Part shown: positions 1 through 58,046 of the stretch, piece by piece
How the letters are laid out: each line of letters begins with the position of its first letter
Position numbering within the stretch: position 1 is the stretch's first letter
Source of the DNA: Myxococcales bacterium
GTDB taxonomy: Bacteria > Myxococcota > Myxococcia > Myxococcales > 40CM-4-68-19
DNA length: 58,046 nt
NCBI GenBank assembly: GCA_045802855.1
Contig: JBJMQD010000036.1
Span: 1 to 58,046, forward strand
Reading direction: 5' to 3'
Program-made: the position numbers and the translations under genes
The notes under the pieces: generated by a model
Database searches by the model: none
Told to the model about the DNA's origin: nothing
Seen by the model: the letters and a program-made list of their open reading frames with translations, nothing else

Positions 1-1
1 C

Positions 2-253
2 GACATCGAGAAGGCTCGCGGCGAGCTCGAAGCGGCCCGCGCCGAGATCGAGGCTGCCCGCGCCGAGGCGGCCGAGGCGGTCGCTTCCTCGGGCCAGAAC
101 GAGGAGCGCGCCGTCAAGGCCTACCAGAAGATCAAGAACGACGAGAAGCTCCGGGAGAAGACCCGCAAGGCGCTCGAGATCGCCCTCGCCCTCCTCCAGG
201 ACAACTCCGTGGAGCCGGCGGAAGAGCGCGAACCGGAGAAGCGCTCCGCCTAG
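2..253 (+). CDS. C-terminal fragment of a coiled-coil protein (start lies outside the window)
   Basis: The frame is open from the window edge to TAG 251-253. The sequence is Ala/Glu/Lys-rich and heptad-like (DIEKARGELEAARAEIEAARAEAAEA...) with GC3-rich codons. Confidence 0.5.
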   Translation, partial: DIEKARGELEAARAEIEAARAEAAEAVASSGQNEERAVKAYQKIKNDEKLREKTRKALEIALALLQDNSVEPAEEREPEKRSA

Positions 254-1401
254 ACCTTCTTCTCGAGCAGCTTTCTCGCCTGCGTCTGCAGCGCGGGCGA
301 GACGTTGCGGTTCTTGGAAAGGCCCTTCAGCTCGCTCGATCGCAAGTGCGAGAGGTAGCGCATCGACACCGCCACCGGGACCTTGGGGTTGTTCACCAGG
401 TTCACCTTGATCCCGTAATTCTTGGTGAGCTGCCGGTTGTTGTAGATGTACTGCAGCACCTCGCCCGGAGCGGTGCGGCTGAGCGCCACCTTGGCGATCT
501 CCCCCTCGGTGATGCGCGGGCTCTGGATCACCGCCAGCTGGACGAGCTTGCTCGGGTCGCGCAGGAGGATGGTTCGCACCTCCTTGTTCCCCTTCTTGTT
601 CGCCCACTCGATCTTCTTGGCGATGGAGAGCTTGGAGACCTTCTGGGCGATGGTGAGCCGCTTTCCCTCGGCGGCCGCCTCCTGCTCCGGAGTCTCGGCG
701 ATCATCTCCGTCGCGGCGTCGGAAGCCCCCATCTCCAGCAGCGCCTGCTCCGCGGCGGCTTCCTCGGCCTGGGCCGCCGCGGCCGCCGCCAATGCAGCGG
801 CCTCGTCGACGCCGCTCCCGAGGACGCGCTTGCGCGCCGCCGCGAACGCGGGGAGATCGGCGAGGACGAGCCCCGAGCGGACGCAGAAGTCCGTGACGTT
901 GTCGATGGTGACCGGCCGGGTGGCGGGATTCGTCACCAGCGCCCGCACGATGGGCTCGTGCCGCAGCATGCGAAGCTGGTTCTGCGAGACCAACTCCGTG
1001 AGCTTCTCGTGCGGCGTCGCGGCGATCAGCGCTATCGTCTCGTCGGGCGTGGAGGCGTTGAGCGCGAGCATCTCCAGGTATTCGGGCCTCCCCTGCAGCG
1101 CGCCCGCGTAGAATCCGAGGACCTTGGGATCGGTGTTCTCGTCGCGCAGCGCGACCGAGAGGATCCGATCGGCAAGCGCGCCAGCGCTCTTCACCGCCGT
1201 CTCGCGGACGGCCGCGTCCGCGTCGAACGTCAGCATGAACAGCGCGGTCGCCATGTCCTTCGGGCCCATGGGGACGAGCGCCTTCGCGCCCATCATCCGC
1301 AGGGTCACCGGCGCCGCGGGATCGACGTGTTTCTGGAAATTCCCCGGCAGCACGTCCAGCGGAAGCGGACACGCGGACGGCTGCACCCCCGGCTCCGTCA
1401 T
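250..1401 (-). CDS. Conserved hypothetical protein, helical-repeat (HEAT-like) N-terminal half and Lys-rich C-terminal half
   Basis: 383-aa ORF starting at ATG 1401 with strong GC3 bias. I recognised no catalytic motif. An Ala/Glu-rich linker is followed by a conserved-looking basic C-terminal region. Confidence 0.6.
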   Translation of the reverse strand: MTEPGVQPSACPLPLDVLPGNFQKHVDPAAPVTLRMMGAKALVPMGPKDMATALFMLTFDADAAVRETAVKSAGALADRILSVALRDENTDPKVLGFYAGALQGRPEYLEMLALNASTPDETIALIAATPHEKLTELVSQNQLRMLRHEPIVRALVTNPATRPVTIDNVTDFCVRSGLVLADLPAFAAARKRVLGSGVDEAAALAAAAAAQAEEAAAEQALLEMGASDAATEMIAETPEQEAAAEGKRLTIAQKVSKLSIAKKIEWANKKGNKEVRTILLRDPSKLVQLAVIQSPRITEGEIAKVALSRTAPGEVLQYIYNNRQLTKNYGIKVNLVNNPKVPVAVSMRYLSHLRSSELKGLSKNRNVSPALQTQARKLLEKKV

Positions 1402-1434
1402 GACTGCGATCCTACCCTGACCATCGGTCGGGAA

Positions 1435-2109
1435 TCAGCCGATTTTCGCGGGATCGTCCTGGAAATCGAGCGCGGATTGCGTGGGATCGAACCGCTTCTT
1501 GGAGAGCCGCCAGGTGAGCTTCCCGATCCACTTGTTCAAGAAGAAGGTCCGCGGCAGCCACGGAATCGGCGCGGGCCTGCGCAAACCAAGCGCGAGGAAT
1601 TCGCGTCCCACCCGGGGATCCGCGGGCGAAAGCTCCTGCGCCCTTCTGAGCGCCCGCACCGCCTGCTCCTTGTTGCGGGTGACGACCAGGGCGCGGGCGA
1701 GATTGACCAGCATCTCGCTCGTGAGAGGCCCCCGCCGCACGGCCTCCTCGCAGAAACGGATGCCGCGCTGCCGATCGCCTTCCACGAGCACCAGGGTGAG
1801 GCCGTAGTTGGAGAGGATCCGGACGTCGTTCACCTTGCGGCGGTAGGCCTTCTCGAAGGCGGCGTGCGCCTCCTGCGGATTGGTGTCCAGGGCCGCCCGG
1901 CCGGCCTCGATCAGCGCCGGAACCTCGGCGTCCGGCGTCGGCGGATCGCCGGCGGCGATCACCGGGCGCGGCGTGGTCTCGGGCGACCGCAGGGGCATCG
2001 GACCGTTCCTCTGCGCGACCCGCACGCTGGCCCGGATCCGATCGATTTCGGTGGGGGACGCGCCGCGCGGGAGCGCGCGACCGTCCGTCTTGTGTTCGCG
2101 CTCGGACAT
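1435..2109 (-). CDS. TPR-repeat protein
   Basis: Trimmed from the 493-aa track ORF to ATG 2109 (MSEREHK...). It contains TPR-like helical repeats (AHAAFEKAYRR..., NLARALVVTRNKEQAVRALRRAQELSP). The upstream part of the long ORF overlaps coaX and looks spurious. Confidence 0.6.
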   Translation of the reverse strand: MSEREHKTDGRALPRGASPTEIDRIRASVRVAQRNGPMPLRSPETTPRPVIAAGDPPTPDAEVPALIEAGRAALDTNPQEAHAAFEKAYRRKVNDVRILSNYGLTLVLVEGDRQRGIRFCEEAVRRGPLTSEMLVNLARALVVTRNKEQAVRALRRAQELSPADPRVGREFLALGLRRPAPIPWLPRTFFLNKWIGKLTWRLSKKRFDPTQSALDFQDDPAKIG

Positions 2110-2117
2110 GGGCCGCC

Positions 2118-2897
2118 TCAAGGTTGATTCCGTTGGTAGATGATGCGGAGGCCGTCGAGCGTGAGCTGCTCGTCGACGATCTCGATCCGCTTGGAAACGT
2201 TTGCGATGAGCGGAGCGAGCCCTCCGGTCGCGACTATCTTCACCGGGAACCCGAGCTCCTCGGCCATCCGGCCGCAGATGCCGTCGACGAGGCCCACGTA
2301 CCCGAAGACGAGCCCGCTCTGCATCGACGCCACCGTGTTGCGCCCGACCACCCGATCCGGCTTCTCGAAAGCGACGCGGGGTAGCTTGGAAGCGCGTTGG
2401 AAGAGCGCCTCCATGGAGATGGCGATTCCCGGAGCAATCGCGCCGCCCAGATATTCGCCCTTGGGGGTGACGGCGTCGAAGGTGGTGGCGGTGCCGAAGT
2501 CGACGATGACGAGCCCCTGCGCGAAGCGCTCGTACGCGGCCACCGCGTTGACGATCCGATCCGCGCCGACCTCCCGCGGATTGTCGTAGAGCACCGGCAT
2601 CCCGGTCTTCACGCCCGGGCCGACGAAGAGCGGCTTCTTGCCGAAAAACCGTTTGCACATCTGCTCGAGCGGGAACTGCATCGGCGGCACGACGCTCGAC
2701 ACGATGACGTCGTGAACCTGCGACAGCTCTACTCCGCTGAAGTCGAACAGCGTGCGCAGCTGGAGTCCGTATTCGTCTCCGGTGCGATCCTTCTCGGTCT
2801 GGAAGCGGAACGAATCGCGCAACACCGCCGGCGTGCGCTCGAGGTCGAAAAGCCCGAGCACGGTATTGGTGTTGCCGACGTCGATTGCGAGAAGCAT
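2118..2897 (-). CDS. coaX: Type III pantothenate kinase
   Basis: N-terminus [15 protein letters not shown] (ASKHA phosphate-1 motif). It also has [12 protein letters not shown] and ATGGLA motifs, and its 259-aa length is typical of CoaX. Confidence 0.9.
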
Positions 2898-2958
2898 CGA
2901 AAATGAGTATCGACACGCGGTCGTGCGCGGGTCAACAAAGTGAAGCTGGGTCGCGGCC

Positions 2959-4005
2959 TTACACTGTCCTGCAGTGCTCCACTTCGCCTGCCACGACGCG
3001 CACGAGCTCGCCGTTTTCCCGACGGACGAGGAGTGCGCCGTCCTCCGCCAGATCGACGGCTTCGCCTTCCACCGCGCGCGACACGCCCCCCGTCTCGCCC
3101 ACCTCCGCCCTGACCCTTTGTCCGATCGTGGAAGAAAGCTCGAGGAAGCGCTCGCGCACGGGACCGAAGCCCTCGAGGTCGTGCAGCGCGAGCCAGTCCT
3201 CGAGCGACTCGAGGAGACGCGCGAACGCGAGGGGGCGGGGCACCGGCTGTCCGCTCTCGATGGCGAGGCTGGTCGCGATGGCGGCAAGCTCGGGGGGAAA
3301 GCCGTCCAGGGTCGTCCCGGAATTGAATCCGACGCCGAGGACCGCGTGGCGGAGTCTGCTGCCTTCCGTGCGCAGCTCGGCGAGGAGGCCGCCGAGCTTG
3401 CGGCCTCCGCATTCGACGTCGTTCGGCCACTTGATCGCCGCTGACGAGGCTCCCAGCTCGCGGGCGGCCTCGCACATCGCGACCGCCGCCGTGAGCGCGA
3501 GCTCCGGAGCGTGCAGGGCGGGCAGCACCGGCCGGAGCACGACCGAGAACACCAGGGAAGCGCCGGGCGAGTCGACCCAGCGACGCCCGCGGCGCCCGCG
3601 CCCCTGGGTCTGACGCTCGGCGATCACCACCTCGCCGTGCAGCGCGCCGGAATCGGCGAGCCGATGGGCCTCGTCGTTCGTCGAGACCACCTCTTCGAAG
3701 AAATGGATGCGGCGGCCGATCTCCGCGCCGTGAAGGAGGGGCGACATCTCCCGTTCCGAAAGGCCGGCCGGGAGCGCCGCCAGACGATACCCGCGGCCGC
3801 CCGAGGCATGGATCGAGTACCCCCGCGCGCGCAGCGAATCGATCCGCTTGAGGAGCTCCGCCCTCGGCAGATCGAGCTTGTCGCAGAGGACGTTGCCGGC
3901 GACGAACTCGTCGCAGTCGAGGAGCATCTCCAGGACGAGCGCATCCATCCGATCGCCGTCCGGGTGGTCGCCTGGAGCGAATTGCGCCGCGGTCTCCGGA
4001 ATCAT
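2959..4005 (-). CDS. birA: Bifunctional biotin-[acetyl-CoA-carboxylase] ligase / repressor BirA
   Basis: An N-terminal winged-HTH-like segment ([36 protein letters not shown]) precedes the ligase core motifs GRGRRGRRW and KWPNDV. ATG 4005 overlaps the nadC stop as ATGA. An alternative start is ATG 3948 (MDALV...). Confidence 0.85.
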
Positions 4006-4877
4006 TTTCGCGTCTCGATGAGGAGGCTCAAGTCCACCGCCCGGGCGGAGTGGGTCAGCGCGCCTACCGACACGTAATCGACGCCGCAGGCCGCCACCCG
4101 GGGAAGACGCTCGAGCGTCATTCCGCCGCTCGCCTCGGTGGGGACGCGGCCTCCCACCTGCTTCACCGCCGCCGCGAGCTCCCGATCGCCGAGGTTGTCG
4201 AGGAGCAGCATGTCGGCGCCCGCGGCGAGCGCCTCGTCGATCTGCGCCGGAGTCGATACCTCCGCCTCCACCTTGAGGAACGGACCCGCGAGCGACCTCG
4301 CACGCCGCACCGCCTCGCCGATCCCGCCGGCGACTGCGGCGTGGTTGTCCTTGACGAGGATACCGTCGAAGAGCGCACCCCGGTGGTTCATCGCTCCTCC
4401 GGCGCGCACGGCAGCTTTCTCGAGCACCCTCATTCCCGGAGTGGTCTTGCGGGTGTCGAGGAGCTTCGTCCGCGTGCCCGAAAGCGCCTGCGCGTAGCGC
4501 CGGGTGAGGGTGGCGATGCCGCTCAGACGCTGCAGGAAGTTGAGCGCGGTCCTCTCGGCGCTGAGGATCGCGCGCAGCTTGCCGCGGACGCGCAGCACCG
4601 CGGCGCCAGCGTCGAGGCTCTGGCCTTCCTTCGCCAGCGGCTCGAGCACGGAATCGGGATCGAGAGCCCGGAAGACGCGGGCCGCGACGGCGATACCGGA
4701 GAGCACGAGATCCTCCTTGGCGACGGCGAGCGCCGTCCCGCGCGCTTCCGGCGGAATGCACGCTTCGGCGGTCCGATCTCCCGGTCCCACGTCCTCTTCG
4801 AGCGCAAGCGCGATCAGGCGGCCGACCGCGTCGTCCGGCCGCCCGAGATCGAGATCGCTCGCGCCCTCCGCCCGCAG
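4002..4877 (-). CDS. nadC: Nicotinate-nucleotide diphosphorylase (quinolinate phosphoribosyltransferase)
   Basis: Carries NadC motifs (ERTALNFLQRLSGIAT, TRKTTPG, VKDNH, LLDN). The conserved N-terminal ALEEDVGPGDRT motif spans the only canonical start (GTG 4790). I therefore extended the CDS to CTG 4877, which has GAGG 4 nt upstream. The start coordinate is uncertain. Confidence 0.8.
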   Translation of the reverse strand: MRAEGASDLDLGRPDDAVGRLIALALEEDVGPGDRTAEACIPPEARGTALAVAKEDLVLSGIAVAARVFRALDPDSVLEPLAKEGQSLDAGAAVLRVRGKLRAILSAERTALNFLQRLSGIATLTRRYAQALSGTRTKLLDTRKTTPGMRVLEKAAVRAGGAMNHRGALFDGILVKDNHAAVAGGIGEAVRRARSLAGPFLKVEAEVSTPAQIDEALAAGADMLLLDNLGDRELAAAVKQVGGRVPTEASGGMTLERLPRVAACGVDYVSVGALTHSARAVDLSLLIETRK

Positions 4878-4883
4878 AACGCC

Positions 4884-8336
<3,453 letters not shown>

Positions 8337-8434
8337 CGGAGATCCTCCGCTTCGCGCGGCAAAGTCGCGCGCGACCGCCGTGGAGATACCACAATGGATC
8401 GCCTTCGGGGCAGGGTCGCCGAGCGTTCGGAGAG

Positions 8435-9532
8435 CTACTCTCCCCGCTCCTTCATGAGACGATCGAGCTCCTCGCGGATGATCGTCTCCGCGAGCTCCGG
8501 CACGACTTCCCACGCGATCTTCTCGATCACTTCGCGCGACGCCTTCGAAAGCGCTTCGCGCAGGAGCGCTTCGCCTCCATCCCGGCTCTCCTTCGCGGAA
8601 GGCACGACGGAAAGCGGAGGCTTGGCGGGGGAAGGAACGGCCCGAAGCTGCGGCGGCTGCGGACCTTCGTCGGCGAGATCGTCGTCGAGGAGAATTTCTT
8701 CCTCTACTTCCGCGGACATAGTCTCCTGCCGGGGCGGCGGCTGAGAAGGCTGTGGCGGGCGGGCCAGAGCGGGCGGCGGCGGTTTCGACGCCGCGGGAGG
8801 ACCAGGGCGCGGTGCGGCCGGGCGCCCGCCCGCGGGAGGCGGCGCCGAAGGCCGGGGCGGCTGTACTCCGGGCGGGCGGGCTGCGGACGAAGGCGGCGCG
8901 GAAGGACGAGGCGCTCCCGCGGCCGGCGGCCGTGCACCAGGAGGGGGCGGCGCCGTCGGTGGGCGGGCGGCGGGCGGCCTCGCGCCCGGCGGAGGTGGCG
9001 CTCCGGCCGGTCTCGCCGGACCGCCGGCAGCGGGCGCTCCCGGAGGCCGCGCTGGCGGAGGCGGCTTCGATACCTGAGGTGGTGGAGCGGCTCGCGGCGG
9101 GACCGACGGCGGCGGCGGAGCGGCGCGCTGCGCAGGCGCAGGCTGCGGCCCCGCCGTCATCGGCTTCGGATTGGCGAGGATCTCTTTCACCCGGTCGACG
9201 AGCTTCTGCGATTCGAACGGCTTCGCCATCTGGCCGTTCGCGCCGGCCGCTATCGCCCTCGAAGGATCGCCCGGACTACCCCCGCCGAGGAGAAGCACCG
9301 GCGTCTGCTTGAGCGTCGCGTCGGCGCGGACCTTCTCGCAAAGCTCGTAACCGCTGAGCCCCGGCATGTCGATGTCGGCGAGGATCAGATCCGGTTTCAG
9401 ATCCCGCGCCCGCTCGAGCGCCTCCGTCCCGTTCGCGACGGTCGTGAGGGAAAAGTCCTCCTTCTTGAAAACCATTCCGACAGCGGTCCGGATCGTCGTC
9501 GAGTCGTCGGCCAGAAGGAGGGACTTCGGCAT
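8435..9532 (-). CDS. Response regulator: receiver domain + ~190-aa Pro-rich region + short conserved helical C-terminus (RomR-like architecture)
   Basis: The REC motifs are LLLADDS, LILADIDMPGLSG and KPF. A Pro/Ala-rich low-complexity stretch follows, then EALLREALSKASREVIEKIAWEVVPELAETIIREELDRLM. ATG 9532 has GGAGG upstream. The RomR similarity rests on architecture only. Confidence 0.75.
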   Translation of the reverse strand: MPKSLLLADDSTTIRTAVGMVFKKEDFSLTTVANGTEALERARDLKPDLILADIDMPGLSGYELCEKVRADATLKQTPVLLLGGGSPGDPSRAIAAGANGQMAKPFESQKLVDRVKEILANPKPMTAGPQPAPAQRAAPPPPSVPPRAAPPPQVSKPPPPARPPGAPAAGGPARPAGAPPPPGARPPAARPPTAPPPPGARPPAAGAPRPSAPPSSAARPPGVQPPRPSAPPPAGGRPAAPRPGPPAASKPPPPALARPPQPSQPPPRQETMSAEVEEEILLDDDLADEGPQPPQLRAVPSPAKPPLSVVPSAKESRDGGEALLREALSKASREVIEKIAWEVVPELAETIIREELDRLMKERGE

Positions 9533-9645
9533 GCCGGGGGCGCCTCCGGGAACGGCGGCGTTCACCTGTACCCGTCCTCTCCGGACGAGGCAAGCTTTTG
9601 AAAAGGTACCGTAAACGCGAACCGTCGAGAGAGCGCGCGCGATGC

Positions 9646-9675
9646 GATGGGGGGCGAGCGAGCCCGCCCCCCATC
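9646..9675 (-). terminator. GC-rich hairpin downstream of groEL (11-bp stem, 8-nt loop)
   Basis: GATGGGGGGCG-agcgagcc-CGCCCCCCATC lies 12 nt past the groEL stop. There is no U-tract after the stem in the sense direction (the T-run precedes it), so it is not a canonical intrinsic terminator. Confidence 0.4.
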
Positions 9676-9686
9676 AAAAGCCCGTT

Positions 9687-11357
<1,671 letters not shown>

Positions 11358-11399
11358 GAAGCTCCTCCGATGTGGGGCAGACCACCCCGTGGGGGCGCG

Positions 11400-11427
11400 A
11401 ATGTAGACAGGCGCGGCGGGCTGTCAA
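11400..11427 (-). promoter_or_regulatory. Sigma70-like promoter candidate for groEL (TTGACA-16 nt-TACATT)
   Basis: On the minus strand, TTGACA (11427-11422) is separated by 16 nt from TACATT (11405-11400). This lies about 40 nt upstream of the groEL ATG. Motif match only. Confidence 0.4.
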
Positions 11428-11530
11428 GCGTCGCGTTTCAGAACCCGCGCCGCTGCCGGGTGAACAGCGCTTGTCAGCGCACGTCCATTGTTCTACGGGA
11501 CCCCGCACCTGTCCCCTCCAAGGAGACCGC

Positions 11531-12211
11531 ATGATCGCCCTTGCCGCCGTCCTCGCACTCCTCGCGCAAGCCCCGCAGAGCGGTGGGGAAAAGGGCAAGG
11601 TCTCCGGGAAGGTGACGATCGCCGGACTCGCGCCCAAGCTCGCCAACCTTCCGGTCACCCGCGACATCAAGTCCTGCGGCGCGAACAAGCCGGACGAGTC
11701 GCTGGTCGTGGGCCAGGCCGGAGGGGTGAAGAACGCCGTGATCTGGGTCGTCGACGGCCCGAAGCCTCCCCGCGGCTTCAAGCAGAAATACAAGCTCGAC
11801 CAGAAGAACTGCGAGTTCACGCCGCACGTCGTCGCGATGCCCGAGGGCGGTACGCTCGAGGTGGTGAACAGCGACAAGCTGTTCCACAACGTCCACGCGC
11901 GGCAGGGGGAGAAGCAGGTCTTCAACTTCGCCATGCCGGTCCCGGACTACACGATTCCCAAGCAGATCAAGTCGGAAGGCCGGCTGCGGGTGACCTGCGA
12001 CGTGCATCCCTGGATGCGCGCCTGGGTGGACGTGCTGCCGACGACGGCGTTCGCGGTGACCGACGAATCGGGAACCTACACCATCGAGGACGTGCCGCCC
12101 GGCAAGCACAAGATCAAGCTCTGGCACGAACGACTCGGCGAGAAGGAGGAGGAGATCGACATCGTCGCCGGACAAACCGCGACGCTCGATCTTCCGCTCA
12201 CGCCCAGATGA
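11531..12211 (+). CDS. Secreted cupredoxin-like protein with C-terminal CarboxypepD_reg-like beta-sandwich
   Basis: ATG 11531 has AAGGAGA upstream and is followed by a signal-peptide-like MIALAAVLALLAQAP. The type-1 copper ligand pattern is HNVH...C-D-V-H-P-W-M (C-x2-H-x2-M). The C-terminal VTDESGTYTIEDVPPGKHKIKLWH is typical of carboxypeptidase-regulatory-like folds. Confidence 0.7.
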   Translation: MIALAAVLALLAQAPQSGGEKGKVSGKVTIAGLAPKLANLPVTRDIKSCGANKPDESLVVGQAGGVKNAVIWVVDGPKPPRGFKQKYKLDQKNCEFTPHVVAMPEGGTLEVVNSDKLFHNVHARQGEKQVFNFAMPVPDYTIPKQIKSEGRLRVTCDVHPWMRAWVDVLPTTAFAVTDESGTYTIEDVPPGKHKIKLWHERLGEKEEEIDIVAGQTATLDLPLTPR

Positions 12212-12657
12212 CGGTGCGCATCGATCCCGATTTCCTCGTCCGGTGGGTGAGGGAGGAGCTTTCGCGGACGGGCGACGAACCTGTCTTCGACGGCATCGCC
12301 GCGCGAGGGGCTGAAGACGGCCTCGCCGAGGACGAGGCGGAGCTGGAAGCCGCCGAGGAGATCGCCGCTCGCCGCGGGCTTCGCTTCGCGCTCCTCGACG
12401 CCGCCGCCGGCCTCGGGGAGGTGGACGTGCGAGAGGCCCGCGGGGGCATCGAGTGGATCGAACGGGCGCTTCGTCCCGAAGGCCAGCGGGATCTCTTCGG
12501 AGAGCTGGCCCCGTCGAATTGCACGGCGTTCCTCCGCAGCGCCCCCGGGGCCGCGCAAAGGCTGCGTGCCCTCGCGCGGCTGCTCCTCGACGAGCCGGGT
12601 GCGTCGCGCGCCGAGCTTCCCGGTCTGGGCGGAAGCCCGGGGTGCTCGATTCGCTGA
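12208..12657 (+). CDS. Acidic hypothetical protein
   Basis: ATG 12208 overlaps the preceding stop as ATGA, and the codons are GC3-rich. I recognised no motif. Confidence 0.5.
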   Translation: MTVRIDPDFLVRWVREELSRTGDEPVFDGIAARGAEDGLAEDEAELEAAEEIAARRGLRFALLDAAAGLGEVDVREARGGIEWIERALRPEGQRDLFGELAPSNCTAFLRSAPGAAQRLRALARLLLDEPGASRAELPGLGGSPGCSIR

Positions 12658-12684
12658 TGTTTCGCGCGTGGTAGCTTCCCCGGC

Positions 12685-15294
12685 GTGTCCGAGCCGGGGA
12701 CCCTTCCCGCGACATTGCCGTCACAAGCGCCGCTCCGGCGTCGCGCGCACTACGGTCCCTTCGCCCGCTGGCTCTTGAATCTGATGTTCGGGCCCGTCGC
12801 CTTCCCCGAGGAGAGCCGGACCTTGCTGGCGAGCGCGGCGCAGCAGGGCACCGTCGTCTACGTCCTCCGCTCGCCCGCGCTCATCAACCTGCTCTATCTC
12901 AACTGGAGCTTCTGGAGGCTCGGGCTTCCGCTCGCGCGCGCCGCGACCGGGCTCGGATACCGCATCTTCGCTCCCTTCGCCCGCTGGTACCTCGGCGGCG
13001 AGCAGGTGCGCCCTCCGGAAGGCGCGACGGACCGGGCGGCCGCACAGGTGGTCGAGGCGGTCCGGCAGGGCGAGTCCGCCATGGTCTTCCTGCGGATGCC
13101 GAAGACCTTCTCGAGCGCGGTGGCGCGCCTCTCAGATCCCTTTCCCGAGCTCGTCGCCCTGCAGCGCAAGGACCCCCACCGCAGGATCCTCTTCGCGCCG
13201 GTGACGCTCCTCTGGCGCAGGCGCCCGAAGAAGCTGCGCGGCGGCGTGCGCGATTTCCTCTTCGGCGACCCGGAGGAGCCGGGCGCGATCCGCAGCGTCT
13301 TCTCGTTCCTGTTCCACCGCGGCCAGCCCGTGCTGAAGCTCAGCGCCCCGATCGACCTCTCTCCGGTCGCCGGGGAGAACCCGGCTGCCGACGACGAGAG
13401 CGTCGCGCGCCGCGTGCGTGGCGCGCTCTACCACCACCTCGCTCGCGAGGCGCGGGTGGTCACGGGGCCGCCGCTGAAGAGCCCCGAGCGGGTCGCCGAG
13501 CAGACGCTGCACGACCTGCAACTGCGCCGCATCATCGAGGAGATCGCCCGGGAGAAGAACGTCCCGACCGAGCAGCTCGAGCGCACCGCGCGCAAGCACC
13601 TGCGCGCGATCGCCGCCCGCTACACGCCGTTCGCGGTGGACGTCCTCAAGGCGATCGTGGGGTGGATGTTCACCCGCATCTACGACGGCGTCGACGTCGA
13701 CGAGGCGGGGATGCAGAAGGTCGCGCTTGCCGGAGCGCACGCGCCGCTCGTCCTCTGCCCTTCGCACAAGAGCCACTTCGACTACATGGTGATGTCGGTC
13801 GTCTGCGACGATTACGGCCTGCAGCCGCCGCACGTCGCCGCGGGCGACAACCTGAACTTCTGGCCGGTCGGACGCCTCTTGCGCATGGGCGGGGCCTTCT
13901 TCATCCGCCGCAGCTTCAAGGGCGACCGCATCTACGGCGCGGTGATGGCGGCCTACGTGAAGCGTCTCCTCACCGATCGTTTCACGCAGGAGTTCTTCAT
14001 CGAGGGAGGGAGGTCGCGGACAGGGAAGCTCTTGCCGCCCAAGTTCGGCCTCCTCACGCTGGAGGTGGACGGGTGGCTGAGCGGCGTCCGCGACGACGCG
14101 ATGTTCGCGCCCATCTCCATCTCCTACGAGAAGATCCCGGAGGCGCGCAGCTATCAACAGGAATTGCTCGGCGGCGAGAAGCAGAAGGAGGACGCGAGGG
14201 CGCTCCTCTCCGCCACCAAGGTGCTGCGCAGCCGGTTCGGCAGGATCACCATCCGGTTCGACGATCCCATCTCGTTGCGGAGGGTGTTCGAGGAGCGGGG
14301 GATCGATCCCGGGAACCACACCCCGGAGCAGCGCCGCGCGCTCGTCCGCGCGCTCGGGCTCCGGATCGCCGCCGGAATCAACCGGGCGATGCCGGTCGCG
14401 CCGGTCGGTCTCGTCGGCGCCGTGCTCCTCAGCCACGATCGCCGCGGGATGTCCGAGGACGAGCTTCTTTCCCGGTGCGAGTTCCTCCACCAGGCGGCCC
14501 TCGACGGCGGCGCCCGCACCCCGGCATGGCAGACGAGCGCAGCCCGCACGCCGGAGGATCCGGTGACGGCGCCGCCCGCTTCGCTACGCGACTCCGGGCT
14601 CGTCCAGCGCGCCCTTCGCTCTCTCACCGCCGACGGACACTTGAAATCGCACGAAGCCGGAGGCGAGCGATTCTACTCGGTCGTCGAGGAGCGCAGGATG
14701 GCGCTCGACTACCACAAGAACTCGATCCTGCACTTCCTCGTCGCTCCCGCCATCCTTGCGCTTGCGCTGCGTAGTTTCGGAGCCCAGCGCGCGTCGATCG
14801 CCGCCGTGCTGGCCCGCGCCCGCGAGCTGTCGCAAGACTTGAAGTACGAATTCATCTTCGAACCGGGCAAGACGCTCGAATCCGCGGTGGAGGAGACGCT
14901 CGCGCACCTCGTGCGCTGGGGAATCGTCGAGCGCCAGGGCGACGACGCGGTTCCGGTCGCTTCCGGACTGCGCATGAGCCAGCTCCTCGCGGACCTGTTG
15001 CGACCCTATCTGGAAGGGCTCTGGGTCGCCGTCGACGCGCTCGAGCTGTTGCAACCGGGCCCGATGAGCTCGCGCGAGTGGACACAGAAGGCGCTCGACC
15101 GCGGCCGGGCCGCTTTCTTCGCCGGACGCATCCGCCGGATCGAGTCGCTCTCCAAGGCGACCCTGGAGAACGGGATCTCCGTCCTCCGCGACCGCGAAGT
15201 GATCCGGGGCGCCAAGGTCGAGCTGACCCCCGAATGGCGGTCGCGCGATCGGATCGTCCAGCTCGCCGAGGAAGTCGATCGGTACCTCGTTTGA
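12685..15294 (+). CDS. plsB: Glycerol-3-phosphate acyltransferase (PlsB-type)
   Basis: 869 aa, with the H(X)4D acyltransferase motif SHKSHFDYM, FFIRRSF and FIEGGRSRTGK blocks typical of PlsB. Confidence 0.85.
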   Translation: MSEPGTLPATLPSQAPLRRRAHYGPFARWLLNLMFGPVAFPEESRTLLASAAQQGTVVYVLRSPALINLLYLNWSFWRLGLPLARAATGLGYRIFAPFARWYLGGEQVRPPEGATDRAAAQVVEAVRQGESAMVFLRMPKTFSSAVARLSDPFPELVALQRKDPHRRILFAPVTLLWRRRPKKLRGGVRDFLFGDPEEPGAIRSVFSFLFHRGQPVLKLSAPIDLSPVAGENPAADDESVARRVRGALYHHLAREARVVTGPPLKSPERVAEQTLHDLQLRRIIEEIAREKNVPTEQLERTARKHLRAIAARYTPFAVDVLKAIVGWMFTRIYDGVDVDEAGMQKVALAGAHAPLVLCPSHKSHFDYMVMSVVCDDYGLQPPHVAAGDNLNFWPVGRLLRMGGAFFIRRSFKGDRIYGAVMAAYVKRLLTDRFTQEFFIEGGRSRTGKLLPPKFGLLTLEVDGWLSGVRDDAMFAPISISYEKIPEARSYQQELLGGEKQKEDARALLSATKVLRSRFGRITIRFDDPISLRRVFEERGIDPGNHTPEQRRALVRALGLRIAAGINRAMPVAPVGLVGAVLLSHDRRGMSEDELLSRCEFLHQAALDGGARTPAWQTSAARTPEDPVTAPPASLRDSGLVQRALRSLTADGHLKSHEAGGERFYSVVEERRMALDYHKNSILHFLVAPAILALALRSFGAQRASIAAVLARARELSQDLKYEFIFEPGKTLESAVEETLAHLVRWGIVERQGDDAVPVASGLRMSQLLADLLRPYLEGLWVAVDALELLQPGPMSSREWTQKALDRGRAAFFAGRIRRIESLSKATLENGISVLRDREVIRGAKVELTPEWRSRDRIVQLAEEVDRYLV

Positions 15295-15379
15295 CCTGCG
15301 AACTTGCGAGCGTCGAGGCCCTTGAAGTCTCCGTACGGTGCGGTAGGGTCCTCAGCCCCCGAACCGAAAGGCAGCAAAA

Positions 15380-16309
15380 ATGGAATTCACTGGGCGCGTC
15401 CGGGAAATCCTCGGCTGGTATCAATCCGACAATCCGGGAACGAAGACGAACATCGCACGGCTCTTGAACCACGGGCGTCTCGCCGGCAGCGGCCGGCTCG
15501 TCATCTTGCCCGTCGATCAGGGGTTCGAGCACGGGCCCGCGCGCTCGTTCGCGCCCAACCCGGCCGGCTACGACCCCGAGTACCACGCGCAGCTCGCGAT
15601 CGACGCCGGGTGCAACGCCTACGCGGCGCCCCTCGGGTTTCTCGAGGCCGTGGCGGGAAAGCTCAACGGGCAGATCCCGCTGATCCTCAAGTTGAACAAC
15701 AGCGACACGCTCTCGAAGGGCCACCCGCCCTGCTCCGCAATCACCGGGTCCGTGAAGGACGCGGTACGGCTCGGCTGCGTCGCGATCGGGTTCACGATCT
15801 ATCCCGGCTCGTCGGCGCGGAACACGATGTACCAGGATCTGCGCGAGCTCATCGAGGAGGCGAAGGACCACGGCCTCGCCGCGGTGGTGTGGAGCTATCC
15901 GCGCGGCGAGGGAATTACCGACAAGAAGGGCGAGACGGCGGTCGACGTCGCGGGTTACGCCGCCCACATCGCTTGCGAGCTGGGCGCGCACGTCGTCAAG
16001 GTGAAGCCTCCCGGCGAGTTCATCTACCAGCCCGAGAACCAGAAGGTCTTCGAGAAGTACAACATCCCCATCAAGACGATGGCGGATCGCGTGCGCCACG
16101 TCGTGCAGAGCTGTTTCAACGGAAAGCGCATCGTCATCTTCTCGGGCGGCGAGGCGAAGGGGACTGACGAGCTCATGCAGGAGATCCGCGGCCTGCGCGA
16201 TGGCGGCGCCTTCGGCTCGATCATGGGCCGCAACGCCTTCCAGCGCCCGCACGACGAGGCCGTGAAGCTCCTCCGCGACGTGATGGACGTATTCGCCGGT
16301 AAAAGCTAG
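15380..16309 (+). CDS. Class I fructose-bisphosphate aldolase (DhnA/FbaB-type, DeoC/LacD superfamily)
   Basis: LVILPVDQGFEHGP, PLILKLNNS and KVKPP (Schiff-base Lys region), 309 aa. Confidence 0.8.
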   Translation: MEFTGRVREILGWYQSDNPGTKTNIARLLNHGRLAGSGRLVILPVDQGFEHGPARSFAPNPAGYDPEYHAQLAIDAGCNAYAAPLGFLEAVAGKLNGQIPLILKLNNSDTLSKGHPPCSAITGSVKDAVRLGCVAIGFTIYPGSSARNTMYQDLRELIEEAKDHGLAAVVWSYPRGEGITDKKGETAVDVAGYAAHIACELGAHVVKVKPPGEFIYQPENQKVFEKYNIPIKTMADRVRHVVQSCFNGKRIVIFSGGEAKGTDELMQEIRGLRDGGAFGSIMGRNAFQRPHDEAVKLLRDVMDVFAGKS

Positions 16310-17109
16310 GGCGAATCGGGCTCCGGCGGCGGGCGGGCCTCCGCCCACTGCGCGCGCGTCGGCCGGAGCGTGACGTCGATCTGTTGCCCGACCGACGCGG
16401 AGACCTCGGCGCTGCAGGGCAGCGTGTCGCAGGAGAGCTTCGCGTTCGTGACCGGCCCCGGCGCCCCCCGCGGCAGCTCCGGGCGGACGAGGCCTATGCG
16501 GCAGCGAGCGCCGTGCGGAATCCAGAGCGTCGCGCGCCCGTCGAGTACACCGGCGCGCGCCTCCCAGCTTTCGCCGCCCGCGCAGACCGCCCGCACCGCG
16601 GCGGCGGCCCGTATGCCTCGTTCGGGACGGACGACCTCCACCAGGGCGCGCCCCGGACGCTCGAACGTCGCGACCCAGGTAGCCGGCTTTCTCGCGATCA
16701 CCGTCGCGTACCCGCGCTGCACGTCGGCGAAGTACCGCGCCGGAGGCTGGACGTCGCACCGCCATGCGCCCTTCGCGAGGCCAGGCCACTTCGCCTCTCC
16801 GAAGACGTCGCTCAGGCCCGCGAACTCCTTCCCGTCCGGTCCGGTGCATCTGACCCGCGCATCGATGACTGGATTACGCGCGTCGTCCACCACCTGGACC
16901 ACGAGCGGCCCCGGATTCTGGACGACGAGCCACAGGATCACCGCGATGAGCGCGAAGACCACCGCGACGACCGCACCCTCGAGCCACCCGGGGACGCGGC
17001 TCGCGAACCGCGGCTCGAATGTGCCCAGCGACCCGGCGGCATCTCCGTATGCTCTGGTCCGTGGCCTACGGGCGTCGCGAGCGGAGCCCGCTCGTCCGAT
17101 TCCGATCAC
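16306..17109 (-). CDS. Membrane-anchored hypothetical protein (N-terminal TM helix, Cys-containing beta-rich ectodomain)
   Basis: GTG 17109 overlaps the queD stop as GTGA. The TM segment is GAVVAVVFALIAVILWLVV. The remainder is beta-rich with 6 Cys. It was trimmed from a 655-aa track ORF. Confidence 0.6.
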   Translation of the reverse strand: MIGIGRAGSARDARRPRTRAYGDAAGSLGTFEPRFASRVPGWLEGAVVAVVFALIAVILWLVVQNPGPLVVQVVDDARNPVIDARVRCTGPDGKEFAGLSDVFGEAKWPGLAKGAWRCDVQPPARYFADVQRGYATVIARKPATWVATFERPGRALVEVVRPERGIRAAAAVRAVCAGGESWEARAGVLDGRATLWIPHGARCRIGLVRPELPRGAPGPVTNAKLSCDTLPCSAEVSASVGQQIDVTLRPTRAQWAEARPPPEPDSP

Positions 17110-17486
17110 GGCACGTACTCGGCGCGGTTGTTCTCGGTCTCGAAGACCTCCACGCGGCAGATGCGGACCCGGTCGTCGTCCAGCTCGCGAGCAAGCTCCT
17201 CGCAGAAGAACCGGGCCAGCTCTTCCGCGGTGGGGTTGCGCCCCCCCTCCTGAAACGGCTCGATCTCGTTGATGTTGCCGTGATCGAAGCGCGCCGCCGC
17301 CGCGACTGCCGTCTTCTTCAGACGGGCGAAGTCGAGGACGTAGCTCGTGCGATCGAGCCGCGTCGCCTCGGCGTGCACCACCAGCCGGTAGTTGTGCCCG
17401 TGCAGGTTCTCGCAGCGGTCCTCGGAGAGGCGCACCTGGTGCGCCGCGCAGAACCACAGCTGCTTGCTCACGCGGTAGACGCCCAC
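17106..17486 (-). CDS. queD: 6-carboxy-5,6,7,8-tetrahydropterin synthase
   Basis: 126 aa, with CAAHQ...HGHNY Zn/catalytic motifs and DFARLK. Confidence 0.85.
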   Translation of the reverse strand: MGVYRVSKQLWFCAAHQVRLSEDRCENLHGHNYRLVVHAEATRLDRTSYVLDFARLKKTAVAAAARFDHGNINEIEPFQEGGRNPTAEELARFFCEELARELDDDRVRICRVEVFETENNRAEYVP

Positions 17487-17510
17487 CCGCGTGTTTGTAA
17501 CACGGTGGCC

Positions 17511-18194
17511 CTATGCTGCCTCGTGCAGCTCGCGCAGGAATGACCAGCGCACGAGGACCTGCTTCCCCTCGACCTCGAGGAGTCCGCGCCGGGTGAACTC
17601 GCTCAGCGCCCTGGAAACTGTCTCTCTGCTGGTTCCGACCAGGCCGGCGATCTCCTGCTGCGTCGGGCGCTCGCGGATGAGGATGCCTCCGTCCACCTGC
17701 TCTCCCTGCTTGAGCGCGAGCTCGCGGACGACGCGGGCCACACGCGCGTAGACGTCGAGGAGCGCGAGGTTGCCGATCACCTCGTCGGCATGGCGGAGGC
17801 GGCGGGACATCTCGGCCAGGATGGCGAGAGCGGTGGACGGGTTCGCGAGGAGGTGCTGGTGGAAGGCGTCCCGGTCGAGCGTGAGGAGCTGGGTCTCGGC
17901 CACCGCGACGACGTTGGCGGAGCGGGGCTGCCGATCGAAGAGCGACATCTCGCCGAAGAAGTCGCCCGCCTTGAGCATGCTGAGGATGATCTCCCGGCCG
18001 GTCTGGCCGTAGAGCACGACCTTCACCTTGCCGGAGGCGATCACGTACATCGAGTCGCCCGCCTCCTCGGCGCTGACGATCACGGTGCCGGCCTCGACGG
18101 TGCGGGGACGCATCCGGGCGCCCAGATCGGCCAGGACGGGAGGCTCGAGCTCGCGGAAGATCGCGACCTTTTGCAAGAGGACCGTAGGTTCCAC
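17511..18194 (-). CDS. Crp/Fnr-family transcriptional regulator (cNMP-binding + HTH)
   Basis: FGEMSLFDRQPRSANV is the cNMP-binding signature, and the C-terminal HTH is QQEIAGLVGTSRETVSRAL. The start is placed at GTG 18194, which has GGAGGA 6 nt upstream. Confidence 0.85.
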   Translation of the reverse strand: MEPTVLLQKVAIFRELEPPVLADLGARMRPRTVEAGTVIVSAEEAGDSMYVIASGKVKVVLYGQTGREIILSMLKAGDFFGEMSLFDRQPRSANVVAVAETQLLTLDRDAFHQHLLANPSTALAILAEMSRRLRHADEVIGNLALLDVYARVARVVRELALKQGEQVDGGILIRERPTQQEIAGLVGTSRETVSRALSEFTRRGLLEVEGKQVLVRWSFLRELHEAA

Positions 18195-18251
18195 GCGGCT
18201 TCCTCCGAAACGAGCAGTCTGACACTGCACCTGCTACCCAGACAAGCACAC

Positions 18252-18280
18252 TTGACCGCCAAATACGCGACACCTTATTT
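18252..18280 (+). promoter_or_regulatory. Sigma70-like promoter candidate for thiSGE (TTGACC-17 nt-TTATTT), possibly leaderless
   Basis: TTGACC (18252-18257) is separated by 17 nt from TTATTT (18275-18280). The -10 element ends 7 nt before the thiS ATG, and no SD is present. Confidence 0.4.
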
Positions 18281-18287
18281 CGAGTCG

Positions 18288-18494
18288 ATGTCGATGCGCG
18301 CCCAGGTCAACGGCGACCCCGTCGAGCTGCCCGAAGGTCTATCCGTCGCGGATCTGCTGCGCCACCTCGGGGTACGCGCCGAGCGCGTGGCAGTGGAAAG
18401 GAATGGCCGCGTGGTAAGGCGCGCCCGCCACGTCGAGGAGAAGCTCGCCGAGGGAGATGTCCTCGAGATCGTGACTTTCGTCGGCGGCGGCTGA
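18288..18494 (+). CDS. thiS: Sulfur carrier protein ThiS
   Basis: 68 aa ending in ...VTFVGGG (C-terminal Gly-Gly), located directly upstream of thiG. Confidence 0.85.
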   Translation: MSMRAQVNGDPVELPEGLSVADLLRHLGVRAERVAVERNGRVVRRARHVEEKLAEGDVLEIVTFVGGG

Positions 18495-18529
18495 CCGGAG
18501 TGCCGCACCGGGGATAGTATCCCGCGCCG

Positions 18530-19318
18530 ATGCACACCGACGACGCGTTCGACCTCGGAGGCCGTTCCTTCCACTCTCGTCTCGTGGTCGGGACCGGCAA
18601 GTACCGCGACTTCCCCACCATGCAGAAGGCGATCCTCGCTTCCGGCGCGGAGATGGTCACCGTCGCGGTGCGCAGGCTCGACCTGCAGGCCCAGGGCGAG
18701 GCATCGCTCCTGCACTGGATCCCGCGGGAGCTGACGCTCCTGCCCAACACCGCGGGGTGCTACACGGCGGACGAGGCCATCCGCACGTTGCGGCTCGCCC
18801 GCGAGCTGCAGATCGGCGGCGAGAAGCCGCTCGTGAAGCTCGAGGTGCTCGCCGACCAGAAGACGCTCCTCCCCGACGGCGAGGAAACGTTGCGGGCGGC
18901 GAAGCAGCTCGTCGCCGAAGGATTCACCGTCCTCCCCTACTGCAGCGACGATCCCGTGCTCTGCAGGAAGCTCGAGGACGCGGGCTGCGCGGCGGTGATG
19001 CCGCTCGGCGCACCCATCGGCAGCGGCCTCGGCCTGCGCAATCCCTACAACCTCCAGATGATCCTGGACCACGCGAAGGTGCCGGTGATCGTCGACGCCG
19101 GCGTGGGCACCGCGAGCGACTGCGCGGTCTGCATGGAGATGGGAGTCGCCGGTCTCCTCGTCAACACCGCGATCAGCGGCGCGCAGGATCCGGTGGCGAT
19201 GGCGACGGCGATGAAGCTCGCCACCGAAGCGGGCCGGCTCGCCTTCCGGGCGGGCAGGATCCCGCGCAAGCTCTACGGCAGCGCTTCGAGCCCGCTCGCG
19301 GGCGTCGTCGGAAAGTGA
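18530..19318 (+). CDS. thiG: Thiazole synthase
   Basis: [16 protein letters not shown]...LLPD and [11 protein letters not shown] motifs, 262 aa. Confidence 0.93.
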
Positions 19319-19923
19319 TCCGGCTGTATCTCGTCACCGATCGCCGCCTCGTTTCCGATCTCCCCTCCGCGGTCCGGGCGGCCCTCTCGGGCATTCCGCC
19401 CGGCACCGCCGCGGTCCAGCTCCGGGAGAAGGATCTTCCCGCCGCGCGTCTGCTCGATCTCGCGCGGCAGCTCGTTCCCATCTGCAGGGCCGCCTCCGCT
19501 CCGCTCCTGGTGAACGACAGGGCGGACGTGGCCCTCGCGGCGGGCGCGGACGGCGTCCATCTGCCGTCGCAGGGGATTCCGGTCGCGCAGGCCCGCTCGC
19601 TCCTGGGCCGGGGAAAGCTCGTCGGGGCGAGCTGCCACACGCCGGCGGAGATCGCGGATGCCCACGCGGCGGACGCCGATTTCGCGCTCTTCGGGCCCGT
19701 CTGGGAGTCGCCGGGGAAGACCGCCCAGGGACTCGCGGCGCTGAAGGGCGCTGTTCGCGCGTCTCCCCTGCCCGTTCTCGCCATCGGCGGGGTCACTCCC
19801 GAGACGGCGAGGCTGGCGATCGACGCCGGAGCAGCGGGAGTCGCTTGCATCCGGGCGGTCCTGGGGGCTCTCGATCCGGCCGCCGCCGCCCGGGACCTTC
19901 ATCTGGCGATGACGACGGACTAG
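19315..19923 (+). CDS. thiE: Thiamine-phosphate synthase
   Basis: GTG 19315 overlaps the thiG stop as GTGA. It carries [20 protein letters not shown] and AIGGV motifs. Confidence 0.85.
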
Positions 19924-20813
19924 CGCTTCGCGAGATTGGGGCGCTCCGCGAGAGCCTGGAGGAGCTTCGCCACCGCCTCGTCCGGGGTCTGCGCGTCCAT
20001 CACGTGCTGCTTGTAGAGGTTCCGTCCGCCGACCATCTCGGCCGCCCCGCCCGTCTCCGGCAGCGCCACCACGGGCTTTCCGTCGCGAAGGAGAAGCCCG
20101 ATCTCGCTCAGCGTCCCCCCGCCGCCGCCCACGACGATCGCGCCGTCTACGGCCATCGCCACCAGCGCCGCCTGGGCCTGCCCGACTCCCGTCGGAATGG
20201 GCAGGTCGATCCAGGCATTTGCCTCGTGGCGTGCGGGACCCGGCAGGATTCCGACCACGATCCCTTCGCCCTCCGCCTCCCGGTAGCCGCGAGCGGCGCC
20301 TTCCATGCATCCGCCGAGGCCACCGCAGACGAGGTGCGCGCCCGCGCGAGCGAGAGCTGCCCCTACCTCCCTGGCGGCCTCGTCGGTGCGGGGATCCTCG
20401 AGACCTCCGCCGATCACCGCCAGCACCAGCTTCTGCCGGACGGGCGACAGAGCGCGCTTGGGCGGAAGCATGCGGGAGCGTGCATCCGCGAACGTCTCCT
20501 CGGTCTCGTGGCGCAGCGCAATGGCGTCGAGGAGGAGGTCCTCCGCGAGCGGTTCGTCGGCGCATTCGACGCGCTTTTCCAGGTCGCGGGCCATCTCCCC
20601 GATCTCGGCGAACCCGAAAGTGCCCGCCGAGCCGGCGAGCTTGTGGAGCGCGCCCCGGAGCGCGTCTTTCGAGCCTGCGCCTCCTTGGCGGGCGGAGGAG
20701 ATGGCGGCCGACAGCTTCGCGAGCCGCTCGTTCGCACCAGCCAGATAGTGCTCGAGCAATTCGCGGTCCTCCGCTACCAGGTCCGCGGTATCGCGCTTTT
20801 CGTCGAATGCCAT
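19920..20813 (-). CDS. HPt (histidine phosphotransfer) domain fused to a LOG/TIGR00725-family (SLOG) Rossmann domain
   Basis: The N-terminal four-helix HPt signature is LHKLAGSAGTFGF. The C-terminal half carries GGLGGCMEGAARG and GGGGGTLSEI (GGxGT-x2-E), typical of LOG/lysine-decarboxylase-like proteins. ATG 20813 lies 10 nt after the kinase stop. Confidence 0.75.
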   Translation of the reverse strand: MAFDEKRDTADLVAEDRELLEHYLAGANERLAKLSAAISSARQGGAGSKDALRGALHKLAGSAGTFGFAEIGEMARDLEKRVECADEPLAEDLLLDAIALRHETEETFADARSRMLPPKRALSPVRQKLVLAVIGGGLEDPRTDEAAREVGAALARAGAHLVCGGLGGCMEGAARGYREAEGEGIVVGILPGPARHEANAWIDLPIPTGVGQAQAALVAMAVDGAIVVGGGGGTLSEIGLLLRDGKPVVALPETGGAAEMVGGRNLYKQHVMDAQTPDEAVAKLLQALAERPNLAKR

Positions 20814-20823
20814 CCCGGAAATG

Positions 20824-22542
20824 CTAGGCCTCGGATCGTTCGACCGGGAGGGTGAAGAAGAACGTCGCGCCCTTGCCGGGCTCGCTTTCCACCCCGATCT
20901 CGCCCCCGTGGGCAAGGACCAGCGCCCGGCAGATGGCAAGGCCGAGGCCGGTGCCTTCCTGCTCCCGGCGGGCCCGGTCGGACTGCGCGAAACGGGTGAA
21001 GAGCTTCGCGCGGAAATCTTCGGGGATCCCGGGCCCCCGATCGCGCACCTCGAAGCGGACGACGTTGCCCTTCTGCTCGACGAGGAGATCGACCGACCCC
21101 GCCTTCGGAGAGAACTTCAGCGCGTTCGAGAGGAGATTCGTGAGCACCTGGACGATGCGATCGCCGTCGGCGCGCACCGGCGGCAGCCCGTCCGCAAGGG
21201 CGCTCTTGACCGTGACCCCTACCTTCTTGGCGAACCCGTCGATGCCCTGGACGGCCTCGGCGCAGAGTGCCGCCACGTCGGTCGGGGCAGGATCGAGCTC
21301 GAGCCGTCCCGCTTCGATCTTGCTCACGTCGAGGATGTCGTTCACCAGCCGTACCAGACGGTCGGCGTTCCGCTTCGTCACCTCGACGAGCTCGCGGGTT
21401 TCCTCGTCGAGCGAGGAGCCGTCGAGGACCAGCGCCATCGAGCCTTTGATGCTGGTGAGCGGCGTGCGCAGCTCGTGGGACACCGTCGAGATGAACTCGG
21501 ACTTCATCCGATCCACCTCGTGGGCGTTCGTCACGTCGTCGAAGACGACCATCGAGCCGACCACCTCGCCTCCGGCGCCGAGGGCGGCGGTGGAGTAGCG
21601 GCGGAAGATGCGCGGCTTCGGTTCGCCGGGCAGGTTCACCGAGATCTCACGGTCCTCGTCGTCAGTCTGGCCGAGCGATAGTTCTCCTGACGCGACCAGC
21701 GGGCGGAGGACATCTTCGAGGAGCCCGATGGGCGCTCCCACCACTTCGCGGTCGCCGAGCGCGAACAGGTTCCGGAAGGAGCGGTTCACGACCGCCGCGC
21801 GACCGCCGCGGTCGACGAGCACGATCCCGCTGCGGGACGCCTCGACGAGCGCTTCGAGCTGGCGGGACACCGCCTGCGACCGCGCGCTCTGCTCGCGCAC
21901 GTCCTCGATCAATTTGGCGCCGGCGATCGCGGTCGCCGCGTGACGGGCGAGGATGCGCAAGGCCTCGAGCACCTCGTCGCGGAGCGGCTCGCGGCTCCAC
22001 ATCGCCACCACGCCGAGGAGCCGTCCTTCATGGACCAGAGGGTGCCCCGAGAACGACCGCAGCCGCTCGATGCGGGCCCAGTCGGGATCGGCGAGCCCCG
22101 GCTCCGAACCGAGGTCGTCGGTCGCGACCATTCCGCCGTAGGCGGCGACGCGGCCGACGGAGAAGTCGCCGATCGGCACCCGTGCGAGCACCCGATCGAG
22201 CGGCCCGAGCCCGCCGTGCTCGACGAGGTGCAAGCACTGCTTCCGCGAGTGGCAGCGGTGCGCCATCTCGCAGGAGCCGCAGCGATCCGGCTCTCCCACG
22301 AGCCACACCCGCGCGCAGGCGGCACCGAAGCTCCGGGTGAGCGCGTCGGTCACGGCGGCGAGGATGCGCTCGCGCTGGAAGGCGCTGGCGACGCTCTCGG
22401 TAACCTGGACCGCGGCGCGGAGCGCGCGGACCGTCGCCTGCAGCCGCGCCTTCTCGAGCTCGAGATCCTCGCTGGTCGGTTCCGCCGGAAGGATGGCGAG
22501 CCGCCTGCGGACGGAATCCTTGTCGACCGCGCGTGCGCTCAC
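20824..22542 (-). CDS. Soluble sensor histidine kinase (coiled coil-GAF-PAS-HisKA-HATPase_c)
   Basis: The H-box is FISTVSHELRTPLTSI, the N-box is LTNLLSNALKFS, and G-boxes are DRGPGIP and GTGLGLAI. There is no TM segment. A GAF-like region with a Cys-rich insert precedes a PAS-like region. GTG 22542 overlaps the REC stop as GTGA. Confidence 0.9.
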   Translation of the reverse strand: MSARAVDKDSVRRRLAILPAEPTSEDLELEKARLQATVRALRAAVQVTESVASAFQRERILAAVTDALTRSFGAACARVWLVGEPDRCGSCEMAHRCHSRKQCLHLVEHGGLGPLDRVLARVPIGDFSVGRVAAYGGMVATDDLGSEPGLADPDWARIERLRSFSGHPLVHEGRLLGVVAMWSREPLRDEVLEALRILARHAATAIAGAKLIEDVREQSARSQAVSRQLEALVEASRSGIVLVDRGGRAAVVNRSFRNLFALGDREVVGAPIGLLEDVLRPLVASGELSLGQTDDEDREISVNLPGEPKPRIFRRYSTAALGAGGEVVGSMVVFDDVTNAHEVDRMKSEFISTVSHELRTPLTSIKGSMALVLDGSSLDEETRELVEVTKRNADRLVRLVNDILDVSKIEAGRLELDPAPTDVAALCAEAVQGIDGFAKKVGVTVKSALADGLPPVRADGDRIVQVLTNLLSNALKFSPKAGSVDLLVEQKGNVVRFEVRDRGPGIPEDFRAKLFTRFAQSDRARREQEGTGLGLAICRALVLAHGGEIGVESEPGKGATFFFTLPVERSEA

Positions 22543-22910
22543 GACGCCCCAAGGACGCCGTTCACCTCGGCGAGCAGTTCCTTCGGCTCGAACGGCTTGG
22601 TCAGGTAGCGCGTGGCTCCCAGCCGGAGCCCCTCGTCCACCTCGTCCTTCTGCGCCTTGGCGGTGAGGAACACGAACGGAGTCGCGGCGCGCGCGTCGCG
22701 CTTGCGCACCTCGGCGAGCGTCTCGATGCCGCTCATCTCCGGCATCATCCGATCGCAGAGGATGAGGTCGCAGGCCGCGCCCGTGTCGAGATAGGCGAGC
22801 GCCGCCCTGCCGCCCTCAGCCAGAGCGACCTCGTGGTTCCCGCGCTTCAAGGCGAGGCGGGCCACGAAGCGGATGTCGGAGTCGTCGTCGATTACCAGGA
22901 TGCGGGCCAT
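22539..22910 (-). CDS. Single-domain (CheY-like) response regulator
   Basis: 123 aa, with ILVIDDD, LILCDRMMPEMSG, LTA and KPF motifs. Confidence 0.9.
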   Translation of the reverse strand: MARILVIDDDSDIRFVARLALKRGNHEVALAEGGRAALAYLDTGAACDLILCDRMMPEMSGIETLAEVRKRDARAATPFVFLTAKAQKDEVDEGLRLGATRYLTKPFEPKELLAEVNGVLGAS

Positions 22911-22919
22911 GTCGGTCCT

Positions 22920-24065
22920 TCAGACAGCGAGCAAATCGAGCAGGGTCTTGCGATGGAGGGGTTTCTTCAAGAAGCCGTCCGCGCCGCAGCGGCGCGCCTC
23001 GGAACGGAGATCTTCGTCGTCCGCGGCGCTGACGACGTACATCCGCGCTGCGCAGTTGCGCACGTCCGCGGAGAGGCGGCGCAAGAGGTCGATCCCGTTC
23101 ATGCCGGGCATGAAGATGTCGACGAGGACGAGATCGTAGGAGCCGCCCGGGGGCAGCGCCTGCCGCAGCTTCGAGGAGTCCTGCACGGCGTCAACCACCG
23201 CGCCCGCAGAGGCGAGCACCGACCGGCAATACCCGAGCACGTCGTCGTCGTCGTCGACCACCAGGACGTGGGGGCGCTTCGCTGGCGCCGGCGTGGCGAC
23301 CGAGAGGAGATTGATCCCGCTCGCGGGGTTCTTCGCCGGACCGGGCAGCGGAACGGGCTCGTCGCGGCGCTTCGACAGGCCGACCAGCGCGAGGAGGTTC
23401 ACGCGGTGGATGGGCTTCGTCAGCCACCCGTCCGCACCCATCTGCGCTGCCTTGCGGACCATGTCGGGGTCGTGCGCGGCGGTCATCATGCAGATGGGGA
23501 GATCCGCTCCGTAGTGCTGCCGGAGCAGGTAGCAAGCCGCGAGGCCGTCGATCTCCGGCATGCGAACGTCGAGGAGGACGAGGTCGTACTCGCCTCCCGG
23601 CGGATGGCGCAGGAGGTCCTTGGGATCCGAGACGCAGGTCACCGAGCATCCCGCGCCCTCGAGGATCCGCCGGATGAGGGCGAGGATGTCGGCGTCGTCG
23701 TCCACCACGAGGACGCGCTTGCGCGGCGCCTCCTTCGCCGGGGCGGCGCCGAGAAGGGGGCGCAGGTCGCGCTCGAGCGAGACGTGATCGAGCGGCCTGC
23801 GCAGACAGGCGTCCGCGCCCCGTCCGGGAGCGTCGCCGACCATGGCGACGCGGACCGCGGGAAGCCGGTCCTTCGTCCTTCGAGCCGCGTCGGCTCCGCC
23901 TGCCTCGTCGAGAACGACCACGTCCGGCGAGAGCGCGGCGAGGGCGTCGAGACCTTTGCGGTGGTCGAGCGAGCGCGACGCGATCCCCTGCGTGGAGAGG
24001 AAGTAGCGCAGGAAGGCCTGTTCGGCCGGATGCTCGTTCAGGAGTACGACGTTCGGATGGCGCAC
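22920..24065 (-). CDS. Triple receiver-domain protein (one degenerate + two canonical REC domains, no output domain)
   Basis: Two canonical REC domains are present (VLVVDDDADIL...LVLLDVRMPEIDG...TKP and VLVVDDDDDVL...LVLVDIFMPGMNG...KKP). They are preceded by a REC-like domain lacking the acidic pair (VVLLNEHP). The start is placed at GTG 24065, which has GAGG upstream. The longer track ORF overlaps recO. Confidence 0.75.
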   Translation of the reverse strand: MRHPNVVLLNEHPAEQAFLRYFLSTQGIASRSLDHRKGLDALAALSPDVVVLDEAGGADAARRTKDRLPAVRVAMVGDAPGRGADACLRRPLDHVSLERDLRPLLGAAPAKEAPRKRVLVVDDDADILALIRRILEGAGCSVTCVSDPKDLLRHPPGGEYDLVLLDVRMPEIDGLAACYLLRQHYGADLPICMMTAAHDPDMVRKAAQMGADGWLTKPIHRVNLLALVGLSKRRDEPVPLPGPAKNPASGINLLSVATPAPAKRPHVLVVDDDDDVLGYCRSVLASAGAVVDAVQDSSKLRQALPPGGSYDLVLVDIFMPGMNGIDLLRRLSADVRNCAARMYVVSAADDEDLRSEARRCGADGFLKKPLHRKTLLDLLAV

Positions 24066-24141
24066 GATGACCTCGGGATGGCCCCGGACTGATCGGCCCG
24101 CCACCGGATCCCTTGAGCACCGATCGGAGCTGGGGGCCGGA

Positions 24142-24936
24142 TCAGGGCGGAGCGCCCACCTGCGCCGAGAAACGCATGCTGCGCGGGCTGCGACCGAGAT
24201 GATGTGCGACGAACGCGGAGAGCGCCCGCGCCGCCTCACCCGCGGCCTCCTCGAAAGCGCGGGGGTCGGCAGGCCTGCCGGAGCCGTCGGCGGAAAGGGG
24301 CGCCTGCGCGCCGGCCATCCCACGCCGCTGCAGTTGCACGAGCGCGGCGCGGGCCCCACCGGTGAGCGCGAGGGCAGAGGGGTGCGCGCAGCGCGCACAG
24401 CAAAGGCCGCCCGCGTCCGGATCGAAGGCCGCGCGACCCGGCGCGACGCGCGTGCCGCAGCGGGCGCATCCGGAAAGCTCGGGCGCGAGTCCCGCGGCAT
24501 CGAGCGCGCCGAGCTCGAACGCGCGGAGGAGCGCGCTGGTCGGTTCCGAGGCGCAGAGCCGGGCCAGGAACTCCTCGAGGAGAGCGAAGAGACGATCCGC
24601 GGGTTGCGACGGGCGCGTCAGGTCGTGGAGCAGCTCCGCCGCGTAGCCGGCGTGGGCGATGCGGTGCAGGTGCTCGCGCAGGGCCGGATGCGCCTCGACG
24701 ACCGAGGCCTCGCGCAGCATCCACAGCTCCTGGCCAGAGCGTTCGTGGAGGAGGACCTCGAGGCGCTGGAACGGCTCCAGCGCCCCGGCGAAGCGCTTGC
24801 CCGCGGGACGCGCGCCCCGGGCGAAGGCGGCTACCCGGCCGCGTCCCCGCACGAGGAGGTGCACGACGAGGTCGCGCTCGCCGTACGGGTGCGTCCGGAG
24901 CACGAAGGCCTCTAGCCGTTCGGCGCGGGTGTCCAC
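24142..24936 (-). CDS. recO: DNA repair protein RecO
   Basis: The N-terminal OB-fold pattern is AFVLRTHPYGERDLVVHLL, and the zinc-finger-like motif is CARCG...CCARC. 264 aa. Confidence 0.85.
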   Translation of the reverse strand: MDTRAERLEAFVLRTHPYGERDLVVHLLVRGRGRVAAFARGARPAGKRFAGALEPFQRLEVLLHERSGQELWMLREASVVEAHPALREHLHRIAHAGYAAELLHDLTRPSQPADRLFALLEEFLARLCASEPTSALLRAFELGALDAAGLAPELSGCARCGTRVAPGRAAFDPDAGGLCCARCAHPSALALTGGARAALVQLQRRGMAGAQAPLSADGSGRPADPRAFEEAAGEAARALSAFVAHHLGRSPRSMRFSAQVGAPP

Positions 24937-24967
24937 GGCGCGAAGGTAGCGCGACGGGCGAAATCCG

Positions 24968-26170
24968 TCAGGCGCCCTTCAGGTCCTTGAGGAGGCGGTC
25001 GCACTCCGCCCGGACGTTGTCCTCGCGGGCGTCGGTGGTCTTCGCGCAGCGCTCGAACTCGTCGCGAGCGTCCTTCGCCCGGCCCTGCCGCACCAGGGTC
25101 TTCGCGTACTGGAGATGAGCGTCCGCGGCATCGGGACAGCTCGCCGCGTACTTCCCGAACGCATCGACGGCCGATGGTAGATCGTTCCGCTCGGAGTAGA
25201 TGGTGCCGAGCTGCCTCCATCCCAGGCAGTACTTCGGATTCAGCGCGAGGGCGGCCTTGATCCGCTGCACGCCCTTCTGTGCCTGCCCGGACTTGTAGAG
25301 AGCCCAGCCGAGGTTCGTCTCGGCGACCACGCGCTCGCGGTACAGATCGTTCGAGAGCGCAAGCTCGAATTCCTTGACCGCCTCCGTGTACCGGGCCTGC
25401 GTGAGGTAGAAGGCGCCCAGGTTGTTGTGGGCCTCCGCGAAATCCTTGTCGAGCTCGATCGCCTTCTTGAGCTCGGCCTCGGCTTCCTGCGGCTTCCCTA
25501 TCGAATAGGCGTAGAGAAGGCCCATCGCGTTGTGCACCTGGGGCACGGAATCGTCTTCCTCGTTCGCCTGCCGGTACTCCGTCAGGGCTCCCTGCGGGTC
25601 CCCATTCTGGAGGAGCGAAGTCCCCAGGTCGTAGTGGATCTCCGCTGCGTGGCGGCGCTGCTCGGCGCTCGGGCCGCTGCAGGCCGACAGAAGGAGCGCG
25701 AGCGGGAGCACGAAAGCCCCGAAGAGCCGCGCGATCGCTGCCAGCGAATCCTGCTGCCGCGGGATCGAGGCCTTCGACACCAACCGCTGCTGCGTCGGCG
25801 CGCGGAAGGCCGGCAGCCTCGATAGCAGCTCGTCGCGGCGCTCGGAGGAGAGGGAGGCCCACCCCGCCGAGTCGAGGATGAACCCCATGCTTTCGGCGAA
25901 GTCGAGCGCTTCCTCGACCTTCTGCGGAAGTCCTCCGTCGTCGACCACCTGGTCGGGCGTGTAGAGGACGTTGTCGCCGCTCTCCAGGAAGGTGAGCGCG
26001 ATGACGACCTCGTACCCGTGTCCCACGTGCGAGGCGACCACCGCCGCCTGCGCGGCCTGCGCCGACTTCCCGGGGACCTGCACGAGAGGCTGGTTGGTCG
26101 ACTCGTACAGGCCGACGATCGAGTCGCGGGCGACGGAGACGTGGGTCCGGGTGGGGTCCTCGTTGAACAT
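24968..26170 (-). CDS. TPR-repeat protein (PilW/PilF/Tgl-like TPR module) with ~130-aa N-terminal domain and internal lipobox-like signal anchor
   Basis: The C-terminal 230 aa are TPR repeats (AHNNLGAFYLTQARYTEAVKEFELAL...). The hydrophobic segment FGAFVLPLALLLSAC ends in a lipobox-like LSAC at residue 164. ATG 26170 overlaps the folE2 stop by 1 nt. Confidence 0.7.
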   Translation of the reverse strand: MFNEDPTRTHVSVARDSIVGLYESTNQPLVQVPGKSAQAAQAAVVASHVGHGYEVVIALTFLESGDNVLYTPDQVVDDGGLPQKVEEALDFAESMGFILDSAGWASLSSERRDELLSRLPAFRAPTQQRLVSKASIPRQQDSLAAIARLFGAFVLPLALLLSACSGPSAEQRRHAAEIHYDLGTSLLQNGDPQGALTEYRQANEEDDSVPQVHNAMGLLYAYSIGKPQEAEAELKKAIELDKDFAEAHNNLGAFYLTQARYTEAVKEFELALSNDLYRERVVAETNLGWALYKSGQAQKGVQRIKAALALNPKYCLGWRQLGTIYSERNDLPSAVDAFGKYAASCPDAADAHLQYAKTLVRQGRAKDARDEFERCAKTTDAREDNVRAECDRLLKDLKGA

Positions 26171-27123
26171 CAGCTCTTTCCTATCCGATGGCGCGGCCTT
26201 CTAGCCTCCGTCACTGGCGACGCCCCCAAAGCGGGCTCCTCGGTTGGATGCTGCGGCCTGCGGCCTCCGCGACTGGCGACGCCGGCAAAGCCCGGCTCCT
26301 CCTGCGGCGGATACGAGAACCGGGCGTAGGCGCTGTGGGCGTGGATGGACTCGAAGCTCTCCGCCGACACCTCGAACCGGGGGAACGCCGGCTGCGCCTT
26401 GAGGCGGGTACCCACCTCCCGCACCAGATCCTCGACGAACCGCGGCCGCGAGTAGGCCCGCTCCGTGACGTACTTCTCGTCGGGCCGCTTGAGCACGGCG
26501 TAGAGGTCGCAAGACGCGCACGATTCCACGAGGGAGATGAGGTCCTCGATCCAGAAGAACTTCGCGAACCAGACCTTCACCCGGATGACGCTGCGCTGGT
26601 TGTGCGCCGAGCGCTCGCTGATCGCCTTGCTGCAAGGGCAGAGGCTGGTGACCGGGACCTCCACGCCGACCCACAGGTCCGCCTTCTCCCGGGCGGCACT
26701 CATGGTCCGGACGCTGGCGCCGAACGTGCACGCATAGTCGACGAGCCCCGCGGCGCCCGTCACGGGGGCGCGCTTCTCGATGAAGTACGGAAACCGCACC
26801 GTCACGTGAGCGGCGGACGCATCGTGATCGCGCCTGAGCTCGCTGCACAGCTCGCGGAACTTGCGGATGTCGATCTCGCGCCGGTGGCGGTTGAGCAACT
26901 CGACGAAGCGGCTCATGTGCGCGCCCTTGCGCTTGTGCGGCAGCGACACGCTCATGTCGATTTCGGCGACGGTGTGCTGGATGCCCTGCTCCCGATCGCG
27001 GACGCTGATCGGATAGCGCAGCCCGGTGACGCCGGCGCGCTCCAGATCGAGCTTGCGCGGGTCCTCCTCGCTGTGCACGTCGCGCAGGGCGACGACATTC
27101 GGTAATGGTCGTTGCGCCTTCAA
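26170..27123 (-). CDS. folE2: GTP cyclohydrolase FolE2 (type IB) with ~45-aa repeat-containing C-terminal tail
   Basis: Carries KGAHMSRF, SLCPCSK, HNQRS and ESIHAHSAYA motifs. The start (TTG 27123) overlaps the PhzF-like stop as TTGA. Confidence 0.85.
   Translation of the reverse strand: MKAQRPLPNVVALRDVHSEEDPRKLDLERAGVTGLRYPISVRDREQGIQHTVAEIDMSVSLPHKRKGAHMSRFVELLNRHRREIDIRKFRELCSELRRDHDASAAHVTVRFPYFIEKRAPVTGAAGLVDYACTFGASVRTMSAAREKADLWVGVEVPVTSLCPCSKAISERSAHNQRSVIRVKVWFAKFFWIEDLISLVESCASCDLYAVLKRPDEKYVTERAYSRPRFVEDLVREVGTRLKAQPAFPRFEVSAESFESIHAHSAYARFSYPPQEEPGFAGVASRGGRRPQHPTEEPALGASPVTEARRPRHRIGKS
26193..26302. repeat. Imperfect tandem direct repeat, 2 x ~60 nt (~80% identity)
   Basis: Unit A runs 26193-26243 and unit B 26253-26302, giving a period of 60 nt. 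The shared core is gcggcct.c..gcctccg..actggcgacgcc..caaagc..ggctcctc. The repeat encodes duplicated 20-aa peptides in the FolE2 tail. Confidence 0.8.
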
Positions 27124-28025
27124 CGCACCTCCAACTCGCCGCGGACGATGACGGTTGCCGACCCGCCGACATAGGCGCGGACGGGATACGGCGGCTCGTC
27201 CGGTCGCAGGGCGATCTCAATCTTGCCCGGCCTTCCCACCTCGTCGCCCTGCAAGAAGTGGAGCCCACGAGGAAGCGCGCCGGGCAGGAGCTCCTGCAAG
27301 AGCAGCGCTAGATGCCCGCAGGCGCTTCCGGTCACCGGATCCTCGTCGATCCCATAGAAGGGAAAGAATGCGCGCAGGGCGGCGTCGATCCCAGGCTTGG
27401 GGGCGAGAGTGAAAGGAACGAATCCGGCCACCCCCAGCCGCTTGCCGATTGCGTCGAGCGGGCGCGGGTCCGGTCGCATCCGCGCGAGGGCCTCCCGGTC
27501 GCGGACGCAGAAGTAGAGGTTCCCCTCCTCGCTCTCCGCCTTGTGCGGCGGGATGCGCGGATCGAGCGCCTCCGGGACGACGTTCATGGCGGCGAGGGCG
27601 TCGGCTGGAACGGGCTGCGGCCGGAACCGCGTCGGCGGTGTCTCGAACAGGATCCGCAGGACTCCCTCGTGGCGGGAAAGCTCGACGCGCTGGACTCCGG
27701 CCTTGCACCCGAAACGGAGGTGGACGACGCCCTCGGGACCGACGGCGATCCGTTTCGCCTCGTCTACCAGCACGTGCAGCGTGGCGAGCGTCGCATGTCC
27801 GCAGAATCGCACTTCGGACAAAGGCGTGAACCAGCGCAGGTGGAAGTCGGTTCCCGCATTGCGCCGCGAGGGGACGGGGAACGCCGTTTCGCTGTGCTTC
27901 AACTCCGCGGCGATGCGCTGCATCTCTTCGGCGGAAAGGGTGGCGCCGTCGAGGACGACACCGGCGGGGTTCCCCCCGAAAGGCCGGTCGGAAAAGGCGT
28001 CCACGACGTAGCAAGGCAGTTTCAT
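27120..28025 (-). CDS. PhzF-family isomerase-like protein
   Basis: VDAFSDRPFGGNPAGVV, SETAF and RWFTPLSEVRFCGHATLA are hallmark PhzF/YddE motifs. ATG 28025 overlaps the queE stop as ATGA. Confidence 0.85.
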   Translation of the reverse strand: MKLPCYVVDAFSDRPFGGNPAGVVLDGATLSAEEMQRIAAELKHSETAFPVPSRRNAGTDFHLRWFTPLSEVRFCGHATLATLHVLVDEAKRIAVGPEGVVHLRFGCKAGVQRVELSRHEGVLRILFETPPTRFRPQPVPADALAAMNVVPEALDPRIPPHKAESEEGNLYFCVRDREALARMRPDPRPLDAIGKRLGVAGFVPFTLAPKPGIDAALRAFFPFYGIDEDPVTGSACGHLALLLQELLPGALPRGLHFLQGDEVGRPGKIEIALRPDEPPYPVRAYVGGSATVIVRGELEVR

Positions 28026-28654
28026 ACGCCCCTCGCCTCGGCTCCCCAGATGATCTTGTGCATCTGCAATTGCAAGCGCGCGGGGCGCTCGGAGGCGAGG
28101 AGCCAGCGCGCCAGGTCCTTCGGAGCGACCTCGCCGAAGCTCGGCGAGAAGAGGACCGGCACGCGGCCCCAGAGGCCGAGCCGATCGATGACCGACACCG
28201 CCCAGCGGAAGTCCGCCTCGCCGCACACGACCACCTTGAGCTCGTCTCCTTCCCCGAGCGCCTCGAGCTCGCGGAAGTCGCGGTGCTGCTCGCCGGATCC
28301 CGGGGTCTTGAGGTCGACGATCTTCTTCACCCCGCGCGGGATCTGGTCGAGCGGCCTTTGCCCGTGCGTCTCCAGGGAGACCTCGTATCCGCGCTCGAGC
28401 AGCTTCCGGCAGAGATCGGGGAGCTCCCGCTGCAGCGTAGGCTCGCCCCCCGTGAGGCAGACGAAGCGGGCCGGATGCCGCTCGACCTGGGCGAGGATCT
28501 CTGCCAACGGCAGGTCCTTCCCGCCATGGAACGCGTACTCGGTGTCGCAGTACCCGCAGCGCAGGTCACACCCGGTGAAGCGGACGAACACGCACGGCTT
28601 CCCAGCGTGGGTCGATTCGCCCTGGATGCTGAAGAAGATCTCGGTGACCCTCAC
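28022..28654 (-). CDS. queE: 7-carboxy-7-deazaguanine synthase (radical SAM)
   Basis: EIFFSIQGE, the radical-SAM cluster motif CDLRCGYCDT, and LTGGEP. 210 aa. Confidence 0.88.
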   Translation of the reverse strand: MRVTEIFFSIQGESTHAGKPCVFVRFTGCDLRCGYCDTEYAFHGGKDLPLAEILAQVERHPARFVCLTGGEPTLQRELPDLCRKLLERGYEVSLETHGQRPLDQIPRGVKKIVDLKTPGSGEQHRDFRELEALGEGDELKVVVCGEADFRWAVSVIDRLGLWGRVPVLFSPSFGEVAPKDLARWLLASERPARLQLQMHKIIWGAEARGV

Positions 28655-28704
28655 GCGGGCGATCTACTCGGTGGAACGACCCTGCGCAACGCCGACAAGG
28701 CGGG

Positions 28705-30489
28705 TCAACCCGCGGAGTCGGGCCAGGGAGCGCCGAGCCAGCCGGTTCGCAGCTCGATGGCGGAAGCCTCCGCATGGGCGCTCGGTACGATGGTCGCGGT
28801 ATCGCGCGGGGCGGCCGCGAGACGGGCGGTCAGCTCCGCGAGCTCGTCGAGGCGGAATACCGACAAGCGGACCTCCTGCCCGGGCGGGCCGCGGGAAAGG
28901 CGCCTCTGCATCTCGCTGCGGAACCCGTCCAGGGCGACGATCTCGTCTCCGGCCGCGAGGCCGGCCTCCTGCGCTGGAGACCCTTCCATGACGCCCGCCA
29001 CTTCCAGCGACTGCCCCTTGTCGCGGAGCGCGGCGCCGAGATACGCGCGGGGAGCCGTATCCGGGGGCTCCGGCAGCCGCGCAGCCGCGCCGCCCTTGTC
29101 TTCCGGACCCGTGGAAGCGCGGAAGACCGCGGAAAGGCCGACCCCCGCGAGCGCTCCCTCGACGTCGAGCTCTTCCGTCCCCCGGATCGCCCGATCGAAC
29201 CAGGGGCGCAGATCCTCTCCCGAGATCTCGGTCGCCGCCTTCTCCACGCCGTCCTCGGGTAGGCCCTGCCCGCGGCCGTGTCGCTCGAAGAGAAGCCGCA
29301 TCACGTCGTCGAGCGACCGGGACCCCGAAGTTCGCCGCCGGATCTCCAGATCGAGCAGGAAGCCGACCACGCTGCCCTTCAGGTAATACGAGACGGTGGT
29401 GTTCGCGGTGCTCTCGTCCGGCCGGTAGTGCTTGATCCAGGAATCGTAGGACGCGAGAGCGAGCGGCGTCCGCGCCCTCCCCGGGGTCCGCCAGAGCTGC
29501 GTGATCCGCTCTCCCCAGATGGCGACGAACCGCTCCGGCGATACCAGCCCGGCGCGGCGGAGCGCGACCACCTCGTAGAAGCTCGTCAGCCCCTCCATCG
29601 CCCAGAGGAGCCTCGTGTAGTTCTCGCGCGTCCAGTCGTAGGGCGTGAACGCCTGGGGGCGGATGCGCTTCACGTTCCAGAGATGGAAGTACTCGTGCGC
29701 GACGAGCTGGAGGAAGTCCTCGTACGCGGCCTTCTGCACGAAGACAAAACGCGGGACGAGCAGCGCGCAGCTGCGCCTGTGCTCGAGCCCTCCCCGCCCC
29801 TTGTCGTTCAGATGCAGGAGGAAGAGATAGCGGTCCCGGAACGGAAGCTCTCCGTAGATCGCGGCCAGCGCCTCGACGATCCGCGTCATGTCCGGGATCG
29901 CCCGGCGAGCGTCGAAGTCGCCGCGGCCCCACACGACGAGCTCGTGCTGCACTCCCTGGACCGTGAAGGAGTGGGCGGAGTGGGAAGAGTCCGGACCCAT
30001 CTCGAACGGGCTGTCCGCGAGCTCGTCGTAGTCGCCGGCGTGGAAGGCGCCTTCCCGCCAGGGCAACGCGACCCAGGTCCGCCAGCCGGCTGGCAGCTCC
30101 GTCTTCACCGTGCAGGGCTGTCCTTCACGTCCGACGAAGTACGCGCACGCCGCCGCCGGATTCAGGAACGCGTGCGTCGGATCGACGTGGTTCGTGCGGA
30201 CGGTCAGCTCGAAGCACCCGAGCCGGTACGAGACGCGGACCCGGCGCGAACCTACGCAGGAGATCCGCCAGGTGTGCTTGTCGATCTTCTCGACTGCGAG
30301 GGCGCGCCCGGATTCGTCGGAGGCGGAAAGCCCGTCGACGTGGCGCTGGTGCTCGCGGATGAGATAGCTGCCGGGAGTCCAGACCGGCAGCCGGACGTCG
30401 AGCGATGCCTCGCCCCGCGTCTCGCACTCGAGAGCAATCTCAGCCCTGCGCGCCTCGGGCTGCGAAACCTTCAGCGTGTACGCGATCAT
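28705..30489 (-). CDS. M61-family metallopeptidase (glycyl aminopeptidase-like) with C-terminal PDZ domain
   Basis: HEYFHLWNVKR is the HExxH zinc motif. The C-terminal PDZ-like segment is GSPAQEAGLAAGDEIVALDG. 594 aa. Confidence 0.8.
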   Translation of the reverse strand: MIAYTLKVSQPEARRAEIALECETRGEASLDVRLPVWTPGSYLIREHQRHVDGLSASDESGRALAVEKIDKHTWRISCVGSRRVRVSYRLGCFELTVRTNHVDPTHAFLNPAAACAYFVGREGQPCTVKTELPAGWRTWVALPWREGAFHAGDYDELADSPFEMGPDSSHSAHSFTVQGVQHELVVWGRGDFDARRAIPDMTRIVEALAAIYGELPFRDRYLFLLHLNDKGRGGLEHRRSCALLVPRFVFVQKAAYEDFLQLVAHEYFHLWNVKRIRPQAFTPYDWTRENYTRLLWAMEGLTSFYEVVALRRAGLVSPERFVAIWGERITQLWRTPGRARTPLALASYDSWIKHYRPDESTANTTVSYYLKGSVVGFLLDLEIRRRTSGSRSLDDVMRLLFERHGRGQGLPEDGVEKAATEISGEDLRPWFDRAIRGTEELDVEGALAGVGLSAVFRASTGPEDKGGAAARLPEPPDTAPRAYLGAALRDKGQSLEVAGVMEGSPAQEAGLAAGDEIVALDGFRSEMQRRLSRGPPGQEVRLSVFRLDELAELTARLAAAPRDTATIVPSAHAEASAIELRTGWLGAPWPDSAG

Positions 30490-30506
30490 GTCGCGCGGAC
30501 TGTAAT

Positions 30507-31211
30507 CTATCTCTGCACCGTCAACACGGGCTTGCTGCTCTGGGCACGGGCGAGGAGCACCTCGCTACCCTCGACGGGGGAGTTGCTCGCGAGGAGCCCG
30601 ACGAACCGCGTGTACTCGCGCTTGACGCGGCGCGGGTACTCCTTGATCCGGTCGGGAATCTCGTCGACGAGCTTGTACTGCCGGAGCCGCTTCGGGCCGG
30701 CGTTGTACGCCATCAGGGCGTCGTCGCGGCTTCCGAACCGGCGCTCGAGCCAGCGGAAGTAGCGGACGGCGAGCCGCACGTCGACCACCGGATCCTGGCC
30801 CGTCTCGTAGTCGTCGCCTCCGACGTCGGGCTCACGGGCGCTGATCCAGGCGAACGTGGACGGCATGATCTGGACGAGACCGCGGGCGCCGCGCTCGCTC
30901 GTCGCCTGCATGTGGAAGCCGCTCTCGACCGAGACCATGGCGAGGACGAAGAGCGGGTCGTAACCGGCCCGGTTCGCCTCGAGAAGGACGGCCTCGCCGA
31001 GCCGCGACCTCATCTCGGAGGAGAGGGCGGGGGCGATCCGGGTGAGAAGCGCCTCGAGCTGCGCCTGGGTAAGCGTCGTAGGTGGCGAATCCTTGAGCTT
31101 TCTCTGGACCACCGGCAGCGGGCGGTCGAGGAGCCACACGTCGGCCGCGGCTCCCGCGACGACGAGCGCACCAGAGAGCAGAAGGAACGCGCGAAAGTTT
31201 TTCGCCGTCAT
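30507..31211 (-). CDS. Lytic transglycosylase (SLT domain), signal-anchored
   Basis: The N-terminal hydrophobic segment is FRAFLLLSGALVVAGAAA. The SLT catalytic block is VSVESGF...GARGLVQIMPSTF...AYNAG. ATG 31211 overlaps the upstream stop as ATGA. Confidence 0.8.
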   Translation of the reverse strand: MTAKNFRAFLLLSGALVVAGAAADVWLLDRPLPVVQRKLKDSPPTTLTQAQLEALLTRIAPALSSEMRSRLGEAVLLEANRAGYDPLFVLAMVSVESGFHMQATSERGARGLVQIMPSTFAWISAREPDVGGDDYETGQDPVVDVRLAVRYFRWLERRFGSRDDALMAYNAGPKRLRQYKLVDEIPDRIKEYPRRVKREYTRFVGLLASNSPVEGSEVLLARAQSSKPVLTVQR

Positions 31212-31549
31212 CCGCCCGACGTCTCCTGGTTGGCCGTTCGCGCGAGGCGCCGCTCGAGCGCGTCGATGCGGTCCTCGATGGCCGTAAGCTCGGCCCGCGA
31301 CGGCATTGCCAGGCGATCGAGTCCGCGGCGCACCGCGTCTTCGATCTGCGTCTGCATCTGCTGCCGGTGTTCGCGCAGCTTGCTCGCAATGTCGGCGAGG
31401 AGGCGCTGTGCGCCTTCCGCCGACAGAGCGCCTTCGTGCAACGACTGACCGAGCCGGGCGATCAACTCCTGCGCCTGATCCTCCACGGAGGACGCAGCGA
31501 GAACCGCCTTGCTCCACGACTCCTGCACAGCGGTCCGTAAGTCGGACAT
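31208..31549 (-). CDS. Phasin-family (PHA granule-associated, PhaF/PhaI N-domain-like) protein
   Basis: 113 aa and all-helical. The C-terminal block LDRLAMPSRAELTAIEDRIDALERRLA matches the conserved RLGVPSR-E...L...V..LE block of the phasin family. Confidence 0.6.
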   Translation of the reverse strand: MSDLRTAVQESWSKAVLAASSVEDQAQELIARLGQSLHEGALSAEGAQRLLADIASKLREHRQQMQTQIEDAVRRGLDRLAMPSRAELTAIEDRIDALERRLARTANQETSGG

Positions 31550-31712
31550 GGTGCCCCCGGGGTGAGAGAAACGGCCGAGGCCAGAATGGCCGGAACACAG
31601 ACAGGCTAGCAGCCGCTTGCTGCGGCCCACAAGCACCGGTGTCGATTGATGTCTGACAGCTGTCTTACCGCTGCTTTACAGGCTTTCTGTTCGTTCGCGG
31701 ACCTGGTGCGAT

Positions 31713-31739
31713 GTGGTCGTGGAGCGGTGCCACGACCAC
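31713..31739 (-). terminator. Hairpin (10-bp stem, 7-nt loop) 18 nt downstream of the 31757 stop
   Basis: GTGGTCGTGG-agcggtg-CCACGACCAC. There is no trailing U-tract in the sense direction. Confidence 0.35.
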
Positions 31740-31756
31740 CTGCGCGCACAAAAAGA

Positions 31757-32083
31757 TCAAGCCGTAGGAGGCTCGGTGCTGCTCGCCTCGGCGCGATCCC
31801 TCCCGTTCGGGAGCGGCTCTGTGGCAGTCCGAGCGATCTCTTGGATCCGCTTTCCGAACTTCTCGATCTCCAAGCCAAGGTTGGCGATGGAATCCCGGGT
31901 GTCCGTCTTGGCGCCGGCGAGGAACGACTTCAACTCGACCTGGGCGCGATCGCCCACGAGATCGAGGAGCTTGCGAGCTTCCGTCTCGAACTCCTTGGCC
32001 CGCGCGGTCGCGCGGCTCTGTGCTGCGTGAAGCACTTCCTGGACGCGATTCTGCAACTCGTTCAACTGACCCGACGTGAACAT
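31757..32083 (-). CDS. Small helical (phasin-like/coiled-coil) protein
   Basis: ATG 32083 has AGGGAGG 6 nt upstream. The 108-aa protein is helical and Lys/Glu-rich. It was trimmed from a 378-aa track ORF. Confidence 0.55.
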   Translation of the reverse strand: MFTSGQLNELQNRVQEVLHAAQSRATARAKEFETEARKLLDLVGDRAQVELKSFLAGAKTDTRDSIANLGLEIEKFGKRIQEIARTATEPLPNGRDRAEASSTEPPTA

Positions 32084-32252
32084 TTCCGGCCTCCCTGTGA
32101 CGCGCTGCGTGATGACGGGTATCTGTCTAATGCACTGCGTCGTCCGCGTCAAGCACGACGCCTCGCCCCAGAGGCAGGGGGCTCTACGGAGCGGGTTCCG
32201 CCCGCGACGCGCGAACGCGGCCAGGCGAGAGCATCCGGTATACAGTCTGGAT

Positions 32253-34505
32253 ATGGACGGCGCACAGATCTCCACCTTTCCCCCGCCTCCGCAGCCCACG
32301 GAGAAGGCGCCCGTCCCTGCGCTTGCCCCCGTTCCGGCCCCCGAAGCCGTGCCGGCGCAGTCGCTGAACGACGCCCGGTTCTTCATCAATCGGGAGCTCT
32401 CCTGGCTCGCGTTCGACGAGCGGGTCCTGGAGGAGGCCTGCGACCCACAGGTCCCCGCCCTCGAACGCCTCAAGTTTCTCGCGATCACCTCGTCGAACCT
32501 CGACGAATTCTTCATGATTCGCGTCGCGGGCTTGAAGCAGCAGCTCGTCGGCCACGTCGAGGAGACCGGGCCCGACGCGCTCACCCCCGCCGAGCAGCTC
32601 ACCGCCATCAGCGCCCGTTGCCACGCCATGGTGGCGCGCCAGTACAAGGCGCTGATGCAGGACGTGCTCCCGAACCTGGAGCGCGCCGGCGTCCGGCTCC
32701 TCCGCCATGGGAAGCTCTCGACGGAAGCAGACGCCTTCGTCGACGAGTACTTCTGGCGGGAGGTCTTTCCGGTCCTCACGCCCATCGCGCTCGATCCGGG
32801 CCATCCCTTCCCGCATCTCCGCAACAAGTCGCTGAACCTCGCGGTCCGGTTCTCGGCGGGGACCCCGGGGGGGCGCCTCCGGTACGGGATCATCCCGGTC
32901 CCGAGCGTCCTGCCCCGGCTCGTCGAGGTGCGCGATTCCGGCCGGCGCAGCTACGCGCTCCTCGAGGACGTGATCGCCCGCCACGCCGCCCAGCTCTTCC
33001 CCGGGATGCCCATCGAGGGCTGCTACCCCTTCCGGGTGACGCGCAACTGGGACATCTCCATCGACGAGGAGGAGGCCGAGGACCTCCTCGTCACCATCGA
33101 GCGCGAAGTGCGCCGGCGCGACCGCGGCAGCGCGGTGCGCCTGGAAATCGCGGCCCAGGCCGAACAGCCGATGGTCGACTACCTCGTCCGCGCCCTGAAG
33201 CTCGGGCCCGGAGACGTGTACCGGCCCGACGGGCCGCTCGATATCCCGGACCTGCTTTCCCTTCTCGGCCGCATCGAGCAGAAGGAGCTGCACGACGAGC
33301 CCTTCTCGCCCGTCATCCCGCCCCAGATCGGCGACGGCGAGCGCGATCTCTTCCGGCTCATCCGCGAGCGCGACGTCCTCCTCCATCATCCCTACGAATC
33401 GTTCGATCCGGTGGTGAGCTTCATCGAAGCCGCCGCCGACGACCCGGCCGTCCTCGCCATCAAGATGACGCTGTACCGCGCGGGCAAGGACTCGCCGGTG
33501 GTGCGGGCGCTGCAGCGGGCGGCCGACAACGGCAAGCAGGTGACCGCGCTCGTCGAGCTGAAGGCCAGGATGGACGAGGAGGCGAACATCGTCTGGGCCC
33601 GCGCGCTCGAGCAGGCGGGCGTCCACGTCGTCTACGGTCTCATTGGTTACAAGACACACAGCAAAGCCGCCCTCGTCGTGCGGCGGGAGAGCGCGGGCCT
33701 GCGACGGTACGTGCACCTCGGCACCGGGAACTACAACCCGGTAACCGCGCGCATCTACTCGGACCTGTCGCTCTTCACGGCGAAGGAGGACTTCGGCGCC
33801 GACGCGACGTCGCTCTTCAACCTCCTCACCGGCTACTCGAAGCCGATGGCGTGGAAAAAGTTCAAGGTCGCCCCGCTCTCGCTCAAGGCCTCCGTCCTCG
33901 AGCTCATCGAGCGCGAGGCGCAGATCGCGTCGCAAACGGGCAAGGGGCGGATCGTCGCCAAGATGAATTCGCTCTCCGAGCCCGACGTGATCAAGGCGCT
34001 CTACCGCGCCTCGCAGGCCGGAGTGCAGATCGACCTCGTCGTCCGGGGCGTCTGCGTGCTGCGGCCGGGCATCCCGGGAGTGTCCGACCGGATCCGCGTG
34101 ACGAGCATCGTCGACCGGTTCCTCGAGCACGCGCGGATCTGGCACTTCGAAGCAGGCGGGAAGCGGGAGATGTTCCTGGCCTCCGCGGACTGGATGCAGC
34201 GCAACTTCGTCCGCCGGGTGGAAATCGCGTTCCCGGTCGACGATCCGGCCATCCGCGACCGGATCTTCGACGAGATCCTCGCCATCTCGCTCTCCGACAA
34301 CGTCAAGGCCCGGATCCTTCGTGCCGACGGGACGTACGAGCGTGCCCCGGTTGCGCCGGGTGCGCCCACGGTCCGCAGCCAGGAGCGTTTCATGGCGTTC
34401 GCGCGGCGCGCCTCTTCCGCGGCCGAGGCGCCCGTCGCCGCCGCGGACGTGTTCCCCAACCAGCGCCGGCCGGAGCGCCGCCGCAAGAAGCGGACGCTGG
34501 CATGA
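32253..34505 (+). CDS. ppk: Polyphosphate kinase 1
   Basis: FFINRELSWLAFDERVLEEA, LDEFFMIRV and GYKTHSKAALVVR (autophosphorylated-His region), plus two PLD-like C-terminal domains. The protein is 750 aa from ATG 32253. Confidence 0.92.
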   Translation: MDGAQISTFPPPPQPTEKAPVPALAPVPAPEAVPAQSLNDARFFINRELSWLAFDERVLEEACDPQVPALERLKFLAITSSNLDEFFMIRVAGLKQQLVGHVEETGPDALTPAEQLTAISARCHAMVARQYKALMQDVLPNLERAGVRLLRHGKLSTEADAFVDEYFWREVFPVLTPIALDPGHPFPHLRNKSLNLAVRFSAGTPGGRLRYGIIPVPSVLPRLVEVRDSGRRSYALLEDVIARHAAQLFPGMPIEGCYPFRVTRNWDISIDEEEAEDLLVTIEREVRRRDRGSAVRLEIAAQAEQPMVDYLVRALKLGPGDVYRPDGPLDIPDLLSLLGRIEQKELHDEPFSPVIPPQIGDGERDLFRLIRERDVLLHHPYESFDPVVSFIEAAADDPAVLAIKMTLYRAGKDSPVVRALQRAADNGKQVTALVELKARMDEEANIVWARALEQAGVHVVYGLIGYKTHSKAALVVRRESAGLRRYVHLGTGNYNPVTARIYSDLSLFTAKEDFGADATSLFNLLTGYSKPMAWKKFKVAPLSLKASVLELIEREAQIASQTGKGRIVAKMNSLSEPDVIKALYRASQAGVQIDLVVRGVCVLRPGIPGVSDRIRVTSIVDRFLEHARIWHFEAGGKREMFLASADWMQRNFVRRVEIAFPVDDPAIRDRIFDEILAISLSDNVKARILRADGTYERAPVAPGAPTVRSQERFMAFARRASSAAEAPVAAADVFPNQRRPERRRKKRTLA

Positions 34506-35305
34506 GCGCGTTCGTCACCGCGGTGGCGCTCTCCGTTTCCGTCTTCGCCGCGGCGGCCACGCGTTCGCCCTGGAGACAGATCGCCCCTGGCGTGGAGAAC
34601 GCAACGGTCGCCGATCTAGGAGGCGACGCGAACTGGGCGGCGAAGGTCGTCCTGGTCGATCCGCAGCTGGTGCAGTTCGCCATCCGGTTCGATGCGGCGA
34701 GGCCGACCCTCAAGGAATGGCGGGCGCGTTTCCCATCGGCCATCGCGATCATCAACGGCTCCTTCTACTCGAGCGATTCGGCCGAGATCCGGCCCACCTG
34801 CGAGCTCGTCCAGGAAGGAAAGCGCGTGAAGGGAGCCGGGTGCCTGCGGCAGGACGCGCTGTACTTCGGAGCCCGGCCGAAGAACGCGCCGCCTGTGGTC
34901 GCTAGCATCGCTCCCACCCGGCCCGCGGCCTCGCCCTCTTCGCCGCGATTTCTCGCTCCTTCCGCCTTCCGCGCCGACGACTGGGTGGAGGCGCTGAAGA
35001 GCTTTCCCGCCCTCGTGCACGAGGGCACCCCGGCCTGCAACGGCCCCCATTACTGTGCCGAATCGAGCAGGACCGCCGCCCTGGGACAGCTCAGGGATGG
35101 CAGGATCCTTCTCTTCGCCTCGCAGTGGCCGGCGGTGCGCCGCGAAGTCGGACGGTGGCTGTCGGACGCCCTCGGCGCGGTCGAAGTGCTGAACCTCGAT
35201 GGAGGCCCGGAAGCGACGCTCGCCCTCCACGGCGAGCCGCTCGAGGACACCATCGGAACGAACGGCCGTGGCCTCCCGCTCGTGTTGGTGGTCCTCCCGC
35301 CGTAG
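34502..35305 (+). CDS. Phosphodiester glycosidase family (DUF2233/NAGPA-like) secreted protein
   Basis: ATG 34502 overlaps the ppk stop as ATGA. It has a signal-like N-terminus and INGSFY and LNLDGGPEATL motifs typical of the family. Confidence 0.65.
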   Translation: MSAFVTAVALSVSVFAAAATRSPWRQIAPGVENATVADLGGDANWAAKVVLVDPQLVQFAIRFDAARPTLKEWRARFPSAIAIINGSFYSSDSAEIRPTCELVQEGKRVKGAGCLRQDALYFGARPKNAPPVVASIAPTRPAASPSSPRFLAPSAFRADDWVEALKSFPALVHEGTPACNGPHYCAESSRTAALGQLRDGRILLFASQWPAVRREVGRWLSDALGAVEVLNLDGGPEATLALHGEPLEDTIGTNGRGLPLVLVVLPP

Positions 35306-35489
35306 CCAGTCCGGAGACTTTCCCGCCACCCTCCGGATCCGGCTGTTTCTGTTGCAATCTCCGCTTTTTTCGGATACTTGAGCCGCGGCCAAGCGGGCAG
35401 CCGCTCATCGGGCGTCAAAATCTTGCTCCATGACCAGCTTTGCGGTCTTTCCGGATGTCATCGGACTGTCACGGGGCCACAGGAGGTAG

Positions 35490-37811
35490 ATGCTGCTCAC
35501 GGGGTTTGCGCTGGTCTGGCTGACGCTCCTTGCCGCCTACGGCATCCGCGTCGCCCTCGCGGGCCGCTTCGCGCACGCACGCGCCCAGAAGGAACCGGGT
35601 AGTCCCTTTCTGGGGCGGTTTTTGATCGAATTCGGTTACTGGGCTTTCTCGCCGCTCGAGAAGGCGTGCCTTCTGCTGGGAGTCACTCCCAACCAGCTCA
35701 CCGCGGCGTCCCTCGCCGCGAGCCTCGGCGCCGCCTTGTTCTTCGCGCTCGGCGATCCCTCGGTCGCGGGTGCGCTGGTGATCCTCTGCGCCATCTTCGA
35801 CGCGCTCGATGGGATGGTGGCGCGGGCCCGCGGCACGGCTTCGGATGCGGGCGAGCTCATCGACGCCGCGGTCGATCGGTACGCGGAAATCGCGACGTTC
35901 GCGGGCATCGCCGCCTATTACCGGACCTACCTGCCCGGCTTCTGGCTCGCGCTCGCTTCGCTGGGAGGCGCCCTCCTCGTCTCTTATGCCAGGGCGAAGG
36001 GCGAGATCAGCGGCATCGACGCACGGATGGGCGCGATGAATCGCGGCGAGCGGGCCATGTATCTCGGCATCGCCGGGCTTGCCGCGCCAGTCGTCTCCTC
36101 CTGGCTGGAGCCCTCCGCCTCGGCGCCGCTCTACCATGCCCTTCTCGCCACCCTCGCGCTCATCGCGGTGATGGCGAACGCGACGGCCGTGCGGAGGTTC
36201 CTCTTCATCCACCGCGAGCTGCGCAAGCGAGACGGCCACGTCCCCGAGCCGCGGACAGATCCGCTCCACGGATGGATGAACCGCGCCACCGTGGCTTCGG
36301 TGATCGCCACGGTGATCGATTACGGGACGTTCACCGCCCTCGTCGGCATCGCGGGCGTCTACACGGGGACGTCCCGCGCGCTCGGCGCGCTCCTCGGCGC
36401 GATCACCAATTTCACCGTCAACAAGCTCTGGACCTTCCGTACTGGAGGGGACTCGGTCTGGCACGAGGGCCCCCGGTACGCAGCCATCTCGCTCACCTCG
36501 CTATTGCTGAATACCCTCGGCGTCGTCCTCCTCACCGACGGGCTGCACTGGAATCCGCTGCTCGCCGCCGCCGTGGTCGGCACGCTGGTCGCCGTGGGAT
36601 GGAACCTTCCGCTGCACCGCCACTTCGTCTTCCGGCCGAGCCGCAGGCCCAGGCTCGCGCTCCTCGGGGCGCTGGCCTCGGCGACGGCGGCGGTGGCAGT
36701 CCTCTTCGTCGCCTATGGCATGCCCTCCGCGGAGGAGAGCGTGCACGGCTTCTCCATCCACGCGGACGACGCGGCCCCTTCGGGGAGCGCGAGCTTCCTG
36801 CCCAAGCTCCGGCCGGAGGCGTTCTACTCGGAGAGCTACTCCTTCCTCTTCTCCGCCGAGGATGGCACGTTCGTCCGGGTCCAGTTCCTCGTTTCGAACG
36901 GCGGGCTCGAGGCGCGCGGCAAGGCCGCGGCGCGGGCGGTGATGGTGCTCCCCGACGGCAGCACCGTCGAGGACGCCGACACCTTCGATCCCGAGCAGTG
37001 GAACGTCCTCTCCGAGGGCGCCATCGAGATGGGCGCGCACAGGCTCACCATGGGCCCGGACGCGAGCCATCACGTCCATTTCGGCGGGAAGAAGTTGGTG
37101 GTCGACGCCACCGTGCTCCCCGAGACGAAGCCGCTCCGGCCCGGAGGCGGAAGGGTGGTCTTCGACGCGAGCGGCCGCGCCGTGTTCGACCAGACCATCT
37201 TCGCCTTGCGGAGCCGTTTCGACGGCAGCGTCTGGAGTCCCCGCCGCGGCAACAAGCGCGTCAAAGGCTACTGCTACGCGGACACCTCCTACAGCACGGT
37301 GCCTGCCTACAAGAGCGCTTCGCTCTGGCTGCGGATGGAGGCGTTCGACGATGGGTCGGACGGGACCGCGGCCCTCGCCGTGCTCTTCCCGCCGCAGGGA
37401 ACGCTCCGGCAGCCGGAAGGCTGGCTCTACACGAGCAAGAACGGCAAGACGGAAGTCCGCTCGAGCGAGGTGAAGGTCGCGTTCGAGGATCTCCGCCACG
37501 AGCCTGGCGGGCGGTTCGAGTACGACGTCCCGCAGCGGATCATCGCGGTCGCGCGGGGCGCGGAGGACGAGCGCGTCACCTTGACCTTGCAGGCCCGCAG
37601 GCTCCTCTACAAGGAGGACGTGCTGGGCGAGATGGGGCCGCTCTCCCGGCTCCTCGTCAGCACGGTCGCCGCACCCATGGCCTACACATACGAGAATGGC
37701 TACACGCTGCGCATCGAGCGCAAGGGTGAGCCCGCCGAGGTGCGTAGCGGCACGGCGCTCACCGAGTTCTCCTACGCCAACAAGCCGTCGCAGCTCGCGG
37801 CGGCGTTCTAG
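35490..37811 (+). CDS. Three-domain fusion: CDP-alcohol phosphatidyltransferase + GtrA-like 4-TM domain + ~370-aa uncharacterised beta-rich C-terminal domain
   Basis: DALDGMVARARGTASDAGELIDAAVD matches D-x2-DG-x2-AR-x8-G-x3-D-x3-D perfectly. The GtrA signature is ITNFTVNKLWTF within four hydrophobic helices. A further TM segment follows, then a soluble-looking beta-rich domain. Confidence 0.8.
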   Translation: MLLTGFALVWLTLLAAYGIRVALAGRFAHARAQKEPGSPFLGRFLIEFGYWAFSPLEKACLLLGVTPNQLTAASLAASLGAALFFALGDPSVAGALVILCAIFDALDGMVARARGTASDAGELIDAAVDRYAEIATFAGIAAYYRTYLPGFWLALASLGGALLVSYARAKGEISGIDARMGAMNRGERAMYLGIAGLAAPVVSSWLEPSASAPLYHALLATLALIAVMANATAVRRFLFIHRELRKRDGHVPEPRTDPLHGWMNRATVASVIATVIDYGTFTALVGIAGVYTGTSRALGALLGAITNFTVNKLWTFRTGGDSVWHEGPRYAAISLTSLLLNTLGVVLLTDGLHWNPLLAAAVVGTLVAVGWNLPLHRHFVFRPSRRPRLALLGALASATAAVAVLFVAYGMPSAEESVHGFSIHADDAAPSGSASFLPKLRPEAFYSESYSFLFSAEDGTFVRVQFLVSNGGLEARGKAAARAVMVLPDGSTVEDADTFDPEQWNVLSEGAIEMGAHRLTMGPDASHHVHFGGKKLVVDATVLPETKPLRPGGGRVVFDASGRAVFDQTIFALRSRFDGSVWSPRRGNKRVKGYCYADTSYSTVPAYKSASLWLRMEAFDDGSDGTAALAVLFPPQGTLRQPEGWLYTSKNGKTEVRSSEVKVAFEDLRHEPGGRFEYDVPQRIIAVARGAEDERVTLTLQARRLLYKEDVLGEMGPLSRLLVSTVAAPMAYTYENGYTLRIERKGEPAEVRSGTALTEFSYANKPSQLAAAF

Positions 37812-37939
37812 AAAACTAGCTCGTTGCCGGCGTTTGGTGGACCGTTGTACACGGTTCCCGCGACTGCCGTCCCTTGGAGGGTCGGGCTCCCGGAAACCAA
37901 GCCCGGCGATGGGCTTCCTAACCAGCGAGGGACCATCCG

Positions 37940-39283
37940 TTGAAGCTCACCGCCCCCCACGTCGAAACCGCGATCCCCGGTCCGCGCAGTCAGGCGATCG
38001 TCGCGAAGGAGCAGCAGCATCTCGCACCCGGCCTGCAGGGCTTCGCCCTGACGAGCGGCATCGCGGTCGAGCGGGCGGAAGGGTCCGTCATCGAAGACGC
38101 CGACGGGAACCGCTTCGTCGACCTGATCGGCGGCATCGGCACGAATTCGCTCGGACATTGCCATCCCGCCTATCGCGAGGCGCTCCACGCGCAGGTCGAG
38201 AAGGCGACAGTGGGCTCGTTCACCTCGCAGGCCCGGGCAGACCTCATCTCCGAGGTCGCGGAAATCGCTCCGAAGGGCGTCGACCGCCTGCAGCTCTACT
38301 CGAGCGGCGCCGAGGCCGTGGAAAGCGCCTTCCGCCTGGCCAAGAACGCCACGGGCAAGTTCGAAGTAGCCGGGTTCTGGGGCGGGTTCCACGGCAAGAC
38401 GATGGGGACCCTCGCCGTCAACGGAGCGGGCAACCAGAGGACGTACGGCCCCGTACCTCCCGGCCATGTCCTGCCGTACGCGAACTGCTATCGCTGCCCG
38501 CTCGGGCTTGCCTACCCGTCCTGCGACGTCGCCTGCGCGGACCTCGCGCGCAAGCAACTCGAGCATCAGACTACGGGCTCATTGGCAGCCGTCATCGTGG
38601 AGCCCATGCAAGGAACCGCCGGAAACGTCATCCCGCCGCCGGAGTTCGTCGCACGGATGCAGACGATGGCGAAAGACCACGGCGCGCTCTTCATCGCCGA
38701 CGAGATGATCACGGGCTTCGGCCGCACCGGGCGCTGGTTCGCTTCGGAGCGCAGCGGCGTCGTGCCCGACCTCGTCACCCTCGGGAAGGGTTTCGGGTCC
38801 GGCTTTCCCATCAGCGGCGTCCTCGGCAACCGCGACGTGGTACAGGCGAAGCCGTGGGCGAACCCGAGCGGATCTTCTTCCAGCTACGGCGGAAACCCGC
38901 TTGCTGCCGCCGCCGCTCTCGCCACCATCCGGACCCTGAAGCGCGAGAACGTGTTCGCGAACGTCAAGCGCGTCGGCGCCGCCATGCTGGCGGAGCTGCG
39001 CACCTGGCCGGACCGGCTGCGCTGGGTGGGGGACGTTCGGGGCGAGGGCCTGTTCCTCGGCATCGAGCTCGTGCAGGATCGCAAGTCGAAAGAGCCGCTC
39101 GCGAAGAACGTCTGTCAGGAGATCTTCCGGGAAGGCCTTTCCAGGGGGCTCCTGGCGATGAGCTACACCCACGCCATCCGGCTGCAGCCCGCCCTCACCA
39201 TCGAGGAAGATCTCGCTCTACAAGGACTGGCCCTCTTGCGGGAGGCAATCGCGGCGGTCGCTCGTCGCCACGGAGCTGGATGA
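37940..39283 (+). CDS. Class III (PLP-dependent) aminotransferase
   Basis: GGIGTNSLGHCHP, GAEAVESA, FIADEMITGFGRTG and TLGKGFG (PLP Lys) motifs. TTG 37940 has GAGGGA upstream. Confidence 0.85.
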   Translation: MKLTAPHVETAIPGPRSQAIVAKEQQHLAPGLQGFALTSGIAVERAEGSVIEDADGNRFVDLIGGIGTNSLGHCHPAYREALHAQVEKATVGSFTSQARADLISEVAEIAPKGVDRLQLYSSGAEAVESAFRLAKNATGKFEVAGFWGGFHGKTMGTLAVNGAGNQRTYGPVPPGHVLPYANCYRCPLGLAYPSCDVACADLARKQLEHQTTGSLAAVIVEPMQGTAGNVIPPPEFVARMQTMAKDHGALFIADEMITGFGRTGRWFASERSGVVPDLVTLGKGFGSGFPISGVLGNRDVVQAKPWANPSGSSSSYGGNPLAAAAALATIRTLKRENVFANVKRVGAAMLAELRTWPDRLRWVGDVRGEGLFLGIELVQDRKSKEPLAKNVCQEIFREGLSRGLLAMSYTHAIRLQPALTIEEDLALQGLALLREAIAAVARRHGAG

Positions 39284-41943
39284 CGCCTGTACGCGACAGC
39301 GGCCCCCGGAAGGGAGACCGCTTCTGGGACAGGCTCTCGGCCGCGTCGGTCGAGCGGCCCTGGGCGCTGATCGCTTGCGGCGCGGCGCTCTTCCTCCTCT
39401 CCATGCCCTTCGCCGTGCGCCTTTACGGCGACCTTCGCACCGACCTCCGGGAGCTTCTCCCGCAAGGCGCGCCCGCCGCCGTCGGCCTGCAGGAGCTGGA
39501 GAAGCGGATCGGCGGGCTCGCCTCGCTCGCGGTGGTGGTCCGGACGGACGACCTCAAGGCGGGAGAGCGGTTCGTCGACGCGCTCGCTGCGAGCCTTCGC
39601 GCGCTGCCCTCGTCGATGGTGTCTGGCGTCTTCTATCGCATCGACGAGGAGCGCGACTTCTTCGAGGCGCACGGGGCGCTCTACGCGGAAGAGAAGGACC
39701 TCGTCCAGGTGCGCGACGCGCTCGTCGCCCGCAAGACAGAGGCCACCCGCAAGGCAAATCCGCTGGTCGTCGATCTGGACGAGGAGGAGCCGGCGAAGGC
39801 CGACGAGAAACCGGCCGCGGCCGATCAGGCAGCGCTCGACGGCGGCCTGCAGCGGCTGCGCGCCGCGTTCAGCAAGGTCGACCACTACATCGACGGGTAT
39901 CTCGCGGGCGAGGGCGGACGGACTCTCATCGTCCTGGTCAAGCCGCCGGGTTCCGCGGTGAGCCTCGACGACAACCAGCGCCTCTTCGGCACCGTCGAGA
40001 CGATGGTCAAGGAACTGAAGCCGGCGAGCTTCCATCCCAGCATCCGCATCGGGTACGGCGGCGAGGTCCGCAGCGTCATCGAGGCGCAAGAGGCGCTCGT
40101 GCGGGACCTCCTCGTCTCCACCATCCTGGTTCTCAGCACGGTCGCGGTTGCGCTGCTCCTCTACTACCGCGCCTGGCGCGCCATCCCGCTCCTCGTCCTG
40201 CCGCTCTTCGCGGGCGTCGCGGGAACCTTCGCCCTCTCGCGCGGCGTCATCCACTACCTGAACCCGAACACGGCGTTCCTCGGGAGCATCATCATCGGGA
40301 ACGGCATCAACGCCGGGATCATCCTCCTCGCCCGCTACTTCGAGGAGCGCAGGCGAGGCGCAAGCGTCGACATCGCGCTCCCCATCGCCCTCAAGACCAC
40401 CTGGCTGGGAACGTTCGCGGCGAGTGCCGCGGCCGCGGCGAGCTACGGTTCGCTCGGAGCGGTGAGCTTCCGCGGGTTCAACCAGTTCGGCTTCATGGGT
40501 CTCGCCGGCATGCTCATCTGCTGGGTGACGACGTACCTCTTGATGCCCCCGCTCATCGCAGTCGCCGAACGGGTGCGCCCGCTCCGGGAGCGCCGCCGGT
40601 CGCGGATCACCGGCTGGGTCGCGGCGCCCTACGCGCGGATGCTCACCACGTATCCCCGCAGCGCGGTGATCGCGTCGCTGGTATTGACCGCGCTGGCCGT
40701 CGTGGGCCTCGTCCGCTTCGCCCGCGAACCCATCGACTACGACTTCCGCCACCTCGGCAGCCGCGCGGGGCTCAAGGACGGTGCCGCGTTCTGGGACAGC
40801 CACGTCGACGCGGTGCTCCAGTCGTACCAGACGCCGACCGTGGTGATGACGGAGTCGACGCAGAAGGCGCAGACGGTAGCGTCTGCGCTCGAGGCCGCGA
40901 AGGAGAATCCGGCCTCTCTCGGCGACGTCGCCGGCCTTTCCGACGACGCCCGCAAGAGCGCGGCGGAGACGATCGATTCCGTCTCCACGCTGCAGAAGCT
41001 CGTTCCCGACCACCAGCAGCGCAAGATCGATCTGCTCCAGGAGATCTTCCGCATCGTCGCGCCCCCCGCGGGCAGCCCCGGGCTCATCGATGCCCGGGTC
41101 CTGAAGGCGCTGCCCGAAGACCTTCGCCCGACCTTGCTGCGACTGCGGGAGAAGACGAAGCTCGTCCCGGTCTCGCTCGCGGACGTGCCGCGGCGGCTCG
41201 TGCAGCCGTTCGTCGAGCGGGACGGTCACCGCGGGCGACTCGTGCTCGTCTATCCGACGCTGGAGACGGATTCCAAGCACGGCCGCGCTCAGATCCTGCA
41301 CGCGAAGCTCGTGCGCGGCGTGGCGTCGAAAGTCGACCCGGGGTCCCTGGTAGCGGGTCAGATCGTGCTCACGAGCGACATCATCGACGCCATCACCGGC
41401 GACGGCGGGTTCGCGGCCCTGTTGAGCTTCGTCGCGGTCGCCGTCCTCACCATCGTTGTGATGCGGTCGCTTCGCGGCGCTTCCTGGGTGCTCGGATCGC
41501 TCTGTCTCGGGGTCCTCGGAATGTTCGGCGCCCTGGGAGCCCTCTCGTTGCGACTCAACTTCGTCAACTTCGCCGTCCTCCCCATCACCTTCGGGATCGG
41601 CGTCGATTACGCAGTGAACTTCTACCAGCGATATCGACAATCCGATTGCGTCGAGGATGCCGTCGCCGCCGCCGGCGGCGCCGTGACGCTCTGCTCGGCG
41701 ACGACGATCATCGGCTACGCCACCCTGGTCACCGCCGACAACATGGCCATCCAATCCTTCGGCCTCACGGCGGTGATCGGCGAGCTCACCTGCTTGTCCG
41801 CGGCGCTCTTCGCGCTTCCCGCCCTTCTTGCCTTCGGCGATCGGCGGCGCACCGACCGTGCGCCGGAGGCGCCGCGAGTCGCTCCCACGCCCGCTCCGGC
41901 CGCCCTTCCCGCCGAGCCGCGACGCGAGGCGCAGGGGCTGTGA
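39280..41943 (+). CDS. MMPL/RND-superfamily transporter (HpnN-like architecture)
   Basis: 887 aa, with two blocks of about 6 TM helices, each preceded by a large soluble loop. ATG 39280 overlaps the aminotransferase stop as ATGA. Confidence 0.8.
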   Translation: MTPVRDSGPRKGDRFWDRLSAASVERPWALIACGAALFLLSMPFAVRLYGDLRTDLRELLPQGAPAAVGLQELEKRIGGLASLAVVVRTDDLKAGERFVDALAASLRALPSSMVSGVFYRIDEERDFFEAHGALYAEEKDLVQVRDALVARKTEATRKANPLVVDLDEEEPAKADEKPAAADQAALDGGLQRLRAAFSKVDHYIDGYLAGEGGRTLIVLVKPPGSAVSLDDNQRLFGTVETMVKELKPASFHPSIRIGYGGEVRSVIEAQEALVRDLLVSTILVLSTVAVALLLYYRAWRAIPLLVLPLFAGVAGTFALSRGVIHYLNPNTAFLGSIIIGNGINAGIILLARYFEERRRGASVDIALPIALKTTWLGTFAASAAAAASYGSLGAVSFRGFNQFGFMGLAGMLICWVTTYLLMPPLIAVAERVRPLRERRRSRITGWVAAPYARMLTTYPRSAVIASLVLTALAVVGLVRFAREPIDYDFRHLGSRAGLKDGAAFWDSHVDAVLQSYQTPTVVMTESTQKAQTVASALEAAKENPASLGDVAGLSDDARKSAAETIDSVSTLQKLVPDHQQRKIDLLQEIFRIVAPPAGSPGLIDARVLKALPEDLRPTLLRLREKTKLVPVSLADVPRRLVQPFVERDGHRGRLVLVYPTLETDSKHGRAQILHAKLVRGVASKVDPGSLVAGQIVLTSDIIDAITGDGGFAALLSFVAVAVLTIVVMRSLRGASWVLGSLCLGVLGMFGALGALSLRLNFVNFAVLPITFGIGVDYAVNFYQRYRQSDCVEDAVAAAGGAVTLCSATTIIGYATLVTADNMAIQSFGLTAVIGELTCLSAALFALPALLAFGDRRRTDRAPEAPRVAPTPAPAALPAEPRREAQGL

Positions 41944-42905
41944 AAGCGCTGGGACTGCGGGACCGCGCCCTTACGGCTCGGCGCGCGCATCCCTTCTTCC
42001 GCATCGGCGTCCCGCTGTTCTCCTTGATCTTCCTTCTGACGATGAAGGCGCTCGGAGGGCTCGGGCCGGAGCACGTCGCGTTCGTCGTCCTCCTGCTCGG
42101 GTTCGCCTTCTGGTCCGACAAAAGCCGCAGGATCGCTCGCGTCGTCTATCCGTTCCTCCTCTGGGCGCTCGTCTACGATTCGATGCGCTGGTACGAAGAC
42201 TTCATCCGCTCGCCGGTCATCCACGTCCGCGAGCCGTACGCGTTCGATCTGCGCTTCTTCGGGATCCATACCCCGCAGGGCATCCTCACTCCGAACGAGT
42301 GGCTGCAGATCCACACCAGCAAGGCGCTCGACCTCGTCTGCGGGCTCGCCTACACGCCGTTCTTCTTCATCGGGGAATCGATAATTCTCGCGCTCTACTT
42401 GTTTGCCAAAGGGCAGAGCCGGCTTGCCGAGCGATTCGCCTGGGTATTCGCCTGCGCGAACTTCCTCGGGTTCAGCCTCTACTACATCTACCCGGCGGCG
42501 CCCCCCTGGTACGTCGCGGCCCACGGGTTCCTGCCCGACCTCTCCGTGCGCGCGTCGCCCGCGGGGGCCATCCGTTTCGACCAGCTCGTCGGGCTGCCCA
42601 TCATGCAGGGCTTCTACGGAAAGAGCGCGGACGTCTTCGGCGCGATTCCCAGCCTCCACGTCGTGTACCCTTTGCTGGCGCTCATCTACGGATTCCACCT
42701 GCCCCGTTTCCGCGTCGTGGCCGTCTTCTATTTCCTGCTCGTTTGCTTCAGCGCCGTGTATTTGAACCACCATTACCTGCTCGATCTGCTGGTGGGATAC
42801 ACCGACGCGCTTCTGGTGATGGCGGCCTTTCGCCTCTCGCTCGGACCGGTGGTTCCCGCGAGCGAGCCCTCTGCGGAACCGGAGCCCGATCGCGTTCCCG
42901 CTTAG
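41940..42905 (+). CDS. PAP2-superfamily lipid phosphotransferase (Aur1/IPC-synthase / sphingomyelin-synthase-like)
   Basis: A polytopic membrane protein with IPSLHV and NHHYLLDLLVG (H-x3-D) motifs of the LPT/Aur1 type. GTG 41940 overlaps the MMPL stop as GTGA. Confidence 0.7.
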   Translation: MKALGLRDRALTARRAHPFFRIGVPLFSLIFLLTMKALGGLGPEHVAFVVLLLGFAFWSDKSRRIARVVYPFLLWALVYDSMRWYEDFIRSPVIHVREPYAFDLRFFGIHTPQGILTPNEWLQIHTSKALDLVCGLAYTPFFFIGESIILALYLFAKGQSRLAERFAWVFACANFLGFSLYYIYPAAPPWYVAAHGFLPDLSVRASPAGAIRFDQLVGLPIMQGFYGKSADVFGAIPSLHVVYPLLALIYGFHLPRFRVVAVFYFLLVCFSAVYLNHHYLLDLLVGYTDALLVMAAFRLSLGPVVPASEPSAEPEPDRVPA

Positions 42906-43984
42906 TGCCTCGACGCGGCGCGCTGGGCGTCTTTGCCGGTGGCCTGCTCGAGCGTGAGGCCGTCCCGCTCCAGCAGGTTTGCGAGGCCGCTCTCGATCCG
43001 CCGCGGTAGCGACGGCCCCTCGTAGACGAACGCGGTGTAGATCTGCACGAGGCTCGCTCCTGCCCGGATCCGCCGGTACGCGTCCTCCGCGGATCCGATC
43101 CCGCCCACGCCCACGATGGGAGTCTTTCCCCGCGTGCGCAGGTACAGACGCGCGCAGACCCGTTCGGCGCGGGTACGGAGCGGCAGGCCCGAAAGACCGC
43201 CCGACTCGCCGGCCGAAGGCTCCGAGTCGACGCCTGCCCGCGAGAGCGTCGTGTTGGTGGCGATGAGCCCGTCGGCGCCGGCGGAGACCGCGGCCGCTGC
43301 CATGGCGTCGAGGGCGTCGTCGGGCTCGTCGGGCGAAAGCTTCACCAGGATCGGTACCCGGCGCCCGTTCGCGGCAGCGAGAGCGTCGCGATCCCTGGTG
43401 AGGGTCTCGAGGAGCCGGCCGAGCGCGTCGGCGGACTGCAGCGCGCGGAGGCCGGGGGTATTCGGGCTCGAGACGTTCACCGCGACGTAATCGGCCCGCG
43501 GCGCGAGCGCACGGAACGCCGCCAGATAATCGTCCGCCGCGCGCTCGTTGGGGGTCGCCTTGTTCCGTCCGATGTTGATGCCCACCGGGCCCGGCTGGGG
43601 CGGAAGAGCCGCGAGCCGCGCCGCGACCGCCGCGGCTCCTTCGTTGTTGAAGCCCATCCGGTTGATGAGCGCTGCCTGCGCGGGCAGCCGGAAAAGCCGT
43701 GGCCGCTCGTTCCCGGGCTGCGGGAGCGGCGTGATCGTTCCCACCTCGACGAATCCGAAACCGAGCCGGAACCATGCCGGGACGAGGACCCTTCCTTTGT
43801 CCATCCCCGCGGCGAGCCCGATCGGTGAGGGAAAACGCAGCCCGAATAGTGTGCGGGCGAGCGGCCGATGCCGCGGCGGGCTCCCCGGGAGCCTCGTCCA
43901 GATACCCAGCAGGGCGGCCGCAAGCTCGTGGGCCCGCTCGGGGCCGAGGGCGAAGAGGAGCGGCCGTATCAGCCGGTACACCAA
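42902..43984 (-). CDS. pyrD: Dihydroorotate dehydrogenase (quinone), class 2
   Basis: PERAHE, GFGFVEVGTITP, NRMGFNN, NVSSPNTPGLR and GVGGI motifs. Confidence 0.93.
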   Translation of the reverse strand: MVYRLIRPLLFALGPERAHELAAALLGIWTRLPGSPPRHRPLARTLFGLRFPSPIGLAAGMDKGRVLVPAWFRLGFGFVEVGTITPLPQPGNERPRLFRLPAQAALINRMGFNNEGAAAVAARLAALPPQPGPVGINIGRNKATPNERAADDYLAAFRALAPRADYVAVNVSSPNTPGLRALQSADALGRLLETLTRDRDALAAANGRRVPILVKLSPDEPDDALDAMAAAAVSAGADGLIATNTTLSRAGVDSEPSAGESGGLSGLPLRTRAERVCARLYLRTRGKTPIVGVGGIGSAEDAYRRIRAGASLVQIYTAFVYEGPSLPRRIESGLANLLERDGLTLEQATGKDAQRAASRH

Positions 43985-44062
43985 GGCACACTACCTCGAC
44001 AGCGCATCTCATGAGACGCGCTCCGCGGATCGTGGTTGCGTGGGTTCGTGCGCGCCGCGACA

Positions 44063-45076
44063 ATGAACGGCTTGGACGTGGACTCCGGACAACGGCCGCT
44101 CGCGGCCCCGCCGCAAGGAACCCAGGATCTCCTCTTCGAGGCGGCGCGGCGGCTGCGCCGGTGCGAGGCGGCGCTCGCCCGTTTCTTCGAGGAGCGTGGC
44201 TTCGCGGAAGTGATCCCGCCCGCCCTGGAAGCGGCCGAAGTGTTCGCTCTCGCCTCCCCGCACGGAGAAACCGGTGCCCTTCGCGCGGTGGACCGACACG
44301 GCCATCTCCTCGCCGTGCGCGCCGACTTCACGGCGCAGGTCGCGCGCATCGCCGCCACCCGCCTCGCCCGCGTGAGTCCTTTGCGGCTCTACTACCGGGG
44401 GAGCGTCATCCGCGAGACCGCCGCTGAGACGGGCACCGCGCGAGAGCGGCTGCAGGCCGGATGCGAGCTCGTCGGCGTCGAAGGGCCGGAAGCGGACGCG
44501 GAGATGCTGGAGCTCGCGGCACGTTCGCTCCACGTGCTCGGGCTCGCGCCGGACAGCGCGCGGATCGCCGTGGGGAACGTCGACTACTTCTCCGCGCTGA
44601 TCGAGGCGGCAGGCGTGTCCCCCCGGCTCGCGCGCTCCCTGACCGACGCGATCGATCGGAAGGACCTGTCCACCCTCGCGGCGCTGTGCACGAGGGAAAT
44701 CGAGGCTGGCAAGGCGCGCGACGCGATCCTGATGCTCGCTCAGCCGCCGAGGCCCGAGCGGGAGGCGGGCGCCTTGCTCCAGCGGGCGCGCGACGTCGCT
44801 CCGTCTTCCCGTGCCGTGGCCGCGCTCGACCGGCTGGCGAAGGTGCTCGCCGGAGCACGCGCCATCGCCGGCGACCTGGAGGTCGATCTGGGGGAAGTGC
44901 GCGGGCTCGGCTACTACACCGGTCTCGTCTTCAACCTGTACGCGTCCGGCGCGCCGCGGGCGGTCGGCGGTGGGGGGCGGTACGACGGTCTGCTCGGGAA
45001 ATTCGGCGACCCGCGCCCTGCCGTCGGGTTCTCGCTCGATCTCGACGCTCTCGTTCCCCTGGCGAGTCCGGCATGA
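44063..45076 (+). CDS. hisZ: ATP phosphoribosyltransferase regulatory subunit
   Basis: A HisRS-like core without an anticodon domain (RLYYRGSVIR, GCELVG, GLGYYTGLVF, GGGRYD), located directly upstream of a short-form hisG. Confidence 0.85.
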   Translation: MNGLDVDSGQRPLAAPPQGTQDLLFEAARRLRRCEAALARFFEERGFAEVIPPALEAAEVFALASPHGETGALRAVDRHGHLLAVRADFTAQVARIAATRLARVSPLRLYYRGSVIRETAAETGTARERLQAGCELVGVEGPEADAEMLELAARSLHVLGLAPDSARIAVGNVDYFSALIEAAGVSPRLARSLTDAIDRKDLSTLAALCTREIEAGKARDAILMLAQPPRPEREAGALLQRARDVAPSSRAVAALDRLAKVLAGARAIAGDLEVDLGEVRGLGYYTGLVFNLYASGAPRAVGGGGRYDGLLGKFGDPRPAVGFSLDLDALVPLASPA

Positions 45077-45714
45077 TCACCGTCGCTCTCCCCAAGGGCC
45101 GTACCTTGCGTGCGACGCTCGAGCGGTTCGCGAAAGCCGGCCTGCACCCCGAGGAAGACGTCTCGCGGACGCGGCGCCTCATCGTGCCGGCGCGGGGCGC
45201 CGACGCCCGCTTCGTCCTGCTCAAGGATCCGGACGTGCCGTTGTACGTCGAGCGCGGAGCCGCCGATCTCGGCGTCTGCGGCCTCGACCACCTGCTCGAA
45301 TCCGGAGCCGACGTGCTCTCTCCGCTCGATCTCGGATTCGGGAAATGCCGGCTGTGCCTCGCTGCGCCGCGCGGATCGGCGATCGCGCGCGGCTGGGCAT
45401 CCGGGGAAAGCGGCGCCGAGCCGGGACGGAGCCTGCGCGTCGCGACCAAGTATCCGGCGCTCGCCGCCCGCGCGTTCGCCCGGCGCGGAGTGCCGGTGGA
45501 TCTGGTTCGCCTGTCGGGCTCGGTCGAGCTTGCCGCGGTGGCGGGCCTCTCGGATGCCATCGTCGATCTCGTCGAGACCGGCCATACCCTCGAGGAGAAC
45601 GGACTCGTCCCGGTGGAAGACATCCTGCAGGTCAGCGCGCGGCTGGTGGTGAACCGGGCCGCGTATCGGCTCAAGATCGAGGAGCTTCTGCCGCTCCTGG
45701 AGCGGCTCTCGTGA
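45073..45714 (+). CDS. hisG: ATP phosphoribosyltransferase (short form)
   Basis: MITVALPKGR, DVPLYVERGAADLGVCG and DLVETGHTL motifs. It overlaps hisZ as ATGA. Confidence 0.92.
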   Translation: MITVALPKGRTLRATLERFAKAGLHPEEDVSRTRRLIVPARGADARFVLLKDPDVPLYVERGAADLGVCGLDHLLESGADVLSPLDLGFGKCRLCLAAPRGSAIARGWASGESGAEPGRSLRVATKYPALAARAFARRGVPVDLVRLSGSVELAAVAGLSDAIVDLVETGHTLEENGLVPVEDILQVSARLVVNRAAYRLKIEELLPLLERLS

Positions 45715-47006
45715 CCGGTTCGCTGCGGATCCTGGATCTGTCGGACGCCGCCCAGAGGGCCACGGCCGTCGACCTGCGCGCCTCGGCGACGACGAGCGCT
45801 GCGGTCGTCGAGGCGGTCTCGCGCATCGTCGCCGACGTTCGCAAGAGGGGCGATGCCGCCGTGCGAGAGCTGACCGCGCGCTACGACGGAGCCGACCTGG
45901 AAGATCCGTTCCTTTCCGTTGCCCAGTGGGACGCGCTCGCGGCGCGATGCTCGCCCGAGGTCCGGCAAGCGCTCGAGCGCGCGGCGGAGCGGGTGCGGAC
46001 GTTCCATGCGCCCGAGGTACCCGCGAGCTACGAGCAGCGGCTCGCGTCCGGCGCGGTCCTCCGCTCCCTCGCGATCCCGATGCAGCGCGCGGCCTGCTAC
46101 GTCCCCGGCGGCCGGGCGGCCTATCCGTCCACCGTCATCATGACCGCGGCGGTAGCGCGGCTCGCCGGCGTTCCCGACGTGATCGTGACGACGCCGCCGA
46201 AGCGCGACGGCTCGATTCCGGTGGAGGTCGCGGCAGCGGCGCGCATCGCGGGCGCGACGAGAATCCTTCGCGCCGGCGGAGCACAGGCCGTGGCGGCGCT
46301 CACCTTCGGCACCGGGCGGATCCCGCGGTGCGACGCGATCGTCGGCCCGGGAAATGCCTACGTGACGGAGGCGAAGCGCCAGCTCTCCGGAGAGGTGCGC
46401 ATCGACTCGCTGGCCGGGCCTACCGAGGTCGTGATCGTCGCCGACTCGACGGCCGACCCGCGCCACCTCGCCGCCGATCTCGTCGCGCAGGCGGAGCACG
46501 ATCCGCTCGCGCTCGCGCTGCTGGTGACGCCGGATCGGTCGCTCGCCACGCGCGTGTCAGAGGCGCTCGCGATCGAGCTGCGCGAGCGCCCCAACGCGAT
46601 CGCCTCGCAGGCGCTCGATGCCCGCGGGGCCGCCCTCCTCGTCCGCACGCTCGACGAGGCGCTCTCCTACGCGGACGACCTCGCCCCCGAGCACCTCGAG
46701 CTCGTCCTCCGCGATCCGCGGGCGGCTCTCGCGAAAGTCCCCCGGGCCGCCGCGGTGTTCCTCGGGCCCCATGCTCCGGTTCCGGTCGGCGATTATCTCG
46801 CCGGACCGAACCATACGCTTCCCACGGCGGGGACCGGCCGCTTCTCGTCGCCTCTCTCGGCGAGCGCGTTCGTCCGGCGGCAGAACGTCATCGAGTATTC
46901 CGCCGCGCAGCTCGCGGAGGACGCCCCCGCCATCCGCGCCCTCGCCACCGCCGAGGGGCTGCACGGCCACGCCAGATCCGTCGCCGTACGGGAGGAGAAA
47001 GCTTGA
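45711..47006 (+). CDS. hisD: Histidinol dehydrogenase
   Basis: YVPGG.AAYPS, GPGNAYV, AGPTEV and QAEHD motifs. It overlaps hisG as GTGA. Confidence 0.93.
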   Translation: MTGSLRILDLSDAAQRATAVDLRASATTSAAVVEAVSRIVADVRKRGDAAVRELTARYDGADLEDPFLSVAQWDALAARCSPEVRQALERAAERVRTFHAPEVPASYEQRLASGAVLRSLAIPMQRAACYVPGGRAAYPSTVIMTAAVARLAGVPDVIVTTPPKRDGSIPVEVAAAARIAGATRILRAGGAQAVAALTFGTGRIPRCDAIVGPGNAYVTEAKRQLSGEVRIDSLAGPTEVVIVADSTADPRHLAADLVAQAEHDPLALALLVTPDRSLATRVSEALAIELRERPNAIASQALDARGAALLVRTLDEALSYADDLAPEHLELVLRDPRAALAKVPRAAAVFLGPHAPVPVGDYLAGPNHTLPTAGTGRFSSPLSASAFVRRQNVIEYSAAQLAEDAPAIRALATAEGLHGHARSVAVREEKA

Positions 47007-48073
47007 GCGCTCCTCCGGAGAGCTTCATCCGCAAGACCGTCCGGCCGCTCGCGGCGTATGGGCCGCCCCGCGATCCGGCCCCGGTGCCGCTCCATTTGAA
47101 CGAGAGCCCGAACGACGTCCCCGAGGACGTGAAGCGCGCCCTCGTCGAGAAGCTCTTCCGCTCCGACTGGTCGAAGTACCCGATCACGGACGGCGCCCGC
47201 CTCTCCCGGACGCTCGCCGGGAACGCGGGCGTCGATCCCGCCGGGACGATGGTCGGGAATGGATCGAATGAGCTCCTCCAGCTCCTGCTCTTCGCCACTC
47301 TCGAGCCCGGAGATCGGGTGGTCGTCGGCGCGCCCTCCTTCGCTCTCTACGCGCTGCAGGCCCGGGCGCTCGGGGCCGAGGTGGTCGAGGTGCGGCTCCG
47401 CCAGGGCGACGGCTCCTTCCGCTTTCCCATCGACGAGATCGCCAAGGCGGCGCGCGGAGCGAAGGTCGTCCTCCTCGGCTCGCCCAACAACCCGACCGGG
47501 ACGACGATGACTGCGGCGGACGTCGAGCGGCTCGTCACCTCCTGCGACGCGCTGGTCGGGATCGACGAGGCTTACCGCGACTTCTGCGGGCAGGACTTCG
47601 CGCCGCTCCTCGCGAAGCATCCGCGGCTCGTCCTCTTCCGTACCTTCTCCAAGGCGTTCGCCGCCGCCTCGCTGCGCTGCGGCTCGCTGTTCGCGGCGCC
47701 GGCGCTCTGCGCGGAGCTGCGCAAGGTGCAGCTGCCTTACAACCTGAGCGCCCCGACCTGCCTCATCGCGGGAGAGCTCCTCGCCCGTCCCGAGCTCGTG
47801 GAGGAGCGCGCGCGACTGGTCGCGGCAGAGCGCGAGCGGATCGGCGGGGCCTTGCAGGACCGCGGTTGCACGGCGCATCCGTCGGGAGCGAACTTCATCC
47901 TCTTCGAGCAGGACGCGCGGCCCCCGCGCGAGCTGCACGCCGCCCTCTTCCGGCGCGGCGTCCTCATCCGCGACGTGTCGAGCGCAGAGGGCCTGGGCAG
48001 GGCCCTGCGAGTCAGCATCGGCGCGCGCGCGGCGAACGACGCGTTCCTCGCCGCCCTCGAGGCCGAGCTGTGA
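47003..48073 (+). CDS. hisC: Histidinol-phosphate aminotransferase
   Basis: LNESP, GNGSNELL, SPNNPTG, DEAY and TFSKAF (PLP Lys) motifs. TTG 47003 has GGAGGAG upstream and overlaps hisD as TTGA. Confidence 0.9.
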   Translation: MSAPPESFIRKTVRPLAAYGPPRDPAPVPLHLNESPNDVPEDVKRALVEKLFRSDWSKYPITDGARLSRTLAGNAGVDPAGTMVGNGSNELLQLLLFATLEPGDRVVVGAPSFALYALQARALGAEVVEVRLRQGDGSFRFPIDEIAKAARGAKVVLLGSPNNPTGTTMTAADVERLVTSCDALVGIDEAYRDFCGQDFAPLLAKHPRLVLFRTFSKAFAAASLRCGSLFAAPALCAELRKVQLPYNLSAPTCLIAGELLARPELVEERARLVAAERERIGGALQDRGCTAHPSGANFILFEQDARPPRELHAALFRRGVLIRDVSSAEGLGRALRVSIGARAANDAFLAALEAEL

Positions 48074-48903
48074 GCTACGCCGCCGTCCGGGCAGTGATCT
48101 TCGACGTGGACGGCGTCCTTCTCGACGCGCGCGCGAGCTACCACGCCGTGGCGGAAGAGGCGGCGCGGCGGGCGGTGCGCGAAGTGCTCGGCCGCTCGGA
48201 GGCGCCCTTCGATCGCGCCCGCGAGGTGCCCCTGTTCAAGGCCGCGGGCAGGTTCAACGACGACTGGGAGATGGCGCGCGGGATCGCGATGCTCCTGCAC
48301 CTGCGCGAGAGCGGCGACGCGCCTTCGATCGGCGAGTTCCTCGGCCGCGCCGGCGGGCGAGGGATCGCGGGTCTCGTGGAAGCGTTTCCCGAGGCGGCCT
48401 CCCGCTATCCGCAGGCACGCCTTGCCCGCCTCTGCGGCGCGCTCTACGGAGGCCGCTCCCACTGCCGCGAGCTGTTCGGATTCGAGGCGGCGGAAGCGAT
48501 GGAGGACGCGCCTGATCCCGGGTACTGGGAACGGGAGACGAAGCTTGCGGATCCCGCCCTCCTGCGACGGGTGGCGACGAAGTTCCCCATCGGGATGTAC
48601 ACCGGCCGCAACCCGAGCGAAGCGGCGCTCGCGCTCGCCCGCTGCGAGCTCCACGTCCCTCCGGAGCTTTGCTGGGTGGCGGACGGGAGGCCGCGCAAGC
48701 CGGACCCTACCGGGCTCGAGTTCCTCTGCGGGAAGCTGCTCGGGACAAACGGACAGGCGCTCTTCGTCGGCGACACGGCGGACGACGAAGAAGCCGCCCG
48801 CGCGGCGCGTGCTCGCGGGGCGCCTCTGGTCTACGCTCACGTGGCGGCGCCCGGAGAGACGACCAAAGTCCTGGAAAGGCTGCTCGCCGAGACAGGAGCC
48901 TGA
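48070..48903 (+). CDS. HAD-superfamily hydrolase embedded in the his operon (candidate histidinol-phosphatase)
   Basis: The HAD motifs are motif I VIFDVDGVLLD, motif II MYTGR, and motifs III/IV KPDP...FVGDTADDEEAA. It overlaps hisC as GTGA and ends 3 nt before hisB. Confidence 0.7.
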   Translation: MSYAAVRAVIFDVDGVLLDARASYHAVAEEAARRAVREVLGRSEAPFDRAREVPLFKAAGRFNDDWEMARGIAMLLHLRESGDAPSIGEFLGRAGGRGIAGLVEAFPEAASRYPQARLARLCGALYGGRSHCRELFGFEAAEAMEDAPDPGYWERETKLADPALLRRVATKFPIGMYTGRNPSEAALALARCELHVPPELCWVADGRPRKPDPTGLEFLCGKLLGTNGQALFVGDTADDEEAARAARARGAPLVYAHVAAPGETTKVLERLLAETGA

Positions 48904-48906
48904 AGG

Positions 48907-49494
48907 ATGGCACGCGCTGCAACCCTCGCGCGCAAGACGAAGGAAACGGACCTGCGGGTGAGCGTCGATCTCGACGGCGACGGCGCCGCCAAGGTCGAGA
49001 CGGGGATTCCCTTCTTCGATCACATGCTGGAGACGCTCGCCAAGCACGGAGCGCTCTCGCTCGAGGTGAGCTGCAAGGGCGATCTGCACATCGACCAGCA
49101 CCATACGGTCGAGGACACCGGCATCACGCTCGGGAAGGCCATCGATCAGGCGCTCGGCGATCGCAAAGGGATCGTGCGCGCGGGCTGCTTCTACTTTCCC
49201 CTCGACGAGGCGCTGGCGCGGAGCGTGGTGGATCTCTCCGGCCGATCCTTCTTGCACTGGAACGTCGATCTCGATCAGGGTCCGCGCAGCGCGATGGACG
49301 TTTCGGTGCTGGAAGGCTTCTTCAAGGCGATTGCCGACGGCGCGCGCGCGAACCTCCACATCGACCTCTTGACCGGGCGCGACTTCCACCACGGCGCCGA
49401 GGCCGTCTTCAAGTCGTTCGCCAGAGCGCTGCGCCAGGCGGTGTCGATCGACCCCCGGGTCACCGGCATCCCGAGCACCAAGGGGATGCTGTGA
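48907..49494 (+). CDS. hisB: Imidazoleglycerol-phosphate dehydratase (monofunctional)
   Basis: RKTKETDL, DQHHTVEDTGI and HHGAEAVFK motifs. At 195 aa it has no fused phosphatase domain. Confidence 0.93.
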   Translation: MARAATLARKTKETDLRVSVDLDGDGAAKVETGIPFFDHMLETLAKHGALSLEVSCKGDLHIDQHHTVEDTGITLGKAIDQALGDRKGIVRAGCFYFPLDEALARSVVDLSGRSFLHWNVDLDQGPRSAMDVSVLEGFFKAIADGARANLHIDLLTGRDFHHGAEAVFKSFARALRQAVSIDPRVTGIPSTKGML

Positions 49495-50114
49495 GCCGCG
49501 TCGCCGTCGCCGACCTGGGCCTGGGAAACCTGGGATCGGTCCTGCAGGCCATCGTCCGCGCCGGAGGCGAGCCGCGGCTCGCGTCCAGGGCCGACGAGAT
49601 CGCACGCGCGGAGCGGGTCATCGTGCCAGGCGTCGCCGCCTTCGGGCTCGGGATGGAGCGAGCAGGCGCCCTCGGCCTGCGCGACGCTCTTCGCGAAGCG
49701 CTCGCCCGCAAGTCGCCGGTCCTGGGCATCTGCCTCGGGATGCAGATCCTCTTCGAAGAGGGTGAGGAGGATGGGCTTCGCCCAGGCCTCGGGCTTCTCC
49801 CCGGTCGCGTCACTCGGATTCCCGATGGCGTGCAGGTTCCGCACATCGGGTGGCAGCAGCTCGTGTGGAGCTCGGACTCTCCGCTCGCGAAGGGAGGCCA
49901 GAAGCCGCTCTGGGCGTACTTCGCGAATTCCTACCGCTGCCAGGCGCCCGCGCAGTTGACCCACGCGATTGCGGACCACTCGGGCGTTTCCATCGCCGCC
50001 GTCGTCGGGCAGGGCACGCTCTTCGGCGTCCAGTTCCACCCGGAAAAGAGCGCAAAGGACGGCGAGGAGCTGCTCGCGCGGTTCTTGCGGCTGCCGCCCG
50101 GAGCGCCCGCGTGA
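49491..50114 (+). CDS. hisH: Imidazole glycerol phosphate synthase, glutaminase subunit
   Basis: GICLGMQ (catalytic Cys) and GVQFHPEKS motifs. It overlaps hisB as GTGA. Confidence 0.92.
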   Translation: MSRVAVADLGLGNLGSVLQAIVRAGGEPRLASRADEIARAERVIVPGVAAFGLGMERAGALGLRDALREALARKSPVLGICLGMQILFEEGEEDGLRPGLGLLPGRVTRIPDGVQVPHIGWQQLVWSSDSPLAKGGQKPLWAYFANSYRCQAPAQLTHAIADHSGVSIAAVVGQGTLFGVQFHPEKSAKDGEELLARFLRLPPGAPA

Positions 50115-50842
50115 TCCTCTTCCCTGCCATCGATCTCCTCGAAGGCCGGGCCGTCCGGCTGCACAAGGGCGAACGGAAGAGCGCTCGCGCGTACAGCGAG
50201 GATCCTCCCGCGCAGGCCCGGGCCTTCGTTGCGGAAGGGGCCGGGTATCTGCACGTCGTCGATCTGGACGCGGCGTTCGGCGAGCAACGCCAGAGCGCCT
50301 TGATCGGGCAGATAGCGAAGGCCGCCTTTCCGGTTCCGATCCAGGTCGGCGGCGGCATTCGCGATCTGCGCGCCGCGGAGGAAACGCTGGCCGCCGGCGC
50401 CGCCCGGATCATCTTCGGCACCGCCGTCGTCGAGCGCCCTGCCCTCGCCGGCGAGGCCGTCGCGAAGTTCGGAGCAGCGCGTGTCGCCTGCGGCATCGAC
50501 GTGAAGGACGGCAAGGCCGCCGTCCGCGGCTGGACGGATGCGGCAGGTTCCGGTGCCACGGACCTGGCGGGAACGCTCGCGCACCTCGGCGTCGAGTGGC
50601 TGATCGTCACCGCCGTGGCGAAGGACGGGACGCTTACGGGATTCGATCTGGCGCTTCTACGCGACGTGTCCGAGGCGGCCCCAGGAGCGAAGCTCATCGC
50701 GAGTGGCGGCGCGGGAGATCTCGTGCATCTGCGCGCTCTCGCGGCGGCGGGCATCGAAGGGCTCGCCGGGGCAATCGTCGGAACCGCGCTGTACGAAGGC
50801 CGCTTCGGCATCCGGGAAGGACAGAAGGCGCTCTCGTGCTGA
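50111..50842 (+). CDS. hisA: 1-(5-phosphoribosyl)-5-[(5-phosphoribosylamino)methylideneamino]imidazole-4-carboxamide isomerase
   Basis: [26 protein letters not shown] and ASGG motifs. It overlaps hisH as GTGA. Confidence 0.92.
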
Positions 50843-51609
50843 CCCGCCGGATCATCCCCTGCCTCGACGTGAAGGACGGCCGGGTGGTCAAAGGCGTGCG
50901 TTTCGAGGAACTGCGCGACGCGGGAGATCCCGTCGAGCAGGCGCGCGCCTACGGCCGGGCGGGAGCGGACGAGGTCATCTTCCTGGACATCAGCGCCTCG
51001 CTGGAAAAGCGCGGCACCCTGGTCGCGCTCGTCGAGCACGTCGCGCGCGAGCTTTCCATCCCGTTCGGCGTCGGAGGAGGAGTGCGCACGGTGGCGGACG
51101 CGGAAGCGCTCCTGCGCGCGGGGGCGGACAAGGTGTCGATGAACACGGCGGCGCTCGCCGATCCGGCGCTGCTCACGGCGGTCGCGCGGCTCACCGGATC
51201 GCAGAGCGCCGTCGTCGCCATCGACGCGAAGAAGAGGTCCGACGGAAGCTACGAGGTCCATTCCCACGGCGGGACGAGGCCCACCGGCCTCGATGCCGTC
51301 GAGTGGGCGCGCGAGGCCGTCGATCGCGGCGCTGGCGAGATCCTCCTCACCAGCATCGACCGGGACGGGACCGGAGCCGGGTTCGAGCTCACGCTCACCG
51401 CGGCGATCGCGCGCGCCGTTCCGGTACCCGTGATCGCCAGCGGCGGAGCCGGAACGCCCGCGCATTTCGCCGACGCCTTCGCCGCCGGCGCCTCGGCTGC
51501 GCTCGCCGCGACGGTCTTCCACTTCGGGTCGCTCTCTGTCGGAGGCGTGAAGGAGGAGTGCGCTCGCCGCGGATTCCCCATGCGCTGGCCGCTGGAGGGC
51601 ATCGCATGA
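50836..51609 (+). CDS. hisF: Imidazole glycerol phosphate synthase, cyclase subunit
   Basis: [32 protein letters not shown] and [10 protein letters not shown] motifs. It overlaps hisA by 7 nt. Confidence 0.93.
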
Positions 51610-52229
51610 TCCGCCCGGACGAGCTGACCTATGACGACCGCGGCCTCGTTCCCTGCATCGTCCAGGACGCGGCGACGGGCGAGGTGCTGATGCTCGCCTG
51701 GCAATCGCGCGAGGCCCTCGAACGCACTCTGTCTTCGGGCCAGGCGACGTTCTGGAGCCGCTCGCGCAACGAGCTTTGGGTCAAGGGCGCGACGAGCGGC
51801 AACACGCAACAGGTCCGCGCCGCCCGCACCGACTGCGACCGCGACGCCGTGCTCGTCCGCGTCACGCCCGCCGGACCGGCCTGCCATACCGGAGCGCGCT
51901 CCTGCTTCTTCGAGTCCCTGGGACCGGACGTTCCGGAGGCTCCCGGAGAGACGCTGGCCCGGCTCGAGCAGATCCTCGCCGCCCGCCGGGCGGAGCCGCC
52001 GCAAGGCTCGTACACGGCGAAGCTCTACGGCGACGAGAACCTGCGGCACAAGAAGATCGGCGAGGAAGCGACGGAGCTGGTGATGGCCGCGATGCGCGGC
52101 GACAAGAAGGAGATCGCCAGCGAAGCTGCCGATCTCCTCTACCACGTGCTCGTGGTGCTGCAGGCCCGTGGGCTGTCGCTCGCGGACGTGACGGCCGTCC
52201 TCCGCGAGCGCGAAGGCAAGCGGCGCTAA
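51606..52229 (+). CDS. hisI: Bifunctional phosphoribosyl-AMP cyclohydrolase / phosphoribosyl-ATP pyrophosphatase
   Basis: The HisI part has [20 protein letters not shown] and DCDRD motifs. The HisE part has [15 protein letters not shown] and EAADLLYH motifs. It overlaps hisF as ATGA. Confidence 0.92.
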
Positions 52230-53197
52230 CAGGCCTCGACGCGCTCCTCGACGGAAGGCGCGGCGACCCGCTTGAGCCAGCACTCGCGCCAGTACGGCAG
52301 GATCGCGCGCGGGCAGAAGTAGCGCGAGAAGCTGTGCTCGCCCGAGCAGACGACGTTCTCGAGCGTCACGCAGTCGCTCTTCATCTCGATGATCGCGCCG
52401 GTGTGGTCGTCGATGATCCGCTCGATCCTCTTCTTCACCCGGTACGTCTTCCCGCAGAACGGCAGCATCTCGCGATCGAAGTAGAGCCCCCGGTGCTTTC
52501 CCTCGCGATTGAGGGTCGTCTCGATCTCCTCGGGGGACTTCACCTGTACCCAATCGCCGGGCTGGAGCCCGAGCGTCGGGTGCTTGGGAGAGGCTGCCGT
52601 GTCTCCCTGCAGCGGCGGTCCGCCGAGGAGCTTCAGCTTCAGGAGCGGCTGTTCGACGGCCGCGCGCGCGAACACCTTGACGAAGGTGCCGAGCGGGACG
52701 TTCCCGGAGGTGTACTCGCGGACGTAGGGGCGGGGATCGAACGTTCGCAGCCGCTCCGACGCCCGGAGCAGCTCCGTCGCCTGGCAGCGATAGCGATCCC
52801 CACGCTGGCGATTCGCGTCGGCGACCCAGCGCAAGGTCGGGTAGGAGGGATCCTCGCTCTCGGGAGCGCTCACGGGCCTGAGCGACTCCACCGGCCTCAG
52901 CCAACGTTCCTTCCAGAAGAGGCGGCATTCCGCCTGGCAGCCCGCATGGGCGCGCCCGTCGCAGCGCAGATCCCCGAGCAGGACGGCATCGTTCAGTCTG
53001 CGGCTCCCGGTCTGCGCGATGGTGTCGCAGATCTTGTCCGCGCGCTTGTCGACGACGAACCGCCGGCCGATGTACGGCAGCATCTCCGGCATGAAGGGCA
53101 GCGCCTCGAGGGCACCGCTGTCGTCGAGCGTGGCGAGGATCTCGCCGGCGCTCCGCACCTCGACCAGATCCCCTGCCACAAGGCCGCGATGGACCAT
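52226..53197 (-). CDS. Hypothetical protein made of two tandem copies of a Cys-rich domain of unknown function
   Basis: 323-aa ORF with native-like GC3 bias. The two halves align: [17 protein letters not shown]...[15 protein letters not shown]...[13 protein letters not shown] against [17 protein letters not shown]...[15 protein letters not shown]...[15 protein letters not shown] lies 7 nt upstream of ATG 53197. Confidence 0.65.
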
Positions 53198-53230
53198 GTT
53201 CGACTCCGCGAAAGCGGTGTGAGCGAAACA

Positions 53231-53250
53231 GTATTGATGCTATATTACAC
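53231..53250. promoter_or_regulatory. AT-rich patch with back-to-back -10-like elements in a divergent intergenic region
   Basis: gtattgatgcTATATTAcac reads on the plus strand as an extended -10 TGcTATATT (53238-53246). On the minus strand it reads TAATAT (53247-53242). It is the only markedly AT-rich stretch in the window. Confidence 0.35.
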
Positions 53251-53303
53251 ATAGACCGCCACTTCGCGAAAACCGCGGGGCGCGTTTTGCGAAAGGGGTC
53301 CCC

Positions 53304-54272
53304 TTGGCGAACGAGACGCCGATCGTGCTTGGCAAGTTCGCGAATTCACGCCCGATTCCGCGCGTGAGCATCGGCCTTCCCGTTTACAACGGCGAAAGGT
53401 ATTTGCGGCAGTCGATCGATTCGATCCTCGCGCAGACTTTGCAAAACTTCGAGCTCGTGATCTGCGACAACGCTTCGACCGACGGGACCGCTCGCATCTG
53501 CGAGGAGTACGCGGAGCGCGACGGCCGGGTCAGGTACTTCCGGAATGCGCGGAACATCGGCGGCATCAACAACGCGAACCTCACTTTCGAGCTCTCCCGC
53601 GGTGAGCTGTTCCGCTGGGCGGCCCACGACGACGTCTGCGCCCCGGCTCTCCTCGAGCGCTGCGTGCAGGTGCTCGACGAGAGGGCCGACGCGGTGGGCG
53701 TCTACCCCGGGACGGTCAACATCGACGAAGAGGGGATCGAGACGGGCAGCCGCTACGGAAAGGAGGGCACCGCGACCCGGGCGCACGCGCGCTTCCGCGA
53801 GCTCTCCTACCGGTACCATCCTTGCGAGCCGATCTACGGCGTCATCCGCTCCGAGGTGCTGCGCAAGACGCGGCTGCAGCAGAACTACACGGGGTCCGAT
53901 CGCGCGCTCCTCTGCGAGCTCGCCCTGCACGGCCCGTTCGTCCAGATCCCGGAGCCGCTCTTCTACAAACGCTACCATCGCGGCAACCAGTACAAGGACT
54001 GGCGCGGGCGGATGGCGTGGTTCCTGCCCGATCTGCAGAAGTCGGGAAGACCGACGTTCCCGAACTGGCTGCAGCTCTTCGATTACCTGGACACGGTGCG
54101 CCGGGTACCGCTCTCCTTCGCCGAGAGGCAGCTCTGCCGGCTCTGGATCTCCCGCTGGGCGCTTACGCAGTCGAAAGGCCTCGCCTGGGATCTCGTCTCG
54201 GCCGCGCGCATGCTCCTTCATTCGCGCGAGTGGCGGACCCGGACGTACTCGGACACCGAGCGCTGGGAGTGA
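53304..54272 (+). CDS. Family 2 glycosyltransferase
   Basis: VSIGLPVYNGERYLRQSIDSILAQT, CDNASTDGT and AHDDV (DxD-like) motifs, followed by a ~120-aa Trp/Arg-rich C-terminal extension. The start is TTG. Confidence 0.8.
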   Translation: MANETPIVLGKFANSRPIPRVSIGLPVYNGERYLRQSIDSILAQTLQNFELVICDNASTDGTARICEEYAERDGRVRYFRNARNIGGINNANLTFELSRGELFRWAAHDDVCAPALLERCVQVLDERADAVGVYPGTVNIDEEGIETGSRYGKEGTATRAHARFRELSYRYHPCEPIYGVIRSEVLRKTRLQQNYTGSDRALLCELALHGPFVQIPEPLFYKRYHRGNQYKDWRGRMAWFLPDLQKSGRPTFPNWLQLFDYLDTVRRVPLSFAERQLCRLWISRWALTQSKGLAWDLVSAARMLLHSREWRTRTYSDTERWE

Positions 54273-54275
54273 CTG

Positions 54276-54776
54276 CTACCTGAACCGGCGCAGCTCCTTC
54301 ACCATCACGATCGCGTCCTCGCCCTCGTCGACGTAGTAGTTCGGCCGCACGCCGACCGCGCGGTAGTCGAATCCGCGGTACAGCTCGATCGCCCCCACGT
54401 TGCTCCGTCGCACTTCCAGCGTCATCAGCGTCGCTCCCGCCTGCAGCGCGCGGCGCTCGGTCTCGCTCATGAGGAACTTCGCGATGCCGCGCCGGCGGTG
54501 CTGCGGATCGGTCGCGACGTTCAGGATGTGGACCTCGTCGTGCACGAGCCAGAAGATGAGGAAGCCCGCGATCCGCTCCGTCGCCCGGCTTCCCGAAGCG
54601 GAAGTGAGCGGCTCGATGCACACGAGGATGGTGCTCCAGTCGTGCTCGAGCTCGCGGCGGAAGAGCTCCGCCGACCAGGGATGCTTGAAGGCGGCGCGCT
54701 CGATCTCCATCACCTCGTCGAGATCGTCCGATCGCATCCGCCGGATCTCGAAGCGGGGGCGCGCGCGGACCGCCAT
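54276..54776 (-). CDS. rimI: Ribosomal-protein-alanine N-acetyltransferase (GNAT)
   Basis: IERAAFKHPWS and the acetyl-CoA site QHRRRGIAKFL, plus LEVRRSN..A..LY. The ATG lies 1 nt after the upstream stop. Confidence 0.8.
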   Translation of the reverse strand: MAVRARPRFEIRRMRSDDLDEVMEIERAAFKHPWSAELFRRELEHDWSTILVCIEPLTSASGSRATERIAGFLIFWLVHDEVHILNVATDPQHRRRGIAKFLMSETERRALQAGATLMTLEVRRSNVGAIELYRGFDYRAVGVRPNYYVDEGEDAIVMVKELRRFR

Positions 54777-54777
54777 G

Positions 54778-55554
54778 TCAGTGCGCCTCCGCCGCACCCG
54801 CATCGGCCGCTTGCTGCGCGCCGGGAGCCTTCGCCACTGGGAGACCGTCCACTTTGCTCCCGGCGACGGAGCGCCCGTCGCCTTCGAGAGGATCGAGGAT
54901 GCGGACGTCCGCCTTGCGGCGCAGATCGGCGAGCAGCCCTTCGAGCAGCCGCTCGTATTTCTCCCGCCCGAGCTGCTGGCGCATGCGGCCGCGGTCGGCT
55001 CCCGGCGACGCGCGGATCGCCTCGTCCAGCTCGGCGTCGCGGACCTGGGCAGCGAGCTTGAGCCGGTTGTCGAGGTACCGGGAGACCCGCAGGTCGCGCG
55101 CCAGGACGAGCGCCACCTCTTCCGACGTCATCTGGATGCGGGCGAGGAAGCGGTCATAGGCTTCGGCGGTAGGAAAGCGCGAGCGGAAGCGGGCGAGCGC
55201 GCCTTCCACCTCGGCGTGGTCGAGATCGAAGAGCCGCAGCCGATCGACCTCGGCGAGGATCACCCGCTCCTCGATCAGCCTGCGCAGCGACGCCGCGAGG
55301 AGCGCTCGATCCGGGTCCGATTCCGCCGCCTGCGCGCCCTGGTGCTCGACCAGATGGATGCGCGTCTCGGCGACCAGCTCCGACAAGGTGATGGAGCGTG
55401 CGTCGACCACCGCCACCACCTCGTCGACCAGCGTCCGCTGCGGGGTCTGTGCCGGCGCCGCTGCGGCGGAGAGGAGCAAGGCGAAGACGGCCACGGCGCG
55501 CACCTGGAAATCGTAACGACCACGGGGATCGCTGGTCAATGAGAGCGATCTCAT
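54778..55554 (-). CDS. Periplasmic SurA N-terminal-domain-like chaperone
   Basis: The signal-peptide-like segment is VRAVAVFALLLSAAAAPAQ. A helical domain follows with ITLSELV and RRLIEERVILAE patterns typical of SurA_N-type proteins. There is no PPIase domain. The start could be ATG 55554 (AGGAGGGG upstream) or GTG 55503. Confidence 0.55.
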   Translation of the reverse strand: MRSLSLTSDPRGRYDFQVRAVAVFALLLSAAAAPAQTPQRTLVDEVVAVVDARSITLSELVAETRIHLVEHQGAQAAESDPDRALLAASLRRLIEERVILAEVDRLRLFDLDHAEVEGALARFRSRFPTAEAYDRFLARIQMTSEEVALVLARDLRVSRYLDNRLKLAAQVRDAELDEAIRASPGADRGRMRQQLGREKYERLLEGLLADLRRKADVRILDPLEGDGRSVAGSKVDGLPVAKAPGAQQAADAGAAEAH

Positions 55555-55596
55555 TCGTTGACCACCCCTCCTGGGGTGGTTACGGTAGCCCGCGCC

Positions 55597-56601
55597 GTGA
55601 AGGACCCTTATGCCACGCTCGGAGTCTCGCGAACGGCCAGCGCCGAGGAGATCAAGAAGGCGTACCGGAAGCTCGCGAAGAAGCTCCATCCGGACATGAA
55701 CCCGGGAGACAAGAAGGCGGAGGAGCGCTTCAAGGACGTGTCCGGCGCCTTCGACGTCATCGGCGATCCGAAGAAGCGCGCTCTCTACGACGAGTTCGGC
55801 GACATCTCCCTGCGCAGCGGGTTCGACGAAGCGAAGGCGCGCCAGTTCCGCGAATACCGCCAGGCGGCGGGAGCCGGGGCGGGCCGCGGCGGTTTCCAGG
55901 GATTCGAGGAGATCTTCGGCGGCGGCGCGGGCGGCGCCGGGTTCGATCCCTCCGACTTGAGCTCGATGTTCGGCGACCTCTTCAGCGGTGGCGCGCGCGC
56001 GGGGCGCGGGCGACGGACGCGCATCGAGCCCGCTGCCGGCGAGGACGTCGAGGCGTCCATCGAAGTGGACCTCCGCGACGCGGTCCTCGGCGCCGAGCGA
56101 GAGATCACCCTGCAGAAGCCGGGCTCCACGGAGACCTCGCGGCTCAAGGTGAAGATCCCCCCGGGAGTCGAGACCGGATCGCGCATCCGCCTCGCCGGCC
56201 AGGGGTCGCCGGGAGAGCGCGGCGGCGCCCCGGGTGACCTCTATCTGAGAATCACGGTCCGGGCCCATCCCACGGTCCGGGTAGAGGGGCGCGACCTGCT
56301 GCTCGATCTGCCCATCACGGCGCCGGAAGCGCTCGAAGGTGCCGAGGTGACGGCGCCGACGTTCGAGGGTCCGGTGAAGCTGAAGATCCCGTCCGGCTCG
56401 CAGAGCGGCCGCAAGCTGCGGCTGCGCGGCCGCGGACTGCCGGCGCTGCGCAGCGGTACGGGAGGCGCCGGCGCCCCTCGCGGCGACCTCTACGTCGTCC
56501 TCCAGATCATCCTTCCGCCCGATTCTCCGCAGGCGCGGGAAGCGGTGCGGGCGCTTTCCAGGCTGTACGACCACGACGTGCGGCGCGACGTCTCCGTTTG
56601 A
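55597..56601 (+). CDS. J-domain co-chaperone, CbpA/type II DnaJ-like (no zinc finger)
   Basis: The J-domain is DPYATLGV...AYRKLAKKLHPDMNPGD (HPD motif). A Gly/Phe-rich region and two C-terminal beta-domains follow, and CxxCxGxG repeats are absent. The start is placed at GTG 55597 (MKDPY...). Confidence 0.85.
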   Translation: MKDPYATLGVSRTASAEEIKKAYRKLAKKLHPDMNPGDKKAEERFKDVSGAFDVIGDPKKRALYDEFGDISLRSGFDEAKARQFREYRQAAGAGAGRGGFQGFEEIFGGGAGGAGFDPSDLSSMFGDLFSGGARAGRGRRTRIEPAAGEDVEASIEVDLRDAVLGAEREITLQKPGSTETSRLKVKIPPGVETGSRIRLAGQGSPGERGGAPGDLYLRITVRAHPTVRVEGRDLLLDLPITAPEALEGAEVTAPTFEGPVKLKIPSGSQSGRKLRLRGRGLPALRSGTGGAGAPRGDLYVVLQIILPPDSPQAREAVRALSRLYDHDVRRDVSV

Positions 56602-56607
56602 GGACAA

Positions 56608-57354
56608 ATGGGATTTCTCGACAAGCTCGGAATCGGCGGGACCAGGGAGGAGCGCGAGGAGCGCGGGGTCAAGAAGCTCCTGAAGAAAGCGACCGAGAAG
56701 TTCGGGCCGGTGGAAAACCGGCAAGGAGCCATCGAGGAGCTGGGGAAGATGCGCTCGCCCCGGGCGGTCGAGGCGCTTCTCATGCGCTACACCATCCGGA
56801 TCGATCCCGGCATCACCGACGACGAGGAGAAGCAGCGCGTCCTCGCCCTCATCCGCGAGGCGGGACCGGCCATCGCCGCCGGGCCGGTGAAGGCGTTCAT
56901 CCTCTCCCGCGACGAGATCTCCTGGCCGCTCAAGGCGCTCTCGGATCTATTGCCGCAGGAGGAGGTGCTGCGGTTCCTCATCGAGGTGCTTCGCAAGACT
57001 GGCAGCGAGTACAGCCGCGTGCCGGAGAAGAAGGTGCTGCTCCTTCGCGCCGCCGCCGCCCATGCCTCGCCCGACCTCGTGCCCGTCCTCCTGCCCTTCC
57101 TCGACGACATGGAGGACGAGGTGCAGATCGCCGCCGCCCACGCGCTCGCGGCCCAGACCGACGAGCGCGCCCGCGAGCCTCTCTTGCACCGCTTCCTCGC
57201 CGCCCACGAAGCCTCGAACGCCCGGGTACGCGAGGCGCTCGCGGGGCTGCTCGCGGACACCGGCTTCGACGTGAAGGGCTACACGCCGAAGGTCGAGGCG
57301 GCGCTTCCGGCGGCGTACAAGCTCGACTCGAAGGGCCGCGTCGTCCGCAAGTGA
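56608..57354 (+). CDS. HEAT-repeat protein
   Basis: 248 aa and helical, with HEAT/PBS-lyase-like repeats (RQGAIEELGKMRSPRAVEALL, VQIAAAHALAAQTDERAREPLL). It begins 6 nt after the J-protein gene. Confidence 0.6.
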   Translation: MGFLDKLGIGGTREEREERGVKKLLKKATEKFGPVENRQGAIEELGKMRSPRAVEALLMRYTIRIDPGITDDEEKQRVLALIREAGPAIAAGPVKAFILSRDEISWPLKALSDLLPQEEVLRFLIEVLRKTGSEYSRVPEKKVLLLRAAAAHASPDLVPVLLPFLDDMEDEVQIAAAHALAAQTDERAREPLLHRFLAAHEASNARVREALAGLLADTGFDVKGYTPKVEAALPAAYKLDSKGRVVRK

Positions 57355-57358
57355 CGGC

Positions 57359-57973
57359 TCAGCGAAGCCGCTTCTGCACCGCGCCCGCCACCATCTCGAT
57401 GGCGATGTCGTTGAGGCCGCCGTGCGGGATGATGATGTCGGCGTAACGCTTCGACGGCTCGACGAAACCGAAGTGCATCGGACGCACGGTGCGGAAGTAC
57501 TGTTCGACCACGCCGTCGAAGTCGCGGCCCCGCTCCTTGATGTCCCGCGAGACCCGGCGCAGCACCCGCACGTCGGCGTCGGAATCGACGAACACCTTCA
57601 CGTCGAGGAGCTCGCGGACCGGCTCGAGGGCGAGGACCAGGATGCCCTCCAGGATGACGACGTCGCCCGGATTGACCCGCAGCGTCTCGCCGGTGCGGGT
57701 GTGCTGCGTGAACGAGTAGACCGGCTTCTCGATCGGGTTCCCTGCCCGAAGCTCGGTGAGATGGCGGACGAGAAGCGCCGTGTCGAACGCGTCCGGATGA
57801 TCGAAATTGAACCGGGCGCGCTCCTCCAGGGGCAGGTCGGCGAGATCGCGATAGTACGAATCCTGATCGAGCACCGCGACGGGATGGTTGCCGAGGCGCT
57901 CGACCAGCCGGCGCGCCACGGTGGTCTTGCCGCTTGCGGTGCCGCCGGCGATGCCGATGGTGAGCGGCTGCAC
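57359..57973 (-). CDS. udk: Uridine kinase
   Basis: P-loop IGIAGGTASGKTT, plus FNFDHPDAFD, ILEGI and RRVSRDI motifs. 204 aa. Confidence 0.9.
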   Translation of the reverse strand: MQPLTIGIAGGTASGKTTVARRLVERLGNHPVAVLDQDSYYRDLADLPLEERARFNFDHPDAFDTALLVRHLTELRAGNPIEKPVYSFTQHTRTGETLRVNPGDVVILEGILVLALEPVRELLDVKVFVDSDADVRVLRRVSRDIKERGRDFDGVVEQYFRTVRPMHFGFVEPSKRYADIIIPHGGLNDIAIEMVAGAVQKRLR

Positions 57974-58046
57974 TTCGTCCTGCTACACCGGGGCCGCAGG
58001 CGCGGCAAGCGCTTGCGCCCGTCGATCCGGCTCTGCGAGGATGCGA

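Follow-up and report, generated by a model that had tools for sequence, protein, structure and literature searches.

A conserved putative phosphorelay operon of Myxococcota whose Hpt protein carries an SLOG domain

Introduction

The sporulation relay of Bacillus subtilis passes its phosphoryl group from KinA to Spo0F, from Spo0F to Spo0B and finally to Spo0A, all of which are separate polypeptides. The Hpt proteins that serve as intermediates in phosphorelays are usually shuttles without further domains, or they form part of hybrid kinases. Receivers without a conventional output are known from Myxococcus, where FrzZ consists of tandem CheY-like receivers, has no enzymatic or DNA-binding output, and is thought to act by protein-protein contacts or as a phosphate sink.

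Here we analyse a four-gene operon in the window, a 58,046-nt stretch of DNA from a Myxococcales bacterium, in which an Hpt domain is fused to a putatively metabolite-binding SLOG domain. Such a fusion is rare and unusual. The operon also offers a way into SLOG cluster 4/TIGR00725, a large family without characterised function.

Results

Operon layout and genomic slot

The four genes lie between recO and thiE (Table 1), at the positions and with the spacings given in a preliminary description of the window. The stop codon of gene 4 and that of the convergent thiE share the bases CTAG. In related genomes the recO–thiE slot holds the same operon in identical order in 17 further loci (L001, L006, L010, L011, L012, L017, L018, L020-L023 and L026-L028, with the partial loci L002, L015 and L019 counted among the 17), and the Hpt-SLOG proteins of these loci are 38-79% identical. 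The operon is kept in this slot down to about 50% identity. Its recurrence in 17 further loci excludes chance adjacency, and the genes are tightly co-conserved. Vertical inheritance within a soil Myxococcota lineage is the best explanation for the operon. Searches of the four proteins against Pfam and NCBIfam (E≤0.1) and PADLOC (E≤0.01) gave no output domain, in agreement with the earlier statement that none of them carries a recognised one.

Table 1. Features of the operon and its flanks, in window coordinates.
Feature	Position	Strand	Details
recO, upstream flank	24142..24936	-	same strand as the operon; 37-76 nt 5′ of gene 1; marker of the conserved slot
Gene 1, pseudoREC-REC-REC	22920..24065	-	381 aa; 9-nt gap before gene 2
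N-terminal pseudo-receiver (gene 1)	23742..24065	-	aa 1-108; residue table, AF2
REC2 (gene 1)	23370..23723	-	aa 115-232; canonical DD...D166...T195...K217
REC3 (gene 1)	22923..23276	-	aa 264-381; canonical DD...D316...S/T...K368
Gene 2, single-domain receiver	22539..22910	-	123 aa; stop overlaps kinase start as GTGA (4 nt)
Gene 3, soluble histidine kinase	20824..22542	-	572 aa; 10-nt gap before gene 4
Kinase domains (gene 3)			coiled-coil; GAF 57-207; PAS 228-341; HisKA 346-412 (H356); HATPase_c 459-568
Four-Cys motif (gene 3)	22234..22281	-	C88-x2-C91-x5-C97-x5-C103, inside GAF
Gene 4, Hpt-SLOG fusion	19920..20813	-	297 aa
Hpt domain (gene 4)	20469..20774	-	aa 14-115; Pfam, AF2
SLOG cluster 4 (PF18306) Rossmann domain (gene 4)	19944..20435	-	aa 127-290
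thiE (TMP-TENI), downstream flank	19321..19923	+	convergent; start coordinate approximate; Pfam in syntenic loci and tblastn

Receivers and kinase

The acceptor or catalytic residues are intact in the kinase (H356), the single receiver (D53), the Hpt domain (H57), REC2 (D166) and REC3 (D316). The gene 1 protein, described earlier as carrying three receivers, contains two Response_reg stretches in Pfam (180 bits in total) and three beta/alpha domains in an AlphaFold2 model (pLDDT 81.8). REC2 and REC3 are canonical receivers as described: D122-D124, D166 and K217 of REC2 are invariant in 61 sequences, and D271-D273, D316 and K368 of REC3 are invariant among the sequences compared. The first domain is instead a pseudo-receiver, in which N-E-H replaces the acidic pair (LLNEHP) and Arg replaces the conserved Lys (LRRPL); it receives no Pfam call and is only weakly similar to REC2 by BLASTP, and AlphaFold2 gives it a confident alternating beta/alpha fold (pLDDT 84-94). 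The start site of gene 1 is uncertain. An NCBI model (P0121) that is 99% identical to its product is 394 aa long, the length expected from the alternative GTG at 24104, and the orthologues have 376-378 aa.

The single receiver of gene 2 (Response_reg, 94.5 bits in Pfam) uses D53 as phospho-acceptor, and its D8-D10, D53 and K105 are invariant in six orthologues. It shares the acidic pair, acceptor Asp, Thr/Ser and Lys with REC2 and REC3, but not with the N-terminal domain of gene 1. Gene 3 had been described as a soluble coiled-coil/GAF/PAS histidine kinase; Pfam gives GAF 53 bits, HisKA 78 and HATPase_c 116, and in the PAS region PAS_4 scores 24.1, above its cutoff, with PAS_7 at 25.9 and PAS at 22.5 just under theirs. 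The SHELRTPL H-box and the N, G1 and G2 boxes (NLLSNALKF, DRGPGIP and GTGLGLAI) are invariant in six orthologues, and so are C88, C91, C97 and C103 of the GAF domain, down to 66% identity. The four cysteines make up a candidate sensing site (Fe-S, metal or redox); a kinase GAF domain that holds an Fe-S cluster has a precedent in CSK/Hik2 (PMC6949291). Apart from the fusion, this invariant motif might lead to a new sensor of redox state or metals.

Hpt-SLOG fusion

The Hpt domain (PF01627) scores 41 bits over a cutoff of 24.6 and gives weak matches to CheA P1. Its phospho-acceptor H57, encoded by the CAC codon at 20643-20645, lies in the motif L-H-K-L-A-G-S-A-G-T-F-G. AlphaFold2 models the gene 4 protein (pLDDT 84.8) as a helical bundle at 14-115 and a Rossmann domain at 130-289. 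The geometry between the two domains is not confident (pTM 0.59), and the model therefore lends no structural support to cis-regulation between Hpt and SLOG.

The second domain matches PF18306 (LDcluster4/SLOG cluster 4) at 107.1 bits over a cutoff of 26.3, and the NCBIfam model TIGR00725 at 101.8, just under its cutoff of 106.9. The LOG family profiles fall far lower, with TIGR00730 at 29.5 against 96.35, NF058542 at 16.1 against 300, and PF03641 giving no match. The glycine loops CGGLGGCM and GGGGGTLSE are kept; relative to the LOG motif PGGxGTxxE, the latter retains GxGTxxE including E237, with Gly in place of Pro. The catalytic Arg of LOG enzymes (Arg155 of CgLOGII, 15 residues before PGGxGTxxE) maps to A213 or Q214, and Arg is found in neither register. 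Among 111 family representatives, 109 carry Arg at position 214; the residue is Gln here, in the clade of this protein and in standalone Myxococcales relatives. In CgLOGII, the Arg155Ala change abolishes activity (PMC5379747). The missing Arg together with the low profile scores makes a LOG-type reaction unlikely, and the domain is not classed as a LOG enzyme. Thus the preliminary designation of gene 4 as an Hpt fused to a LOG-like domain holds for the Hpt half, and the LOG half is replaced by SLOG cluster 4.

The domain matches 6y01 (E=4.8e-17) and 2iz5 (E=1.8e-14) by sequence, and 1rcu, 6y01 and 2iz5 by fold with TM 0.82-0.84; TRPM2 is also among the fold matches. Most likely, the SLOG domain binds and does not hydrolyse a phosphorylated nucleotide- or pterin-like ligand. 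Elsewhere, SLOG cluster 4 is fused to PRTase, AAA_33 kinase, 2-thiouracil desulfurase, LigT and RsmB/F. Fusion to Hpt accounts for about six 50%-identity clusters out of 2,449 SLOG4-like proteins in 1.84 billion representatives. No description of an Hpt-SLOG fusion was found in a literature search that did not extend to the principal comparative-genomics study of SLOG (Burroughs et al. 2015); in the papers searched, TIGR00725 is mentioned nowhere and PF18306 in a single one. An SLOG anti-phage system of the Thoeris ThsA/ThcA type was also considered and rejected, since the gene 4 protein matched no PADLOC defence model, its ThcA match reached 14 bits (E=0.029) where the cutoff is 110, and the neighbours are housekeeping genes, not TIR or SIR2 partners.

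Natural deletions

Related loci include natural deletions that bear on the two domains of the fusion. Wherever the kinase is retained upstream, the LHKLAGSAGTFG motif of the Hpt domain is kept, H-K-[LIV]-A-G-S being present in 18 of 18 such loci. Among four distinct kinase-less proteins the motif is degraded in three, to HELAGSAGDQ in L007 and by replacement of His with Arg in L008 and L003, and is still intact in the fourth (L025). The kinase-less loci retain 80-82% identity to the window protein in SLOG and 49-56% in Hpt. In pairs involving kinase-less loci, dN/dS of the Hpt domain is 0.30-0.37 versus 0.14-0.26 otherwise, and the Hpt/SLOG dN ratio is 10-15 versus 1.6-4.9, while dN/dS of SLOG in L003, L007, L008 and L025 is 0.03-0.10; these values carry a dS of 0.5-0.9, which is partly saturated, at a genome GC of 69%. 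The kinase-less forms are nested among the full ones in an NJ tree, which implies two independent losses of the kinase, and the evidence from kinase loss comprises these two deletion events. Similar decay is found in gene 1. The pseudo-receiver of kinase-less loci is 86% identical to that of the nearest full orthologue, with REC3 down to 76%; REC2 is deleted and REC3 is decaying (MPGMDG to AAGADG) where the pseudo-receiver stays at 86%, and in L003 the multi-REC gene is entirely absent.

Decay of the Hpt motif and of REC3 is limited to loci from which the kinase is deleted, which indicates that the Hpt domain works with the operon's own kinase. As far as sequence evolution can tell, Hpt function does depend on that kinase, and this evidence may be called direct. 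The SLOG motifs are identical across all kinase-less loci, and purifying selection on SLOG that persists after loss of the relay points to a function of its own, as do its standalone relatives in non-signalling contexts.

The converse case is given by L012 (protein P0248), L015 (P0249) and the protein P0245. The Hpt His is present in all three, and in L012 and L015 the kinase is still encoded upstream; yet these proteins have lost or changed the GGLGG loop, and in place of GGGGGTLSE they carry GGGGAVLAH or GGGAAALAE. Retention of operon and Hpt His in L012 and L015 despite destroyed SLOG loops and GTxxE indicates that the relay is read out independently of SLOG ligand binding. These two loci contradict the earlier proposal that the LOG-like domain is the only module able to receive the signal. 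The SLOG domain is, judged from these comparisons, an independent add-on and not the only output of the relay.

Discussion

The intact residues, the co-inheritance and the decay of Hpt without the kinase bear out the earlier view of a complete multistep relay made of separate polypeptides; on comparative grounds, the four genes are a real and conserved His-Asp-His-Asp phosphorelay. The natural series runs from the full relay through a kinase-less form with an intact Hpt, forms with a decayed Hpt and a form without signalling genes, to relays with a dead SLOG, and in it the functions of the Hpt and SLOG domains are already separated. Since Hpt needs the kinase, SLOG outlives the relay and the relay outlives the SLOG site, the fusion joins two modules that are separately workable. 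We favour, as the more probable reading, an inherited relay that has the multi-REC protein as its main target and the ligand-binding SLOG domain as a side branch, not as the sole read-out.

In the favoured reading, the four-Cys GAF and PAS domains of the cytoplasmic kinase would sense a redox, metal or ligand cue, upon which H356 would autophosphorylate. Following domain logic, the phosphoryl group would then move from H356 to D53 of the single receiver, from D53 to H57 of the Hpt domain, and finally reach D166 and/or D316 of the gene 1 protein. This multi-REC protein, the more likely principal target, would probably act by protein-protein contacts through its conserved pseudo-receiver, whose role as the output surface is a conjecture. 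As a side branch, the phosphorylation state of H57 most likely would modulate an effector or carrier activity of an SLOG oligomer. Alternatively, the real terminal acceptor could be the product of another part of the genome, namely a response regulator that has a conventional output.

A closer coupling is conceivable, though we consider it the less probable course. The Hpt-SLOG protein may be a bifunctional node: a catalytically inactive SLOG oligomer would bind or release a phosphorylated nucleotide- or pterin-type ligand under allosteric control by the phosphorylation state of H57, or H57 would itself be controlled by the ligand, and the multi-REC protein would act in parallel as another branch. 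If this is true, the phosphotransfer protein of a phosphorelay couples signalling directly to a small-molecule pool. Judged from the dissected loci, Hpt and SLOG may be coupled, but their coupling is not obligatory.

Use of SLOG as a second input, a ligand sensor that gates phosphotransfer and so feeds a metabolite signal into the relay at its Hpt, seems unlikely. SLOG domains are established ligand sensors in ThsA, for 3′cADPR, and in TRPM2, for ADPR, the latter being a fold match here, and the change of Arg to Gln fits binding without catalysis. However, loss of the kinase and of the Hpt His should leave a pure input domain free to decay, and SLOG remains under very strong constraint in those loci.

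An enzymatic output, in which phosphorylation of H57 triggers nucleotide chemistry by a LOG-type phosphoribohydrolase or similar activity and yields a small-molecule read-out, is rather unlikely. The four proteins hold no other output domain, the phosphate-binding loops and E237 are retained, and SLOG cluster 4 is joined elsewhere to nucleotide or RNA-base enzymes; moreover, SLOG is effector-like, with a function of its own that is conserved after relay loss. Nevertheless, the residue whose mutation abolishes LOG activity is gone in either register, the domain scores below the TIGR00730 threshold and gives no PF03641 match, and the relays of L012 and L015, with a destroyed SLOG site, must use another output.

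Quite improbable is the proposal that SLOG is a molybdenum cofactor (Moco) carrier and that a redox/O2-sensing relay, through the four-Cys GAF, controls storage or hand-over of this oxygen-labile cofactor. Among solved structures, the carriers of Rippkaea and Chlamydomonas stand closest in both sequence and fold (30-32% identity; TM 0.83-0.84, rmsd 2.3-2.4 Å to CrMCP/RoMCP), and they bind without catalysing, consistent with loss of the Arg. In RoMCP, R42, R89 and K118 were docked as shielding the Moco phosphate (PMC7470044). Their counterparts are L166, Q214 and R243, two of them uncharged and R243 alone conservative, and the polar contacts N72, N87 and N119 have become E197, Q212 and D244. 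The RoMCP authors doubt a carrier role for low-identity homologues, and the conserved neighbourhood of ±8 kb contains no Moco biosynthesis genes or molybdoenzymes. Finally, that the SLOG fold is mainly an oligomerisation scaffold presenting several Hpt domains, with a ligand site irrelevant to signalling and functions merely co-encoded, is very improbable: the Moco carrier relatives are stable tetramers (PMC7470044) and several fusion lineages keep the fold with the ligand loops lost, but in 45 fusion proteins of its own clade and in the standalone relatives these loops are invariant, so that the ligand site is under selection there.

Compared with the B. subtilis relay, the operon likewise distributes kinase, single receiver, phosphotransferase and terminal receiver over separate proteins, which gives the sequence His-Asp-His-Asp and several points at which control is possible. 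It differs in that all four genes share one operon, and in that the Hpt is of the monomeric four-helix type (PF01627) with SLOG attached, unlike the dimeric Spo0B/ChpT type. The terminal protein, unlike Spo0A, consists of two canonical receivers and a pseudo-receiver without a DNA-binding domain. In being a multi-receiver protein without output domain it resembles FrzZ, to which it adds the conserved N-terminal pseudo-receiver, and it is presumably fed via the Hpt instead of a CheA-type kinase. The SLOG domain shares with the Moco carriers (CrMCP, 2iz5-2iz7; RoMCP, 6y01) the seven-stranded Rossmann-like fold and a GxGTxxE-type loop, yet of the three basic residues docked as shielding the phosphate it lacks two, and it is fused to Hpt and stands in no Moco gene context. 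It is of the same superfamily and fold as PpnN and the LOG phosphoribohydrolases, which act on cytokinin riboside 5′-monophosphates (TIGR00730, PF03641), and like them it has a glycine-rich loop for nucleotide phosphate and the motif Glu. It has neither the catalytic Arg nor a score above the HMM thresholds. The standalone SLOG cluster 4/TIGR00725 proteins of Myxococcales are 63-67% identical to it, with L166, Q214 and E237 in common; these proteins of about 200 aa are widespread there, have no Hpt and occur in non-signalling contexts, and it is from them that the fused domain probably derives. Comparisons of Hpt and SLOG across these loci indicate which strains and constructs should be set side by side.

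Results

Operon layout and domain content

The four minus-strand ORFs and their spacings (see table) are exactly as the preliminary description placed them, in a window of ~69% GC throughout. recO lies 37–76 nt upstream of the operon on the same strand, and it is not certain where gene 1 begins, an NCBI MAG protein 99% identical to it being annotated 13 codons longer. A promoter and terminator scan of 19700–25100 found nothing and is uninformative because the genome is 69% GC and its signals are not those of E. coli.

Positions of the operon genes and of other features of the window
Feature	Position	Strand	Remarks
Gene 1, multi-REC	24065–22920	minus	ORF; 9-nt gap to gene 2
Gene 2, single REC	22910–22539	minus	ORF; stop overlaps kinase start as GTGA
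Gene 3, kinase	22542–20824	minus	ORF; 10-nt gap to gene 4
Gene 4, Hpt-SLOG	20813–19920	minus	ORF; stop overlaps convergent thiE stop (CTAG)
Four-Cys motif of kinase GAF	22234–22281		kinase aa 88–103
SLOG domain of gene 4	19944–20435		
Further REC protein	8435–9565	minus	376 aa; REC at aa 17–127
Conserved flanks	about 17100–19923 and 24142–30500		
Long ORF	4050–8744	plus	no Pfam match at E<=0.001
Long ORF	9642–11534	plus	no Pfam match at E<=0.001
Long ORF	11474–12724	minus	no Pfam match at E<=0.001
Long ORF	14852–16849	minus	no Pfam match at E<=0.001

Pfam finds two Response_reg domains in gene 1 (aa 118–228 and about 267–376), one in gene 2, GAF, PAS, HisKA and HATPase_c in the kinase, and Hpt (41 bits, cutoff 24.6) with LDcluster4 (PF18306, SLOG cluster 4; 107 bits, cutoff 26.3) in gene 4. 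Beyond receiver- and kinase-level matches, NCBIfam contributes only TIGR00725, whose 101.8 bits fall slightly short of the cutoff (106.9). Neither library detects a DNA-binding, cyclic-di-GMP, CheB/CheR or sigma-54 output in the four proteins at E<=0.1, and the earlier claim that they carry no recognised output domain is upheld by these HMM searches. No PADLOC defence-system model matches the kinase, the single REC or Hpt-SLOG, and the sole hits fall on gene 1; a defence-system reading was dropped, being without support in the NCBIfam and PADLOC profile searches.

A search of the window for a conventional response regulator turned up a single further REC protein. Its receiver is followed by ~250 aa without a Pfam match, and nothing is seen that ties it to the operon, ~11 kb away. 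Some of the long Pfam-less ORFs overlap long ORFs on the opposite strand, and these ORFs may therefore be high-GC artefacts and not genes.

Relay residues and the kinase input

The relay components look functional at the residue level. The kinase H-box SHELRTPL (H356) with its N, G1 and G2 boxes, the single receiver (DDD...D53...T...K105), REC2 (DDD...D166...T...K217) and REC3 (DDD...D316...S/T...K368) are all invariant among orthologues, and the Hpt motif around the phospho-acceptor, L-H57-K-L-A-G-S-A-G-T-F/Y-G, is canonical. In the AlphaFold2 (AF2) model of gene 4 (pLDDT 84.8) a helical bundle (residues 14–115) precedes the Rossmann domain (130–289), with an uncertain geometry between Hpt and SLOG (pTM 0.59). 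Gene 1 had been described as a 3xREC protein; two of its receivers are canonical, but its N-terminal third has LLNEHP at the position of the acidic pair and LRRPL at that of the Lys, and is a pseudo-receiver. The REC-like fold of this third rests on AF2, which with 61 homologues gives a confident alternating beta/alpha domain (pLDDT 84–94); BLASTP similarity to REC2 is marginal.

The GAF domain of the kinase, a soluble protein, holds a C-x2-C-x5-C-x5-C motif, invariant in 6/6 orthologues down to 66% identity, that may serve as an Fe-S, Zn or redox site. In the CSK/Hik2 kinases a GAF-bound [3Fe-4S] cluster underlies redox sensing (PMC6949291), and by this analogy a redox or metal cue is a reasonable guess for the kinase input.

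A natural deletion series in related loci

Using tblastn and motif extraction, we scored 31 loci gathered from related genomes and metagenomes (L-numbers); a genome-contig scan with a single-protein query gave one locus (L006) and an alignment-based metagenome scan gave 16. In 18 loci, the window included, the kinase lies directly upstream of Hpt-SLOG. The order, where the contig permits, is recO / multi-REC / REC / kinase / Hpt-SLOG / thiE, and the H-K-[LIV]-A-G-S motif is kept in 18/18 kinase-bearing loci. The chance adjacency that the preliminary description had allowed for is excluded.

The kinase is absent in two lineages, whose loci occupy the syntenic recO–thiE slot. In the first (L025, L007, L008/L009) a single deletion took REC2, the single REC and the kinase, removing exactly REC2 from gene 1 and fusing the pseudo-receiver to REC3 in a 235-aa protein. 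REC3 of this protein has decayed (MPGMDG to AAGADG), and its pseudo-receiver is still 86% identical to the nearest full orthologue. In the second (L003) the multi-REC, single REC and kinase genes are all gone. In a neighbour-joining tree of the SLOG domain, rooted on standalone proteins, both kinase-less groups are nested among full operons, and the losses are therefore derived and independent.

Among the kinase-less loci, L025 has an intact Hpt motif, L007 shows HELAGSAGDQ, and in L008 and L003 the His has become Arg, while the SLOG motifs are identical in all of them. Compared with the window protein, Hpt identity in these loci falls to 49–56% and SLOG identity is still 80–82%. The Nei-Gojobori dN/dS of Hpt is 0.30–0.37 in kinase-less pairs versus 0.14–0.26 in kinase-bearing pairs, that of SLOG is 0.03–0.10 in kinase-less pairs, and the Hpt/SLOG dN ratio rises from 1.6–4.9 with the kinase to 10–15 without it.

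The converse loss is also found. In L012 the operon is complete and occupies the recO–thiE slot, with a multi-REC protein 50% identical; its Hpt-SLOG (P0248; L012:11466–12419) keeps LHKIAGSAGTYG and has lost the GGLGGCM loop, the motif reads GGGGAVLAH, and Pfam no longer calls LDcluster4. Similar SLOG decay with an intact Hpt His is seen in L015/P0249 (L015:149–1108; kinase upstream) and P0245, P-numbers being proteins from the database searches; P0245, P0248 and P0249 retain the Hpt His, but neither the glycine loop nor the GTxxE motif of their SLOG domains survives. Judged by these motifs, the SLOG domains of L012 (P0248), L015 (P0249) and P0245 are pseudo-SLOG domains. At L013:8001–11391 the multi-REC / REC / kinase trio occurs in another context with no Hpt-SLOG. 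There it adjoins a sigma-54 regulator, an HD-GYP regulator and a hybrid kinase, with transposase genes close by, and its kinase is split over two frames; a 107-aa ORF checked as a separate Hpt is not one.

Flanks and distribution

The flanks are strongly conserved, being the same in L001, L003, L007 and L010–L012. They hold an M61 peptidase, a 210-aa radical SAM protein, PhzF, a FolE2-type GTP cyclohydrolase, a TPR protein and recO on one side, and thiE-thiG-thiS, a Crp-family regulator and PTPS/QueD on the other. Three of these (FolE2, QueD and the radical SAM protein) look like genes of 7-deazaguanine or pterin pathways, and a link from these to the SLOG ligand is speculative.

Exhaustive phmmer searching of 1.84 billion representatives gave 2,449 relatives at E<=1e-3, among which only about six 50%-identity clusters (P0024, P0243, P0245, P0246, P0248, P0249) combine Hpt with SLOG cluster 4. 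A 90%-clustered search gave about 46 clusters of full-length fusions (67–98% identity), almost all metagenomic, and many standalone relatives of ~200 aa (55–67% identity); source names are few, are given for fragments and standalone relatives, and read mostly 'Myxococcales' or 'Deltaproteobacteria'. P0246 is a divergent singleton fusion, again preceded by a REC gene, and a search with it found no close fused relatives. The REC overlapping its start (L014:1–372) has Gly at the phospho-acceptor Asp position (DLLTLGVRLPDMDG) and may be another pseudo-receiver. P0104 (359 aa, HATPase_c + LDcluster4), considered as a kinase-SLOG fusion, is a chimera in which a frameshift joins the neighbouring kinase and Hpt-SLOG genes, and this architecture in the protein database is not real.

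Identity of the Rossmann domain

The solved sequences closest to the Rossmann domain are Moco carrier proteins, 6y01 from Rippkaea (E=4.8e-17) and 2iz5 from Chlamydomonas (E=1.8e-14), followed by TM1055 (1rcu) and TT1887 and only later by true LOGs. Foldseek with the model returns the same order (TM 0.82–0.84 to 1rcu, 6y01 and 2iz5), with LOGs, PpnN/YgdH, the TRPM2 SLOG domain and DprA as lower matches. The matching fold makes a Moco carrier a possible, if weakly supported, reading, against which stand the gene context and the binding residues. Docking of the Rippkaea protein (RoMCP) implicates R42, N72, N87, R89, K118 and N119 in Moco binding (PMC7470044); these map to L166, E197, Q212, Q214, R243 and D244, and two of three phosphate-shielding charges are therefore missing from the SLOG domain.

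An enzymatic output of LOG type is unlikely. LOG catalysis depends on an Arg together with the Glu of PGGxGTxxE, and CgLOGII loses its activity in the Arg155Ala mutant (PMC5379747). Gene 4 retains the Glu (E237 of GGGGGTLSE), but the Arg position, 15 residues upstream of the motif, is Q214, preceded by A213, with no Arg in either register; the domain, called LOG-like at first, is thus not a LOG proper. Position 214 is Arg in 109/111 diverse SLOG cluster 4 representatives, and its Gln is peculiar to the fusion clade and the standalone ~200-aa Myxococcales proteins (P0058–P0119), which defines a lineage-specific subfamily. The domain is therefore a bona fide member of SLOG cluster 4, but it is not a LOG enzyme, and as a Moco carrier it does not convince. 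Since its glycine loops are intact and the Arg is missing, it more likely binds a phosphorylated ligand than hydrolyses one. Fusion partners of other cluster 4 members include AAA_33 kinases, PRTase, 2-thiouracil desulfurase, LigT, RsmB/F methyltransferase, GNAT and ferredoxin, which fits a nucleotide- or base-centred ligand. In the literature searched, whose coverage excluded the SLOG superfamily survey of Burroughs et al. 2015, TIGR00725 was not mentioned and PF18306 was named in one paper only.

Discussion

The deletion series in related loci is a ready-made experiment. By comparison it shows that constraint on the Hpt domain depends on the operon's kinase, and hence that the relay is real; it shows likewise that SLOG has a function for which no relay is needed, and that the relay endures where the SLOG ligand site is no longer competent. 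The operon is, on this evidence, a genuine, conserved phosphorelay with a rare Hpt-SLOG cluster 4 fusion.

The central inference of the preliminary description was that no enzyme-like module but SLOG could receive the signal, so that the read-out would be chemical and not transcriptional. In that form the claim does not stand, the relay being kept in loci where the SLOG ligand site is lost, and the evidence weakens the case for a relay reading out in small-molecule chemistry. The best candidate for the terminal target is the multi-REC protein, since it is kept wherever the kinase is, and its conserved pseudo-receiver could plausibly serve as an interaction surface. A SLOG domain acting purely as ligand-sensor input should decay once the relay is lost; its conservation after that loss contradicts this role, and SLOG behaves as if it were an autonomous effector or carrier and not a relay-dedicated sensor. 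A pure scaffold is contradicted by the ligand loops, which are invariant inside the window's clade. What the fusion most plausibly adds is a side branch, through which the phosphorylation of H57 and the SLOG ligand state would affect one another.

The architecture is unusual, and our search found no published description of an Hpt-SLOG cluster 4 relay. Set beside known systems, the SLOG domain keeps the motif Glu of LOGs, in a motif with Gly for their Pro, and differs from them in the absent catalytic Arg; with the Moco carrier proteins it has the fold in common, whereas binding residues and gene context differ.

Follow-up and report, generated by a model that had tools for sequence, protein, structure and literature searches.

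The question raised by this locus is what a protein does that carries an HPt domain and a SLOG domain on a single chain. The gene lies in a window of 58,046 nucleotides (the whole stretch of DNA that was analysed) from a Myxococcales bacterium, and the following features were assigned to it.

19920..20813, minus strand: HPt-SLOG fusion gene, 297 aa (ORF with Pfam Hpt and LDcluster4)
20469..20774, minus strand: HPt domain, aa 14-115, a helical bundle (PF01627, AF2, Foldseek)
20643..20645, minus strand: His57 codon CAC, the predicted phospho-accepting His in LHKLAGSAGTFGF (sequence)
19944..20435, minus strand: SLOG cluster 4 (TIGR00725-like, MCP-like) Rossmannoid domain, aa 127-290 (PF18306, PDB phmmer, Foldseek)
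20304..20327, minus strand: glycine-rich loop 1, CGGLGGCM, aa 163-170 (sequence and conservation)
20169..20174, minus strand: Gln214-Ala215, in place of the Arg-Asn pair seen across the family and of the catalytic Arg-Lys of LOGs (alignment)
20103..20129, minus strand: glycine-rich loop 2, GGGGGTLSE, aa 229-237, with Thr and Glu (sequence)

The fusion that the original prediction had placed here was confirmed. Pfam found both domains in the one ORF (translation beginning MAFDEKRD), and the same layout was common to ~45 protein clusters at 67-98% identity and was seen in 4-5 further clusters at 41-48% identity. A frameshift or a misassembly was ruled out as the source of the two-domain layout, since it recurs in ~45 independent clusters and at 8 species-level MAG loci; the fusion is genuine and conserved. 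Two frameshift chimeras, P0104 (apparently HATPase plus SLOG) and P0124, were left out. A profile search for divergent fusions returned 8 proteins only, several divergent relatives are each known from a single short metagenomic contig, and all relatives found with this architecture belong to uncultured soil Myxococcota. The AlphaFold (AF2) model of the full protein had a pLDDT of 87.4; its inter-domain geometry was not confident (pTM 0.60, 3 of 5 models at ~64 pLDDT) and therefore gives no structural support for allosteric coupling between the two domains.

The claim of an N-terminal HPt domain was borne out. PF01627 matched aa 18-102 with E = 2.2e-10 (41 bits, gathering score 24.6), and the phospho-His signature was present as LHKLAGSAGTFGF, with His57 placed by AF2 in the helix 48-65. 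The box LHKLAGSAG was nearly invariant among 45 orthologues. Modelled alone, the domain showed five helices with a pLDDT of 87.8, and its top Foldseek matches were CheA P1, Shewanella HPt 3myf, HptB and AHP1. Most of the top-10 matches were HPt or CheA P1, with TM between 0.55 and 0.78 and weak E-values (0.02-0.3) that are expected for short bundles.

The C-terminal domain had been predicted to be of the LOG/TIGR00725 kind. We found that it belongs to SLOG cluster 4, the TIGR00725-like group, and that strictly speaking it is no LOG (TIGR00730 / PF03641). LDcluster4 (PF18306) matched aa 129-280 with E = 8.3e-31 (~107 bits, gathering score 26.3) and was covered over profile positions 2-150 of 151. 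The SLOG-superfamily Rossmannoid fold with both glycine-rich loops was thus correctly foreseen, as was the TIGR00725-like grouping, with the reservation that TIGR00725 (an NCBIfam hypothetical equivalog) scored 101.8 bits, narrowly under its cutoff of 106.9. TIGR00725 / SLOG cluster 4 is widespread, and its experimentally characterised members in the literature searched are a few Moco carriers; searches for literature on TIGR00725 and on LDcluster4 / PF18306 returned nothing relevant.

Residues of both loops were strongly conserved. Seven of the eight residues of loop 1 were invariant and G165 nearly so in 106 clade sequences, and G164, G165 and G168 were found in 110/110 family representatives. 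T234 and E237 of loop 2 were found in 108/110 and 110/110, respectively. At the columns of Gln214 and Ala215 the family carries R (109/110) and N (105/110), an Arg-Asn pair that is near-universal in TIGR00725 / SLOG cluster 4 and follows a T-G-x-G turn ('ARN'). Gln214 and Ala215 were invariant within the HPt-SLOG clade, which marks a subfamily without the Arg, for which another ligand is likely. Stand-alone SLOG relatives of 200 aa, ~60% identical, share the Gln. We looked for two-component genes around these relatives and found none, and the SLOG domain can therefore function alone.

The HPt-SLOG gene is the last in an operon that runs in the order triple receiver, single receiver, GAF-PAS histidine kinase, HPt-SLOG. 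This operon context was absent from the original prediction. Its features upstream of the fusion gene are as follows.

20824..22542, minus strand: cytoplasmic GAF-PAS-HisKA-HATPase histidine kinase, no receiver domain (Pfam)
21475-21477, minus strand: His356 of the kinase H-box (SHELRTPL, conserved in orthologues)
22234..22281, minus strand: four-Cys insert C-x2-C-x5-C-x6-C in the kinase GAF domain (sequence)
22539..22910, minus strand: single-domain response regulator REC1, 123 aa, with Asp53 (PF00072, E = 5.6e-27)
22920..24065, minus strand: triple-receiver protein, no output domain (two Response_reg stretches in Pfam, and sequence)

REC1 and the kinase start overlap by 4 nt, and the HPt-SLOG start codon lies 10 nt past the stop of the kinase gene. 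The triple-receiver protein, whose start is probably the GTG at 24065 (the orthologue at L001 has 376 aa), combines a degenerate REC-a with canonical REC-b and REC-c. The four-Cys GAF insert was present at the studied locus and in 7/7 orthologues examined, and from its sequence it is a candidate metal or redox input site. The full four-gene arrangement recurs in 6 related loci (74-80% identity), and on 3 shorter contigs the kinase, or kinase and REC1, lie directly upstream of HPt-SLOG. A kinase is also upstream in a 42%-identical relative (L036), and in a distant relative (L038) an upstream receiver gene overlaps HPt-SLOG. The operon encodes no non-signalling domain besides SLOG, and the wider neighbours are housekeeping genes. 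A consensus scan of 19700-24300 returned no promoters or terminators and is uninformative at 70% GC. A role in a defence system was rejected, given that PADLOC matched neither HPt-SLOG nor the kinase, the surrounding genes are of the housekeeping kind and a ThcA model reached E = 0.029 only; a PADLOC SduA match of the triple receiver was limited to a receiver-like stretch and was disregarded.

The operon context together with the natural gene-loss variants is the strongest evidence on how HPt-SLOG works. The His box LHKLAGSAGT[YF]GF was kept at the studied locus and in 8/8 related loci retaining the kinase gene. At L037 all three two-component genes are lost and His57 is replaced by Arg; the same replacement is seen at L039 and L040, where kinase and REC1 are lost; and at L041, with this latter deletion, the His is kept in a degraded box. 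Each relay-less orthologue had changes at 10-12 of the 49 HPt positions that are invariant in relay-positive orthologues, many of them in the His box and helix A, and in the SLOG domain of L037, L039 and L041 0-2 of 122 invariant positions were changed. Rough pairwise Nei-Gojobori estimates from few sequences gave an HPt dN/dS of 0.10-0.15 in relay-keeping pairs against 0.38 in the relay-less pair, and a SLOG dN/dS of 0.04-0.08 against 0.10. The reverse pattern, an intact His beside degenerate SLOG loops, is seen in three divergent relatives (P0125, P0128 and P0129). The HPt domain is thus very likely a working component of the relay, and judging from these sequences the SLOG domain has a separate function. 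This natural deletion series shows each domain keeping its own function.

From these observations we infer a possible path of phosphate. The GAF(4-Cys)-PAS kinase would pass phosphate from His356 to Asp53 of the stand-alone REC1, which would pass it to His57 of the HPt domain, and His57 would in turn serve the canonical REC-b and REC-c of the output-less triple receiver. The order in which REC1, REC-b and REC-c take part is an assumption modelled on Spo0-type and Ypd1-type relays. Ligand binding by the SLOG domain is suggested by the conserved loops. Since the glycine loops, Thr234 and Glu237 are kept but the Arg-Asn pair is lost, we read the domain as a putative carrier or binding protein for some phosphorylated small molecule, which would not act as a LOG-type N-glycosidase. 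The two functions would be separable and the fusion would couple them, a functional coupling that is plausible. In the preferred direction, the phosphorylation state of HPt would modulate the ligand affinity, release or oligomeric state of SLOG; we prefer it because the operon holds no other non-signalling domain and because SLOG remains constrained after relay loss. In the main alternative direction, ligand occupancy of SLOG would gate phosphotransfer. A phosphorelay HPt domain fused to a divergent SLOG binder or carrier, with HPt phosphorylation modulating SLOG, is the overall explanation towards which we lean on balance.

Four other explanations were weighed. SLOG might serve mainly as a scaffold that, by oligomerising, displays two or four HPt domains (MCPs form tetramers, LOGs dimers or hexamers), and ligand binding would then be irrelevant to the relay. 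Such a role would agree with the stable tetramers of RoMCP and CrMCP (PMC7470044) and with three divergent relatives (P0125, P0128 and P0129) that keep the HPt His and a SLOG fold-length region from which both glycine loops are gone; P0128 also lacks the SLOG Thr and Glu. In these three proteins the SLOG fold is therefore kept without the pocket, and the fold may sometimes be only a scaffold. However, the pocket residues are invariant or nearly so in the clade of the studied protein, and the pocket is still conserved (dN/dS ~0.1) after loss of the relay genes and the His, a conservation which a role as HPt scaffold would not explain. We consider the scaffold explanation unlikely for the studied protein.

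SLOG could also be purely a sensor of the relay, with ligand occupancy gating His57 phosphotransfer and with no function outside the relay. SLOG domains sense ligands and control fused effectors in ThsA and TRPM2, TRPM2 structures were among our SLOG Foldseek matches (at low rank), and it would make sense for a metabolite to be checked at the HPt step. However, decay would be expected of a relay-only domain, and 120-122 of the 122 invariant SLOG positions were kept at L037, L039 and L041. The stand-alone SLOG relatives outside two-component contexts likewise speak against a pure relay sensor, which we regard as very unlikely.

The closest solved relatives of the SLOG domain, both by sequence and by fold, were the Moco carrier proteins RoMCP (6y01) and CrMCP (2iz5-2iz7) together with TM1055 (1rcu), and not LOGs. 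Identity to RoMCP and CrMCP was 31-33%, phmmer against the PDB gave E = 4.8e-17 (6y01) and 1.8e-14 (2iz5), and the target-normalised TM by Foldseek was 0.82-0.86. Features found in these proteins and in the SLOG domain alike are the extended Rossmannoid fold, the K-P-V strand and the loops GG..G.M and G-T-L-S-E. SLOG might accordingly be taken for a true Moco carrier, with the fusion reporting or controlling Moco availability through the phosphorelay. The HPt-SLOG locus is flanked by FolE2, QueD and QueE-like genes (pterin and 7-deazaguanine genes), and a distant relative (P0268) lies two genes away from an Oxidored_molyb ORF, a single observation.

The residues proposed for phosphate binding by Moco carriers were different in the SLOG domain. 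In RoMCP the Moco phosphate is proposed to be held by positively charged residues of the crevice, namely Arg42, Arg89 and Lys118' (PMC7470044). In our alignment Arg42 corresponds to Leu166, Arg89 to Gln214 and Ser67 to Gly192, and of the crevice set only Lys118 is kept in charge, as Arg243. The domain thus lacks equivalents of both proposed phosphate-binding Arg residues as well as the family-wide Arg-Asn pair. The bacterial candidates closest to CrMCP show 50-60% identity (PMC9571131) against the 31-33% found here, and the conserved neighbourhood of HPt-SLOG showed no genes for Moco biosynthesis, which, with the HPt fusion, sets it apart from MCPs. As both Arg residues are replaced, true MCP identity was rejected, and control of Moco availability by the relay is in our judgement quite improbable.

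The original prediction had also offered a LOG-type enzyme, a nucleoside-5'-monophosphate phosphoribohydrolase whose catalysis is switched by phosphorylation of the HPt His. The domain is of the same superfamily and Rossmannoid fold as LOGs (TIGR00730 / PF03641), has both of their glycine-rich, phosphate-binding loops and, in GGGGGTLSE, retains Thr and Glu of their PGGxGTxxE-like motif; LOG structures were recovered at lower rank, and the operon is without any other output domain. However, TIGR00730 scored 29.5 bits against a cutoff of 96.35, CtkRMPhLog (NF058542) scored 16.1 bits against 300, and PF03641 was absent from a Pfam scan listing families up to E = 1. Of the LOG catalytic Arg and Glu, the Glu (CgLOGII Glu178) is present as E237 and the Arg is not: the phmmer alignment to LOG 5zi9 puts Gln214 and Ala215 on the catalytic Arg (Arg155 in CgLOGII) and the adjacent essential Lys (Lys156), and the segment 209-GVGQAQAAL-217 holds no Arg or Lys at all. 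LOGs lose their activity when these residues are changed to alanine, and every LOG subgroup conserves the Arg (PMC5379747). Structural comparison did not favour a LOG either, with a target-normalised TM of 0.62-0.67 and 18-24% identity to type-I and CgLOGII structures against 0.82-0.86 to the MCPs. With its defining residues missing, LOG enzyme identity was rejected, and we give little credence to a phosphorylation-switched phosphoribohydrolase.

HPt proteins are usually regarded as passive phosphate shuttles, and to our knowledge regulation at, or output from, the HPt step is rarely considered. No description of the HPt-SLOG architecture was found in the searchable literature; Burroughs et al. 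2015, the study said to have defined the SLOG families, lies outside that search. Within the literature searched, HPt-SLOG is an undescribed way to tie a phosphorelay to a putative metabolite-binding module. Our more far-reaching suggestion, which we put forward tentatively, is that HPt-SLOG could be a metabolite-coupled phosphotransfer node in either direction, with His57-P controlling ligand handling or the ligand setting the flux through the relay. If this reading is true, it would be the first bacterial phosphorelay in which the HPt step is directly wired to a small-molecule pocket. In the first direction His57-P would control binding, release or turnover of a phosphorylated, possibly pterin- or nucleotide-like ligand, and the output of the relay would be a small-molecule-handling domain and not a transcription factor. 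SLOG would then stand in the TIGR00725 / Moco-carrier family as a new subtype that lacks the Arg, and its Gln-variant clade would define a new ligand specificity. The conserved fusion offers a concrete, testable case of metabolic coupling within a phosphorelay and a way into the TIGR00725 / SLOG cluster 4 family; with the system restricted to uncultured soil Myxococcota, its practical reach is small.

We compared HPt-SLOG with known phosphotransfer and SLOG systems. With stand-alone HPt proteins (Ypd1, LuxU, HptB, ShpA and plant AHPs) and CheA P1 it shares the helical bundle, the mid-helix His and the H-x-L-x-G-S-A-x-x-x-G box, and like the stand-alone proteins it is encoded beside a kinase and receivers; it differs from them by the C-terminal SLOG domain of ~170 aa. 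Stand-alone HPt proteins of any kind are themselves typically <1% of prokaryotic two-component/phosphorelay proteins (PMC4558063). The SLOG/STALD domain of Thoeris ThsA and the N-terminal SLOG domain of TRPM2 provide an analogy, in that a pocket for a nucleotide-derived ligand is covalently joined to a signalling or effector module. However, the SLOG families differ (STALD was absent from the Pfam scan and LSDAT_prok scored a sub-cutoff 17.7 bits), the partner in HPt-SLOG is a phosphotransfer domain and not an NADase or channel, and HPt-SLOG had no PADLOC defence match. As in Bacillus KinA-Spo0F-Spo0B-Spo0A and Myxococcus RedCDEF, the genes for a separate kinase, a single receiver, a phosphotransfer protein and further receivers lie together. 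The Spo0B fold differs from HPt, and RedCDEF, reportedly the myxobacterial precedent of an output-less, multi-receiver system, is said to be without an HPt domain. In contrast to both the Spo0 and RedCDEF relays, only the HPt-SLOG system carries a small-molecule-binding domain, as read here, on its phosphotransfer protein.

The original prediction had proposed an HPt domain joined to a SLOG domain, and Pfam scores, motifs and the AlphaFold model bore out this two-domain layout far beyond chance. Pfam placed Hpt (PF01627) at residues 18-102 (41 bits, E=2.2e-10) and LDcluster4 (PF18306, "SLOG cluster 4") at residues 129-280 (107 bits, E=8.3e-31), both above the gathering score. The motifs it had quoted were all found in the translation, with His57 within LHKLAGSAGTFGF, CGGLGGCM at residues 163-170 and GGGGGTLSE at residues 229-237. 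The AlphaFold model of the whole protein (106 homologues as input) was confident (pLDDT 87.4). In it, a short linker joins a five-helix N-terminal bundle to an alpha/beta Rossmannoid domain, and His57 sits halfway along the helix spanning residues 48-65. Modelled by itself, the HPt region formed a confident helical bundle (pLDDT 87.8). Its best fold neighbours were CheA P1 (1tqg, 8c5v, 2ld6), a Shewanella hybrid-kinase HPt (3myf), HptB (7c1i), AHP1 and the BarA HPt, with weak E-values (0.02-0.3) that are usual for short bundles. Fold neighbours, Pfam score and His box taken together make the HPt assignment sound. Where HPt membership could be tested in silico, HPt-SLOG passed, and it is very probably a working HPt in a relay.

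The HPt-SLOG gene is the last of four closely packed genes on the minus strand and starts 10 nt past the stop codon of the gene upstream.

Genes of the operon and its surroundings
22920-24065, minus strand, triple-receiver protein (REC3), no output domain; receiver 1 degenerate, receivers 2 and 3 canonical
22539-22910, minus strand, single-domain receiver (REC1), Asp53
20824-22542, minus strand, soluble GAF-PAS-HisKA-HATPase kinase, His356, without a receiver; 4-nt overlap with the receiver gene
19920-20813, minus strand, HPt-SLOG, 297 aa, N-terminus MAFDEKRD
Upstream, same strand: RecO, TPR protein, FolE2, PhzF, QueE-like radical SAM enzyme, M61 peptidase
Downstream: thiS-thiG-thiE converging on HPt-SLOG, then a CRP-family regulator, then QueD

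The mechanical REC3 ORF (22920-24500, 526 aa) runs into recO, and the true start is most likely the GTG at 24065. The first REC3 receiver looks like a pseudo-receiver because it is missing the acidic pair (NE...), the conserved Thr/Ser and the Lys (R replaces K). The operon encodes one kinase His, three canonical receiver Asp and one HPt His, and these sites are the predicted components of a His-Asp-His-Asp relay. SLOG is the sole output-type domain of the operon, which has no DNA-binding or other enzymatic output.

The GAF domain of the kinase carries a four-Cys insert, C-x2-C-x5-C-x6-C followed by LHLVEHGG (22234-22281, minus strand), kept in the window and in all seven orthologous kinases examined. 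As a candidate metal, Fe-S or redox-sensing site, it could set the input signal of the relay. Genes for GTP-derived pterin/7-deazaguanine pathways lie on both sides of the operon (26170-28654 and 17106-17486, both minus strand), namely FolE2, the QueE-like radical SAM enzyme (260 bits, below its cutoff of 300), PhzF and QueD, and are syntenic with it at three related loci as well (L001, L037, L041). They may simply be neighbours that have nothing to do with the pterin-carrier-like SLOG domain. HPt-SLOG (minus strand) and the convergent thiE (plus strand) end in a shared CTAG palindrome at 19920-19923, where their stop codons overlap and leave no space for a terminator; thiE is retained even beside 42%-identity relatives (L036, L043). 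By a PADLOC scan, HPt-SLOG does not belong to a recognised defence system.

The architecture was found in about 45 clusters (67-98% identity), all from soil metagenomes; the 8 loci in a one-genome-per-species collection came from 7 MAGs, only of uncultured Myxococcales or "Deltaproteobacteria". The database label of these proteins is only "uncharacterized protein (TIGR00725 family)". Six related loci with enough DNA (L001, L008, L009, L011, L013, L015) showed the full REC3-REC1-kinase-HPt-SLOG order, and the shorter contigs L002, L010 and L012 had the kinase, or kinase and REC1, immediately upstream of HPt-SLOG. The His box LHKLAGSAGT[YF]GF was present in the window and in 8/8 kinase-bearing loci read (of nine; L002 was left out). 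Three divergent fusions at 41-46% identity (P0125, P0128, P0129) kept the His box and had lost one or both glycine loops; P0128, still flanked by the kinase upstream and by thiE downstream, had also lost the SLOG Thr and Glu. P0126 has a canonical "ARN" SLOG domain, and a receiver gene overlaps its start. The N-terminal bundle is degenerate in P0123 and P0268, where two-component genes are not adjacent. On the contig of P0268 (L042), a 145-aa Oxidored_molyb ORF (6550-6987) adjoins, the only molybdoenzyme-related neighbour among the relatives examined, and a hybrid PAS-GAF-PAS kinase with a receiver domain (605-3325) lies 5 kb away. The apparent HATPase-SLOG or extended fusions P0104 and P0124, whose alignments alternate between good and garbled stretches, were frameshifted read-through from the kinase gene into HPt-SLOG and do not add architectures of their own.

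Relay genes have been lost at three related loci, in otherwise intact synteny.

Loci without relay genes
L037 (protein P0046): REC3, REC1 and kinase all lost; His replaced by Arg, LRKLGASARGSGF
L039/L040 (P0044): kinase and REC1 lost, a two-receiver remnant of 236 aa stays; His replaced by Arg, LRELAGSAGDHGF
L041 (P0043): deletion as in L039; His kept in a degraded box, LHELAGSAGDQGL; Pfam Hpt only "weak"

Because L039 and L041 have one and the same deletion but differ in the state of the His, the deletion preceded the loss of the His. The loss in L037 appears independent because it is a separate lineage with 85-88% SLOG identity to all others. Pairwise Nei-Gojobori dN/dS for HPt was 0.10-0.15 in relay-positive pairs versus 0.38 in the single relay-less pair (L039/L041), and for SLOG 0.04-0.08 versus 0.10 in that pair. 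Each relay-less protein had changes at 10-12 of the 49 HPt positions that do not vary among eight relay-positive orthologues, many of them in the His box (57, 58, 60, 61, 64, 65) and helix A (21-23, 26); in SLOG, 0-2 of 122 invariant positions were altered. The His box is co-dependent on the kinase/receiver genes and SLOG is under autonomous constraint. Such a pattern would be expected if His57 and the surface around it act together with the neighbouring kinase/receiver genes, and if SLOG function is independent of the relay. P0125, P0128 and P0129 are the mirror case, with the His box intact and the SLOG loops decayed.

The C-terminal domain had been read as a LOG (cytokinin riboside 5'-monophosphate phosphoribohydrolase)/TIGR00725 domain. 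It scored as PF18306, narrowly missed TIGR00725 (101.8 bits, cutoff 106.9) and fell far short of the LOG models (TIGR00730, 29.5 bits versus 96.35; NF058542, 16 versus 300). By sequence, the closest PDB entries were the molybdenum cofactor (Moco) carrier proteins of Rippkaea (RoMCP, 6y01, E=4.8e-17) and Chlamydomonas (2iz5, E=1.8e-14), then TM1055 (1rcu, E=3e-10), with LOG enzymes at E=1e-5 or worse. The Foldseek comparison agreed (target-normalised TM 0.82-0.86 for Moco carriers, 0.81 for 1rcu, 0.62-0.67 for type-I and CgLOGII LOGs). The Arg and Glu on which LOG catalysis depends are conserved across all LOG subgroups, and each Ala mutant of CgLOGII Arg155, Lys156, Thr175 and Glu178 is inactive (PMC5379747). 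HPt-SLOG retains Thr234 and Glu237, the Arg-Lys pair aligns to Gln214-Ala215, and residues 209-217 (GVGQAQAAL) hold no basic residue. LOG identity is very unlikely in view of the sub-cutoff scores and this replacement. Moco-carrier identity is unsupported: Arg42 and Arg89 of RoMCP, which coordinate anions in the crystal and are proposed Moco phosphate ligands (PMC7470044), are replaced here by Leu166 and Gln214.

We aligned RoMCP with 110 stand-alone-sized proteins (140-230 aa) drawn from the best 150 matches of a search against 50%-identity cluster representatives. The Gln214 column was Arg in 109/110 and the next column Asn in 105/110. HPt-SLOG, its orthologues and a stand-alone sister group of about 200 aa (segment GVNSAQGAL) therefore form an Arg-less subfamily. 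Described conservatively, the domain appears to be a divergent SLOG cluster 4 member whose phosphate-gripping scaffold is intact and whose specificity or catalytic centre is altered, and it is probably a non-LOG ligand binder. The stand-alone Gln-variant proteins occur in unrelated neighbourhoods, adjoining a GlpD-like dehydrogenase. In three neighbourhoods that are otherwise unrelated, a protein with a cyclic-nucleotide-binding domain is encoded no more than a few genes away from a Gln-variant SLOG gene (window 17511-18230, minus strand; L042 6987-7775; L003 10261-11484; L005 12559-13782), which could be due to chance. Eight other SLOG cluster 4 proteins (P0136, P0146, P0170, P0173, P0177, P0237, P0243, P0251) are fused to nucleotide-/RNA-handling domains, among others (2-thiouracil desulfurase, phosphoribosyltransferase, LigT 2',5'-phosphoesterase, AAA_33 kinase, RsmB methyltransferase, GNAT and 2Fe-2S ferredoxin across the set), which would fit a family that generally deals with nucleotide-derived ligands.

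In the proposed mechanism, phosphate would pass from kinase His356 to REC1 Asp53, to HPt His57 and to the REC3 receivers REC-b/REC-c, the SLOG pocket would bind a phosphorylated small molecule, and the fusion would couple the two functions. We favour a reading in which phosphorylation of HPt modulates SLOG, because SLOG is the operon's only non-signalling domain and is intact without the relay. The SLOG role may be partly structural (oligomerising), since lineages with decayed SLOG loops and a kept His box point to some contribution of the fold as such to HPt function. Ligand-gated phosphotransfer, in which the SLOG ligand controls the HPt step, is conceivable; however, SLOG was kept intact after relay loss, and a dedicated sensor is not expected to outlive its relay. 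The combined reading, a relay HPt modulating this SLOG domain, is slightly favoured on balance.

We regard the system as a phosphorelay with an unusual, putatively ligand-binding HPt protein, a concrete case in which to ask if a relay can take input or give output at its HPt step; its significance is limited by a narrow distribution in uncultured bacteria. Neither the HPt-SLOG architecture nor any characterised clade member was found in the literature searched, a comparison that the founding SLOG classification paper lies outside. As an HPt, the protein would work like the stand-alone shuttles Ypd1, LuxU, HptB and ShpA. Its SLOG domain differs from RoMCP in both anion-coordinating arginines, and from the TIGR00725 family in missing the hallmark Arg-Asn pair.

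Follow-up and report, generated by a model that had tools for sequence, protein, structure and literature searches.

The closest described system to the locus reported here is the inositol-lipid cluster BT_1522–BT_1526 of B. thetaiotaomicron, which encodes a PIP synthase, a GtrA protein and an AUR1-like synthase together with PgpA and MIPS (Heaver et al. 2022, PMC9246714). In the Bacteroides pathway the PIP synthase BT_1523 acts first and the AUR1-like PI-dihydroceramide synthase BT_1522 follows, and Prevotella and Bacteroides also have a putative 'alternative' CDP-inositol pathway that pairs an NTP transferase with a CDP-alcohol transferase, close to a BT_1521-like protein (PMC9246714). In yeast, the Aur1 step is supplied by Svf1, a ceramide-binding protein (PMC10038888). 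We analyzed a window of 58,046 nucleotides and identified a four-gene operon that we propose, with a probability of roughly 0.55, equips membrane lipids with an inositol-type head group and exports the product, using a pathway derived from that of Bacteroides BT_1522–BT_1526 and an inosamine as the head group. The source of the operon is an uncultured soil myxobacterium.

A GC3 (third-codon-position GC) frame plot and ORF calls bear out the original prediction of four co-directional genes, G1 to G4, on the + strand at 35490–42905, and Pfam agrees with all four of its domain assignments. The features of the locus are:

34502..35305, + strand: NAGPA-like phosphodiester glycosidase (Pfam PF09992, 50.9 bits)
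35481..35486, + strand: ribosome-binding site of G1, AGGAGG, read from the sequence
35490..37811, + strand: G1, 773 aa, start ATG
35607..36239, + strand: G1 CDP-alcohol phosphatidyltransferase domain, phosphatidylinositol-phosphate synthase (PIPS) type, residues ~40–250
36273..36632, + strand: G1 GtrA-family domain, residues ~262–381 (Pfam PF04138, 73.7 bits; four helices in the model)
36651..36716, + strand: G1 extra TM helix, residues 388–409 (hydropathy peak 2.37; helix in the model)
36777..37808, + strand: G1 AttH/CrtC/Svf1-like tandem β-barrel ('lipocalin-like') domain, residues ~430–773
37940..39283, + strand: G2, 447 aa, TTG the sole in-frame start
39280..41943, + strand: G3, 887 aa, start ATG
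41940..42905, + strand: G4, 321 aa, start GTG

The predicted overlaps can be read directly from the sequence, with the G2 stop codon overlapping the G3 start in an ATGA at 39280 and G3 and G4 overlapping in a GTGA at 41940. The module is bordered downstream by convergent pyrD (42902–43984, − strand) and upstream by ppk1 and then the NAGPA-like gene. The operon promoter probably lies in the 184-nt gap 5′ of the G1 ribosome-binding site, where a simple scan detected neither a terminator nor a sigma-70 consensus site. The NAGPA-like protein has a signal-like hydrophobic N-terminus (residues 1–19), and 18 of the 19 clade loci have its gene directly 5′ of G1; L001 and L018 are among them although their genes further upstream differ. 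It occurs in none of the more distant clusters and is a possible accessory gene of the operon.

G1 is composed of a PIP-synthase-like domain, a GtrA domain, one TM helix and a double-barrel domain, with Pfam matches to CDP-OH_P_transf (residues 66–174) and GtrA (residues 269–381). The catalytic motif D104x2D107G108x2A111R112...G121x3D125x3D129 is invariant, and the best NCBIfam models are archaetidylinositol-P synthase (115 bits), BT1523-type PIP synthase (96 bits against a cut-off of 350) and PIPSynth (94 bits), all matched below cut-off. The closest solved structure to the N-terminal domain is M. tuberculosis PgsA1 (6h53), and its inositol-phosphate pocket residues R94, S132, Y133, R152 and R155 are conserved in G1 as R130, S165, Y166, R185 and R188. 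The GtrA domain is a putative flippase for the lipid-linked head group and counterpart of BT_1524, and in relatives GtrA is either its own gene adjoining that for PIPS or fused to PIPS. A loop ahead of the extra TM helix (residues 376–388) contains five K+R and no D+E, and sequence and model together predict that this helix puts the C-terminal domain in the periplasm. Where the original prediction had described a CDP-alcohol transferase::GtrA::unknown-domain fusion, the fusion stands and the 'unknown' part proves to be a periplasmic AttH/CrtC/Svf1-type double β-barrel, as indicated by an AF2 model (pLDDT 81.8, pTM 0.83) and Foldseek matches to AttH NE1406 (2ich), Fsa2/Phm7/CghA, kievitone hydratase and 25-phosphosteroid lyase (E 1e-14 to 1e-8, TM ~0.6–0.7). 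The modeled fold suggests a lipid-/terpenoid-binding double barrel and a putative lipid-binding or hand-off module, and the hydratases and lyases among the Foldseek matches show that the fold also occurs in enzymes. Distant stand-alone homologues have signal peptides and score above the Pfam threshold for Svf1_C or CrtC, and the domain is found on G1 in the window's clade only.

G4 matches Pfam PAP2_3 (74 bits), its sole NCBIfam match is PhinosDhcerSyn (198 bits against a cut-off of 480), and its only PDB matches are yeast AUR1 (9vj3, 9ivc; E 8e-22) in an alignment of ~240 residues that includes PAAPPWY, PSLH and HHYxxD. These similarities mark G4 as an AUR1-type phosphotransferase homologous to inositol-phosphorylceramide and phosphoinositol-dihydroceramide synthases. 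G3 matches Pfam MMPL (102.7 bits), and hydropathy places two ~225-aa periplasmic loops between clusters of hydrophobic (TM) peaks. HpnN is the top NCBIfam model for G3 (TIGR03480, 206 bits, followed by HAE3 at 138 and BstA at 122) and the closest solved structure (64 bits), and we consider G3 an HAE3-like MMPL/RND protein that is HpnN-like but not HpnN and a putative exporter that takes the completed lipid to the outer membrane.

We inspected the neighborhoods of related loci over ±10 kb. The original prediction had named splitting of orthologous clusters as evidence against it, and the opposite is seen. Within the window's clade 19 loci preserve the gene order, with PIPS::GtrA::AttH, the aminotransferase and MMPL in 19/19 and PAP2 in 17/19; it is rearranged in 21 more distant loci from Myxococcota and Bdellovibrionota that add MIPS (inositol-phosphate synthase), a GFO/IDH/MocA dehydrogenase (IDH) and sometimes PgpA. 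Because it recurs in both sets of loci, the four-gene arrangement is more than chance, and this conservation supports the predicted translationally coupled module for polar-lipid head-group synthesis and export. Two loci (L164 and L165) contain the single string MIPS-IDH-PIPS-GtrA-AT-PAP2_3-PgpA-MMPL, where AT is the aminotransferase, and further loci are permuted, with PAP2 before MMPL, MMPL first, or AT-IDH-MMPL. Outside the clade, loci with the aminotransferase and PIPS (n = 21) contain IDH in 17, MIPS in 10 and GtrA in 19, and loci with the aminotransferase and no PIPS (n = 73) contain IDH in 66 and MIPS in 9, the MIPS counts being lower bounds since many loci are short contigs. A GFO/IDH/MocA gene lies ≤8 kb from the aminotransferase in 83/94 loci outside the window's clade, a linkage suggesting that an inositol head group is oxidized and transaminated. 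Soil metagenomes place the aminotransferase and IDH inside a second, CDP-inositol-type lipid cluster whose other members are NTP transferases, a CDP-alcohol transferase, an LPG_synthase_TM protein resembling BT_1521 and sometimes MIPS, so the pair tracks the head group and not one transferase chemistry. The nearest relatives of G2 outside the myxobacteria come from these clusters, which resemble the alternative CDP-inositol pathway in their transferases and LPG_synthase_TM protein; they differ from it in the aminotransferase–dehydrogenase pair, whereas the window uses the PIP-synthase route. MIPS, GFO/IDH/MocA and PgpA genes are absent from the 58-kb window and from within 10 kb in all 19 clade loci, and thus the visible genes do not suffice to complete the pathway, and no partner of the aminotransferase can be seen in this locus.

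From the gene structure, homologies, motifs, fold and conserved linkage, which are our direct results, we infer the substrates, step order, G4 topology and amination of the following pathway. At the cytoplasmic face, the G1 N-terminal domain would join CDP-diacylglycerol to an inositol-phosphate-type acceptor to give a phosphatidyl-inositol-phosphate-type lipid, from which a phosphatase encoded elsewhere (PgpA in related clusters) would remove the extra phosphate. The fused GtrA domain would then carry the lipid to the periplasmic leaflet, a step that the lack of a lipid phenotype for BT_1524 in B. thetaiotaomicron counts against, and AUR1-like G4 would act in the periplasm to pass the phospho-head group to ceramide or another lipid acceptor. 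The periplasmic AttH/Svf1-like domain of G1 may bind the lipid substrate or product, and the MMPL pump G3 would move the product towards the outer membrane. Together with the GFO/IDH/MocA dehydrogenase that neighbors it in relatives but not in the window, G2 would take a ring hydroxyl of inositol phosphate through an inosose to an amine, so that the head group would be inosamine and not plain inositol. All four proteins score below curated equivalog cut-offs and their substrates therefore stay putative; the window contains no sphingolipid genes (spt, ceramide synthase or reductase), making ceramide as the acceptor an assumption. An aminated and/or phosphosphingolipid product, as first predicted, is still the best reading, and the aminotransferase, exporter and periplasmic lipid-binding domain suggest an undescribed amino-inositol membrane lipid that is built and exported. 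We found no paper on an inosamine lipid in the literature, a silence that fits novelty and also the lipid's non-existence.

The presence of MIPS and PgpA in related clusters makes an inositol-based lipid probable, a point missing from the original prediction. We consider it rather unlikely that the amino-polyol head group is instead made from another sugar or polyol phosphate that the CDP-alcohol transferase uses as its acceptor, or that the pair modifies the completed lipid or its sphingoid part. The IDH-like protein does match many sugar dehydrogenase models equally poorly, among them those for levoglucosan, UDP-GlcNAc 3-dehydrogenase, xylose and IolG (55–64 bits), MIPS is in just 10/21 and 9/73 linked loci, and G1 falls below PIP-synthase cut-offs. 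However, where these clusters, many of them on short contigs, contain a precursor gene it is MIPS, G1 keeps the PgsA1 pocket residues, and the sole family matches of G4 are inositol-phosphoceramide synthases.

G2 matches Pfam Aminotran_3 (315 bits) and retains the PLP lysine (LGK), DEMITGFGRTG and the RLQPAL arginine. Its best solved relatives are GABA aminotransferases and its NCBIfam list is mostly GabT, ArgD and aspartate-family models, which would fit an ordinary phosphatidylinositol or inositol-phosphoceramide operon with an exporter in which G2 is a GabT-/ArgD-like passenger from general metabolism that does not act on the lipid; no dehydrogenase lies beside the aminotransferase in the window's clade, and plain ceramide phosphoinositol is a reported product of Myxococcus xanthus. 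Against this account, which we find doubtful, G2 meets no NCBIfam equivalog cut-off, and in 31/31 orthologues the E. coli GabT residue R141 that binds the GABA carboxylate is Lys (FHGKT) and the GabT QGEGG is QGTAG. The subfamily adjoins PIPS, GtrA, PAP2 and MMPL genes in rearranged orders, usually near IDH outside the clade, and the G2 stop codon overlaps the MMPL gene start. We propose that G2, a class III PLP aminotransferase of a cluster-specific subfamily, is an inosose(-phosphate) aminotransferase. In streptomycin and rhizopine aminocyclitol pathways, an inositol dehydrogenase and an inosose aminotransferase turn a hydroxyl into an amine, the same GFO/IDH/MocA-type dehydrogenase and PLP aminotransferase logic proposed here; their products are antibiotics or opines and not membrane lipids, and their aminotransferases, including StsC and MosB, belong to the DegT/StsC family and are not known to be of class III, which counts against the inosamine reading.

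The window's clade could also have been remodeled through loss of MIPS, IDH and PgpA and gain of the AttH-like domain and NAGPA, leaving a different, possibly scavenged substrate and an aminotransferase with a new carbonyl substrate. Consistent with this scenario, 0/19 clade loci have IDH, MIPS or PgpA at ≤8 kb from the aminotransferase, the AttH-like domain is in 19/19 and NAGPA in 18/19, and the AttH fold extends to enzymes. We judge it unlikely, as the active-site motifs of the window-clade aminotransferase are identical to those of IDH-linked orthologues, the window protein is closest (59–63% identity) to PIPS-linked aminotransferases ordered AT-IDH-MMPL, and, with the view limited to ±10 kb, the missing genes are at least as likely to have moved elsewhere as to have been lost. 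We reject the originally proposed alternative of a hopanoid side-chain module: an RND/MMPL lipid exporter of the HpnN-like branch beside a class III aminotransferase, the family of HpnO, presumably acting on a lipid-pathway carbonyl, is a shared feature, but G3 scores far below both HpnN cut-offs (206 bits against 751.85 for TIGR03480 and 116 against 1100 for NF052374), the 58-kb window contains no hpn or shc genes, in agreement with the earlier observation that shc, hpnH and hpnG are missing, and all 40 related clusters are built on PIP synthase, GtrA and AUR1-like genes, many with MIPS, and every related context involves inositol.

Compared with known systems, the inosamine-lipid operon that we favor thus has several partial counterparts. 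G1 shares the catalytic motif, six-helix core and inositol-phosphate pocket residues of PgsA1, RsPIPS and AIP synthase, and differs in an extra N-terminal helix, C-terminal fusions and sub-cut-off scores; its acceptor may be an aminated inositol phosphate. The alignment of G4 with yeast Aur1, PSLH and HHYxxD motifs included, is accompanied by a G1 C-terminal domain in the same broad double-barrel family as Svf1 (same Pfam clan of matches), although the sequence relation is weak (18.6 bits against a cut-off of 25), Svf1 is cytosolic whereas the G1 domain is predicted to be membrane-anchored and periplasmic, and this system is bacterial with no Kei1-like subunit seen. In the Bacteroides cluster, the PIPS part of G1 resembles BT_1523, its GtrA part BT_1524 and G4 BT_1522, and MIPS and PgpA have counterparts in related Myxococcota clusters and not in this locus; both G1 and G4 score below the BT-specific equivalog cut-offs. 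The two head-group transferases, originally described as different, are not independent and correspond to the consecutive steps BT_1523 and then BT_1522 (PMC9246714), and with a GtrA domain like BT_1524 the core of the module, first called a novel candidate, is therefore a known kind of system. Added to this core are the fusion of PIPS to GtrA with its extension by a TM helix and an AttH/CrtC/Svf1-like domain, a class III aminotransferase and an HpnN-like MMPL exporter.

The module at 35490-42905 is, in our main reading (probability about 0.85), an operon for an inositol-type lipid head group and for lipid export, and a relative of the Bacteroides thetaiotaomicron inositol-lipid cluster BT_1522-BT_1526. 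Because of the high G+C content of the window (~69%), raw ORF lists were full of spurious frames, and we selected genes by plotting GC at third codon positions (GC3) in each frame and by segmenting the frames with a script. This analysis bears out the four consecutive, co-directional genes of the original prediction; the ATGA overlap at 39280 and GTGA overlap at 41940 that it described are both present in the sequence, and its domain assignments agree with Pfam:

35490-37811, + strand: G1, 773 aa, ATG start with AGGAGG upstream; fusion of a PIP-synthase-like domain (CDP-OH_P_transf), a GtrA domain, a transmembrane helix and a C-terminal AttH/CrtC/Svf1-like domain
37940-39283, + strand: G2, 447 aa, with TTG as the sole in-frame start; class III aminotransferase (Aminotran_3)
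39280-41943, + strand: G3, 887 aa; MMPL/RND transporter (MMPL)
41940-42905, + strand: G4, 321 aa; AUR1-type phosphotransferase (PAP2_3)

On the 3′ side, pyrD converges on the module and is followed by the his operon. On the 5′ side lie ppk1 and a gene resembling the phosphodiester glycosidase NAGPA, with an ATGA overlap at 34502 and then a 184-nt gap before G1. The NAGPA-like protein (34502-35305) is probably secreted, and its gene adjoins G1 upstream in 18 of the 19 loci of the window's clade and is missing from all more distant clusters compared. The remainder of the 58 kb is housekeeping in character (valS, groEL, a PlsB-type acyltransferase, thiG/thiE, a two-component system, folE2, recO, dnaJ and others). 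The acyltransferase is an 869-aa glycerol-3-phosphate enzyme (12685-15294; GPAT_C and Acyltransferase domains) followed by a DeoC/LacD-family aldolase, and five well-supported, high-GC3 coding regions of the window are Pfam-negative: 250-1401(-), 12208-12657(+), 16306-16962(-), 52226-53197(-) and 54469-55542(+). Rfam and tRNA scans of the window gave no matches, and a promoter and terminator consensus scan of the intergenic gaps yielded nothing useful.

All four module proteins score below equivalog cut-offs, and we examined family-level homology, motifs and predicted folds. Residues ~40-250 of G1 carry an invariant DX2DGX2AR...GX3DX3D motif, and the best NCBIfam matches, all sub-cut-off, are without exception enzymes that use inositol phosphate: archaetidylinositol-phosphate synthase (NF040950, 114.8 bits, cut-off 180), BT1523-type PIP synthase (NF052561, 95.8 bits, cut-off 350) and PIPSynth (NF045883, 94.4 bits, cut-off 170). 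The nearest solved relative of this domain is Mycobacterium tuberculosis PgsA1, whose inositol-phosphate pocket includes R94, S132, Y133, R152, R155 and R195 (PMC6506517). Five of these residues are retained in G1 as R130, S165, Y166, R185 and R188 and are invariant in 12 homologues, R195 falling outside the alignment, and PgsA1 K135 and R137 align with R168 and K170. The GtrA domain follows at residues 262-381 (PF04138, 73.7 bits), and an extra helix at 388-409 comes after a loop that has five Arg/Lys and lacks acidic residues; the full-length structure model was poor (pLDDT 54) and was used for helix positions only. One relative, a protein from a 'Myxococcales bacterium' MAG, is identical to G1, and all full-length relatives (at least 60% identity) come from uncultured Myxococcales or Deltaproteobacteria MAGs or metagenomes.

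The last ~365 residues of G1 are predicted to be periplasmic; the prediction draws on hydropathy, on the charge of the preceding loop and on signal peptides in homologues. A separate model of this region is confident and all-beta (pLDDT 81.8, pTM 0.83). Foldseek matched the model to AttH NE1406, the fungal Diels-Alderases Fsa2, Phm7 and CghA, kievitone hydratase and 25-phosphosteroid lyase (probability 1.0, E 1e-14 to 1e-8, TM 0.6-0.7), and the modelled fold is the AttH/CrtC/Svf1 double barrel, two stacked beta-barrels of the type that holds hydrophobic ligands. The window's own domain scores 18.6 bits against Svf1_C, under the cut-off of 25; among its phmmer homologues, Svf1_C scores rise to 47.5 and 40.9 bits and a CrtC score to 28.1 bits. 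An exhaustive phmmer search with the domain returned 220 relatives, mostly stand-alone proteins of ~360 aa, with signal peptides in all four stand-alone relatives inspected, and most of ten relatives scanned with Pfam match Svf1_C or CrtC, several over the cut-off. One 443-aa relative (P0237) joins GtrA to the AttH/Svf1-like domain with no PIP synthase, and flippase-like and lipocalin-like parts thus recur as an independent pair. In yeast, the tandem lipocalin Svf1 binds ceramide and supports the step catalysed by Aur1 (PMC10038888). The sole PDB match of G4 is yeast AUR1 itself (E 8e-22), with PAAPPWY, PSLH and HHYxxD aligned and the catalytic His/His/Asp motifs (PSLH...HHYxxD) present, and its sole NCBIfam match is phosphoinositol-dihydroceramide synthase (NF052609, 197.9 bits against a cut-off of 480).

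To compare the module across genomes, we scanned one genome per species and then ran tblastn with all module proteins, which revealed three layers of loci. The first is the window's clade of 19 loci including the window, where the genes are arranged as NAGPA-like gene, G1 with its AttH-like domain, aminotransferase, MMPL transporter and PAP2 protein. This arrangement is also kept in L001 and L018, where flagellar genes replace ppk1 upstream. In L001 (1-7733) a flagellar block of flgK, flagellins, fliD and fliS stands just 5′ of the module; myxobacteria are generally non-flagellated, and the block thus seemed unexpected for a 'Myxococcales' MAG. In clade member L002 (12700-16320 of a 568-kb ENA contig) the aminotransferase and MMPL genes are in short fragments between intact flanks, most likely through long-read frameshift error rather than decay. 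Searches by tblastn for inositol-phosphate synthase (MIPS), a GFO/IDH/MocA-like dehydrogenase (IDH) and the PIP phosphatase PgpA found none, either across the 58 kb of the window or in the ±10 kb compared at the clade loci, Pfam annotation of nearly all window genes revealed neither a GFO/IDH/MocA gene nor spt, and no sphingolipid genes were seen in the window.

The second layer comprises 21 loci at a greater distance, in Myxococcaceae, Polyangiales and Oligoflexia and in related MAGs and metagenomes, with identities to the window proteins of roughly 32-52% for the PIP synthase, 48-63% for the aminotransferase, 36-53% for PAP2 and 33-38% for MMPL. Here the same genes are reordered and joined by MIPS, a GFO/IDH/MocA dehydrogenase assigned by Pfam, and sometimes PgpA; MIPS occurs in 10 of the 21, and PgpA is present in the relatives L164, L165, L036, L026 and L072. 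The fullest version is an eight-gene string, MIPS-IDH-PIP synthase-GtrA-aminotransferase-PAP2_3-PgpA-MMPL, in L164 (8662-17662) and L165 (256-8767), which is a good candidate for heterologous expression. L166 (1566-9466) carries PIP synthase-GtrA-aminotransferase-IDH-MMPL and, after these, genes for a metallophosphoesterase and a PfkB-family sugar kinase that may serve as head-group phosphatase and kinase. In the third layer, from Sorangium, Polyangium, Chondromyces and Bacteriovorax, the PIP synthase occurs with or without nearby GtrA and PAP2, and neither the aminotransferase nor IDH was found with it. That linkage is kept through rearrangement is our main argument that the four window genes act in one process.

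We next considered the identity of the aminotransferase. G2 is a class III enzyme of fold type I (PF00202, 314.8 bits) whose nearest solved structures are GABA aminotransferases. However, it falls under every NCBIfam equivalog cut-off, including those for GabT (296 bits vs 639, 256 vs 507 and 273 vs 676); the arginine with which GabT holds the carboxylate of its substrate (Escherichia coli R141) is K153 in G2, and QGEGG is replaced by QGTAG, both changes being invariant among orthologues. These active-site substitutions and the kept linkage led us to reject a housekeeping GabT or ArgD as the main reading. The LGK (Schiff-base Lys), DEMITG (PLP-binding Asp) and RLQPAL (alpha-carboxylate Arg) motifs are likewise invariant in G2 orthologues, and an alignment of 31 cluster-linked aminotransferases has FHGKT, EPxQGTAGN, DEMITGFGRTG, the LGK lysine, SSSYGGNP and the RxQP arginine in every member.

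In a reciprocal test, we scanned metagenome contigs with the alignment of these 31 enzymes and recovered 80 loci, ~70 of which have a GFO/IDH/MocA gene directly downstream of the aminotransferase; outside the window's clade, IDH lies no more than 8 kb from the aminotransferase in 83 of 94 loci. Seven of the 80 are PIP synthase/GtrA clusters. The majority belong to another cluster type from high-GC soil metagenomes, comprising two NTP transferases, an uncharacterised 285-aa protein, the aminotransferase, IDH, a 418-aa CDP-alcohol transferase, a CopD-like membrane protein, an LPG_synthase_TM protein and sometimes MIPS. The example at L150 (7575-16000; also L111, L121, L107, L100 and L146) looks like a lipid cluster of the CDP-inositol type with the aminotransferase-IDH pair embedded. 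Leaving that pair aside, the soil cluster is similar to a putative 'alternative pathway' through CDP-inositol, which has a BT_1521-like neighbour (PMC9246714). The pair thus accompanies two different inositol-type routes of head-group attachment, and the simplest common denominator is that it modifies the head-group precursor, converting the MIPS product to inosose phosphate and then inosamine phosphate.

An IDH-family profile search returned 2,988 matches at E<=1e-30 from Bdellovibrionota, Oligoflexia, Deltaproteobacteria and others. Because the match to IolG is as weak as that to other sugar dehydrogenases, we assign the IDH substrate from context rather than sequence. A search for the IDH of the window's clade elsewhere in those genomes, using the IDH-orthologue profile and locus contexts, gave only distant complete clusters and one stand-alone gene. 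The latter (L163, 10001-11095) neighbours a gene for a multihaem cytochrome, and neither an aminotransferase nor lipid genes accompany it, so the IDH-like family is not exclusively cluster-bound.

G3 matches MMPL (PF03176, 102.7 bits, cut-off 20.5) and has two large predicted periplasmic loops (residues 47-276 and 486-709) flanked by clusters of hydropathy peaks. The alternative offered with the original prediction, a hopanoid HpnN/HpnO module, is rejected: G3 is closest to HpnN but reaches only 206.3 bits against 751.85 (TIGR03480) and 116.1 against 1100 (NF052374), no shc or hpn genes (hpnH, hpnG and others) came up when nearly all window genes were annotated with Pfam, and the related loci are inositol clusters.

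From the gene structure and overlaps, family-level homologies, catalytic and pocket motifs, the G1 C-terminal fold and the linkage across loci, we infer every step of a mechanism for the inositol-type operon. G1 would produce a PIP-type lipid on the cytoplasmic face, an unlinked phosphatase would trim it, and GtrA would flip it to provide an outer-leaflet donor for the AUR1-type enzyme. In yeast the AUR1-type active site is on the non-cytoplasmic side, a placement we carry over by homology. G4 would then move the phospho-head group onto ceramide, the AttH/Svf1-like domain would bind ceramide or the product in parallel to yeast Svf1, and G3 would carry the product to the outer membrane. G2 and a dehydrogenase encoded elsewhere would turn the head group into an amine. 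Because MIPS is required for any de novo inositol lipid and is absent from all clade loci inspected, the locus is evidently incomplete; the missing MIPS, IDH and PgpA genes may sit together elsewhere, as they are adjacent in relatives. We consider this composite mechanism slightly better supported than an even bet, and put an aminated head group just short of evens.

To our knowledge, few bacteria make inositol lipids or sphingolipids, and Bacteroides, mycobacteria and archaea are the only groups for which the pathways have been worked out. The window and ~40 related loci extend a Bacteroides-type pathway to uncultured soil Myxococcota and Bdellovibrionota. They offer candidates for three still-open steps: GtrA for passing the head-group donor to the outer leaflet, the AttH/Svf1-like domain for periplasmic lipid handling as a bacterial parallel to yeast Svf1 feeding Aur1, and the HpnN-like MMPL protein for lipid delivery to the outer membrane. 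A special aminotransferase and an enzyme resembling inositol dehydrogenase are tightly and repeatedly paired in two types of inositol-lipid cluster, which predicts a zwitterionic or cationic amino-inositol head group that would be ~1 Da lighter than inositol and ninhydrin-positive, and testable by mass spectrometry. More broadly, and tentatively, at somewhat under even odds, we propose a widespread, undescribed class of bacterial lipids with an amino-inositol (inosamine) phosphate head group, made by the dedicated IDH and class III aminotransferase from the MIPS product and attached in one of two ways, through PIP synthase in Myxococcota and Bdellovibrionota and through a route of the CDP-inositol type in other soil bacteria; within the lineage of the window an AUR1-like enzyme would transfer the head group to ceramide with the help of a flippase-lipocalin fusion, followed by MMPL export. 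Literature searches found no paper describing an inosamine or amino-inositol lipid or this gene combination. What is new here is three unstudied additions to a known core, along with a testable prediction that the lipid bears a new head group.

In B. thetaiotaomicron, BT_1526 is MIPS, BT_1523 the PIP synthase, BT_1525 a PgpA-like PIP phosphatase, BT_1522 an AUR1-like phosphoinositol-dihydroceramide synthase and BT_1524 a GtrA-motif membrane protein whose deletion has no lipid phenotype; the same study mentions that Myxococcus xanthus has been reported to contain ceramide phosphoinositol (PMC9246714). Unlike BT_1522-BT_1526, the window and its clade loci have no counterpart of PgpA (BT_1525), nor of MIPS (BT_1526) in the 58 kb or within ±10 kb in the clade. 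The original prediction of an unusual lipid made and delivered to the outer membrane stands in outline and had missed the homology of its core to this characterised inositol-lipid pathway: like the Bacteroides cluster, the window encodes counterparts of the PIP synthase BT_1523 and the GtrA protein BT_1524, fused in G1, and, at the level of homology only, of the AUR1-like PAP2 protein BT_1522 in G4.
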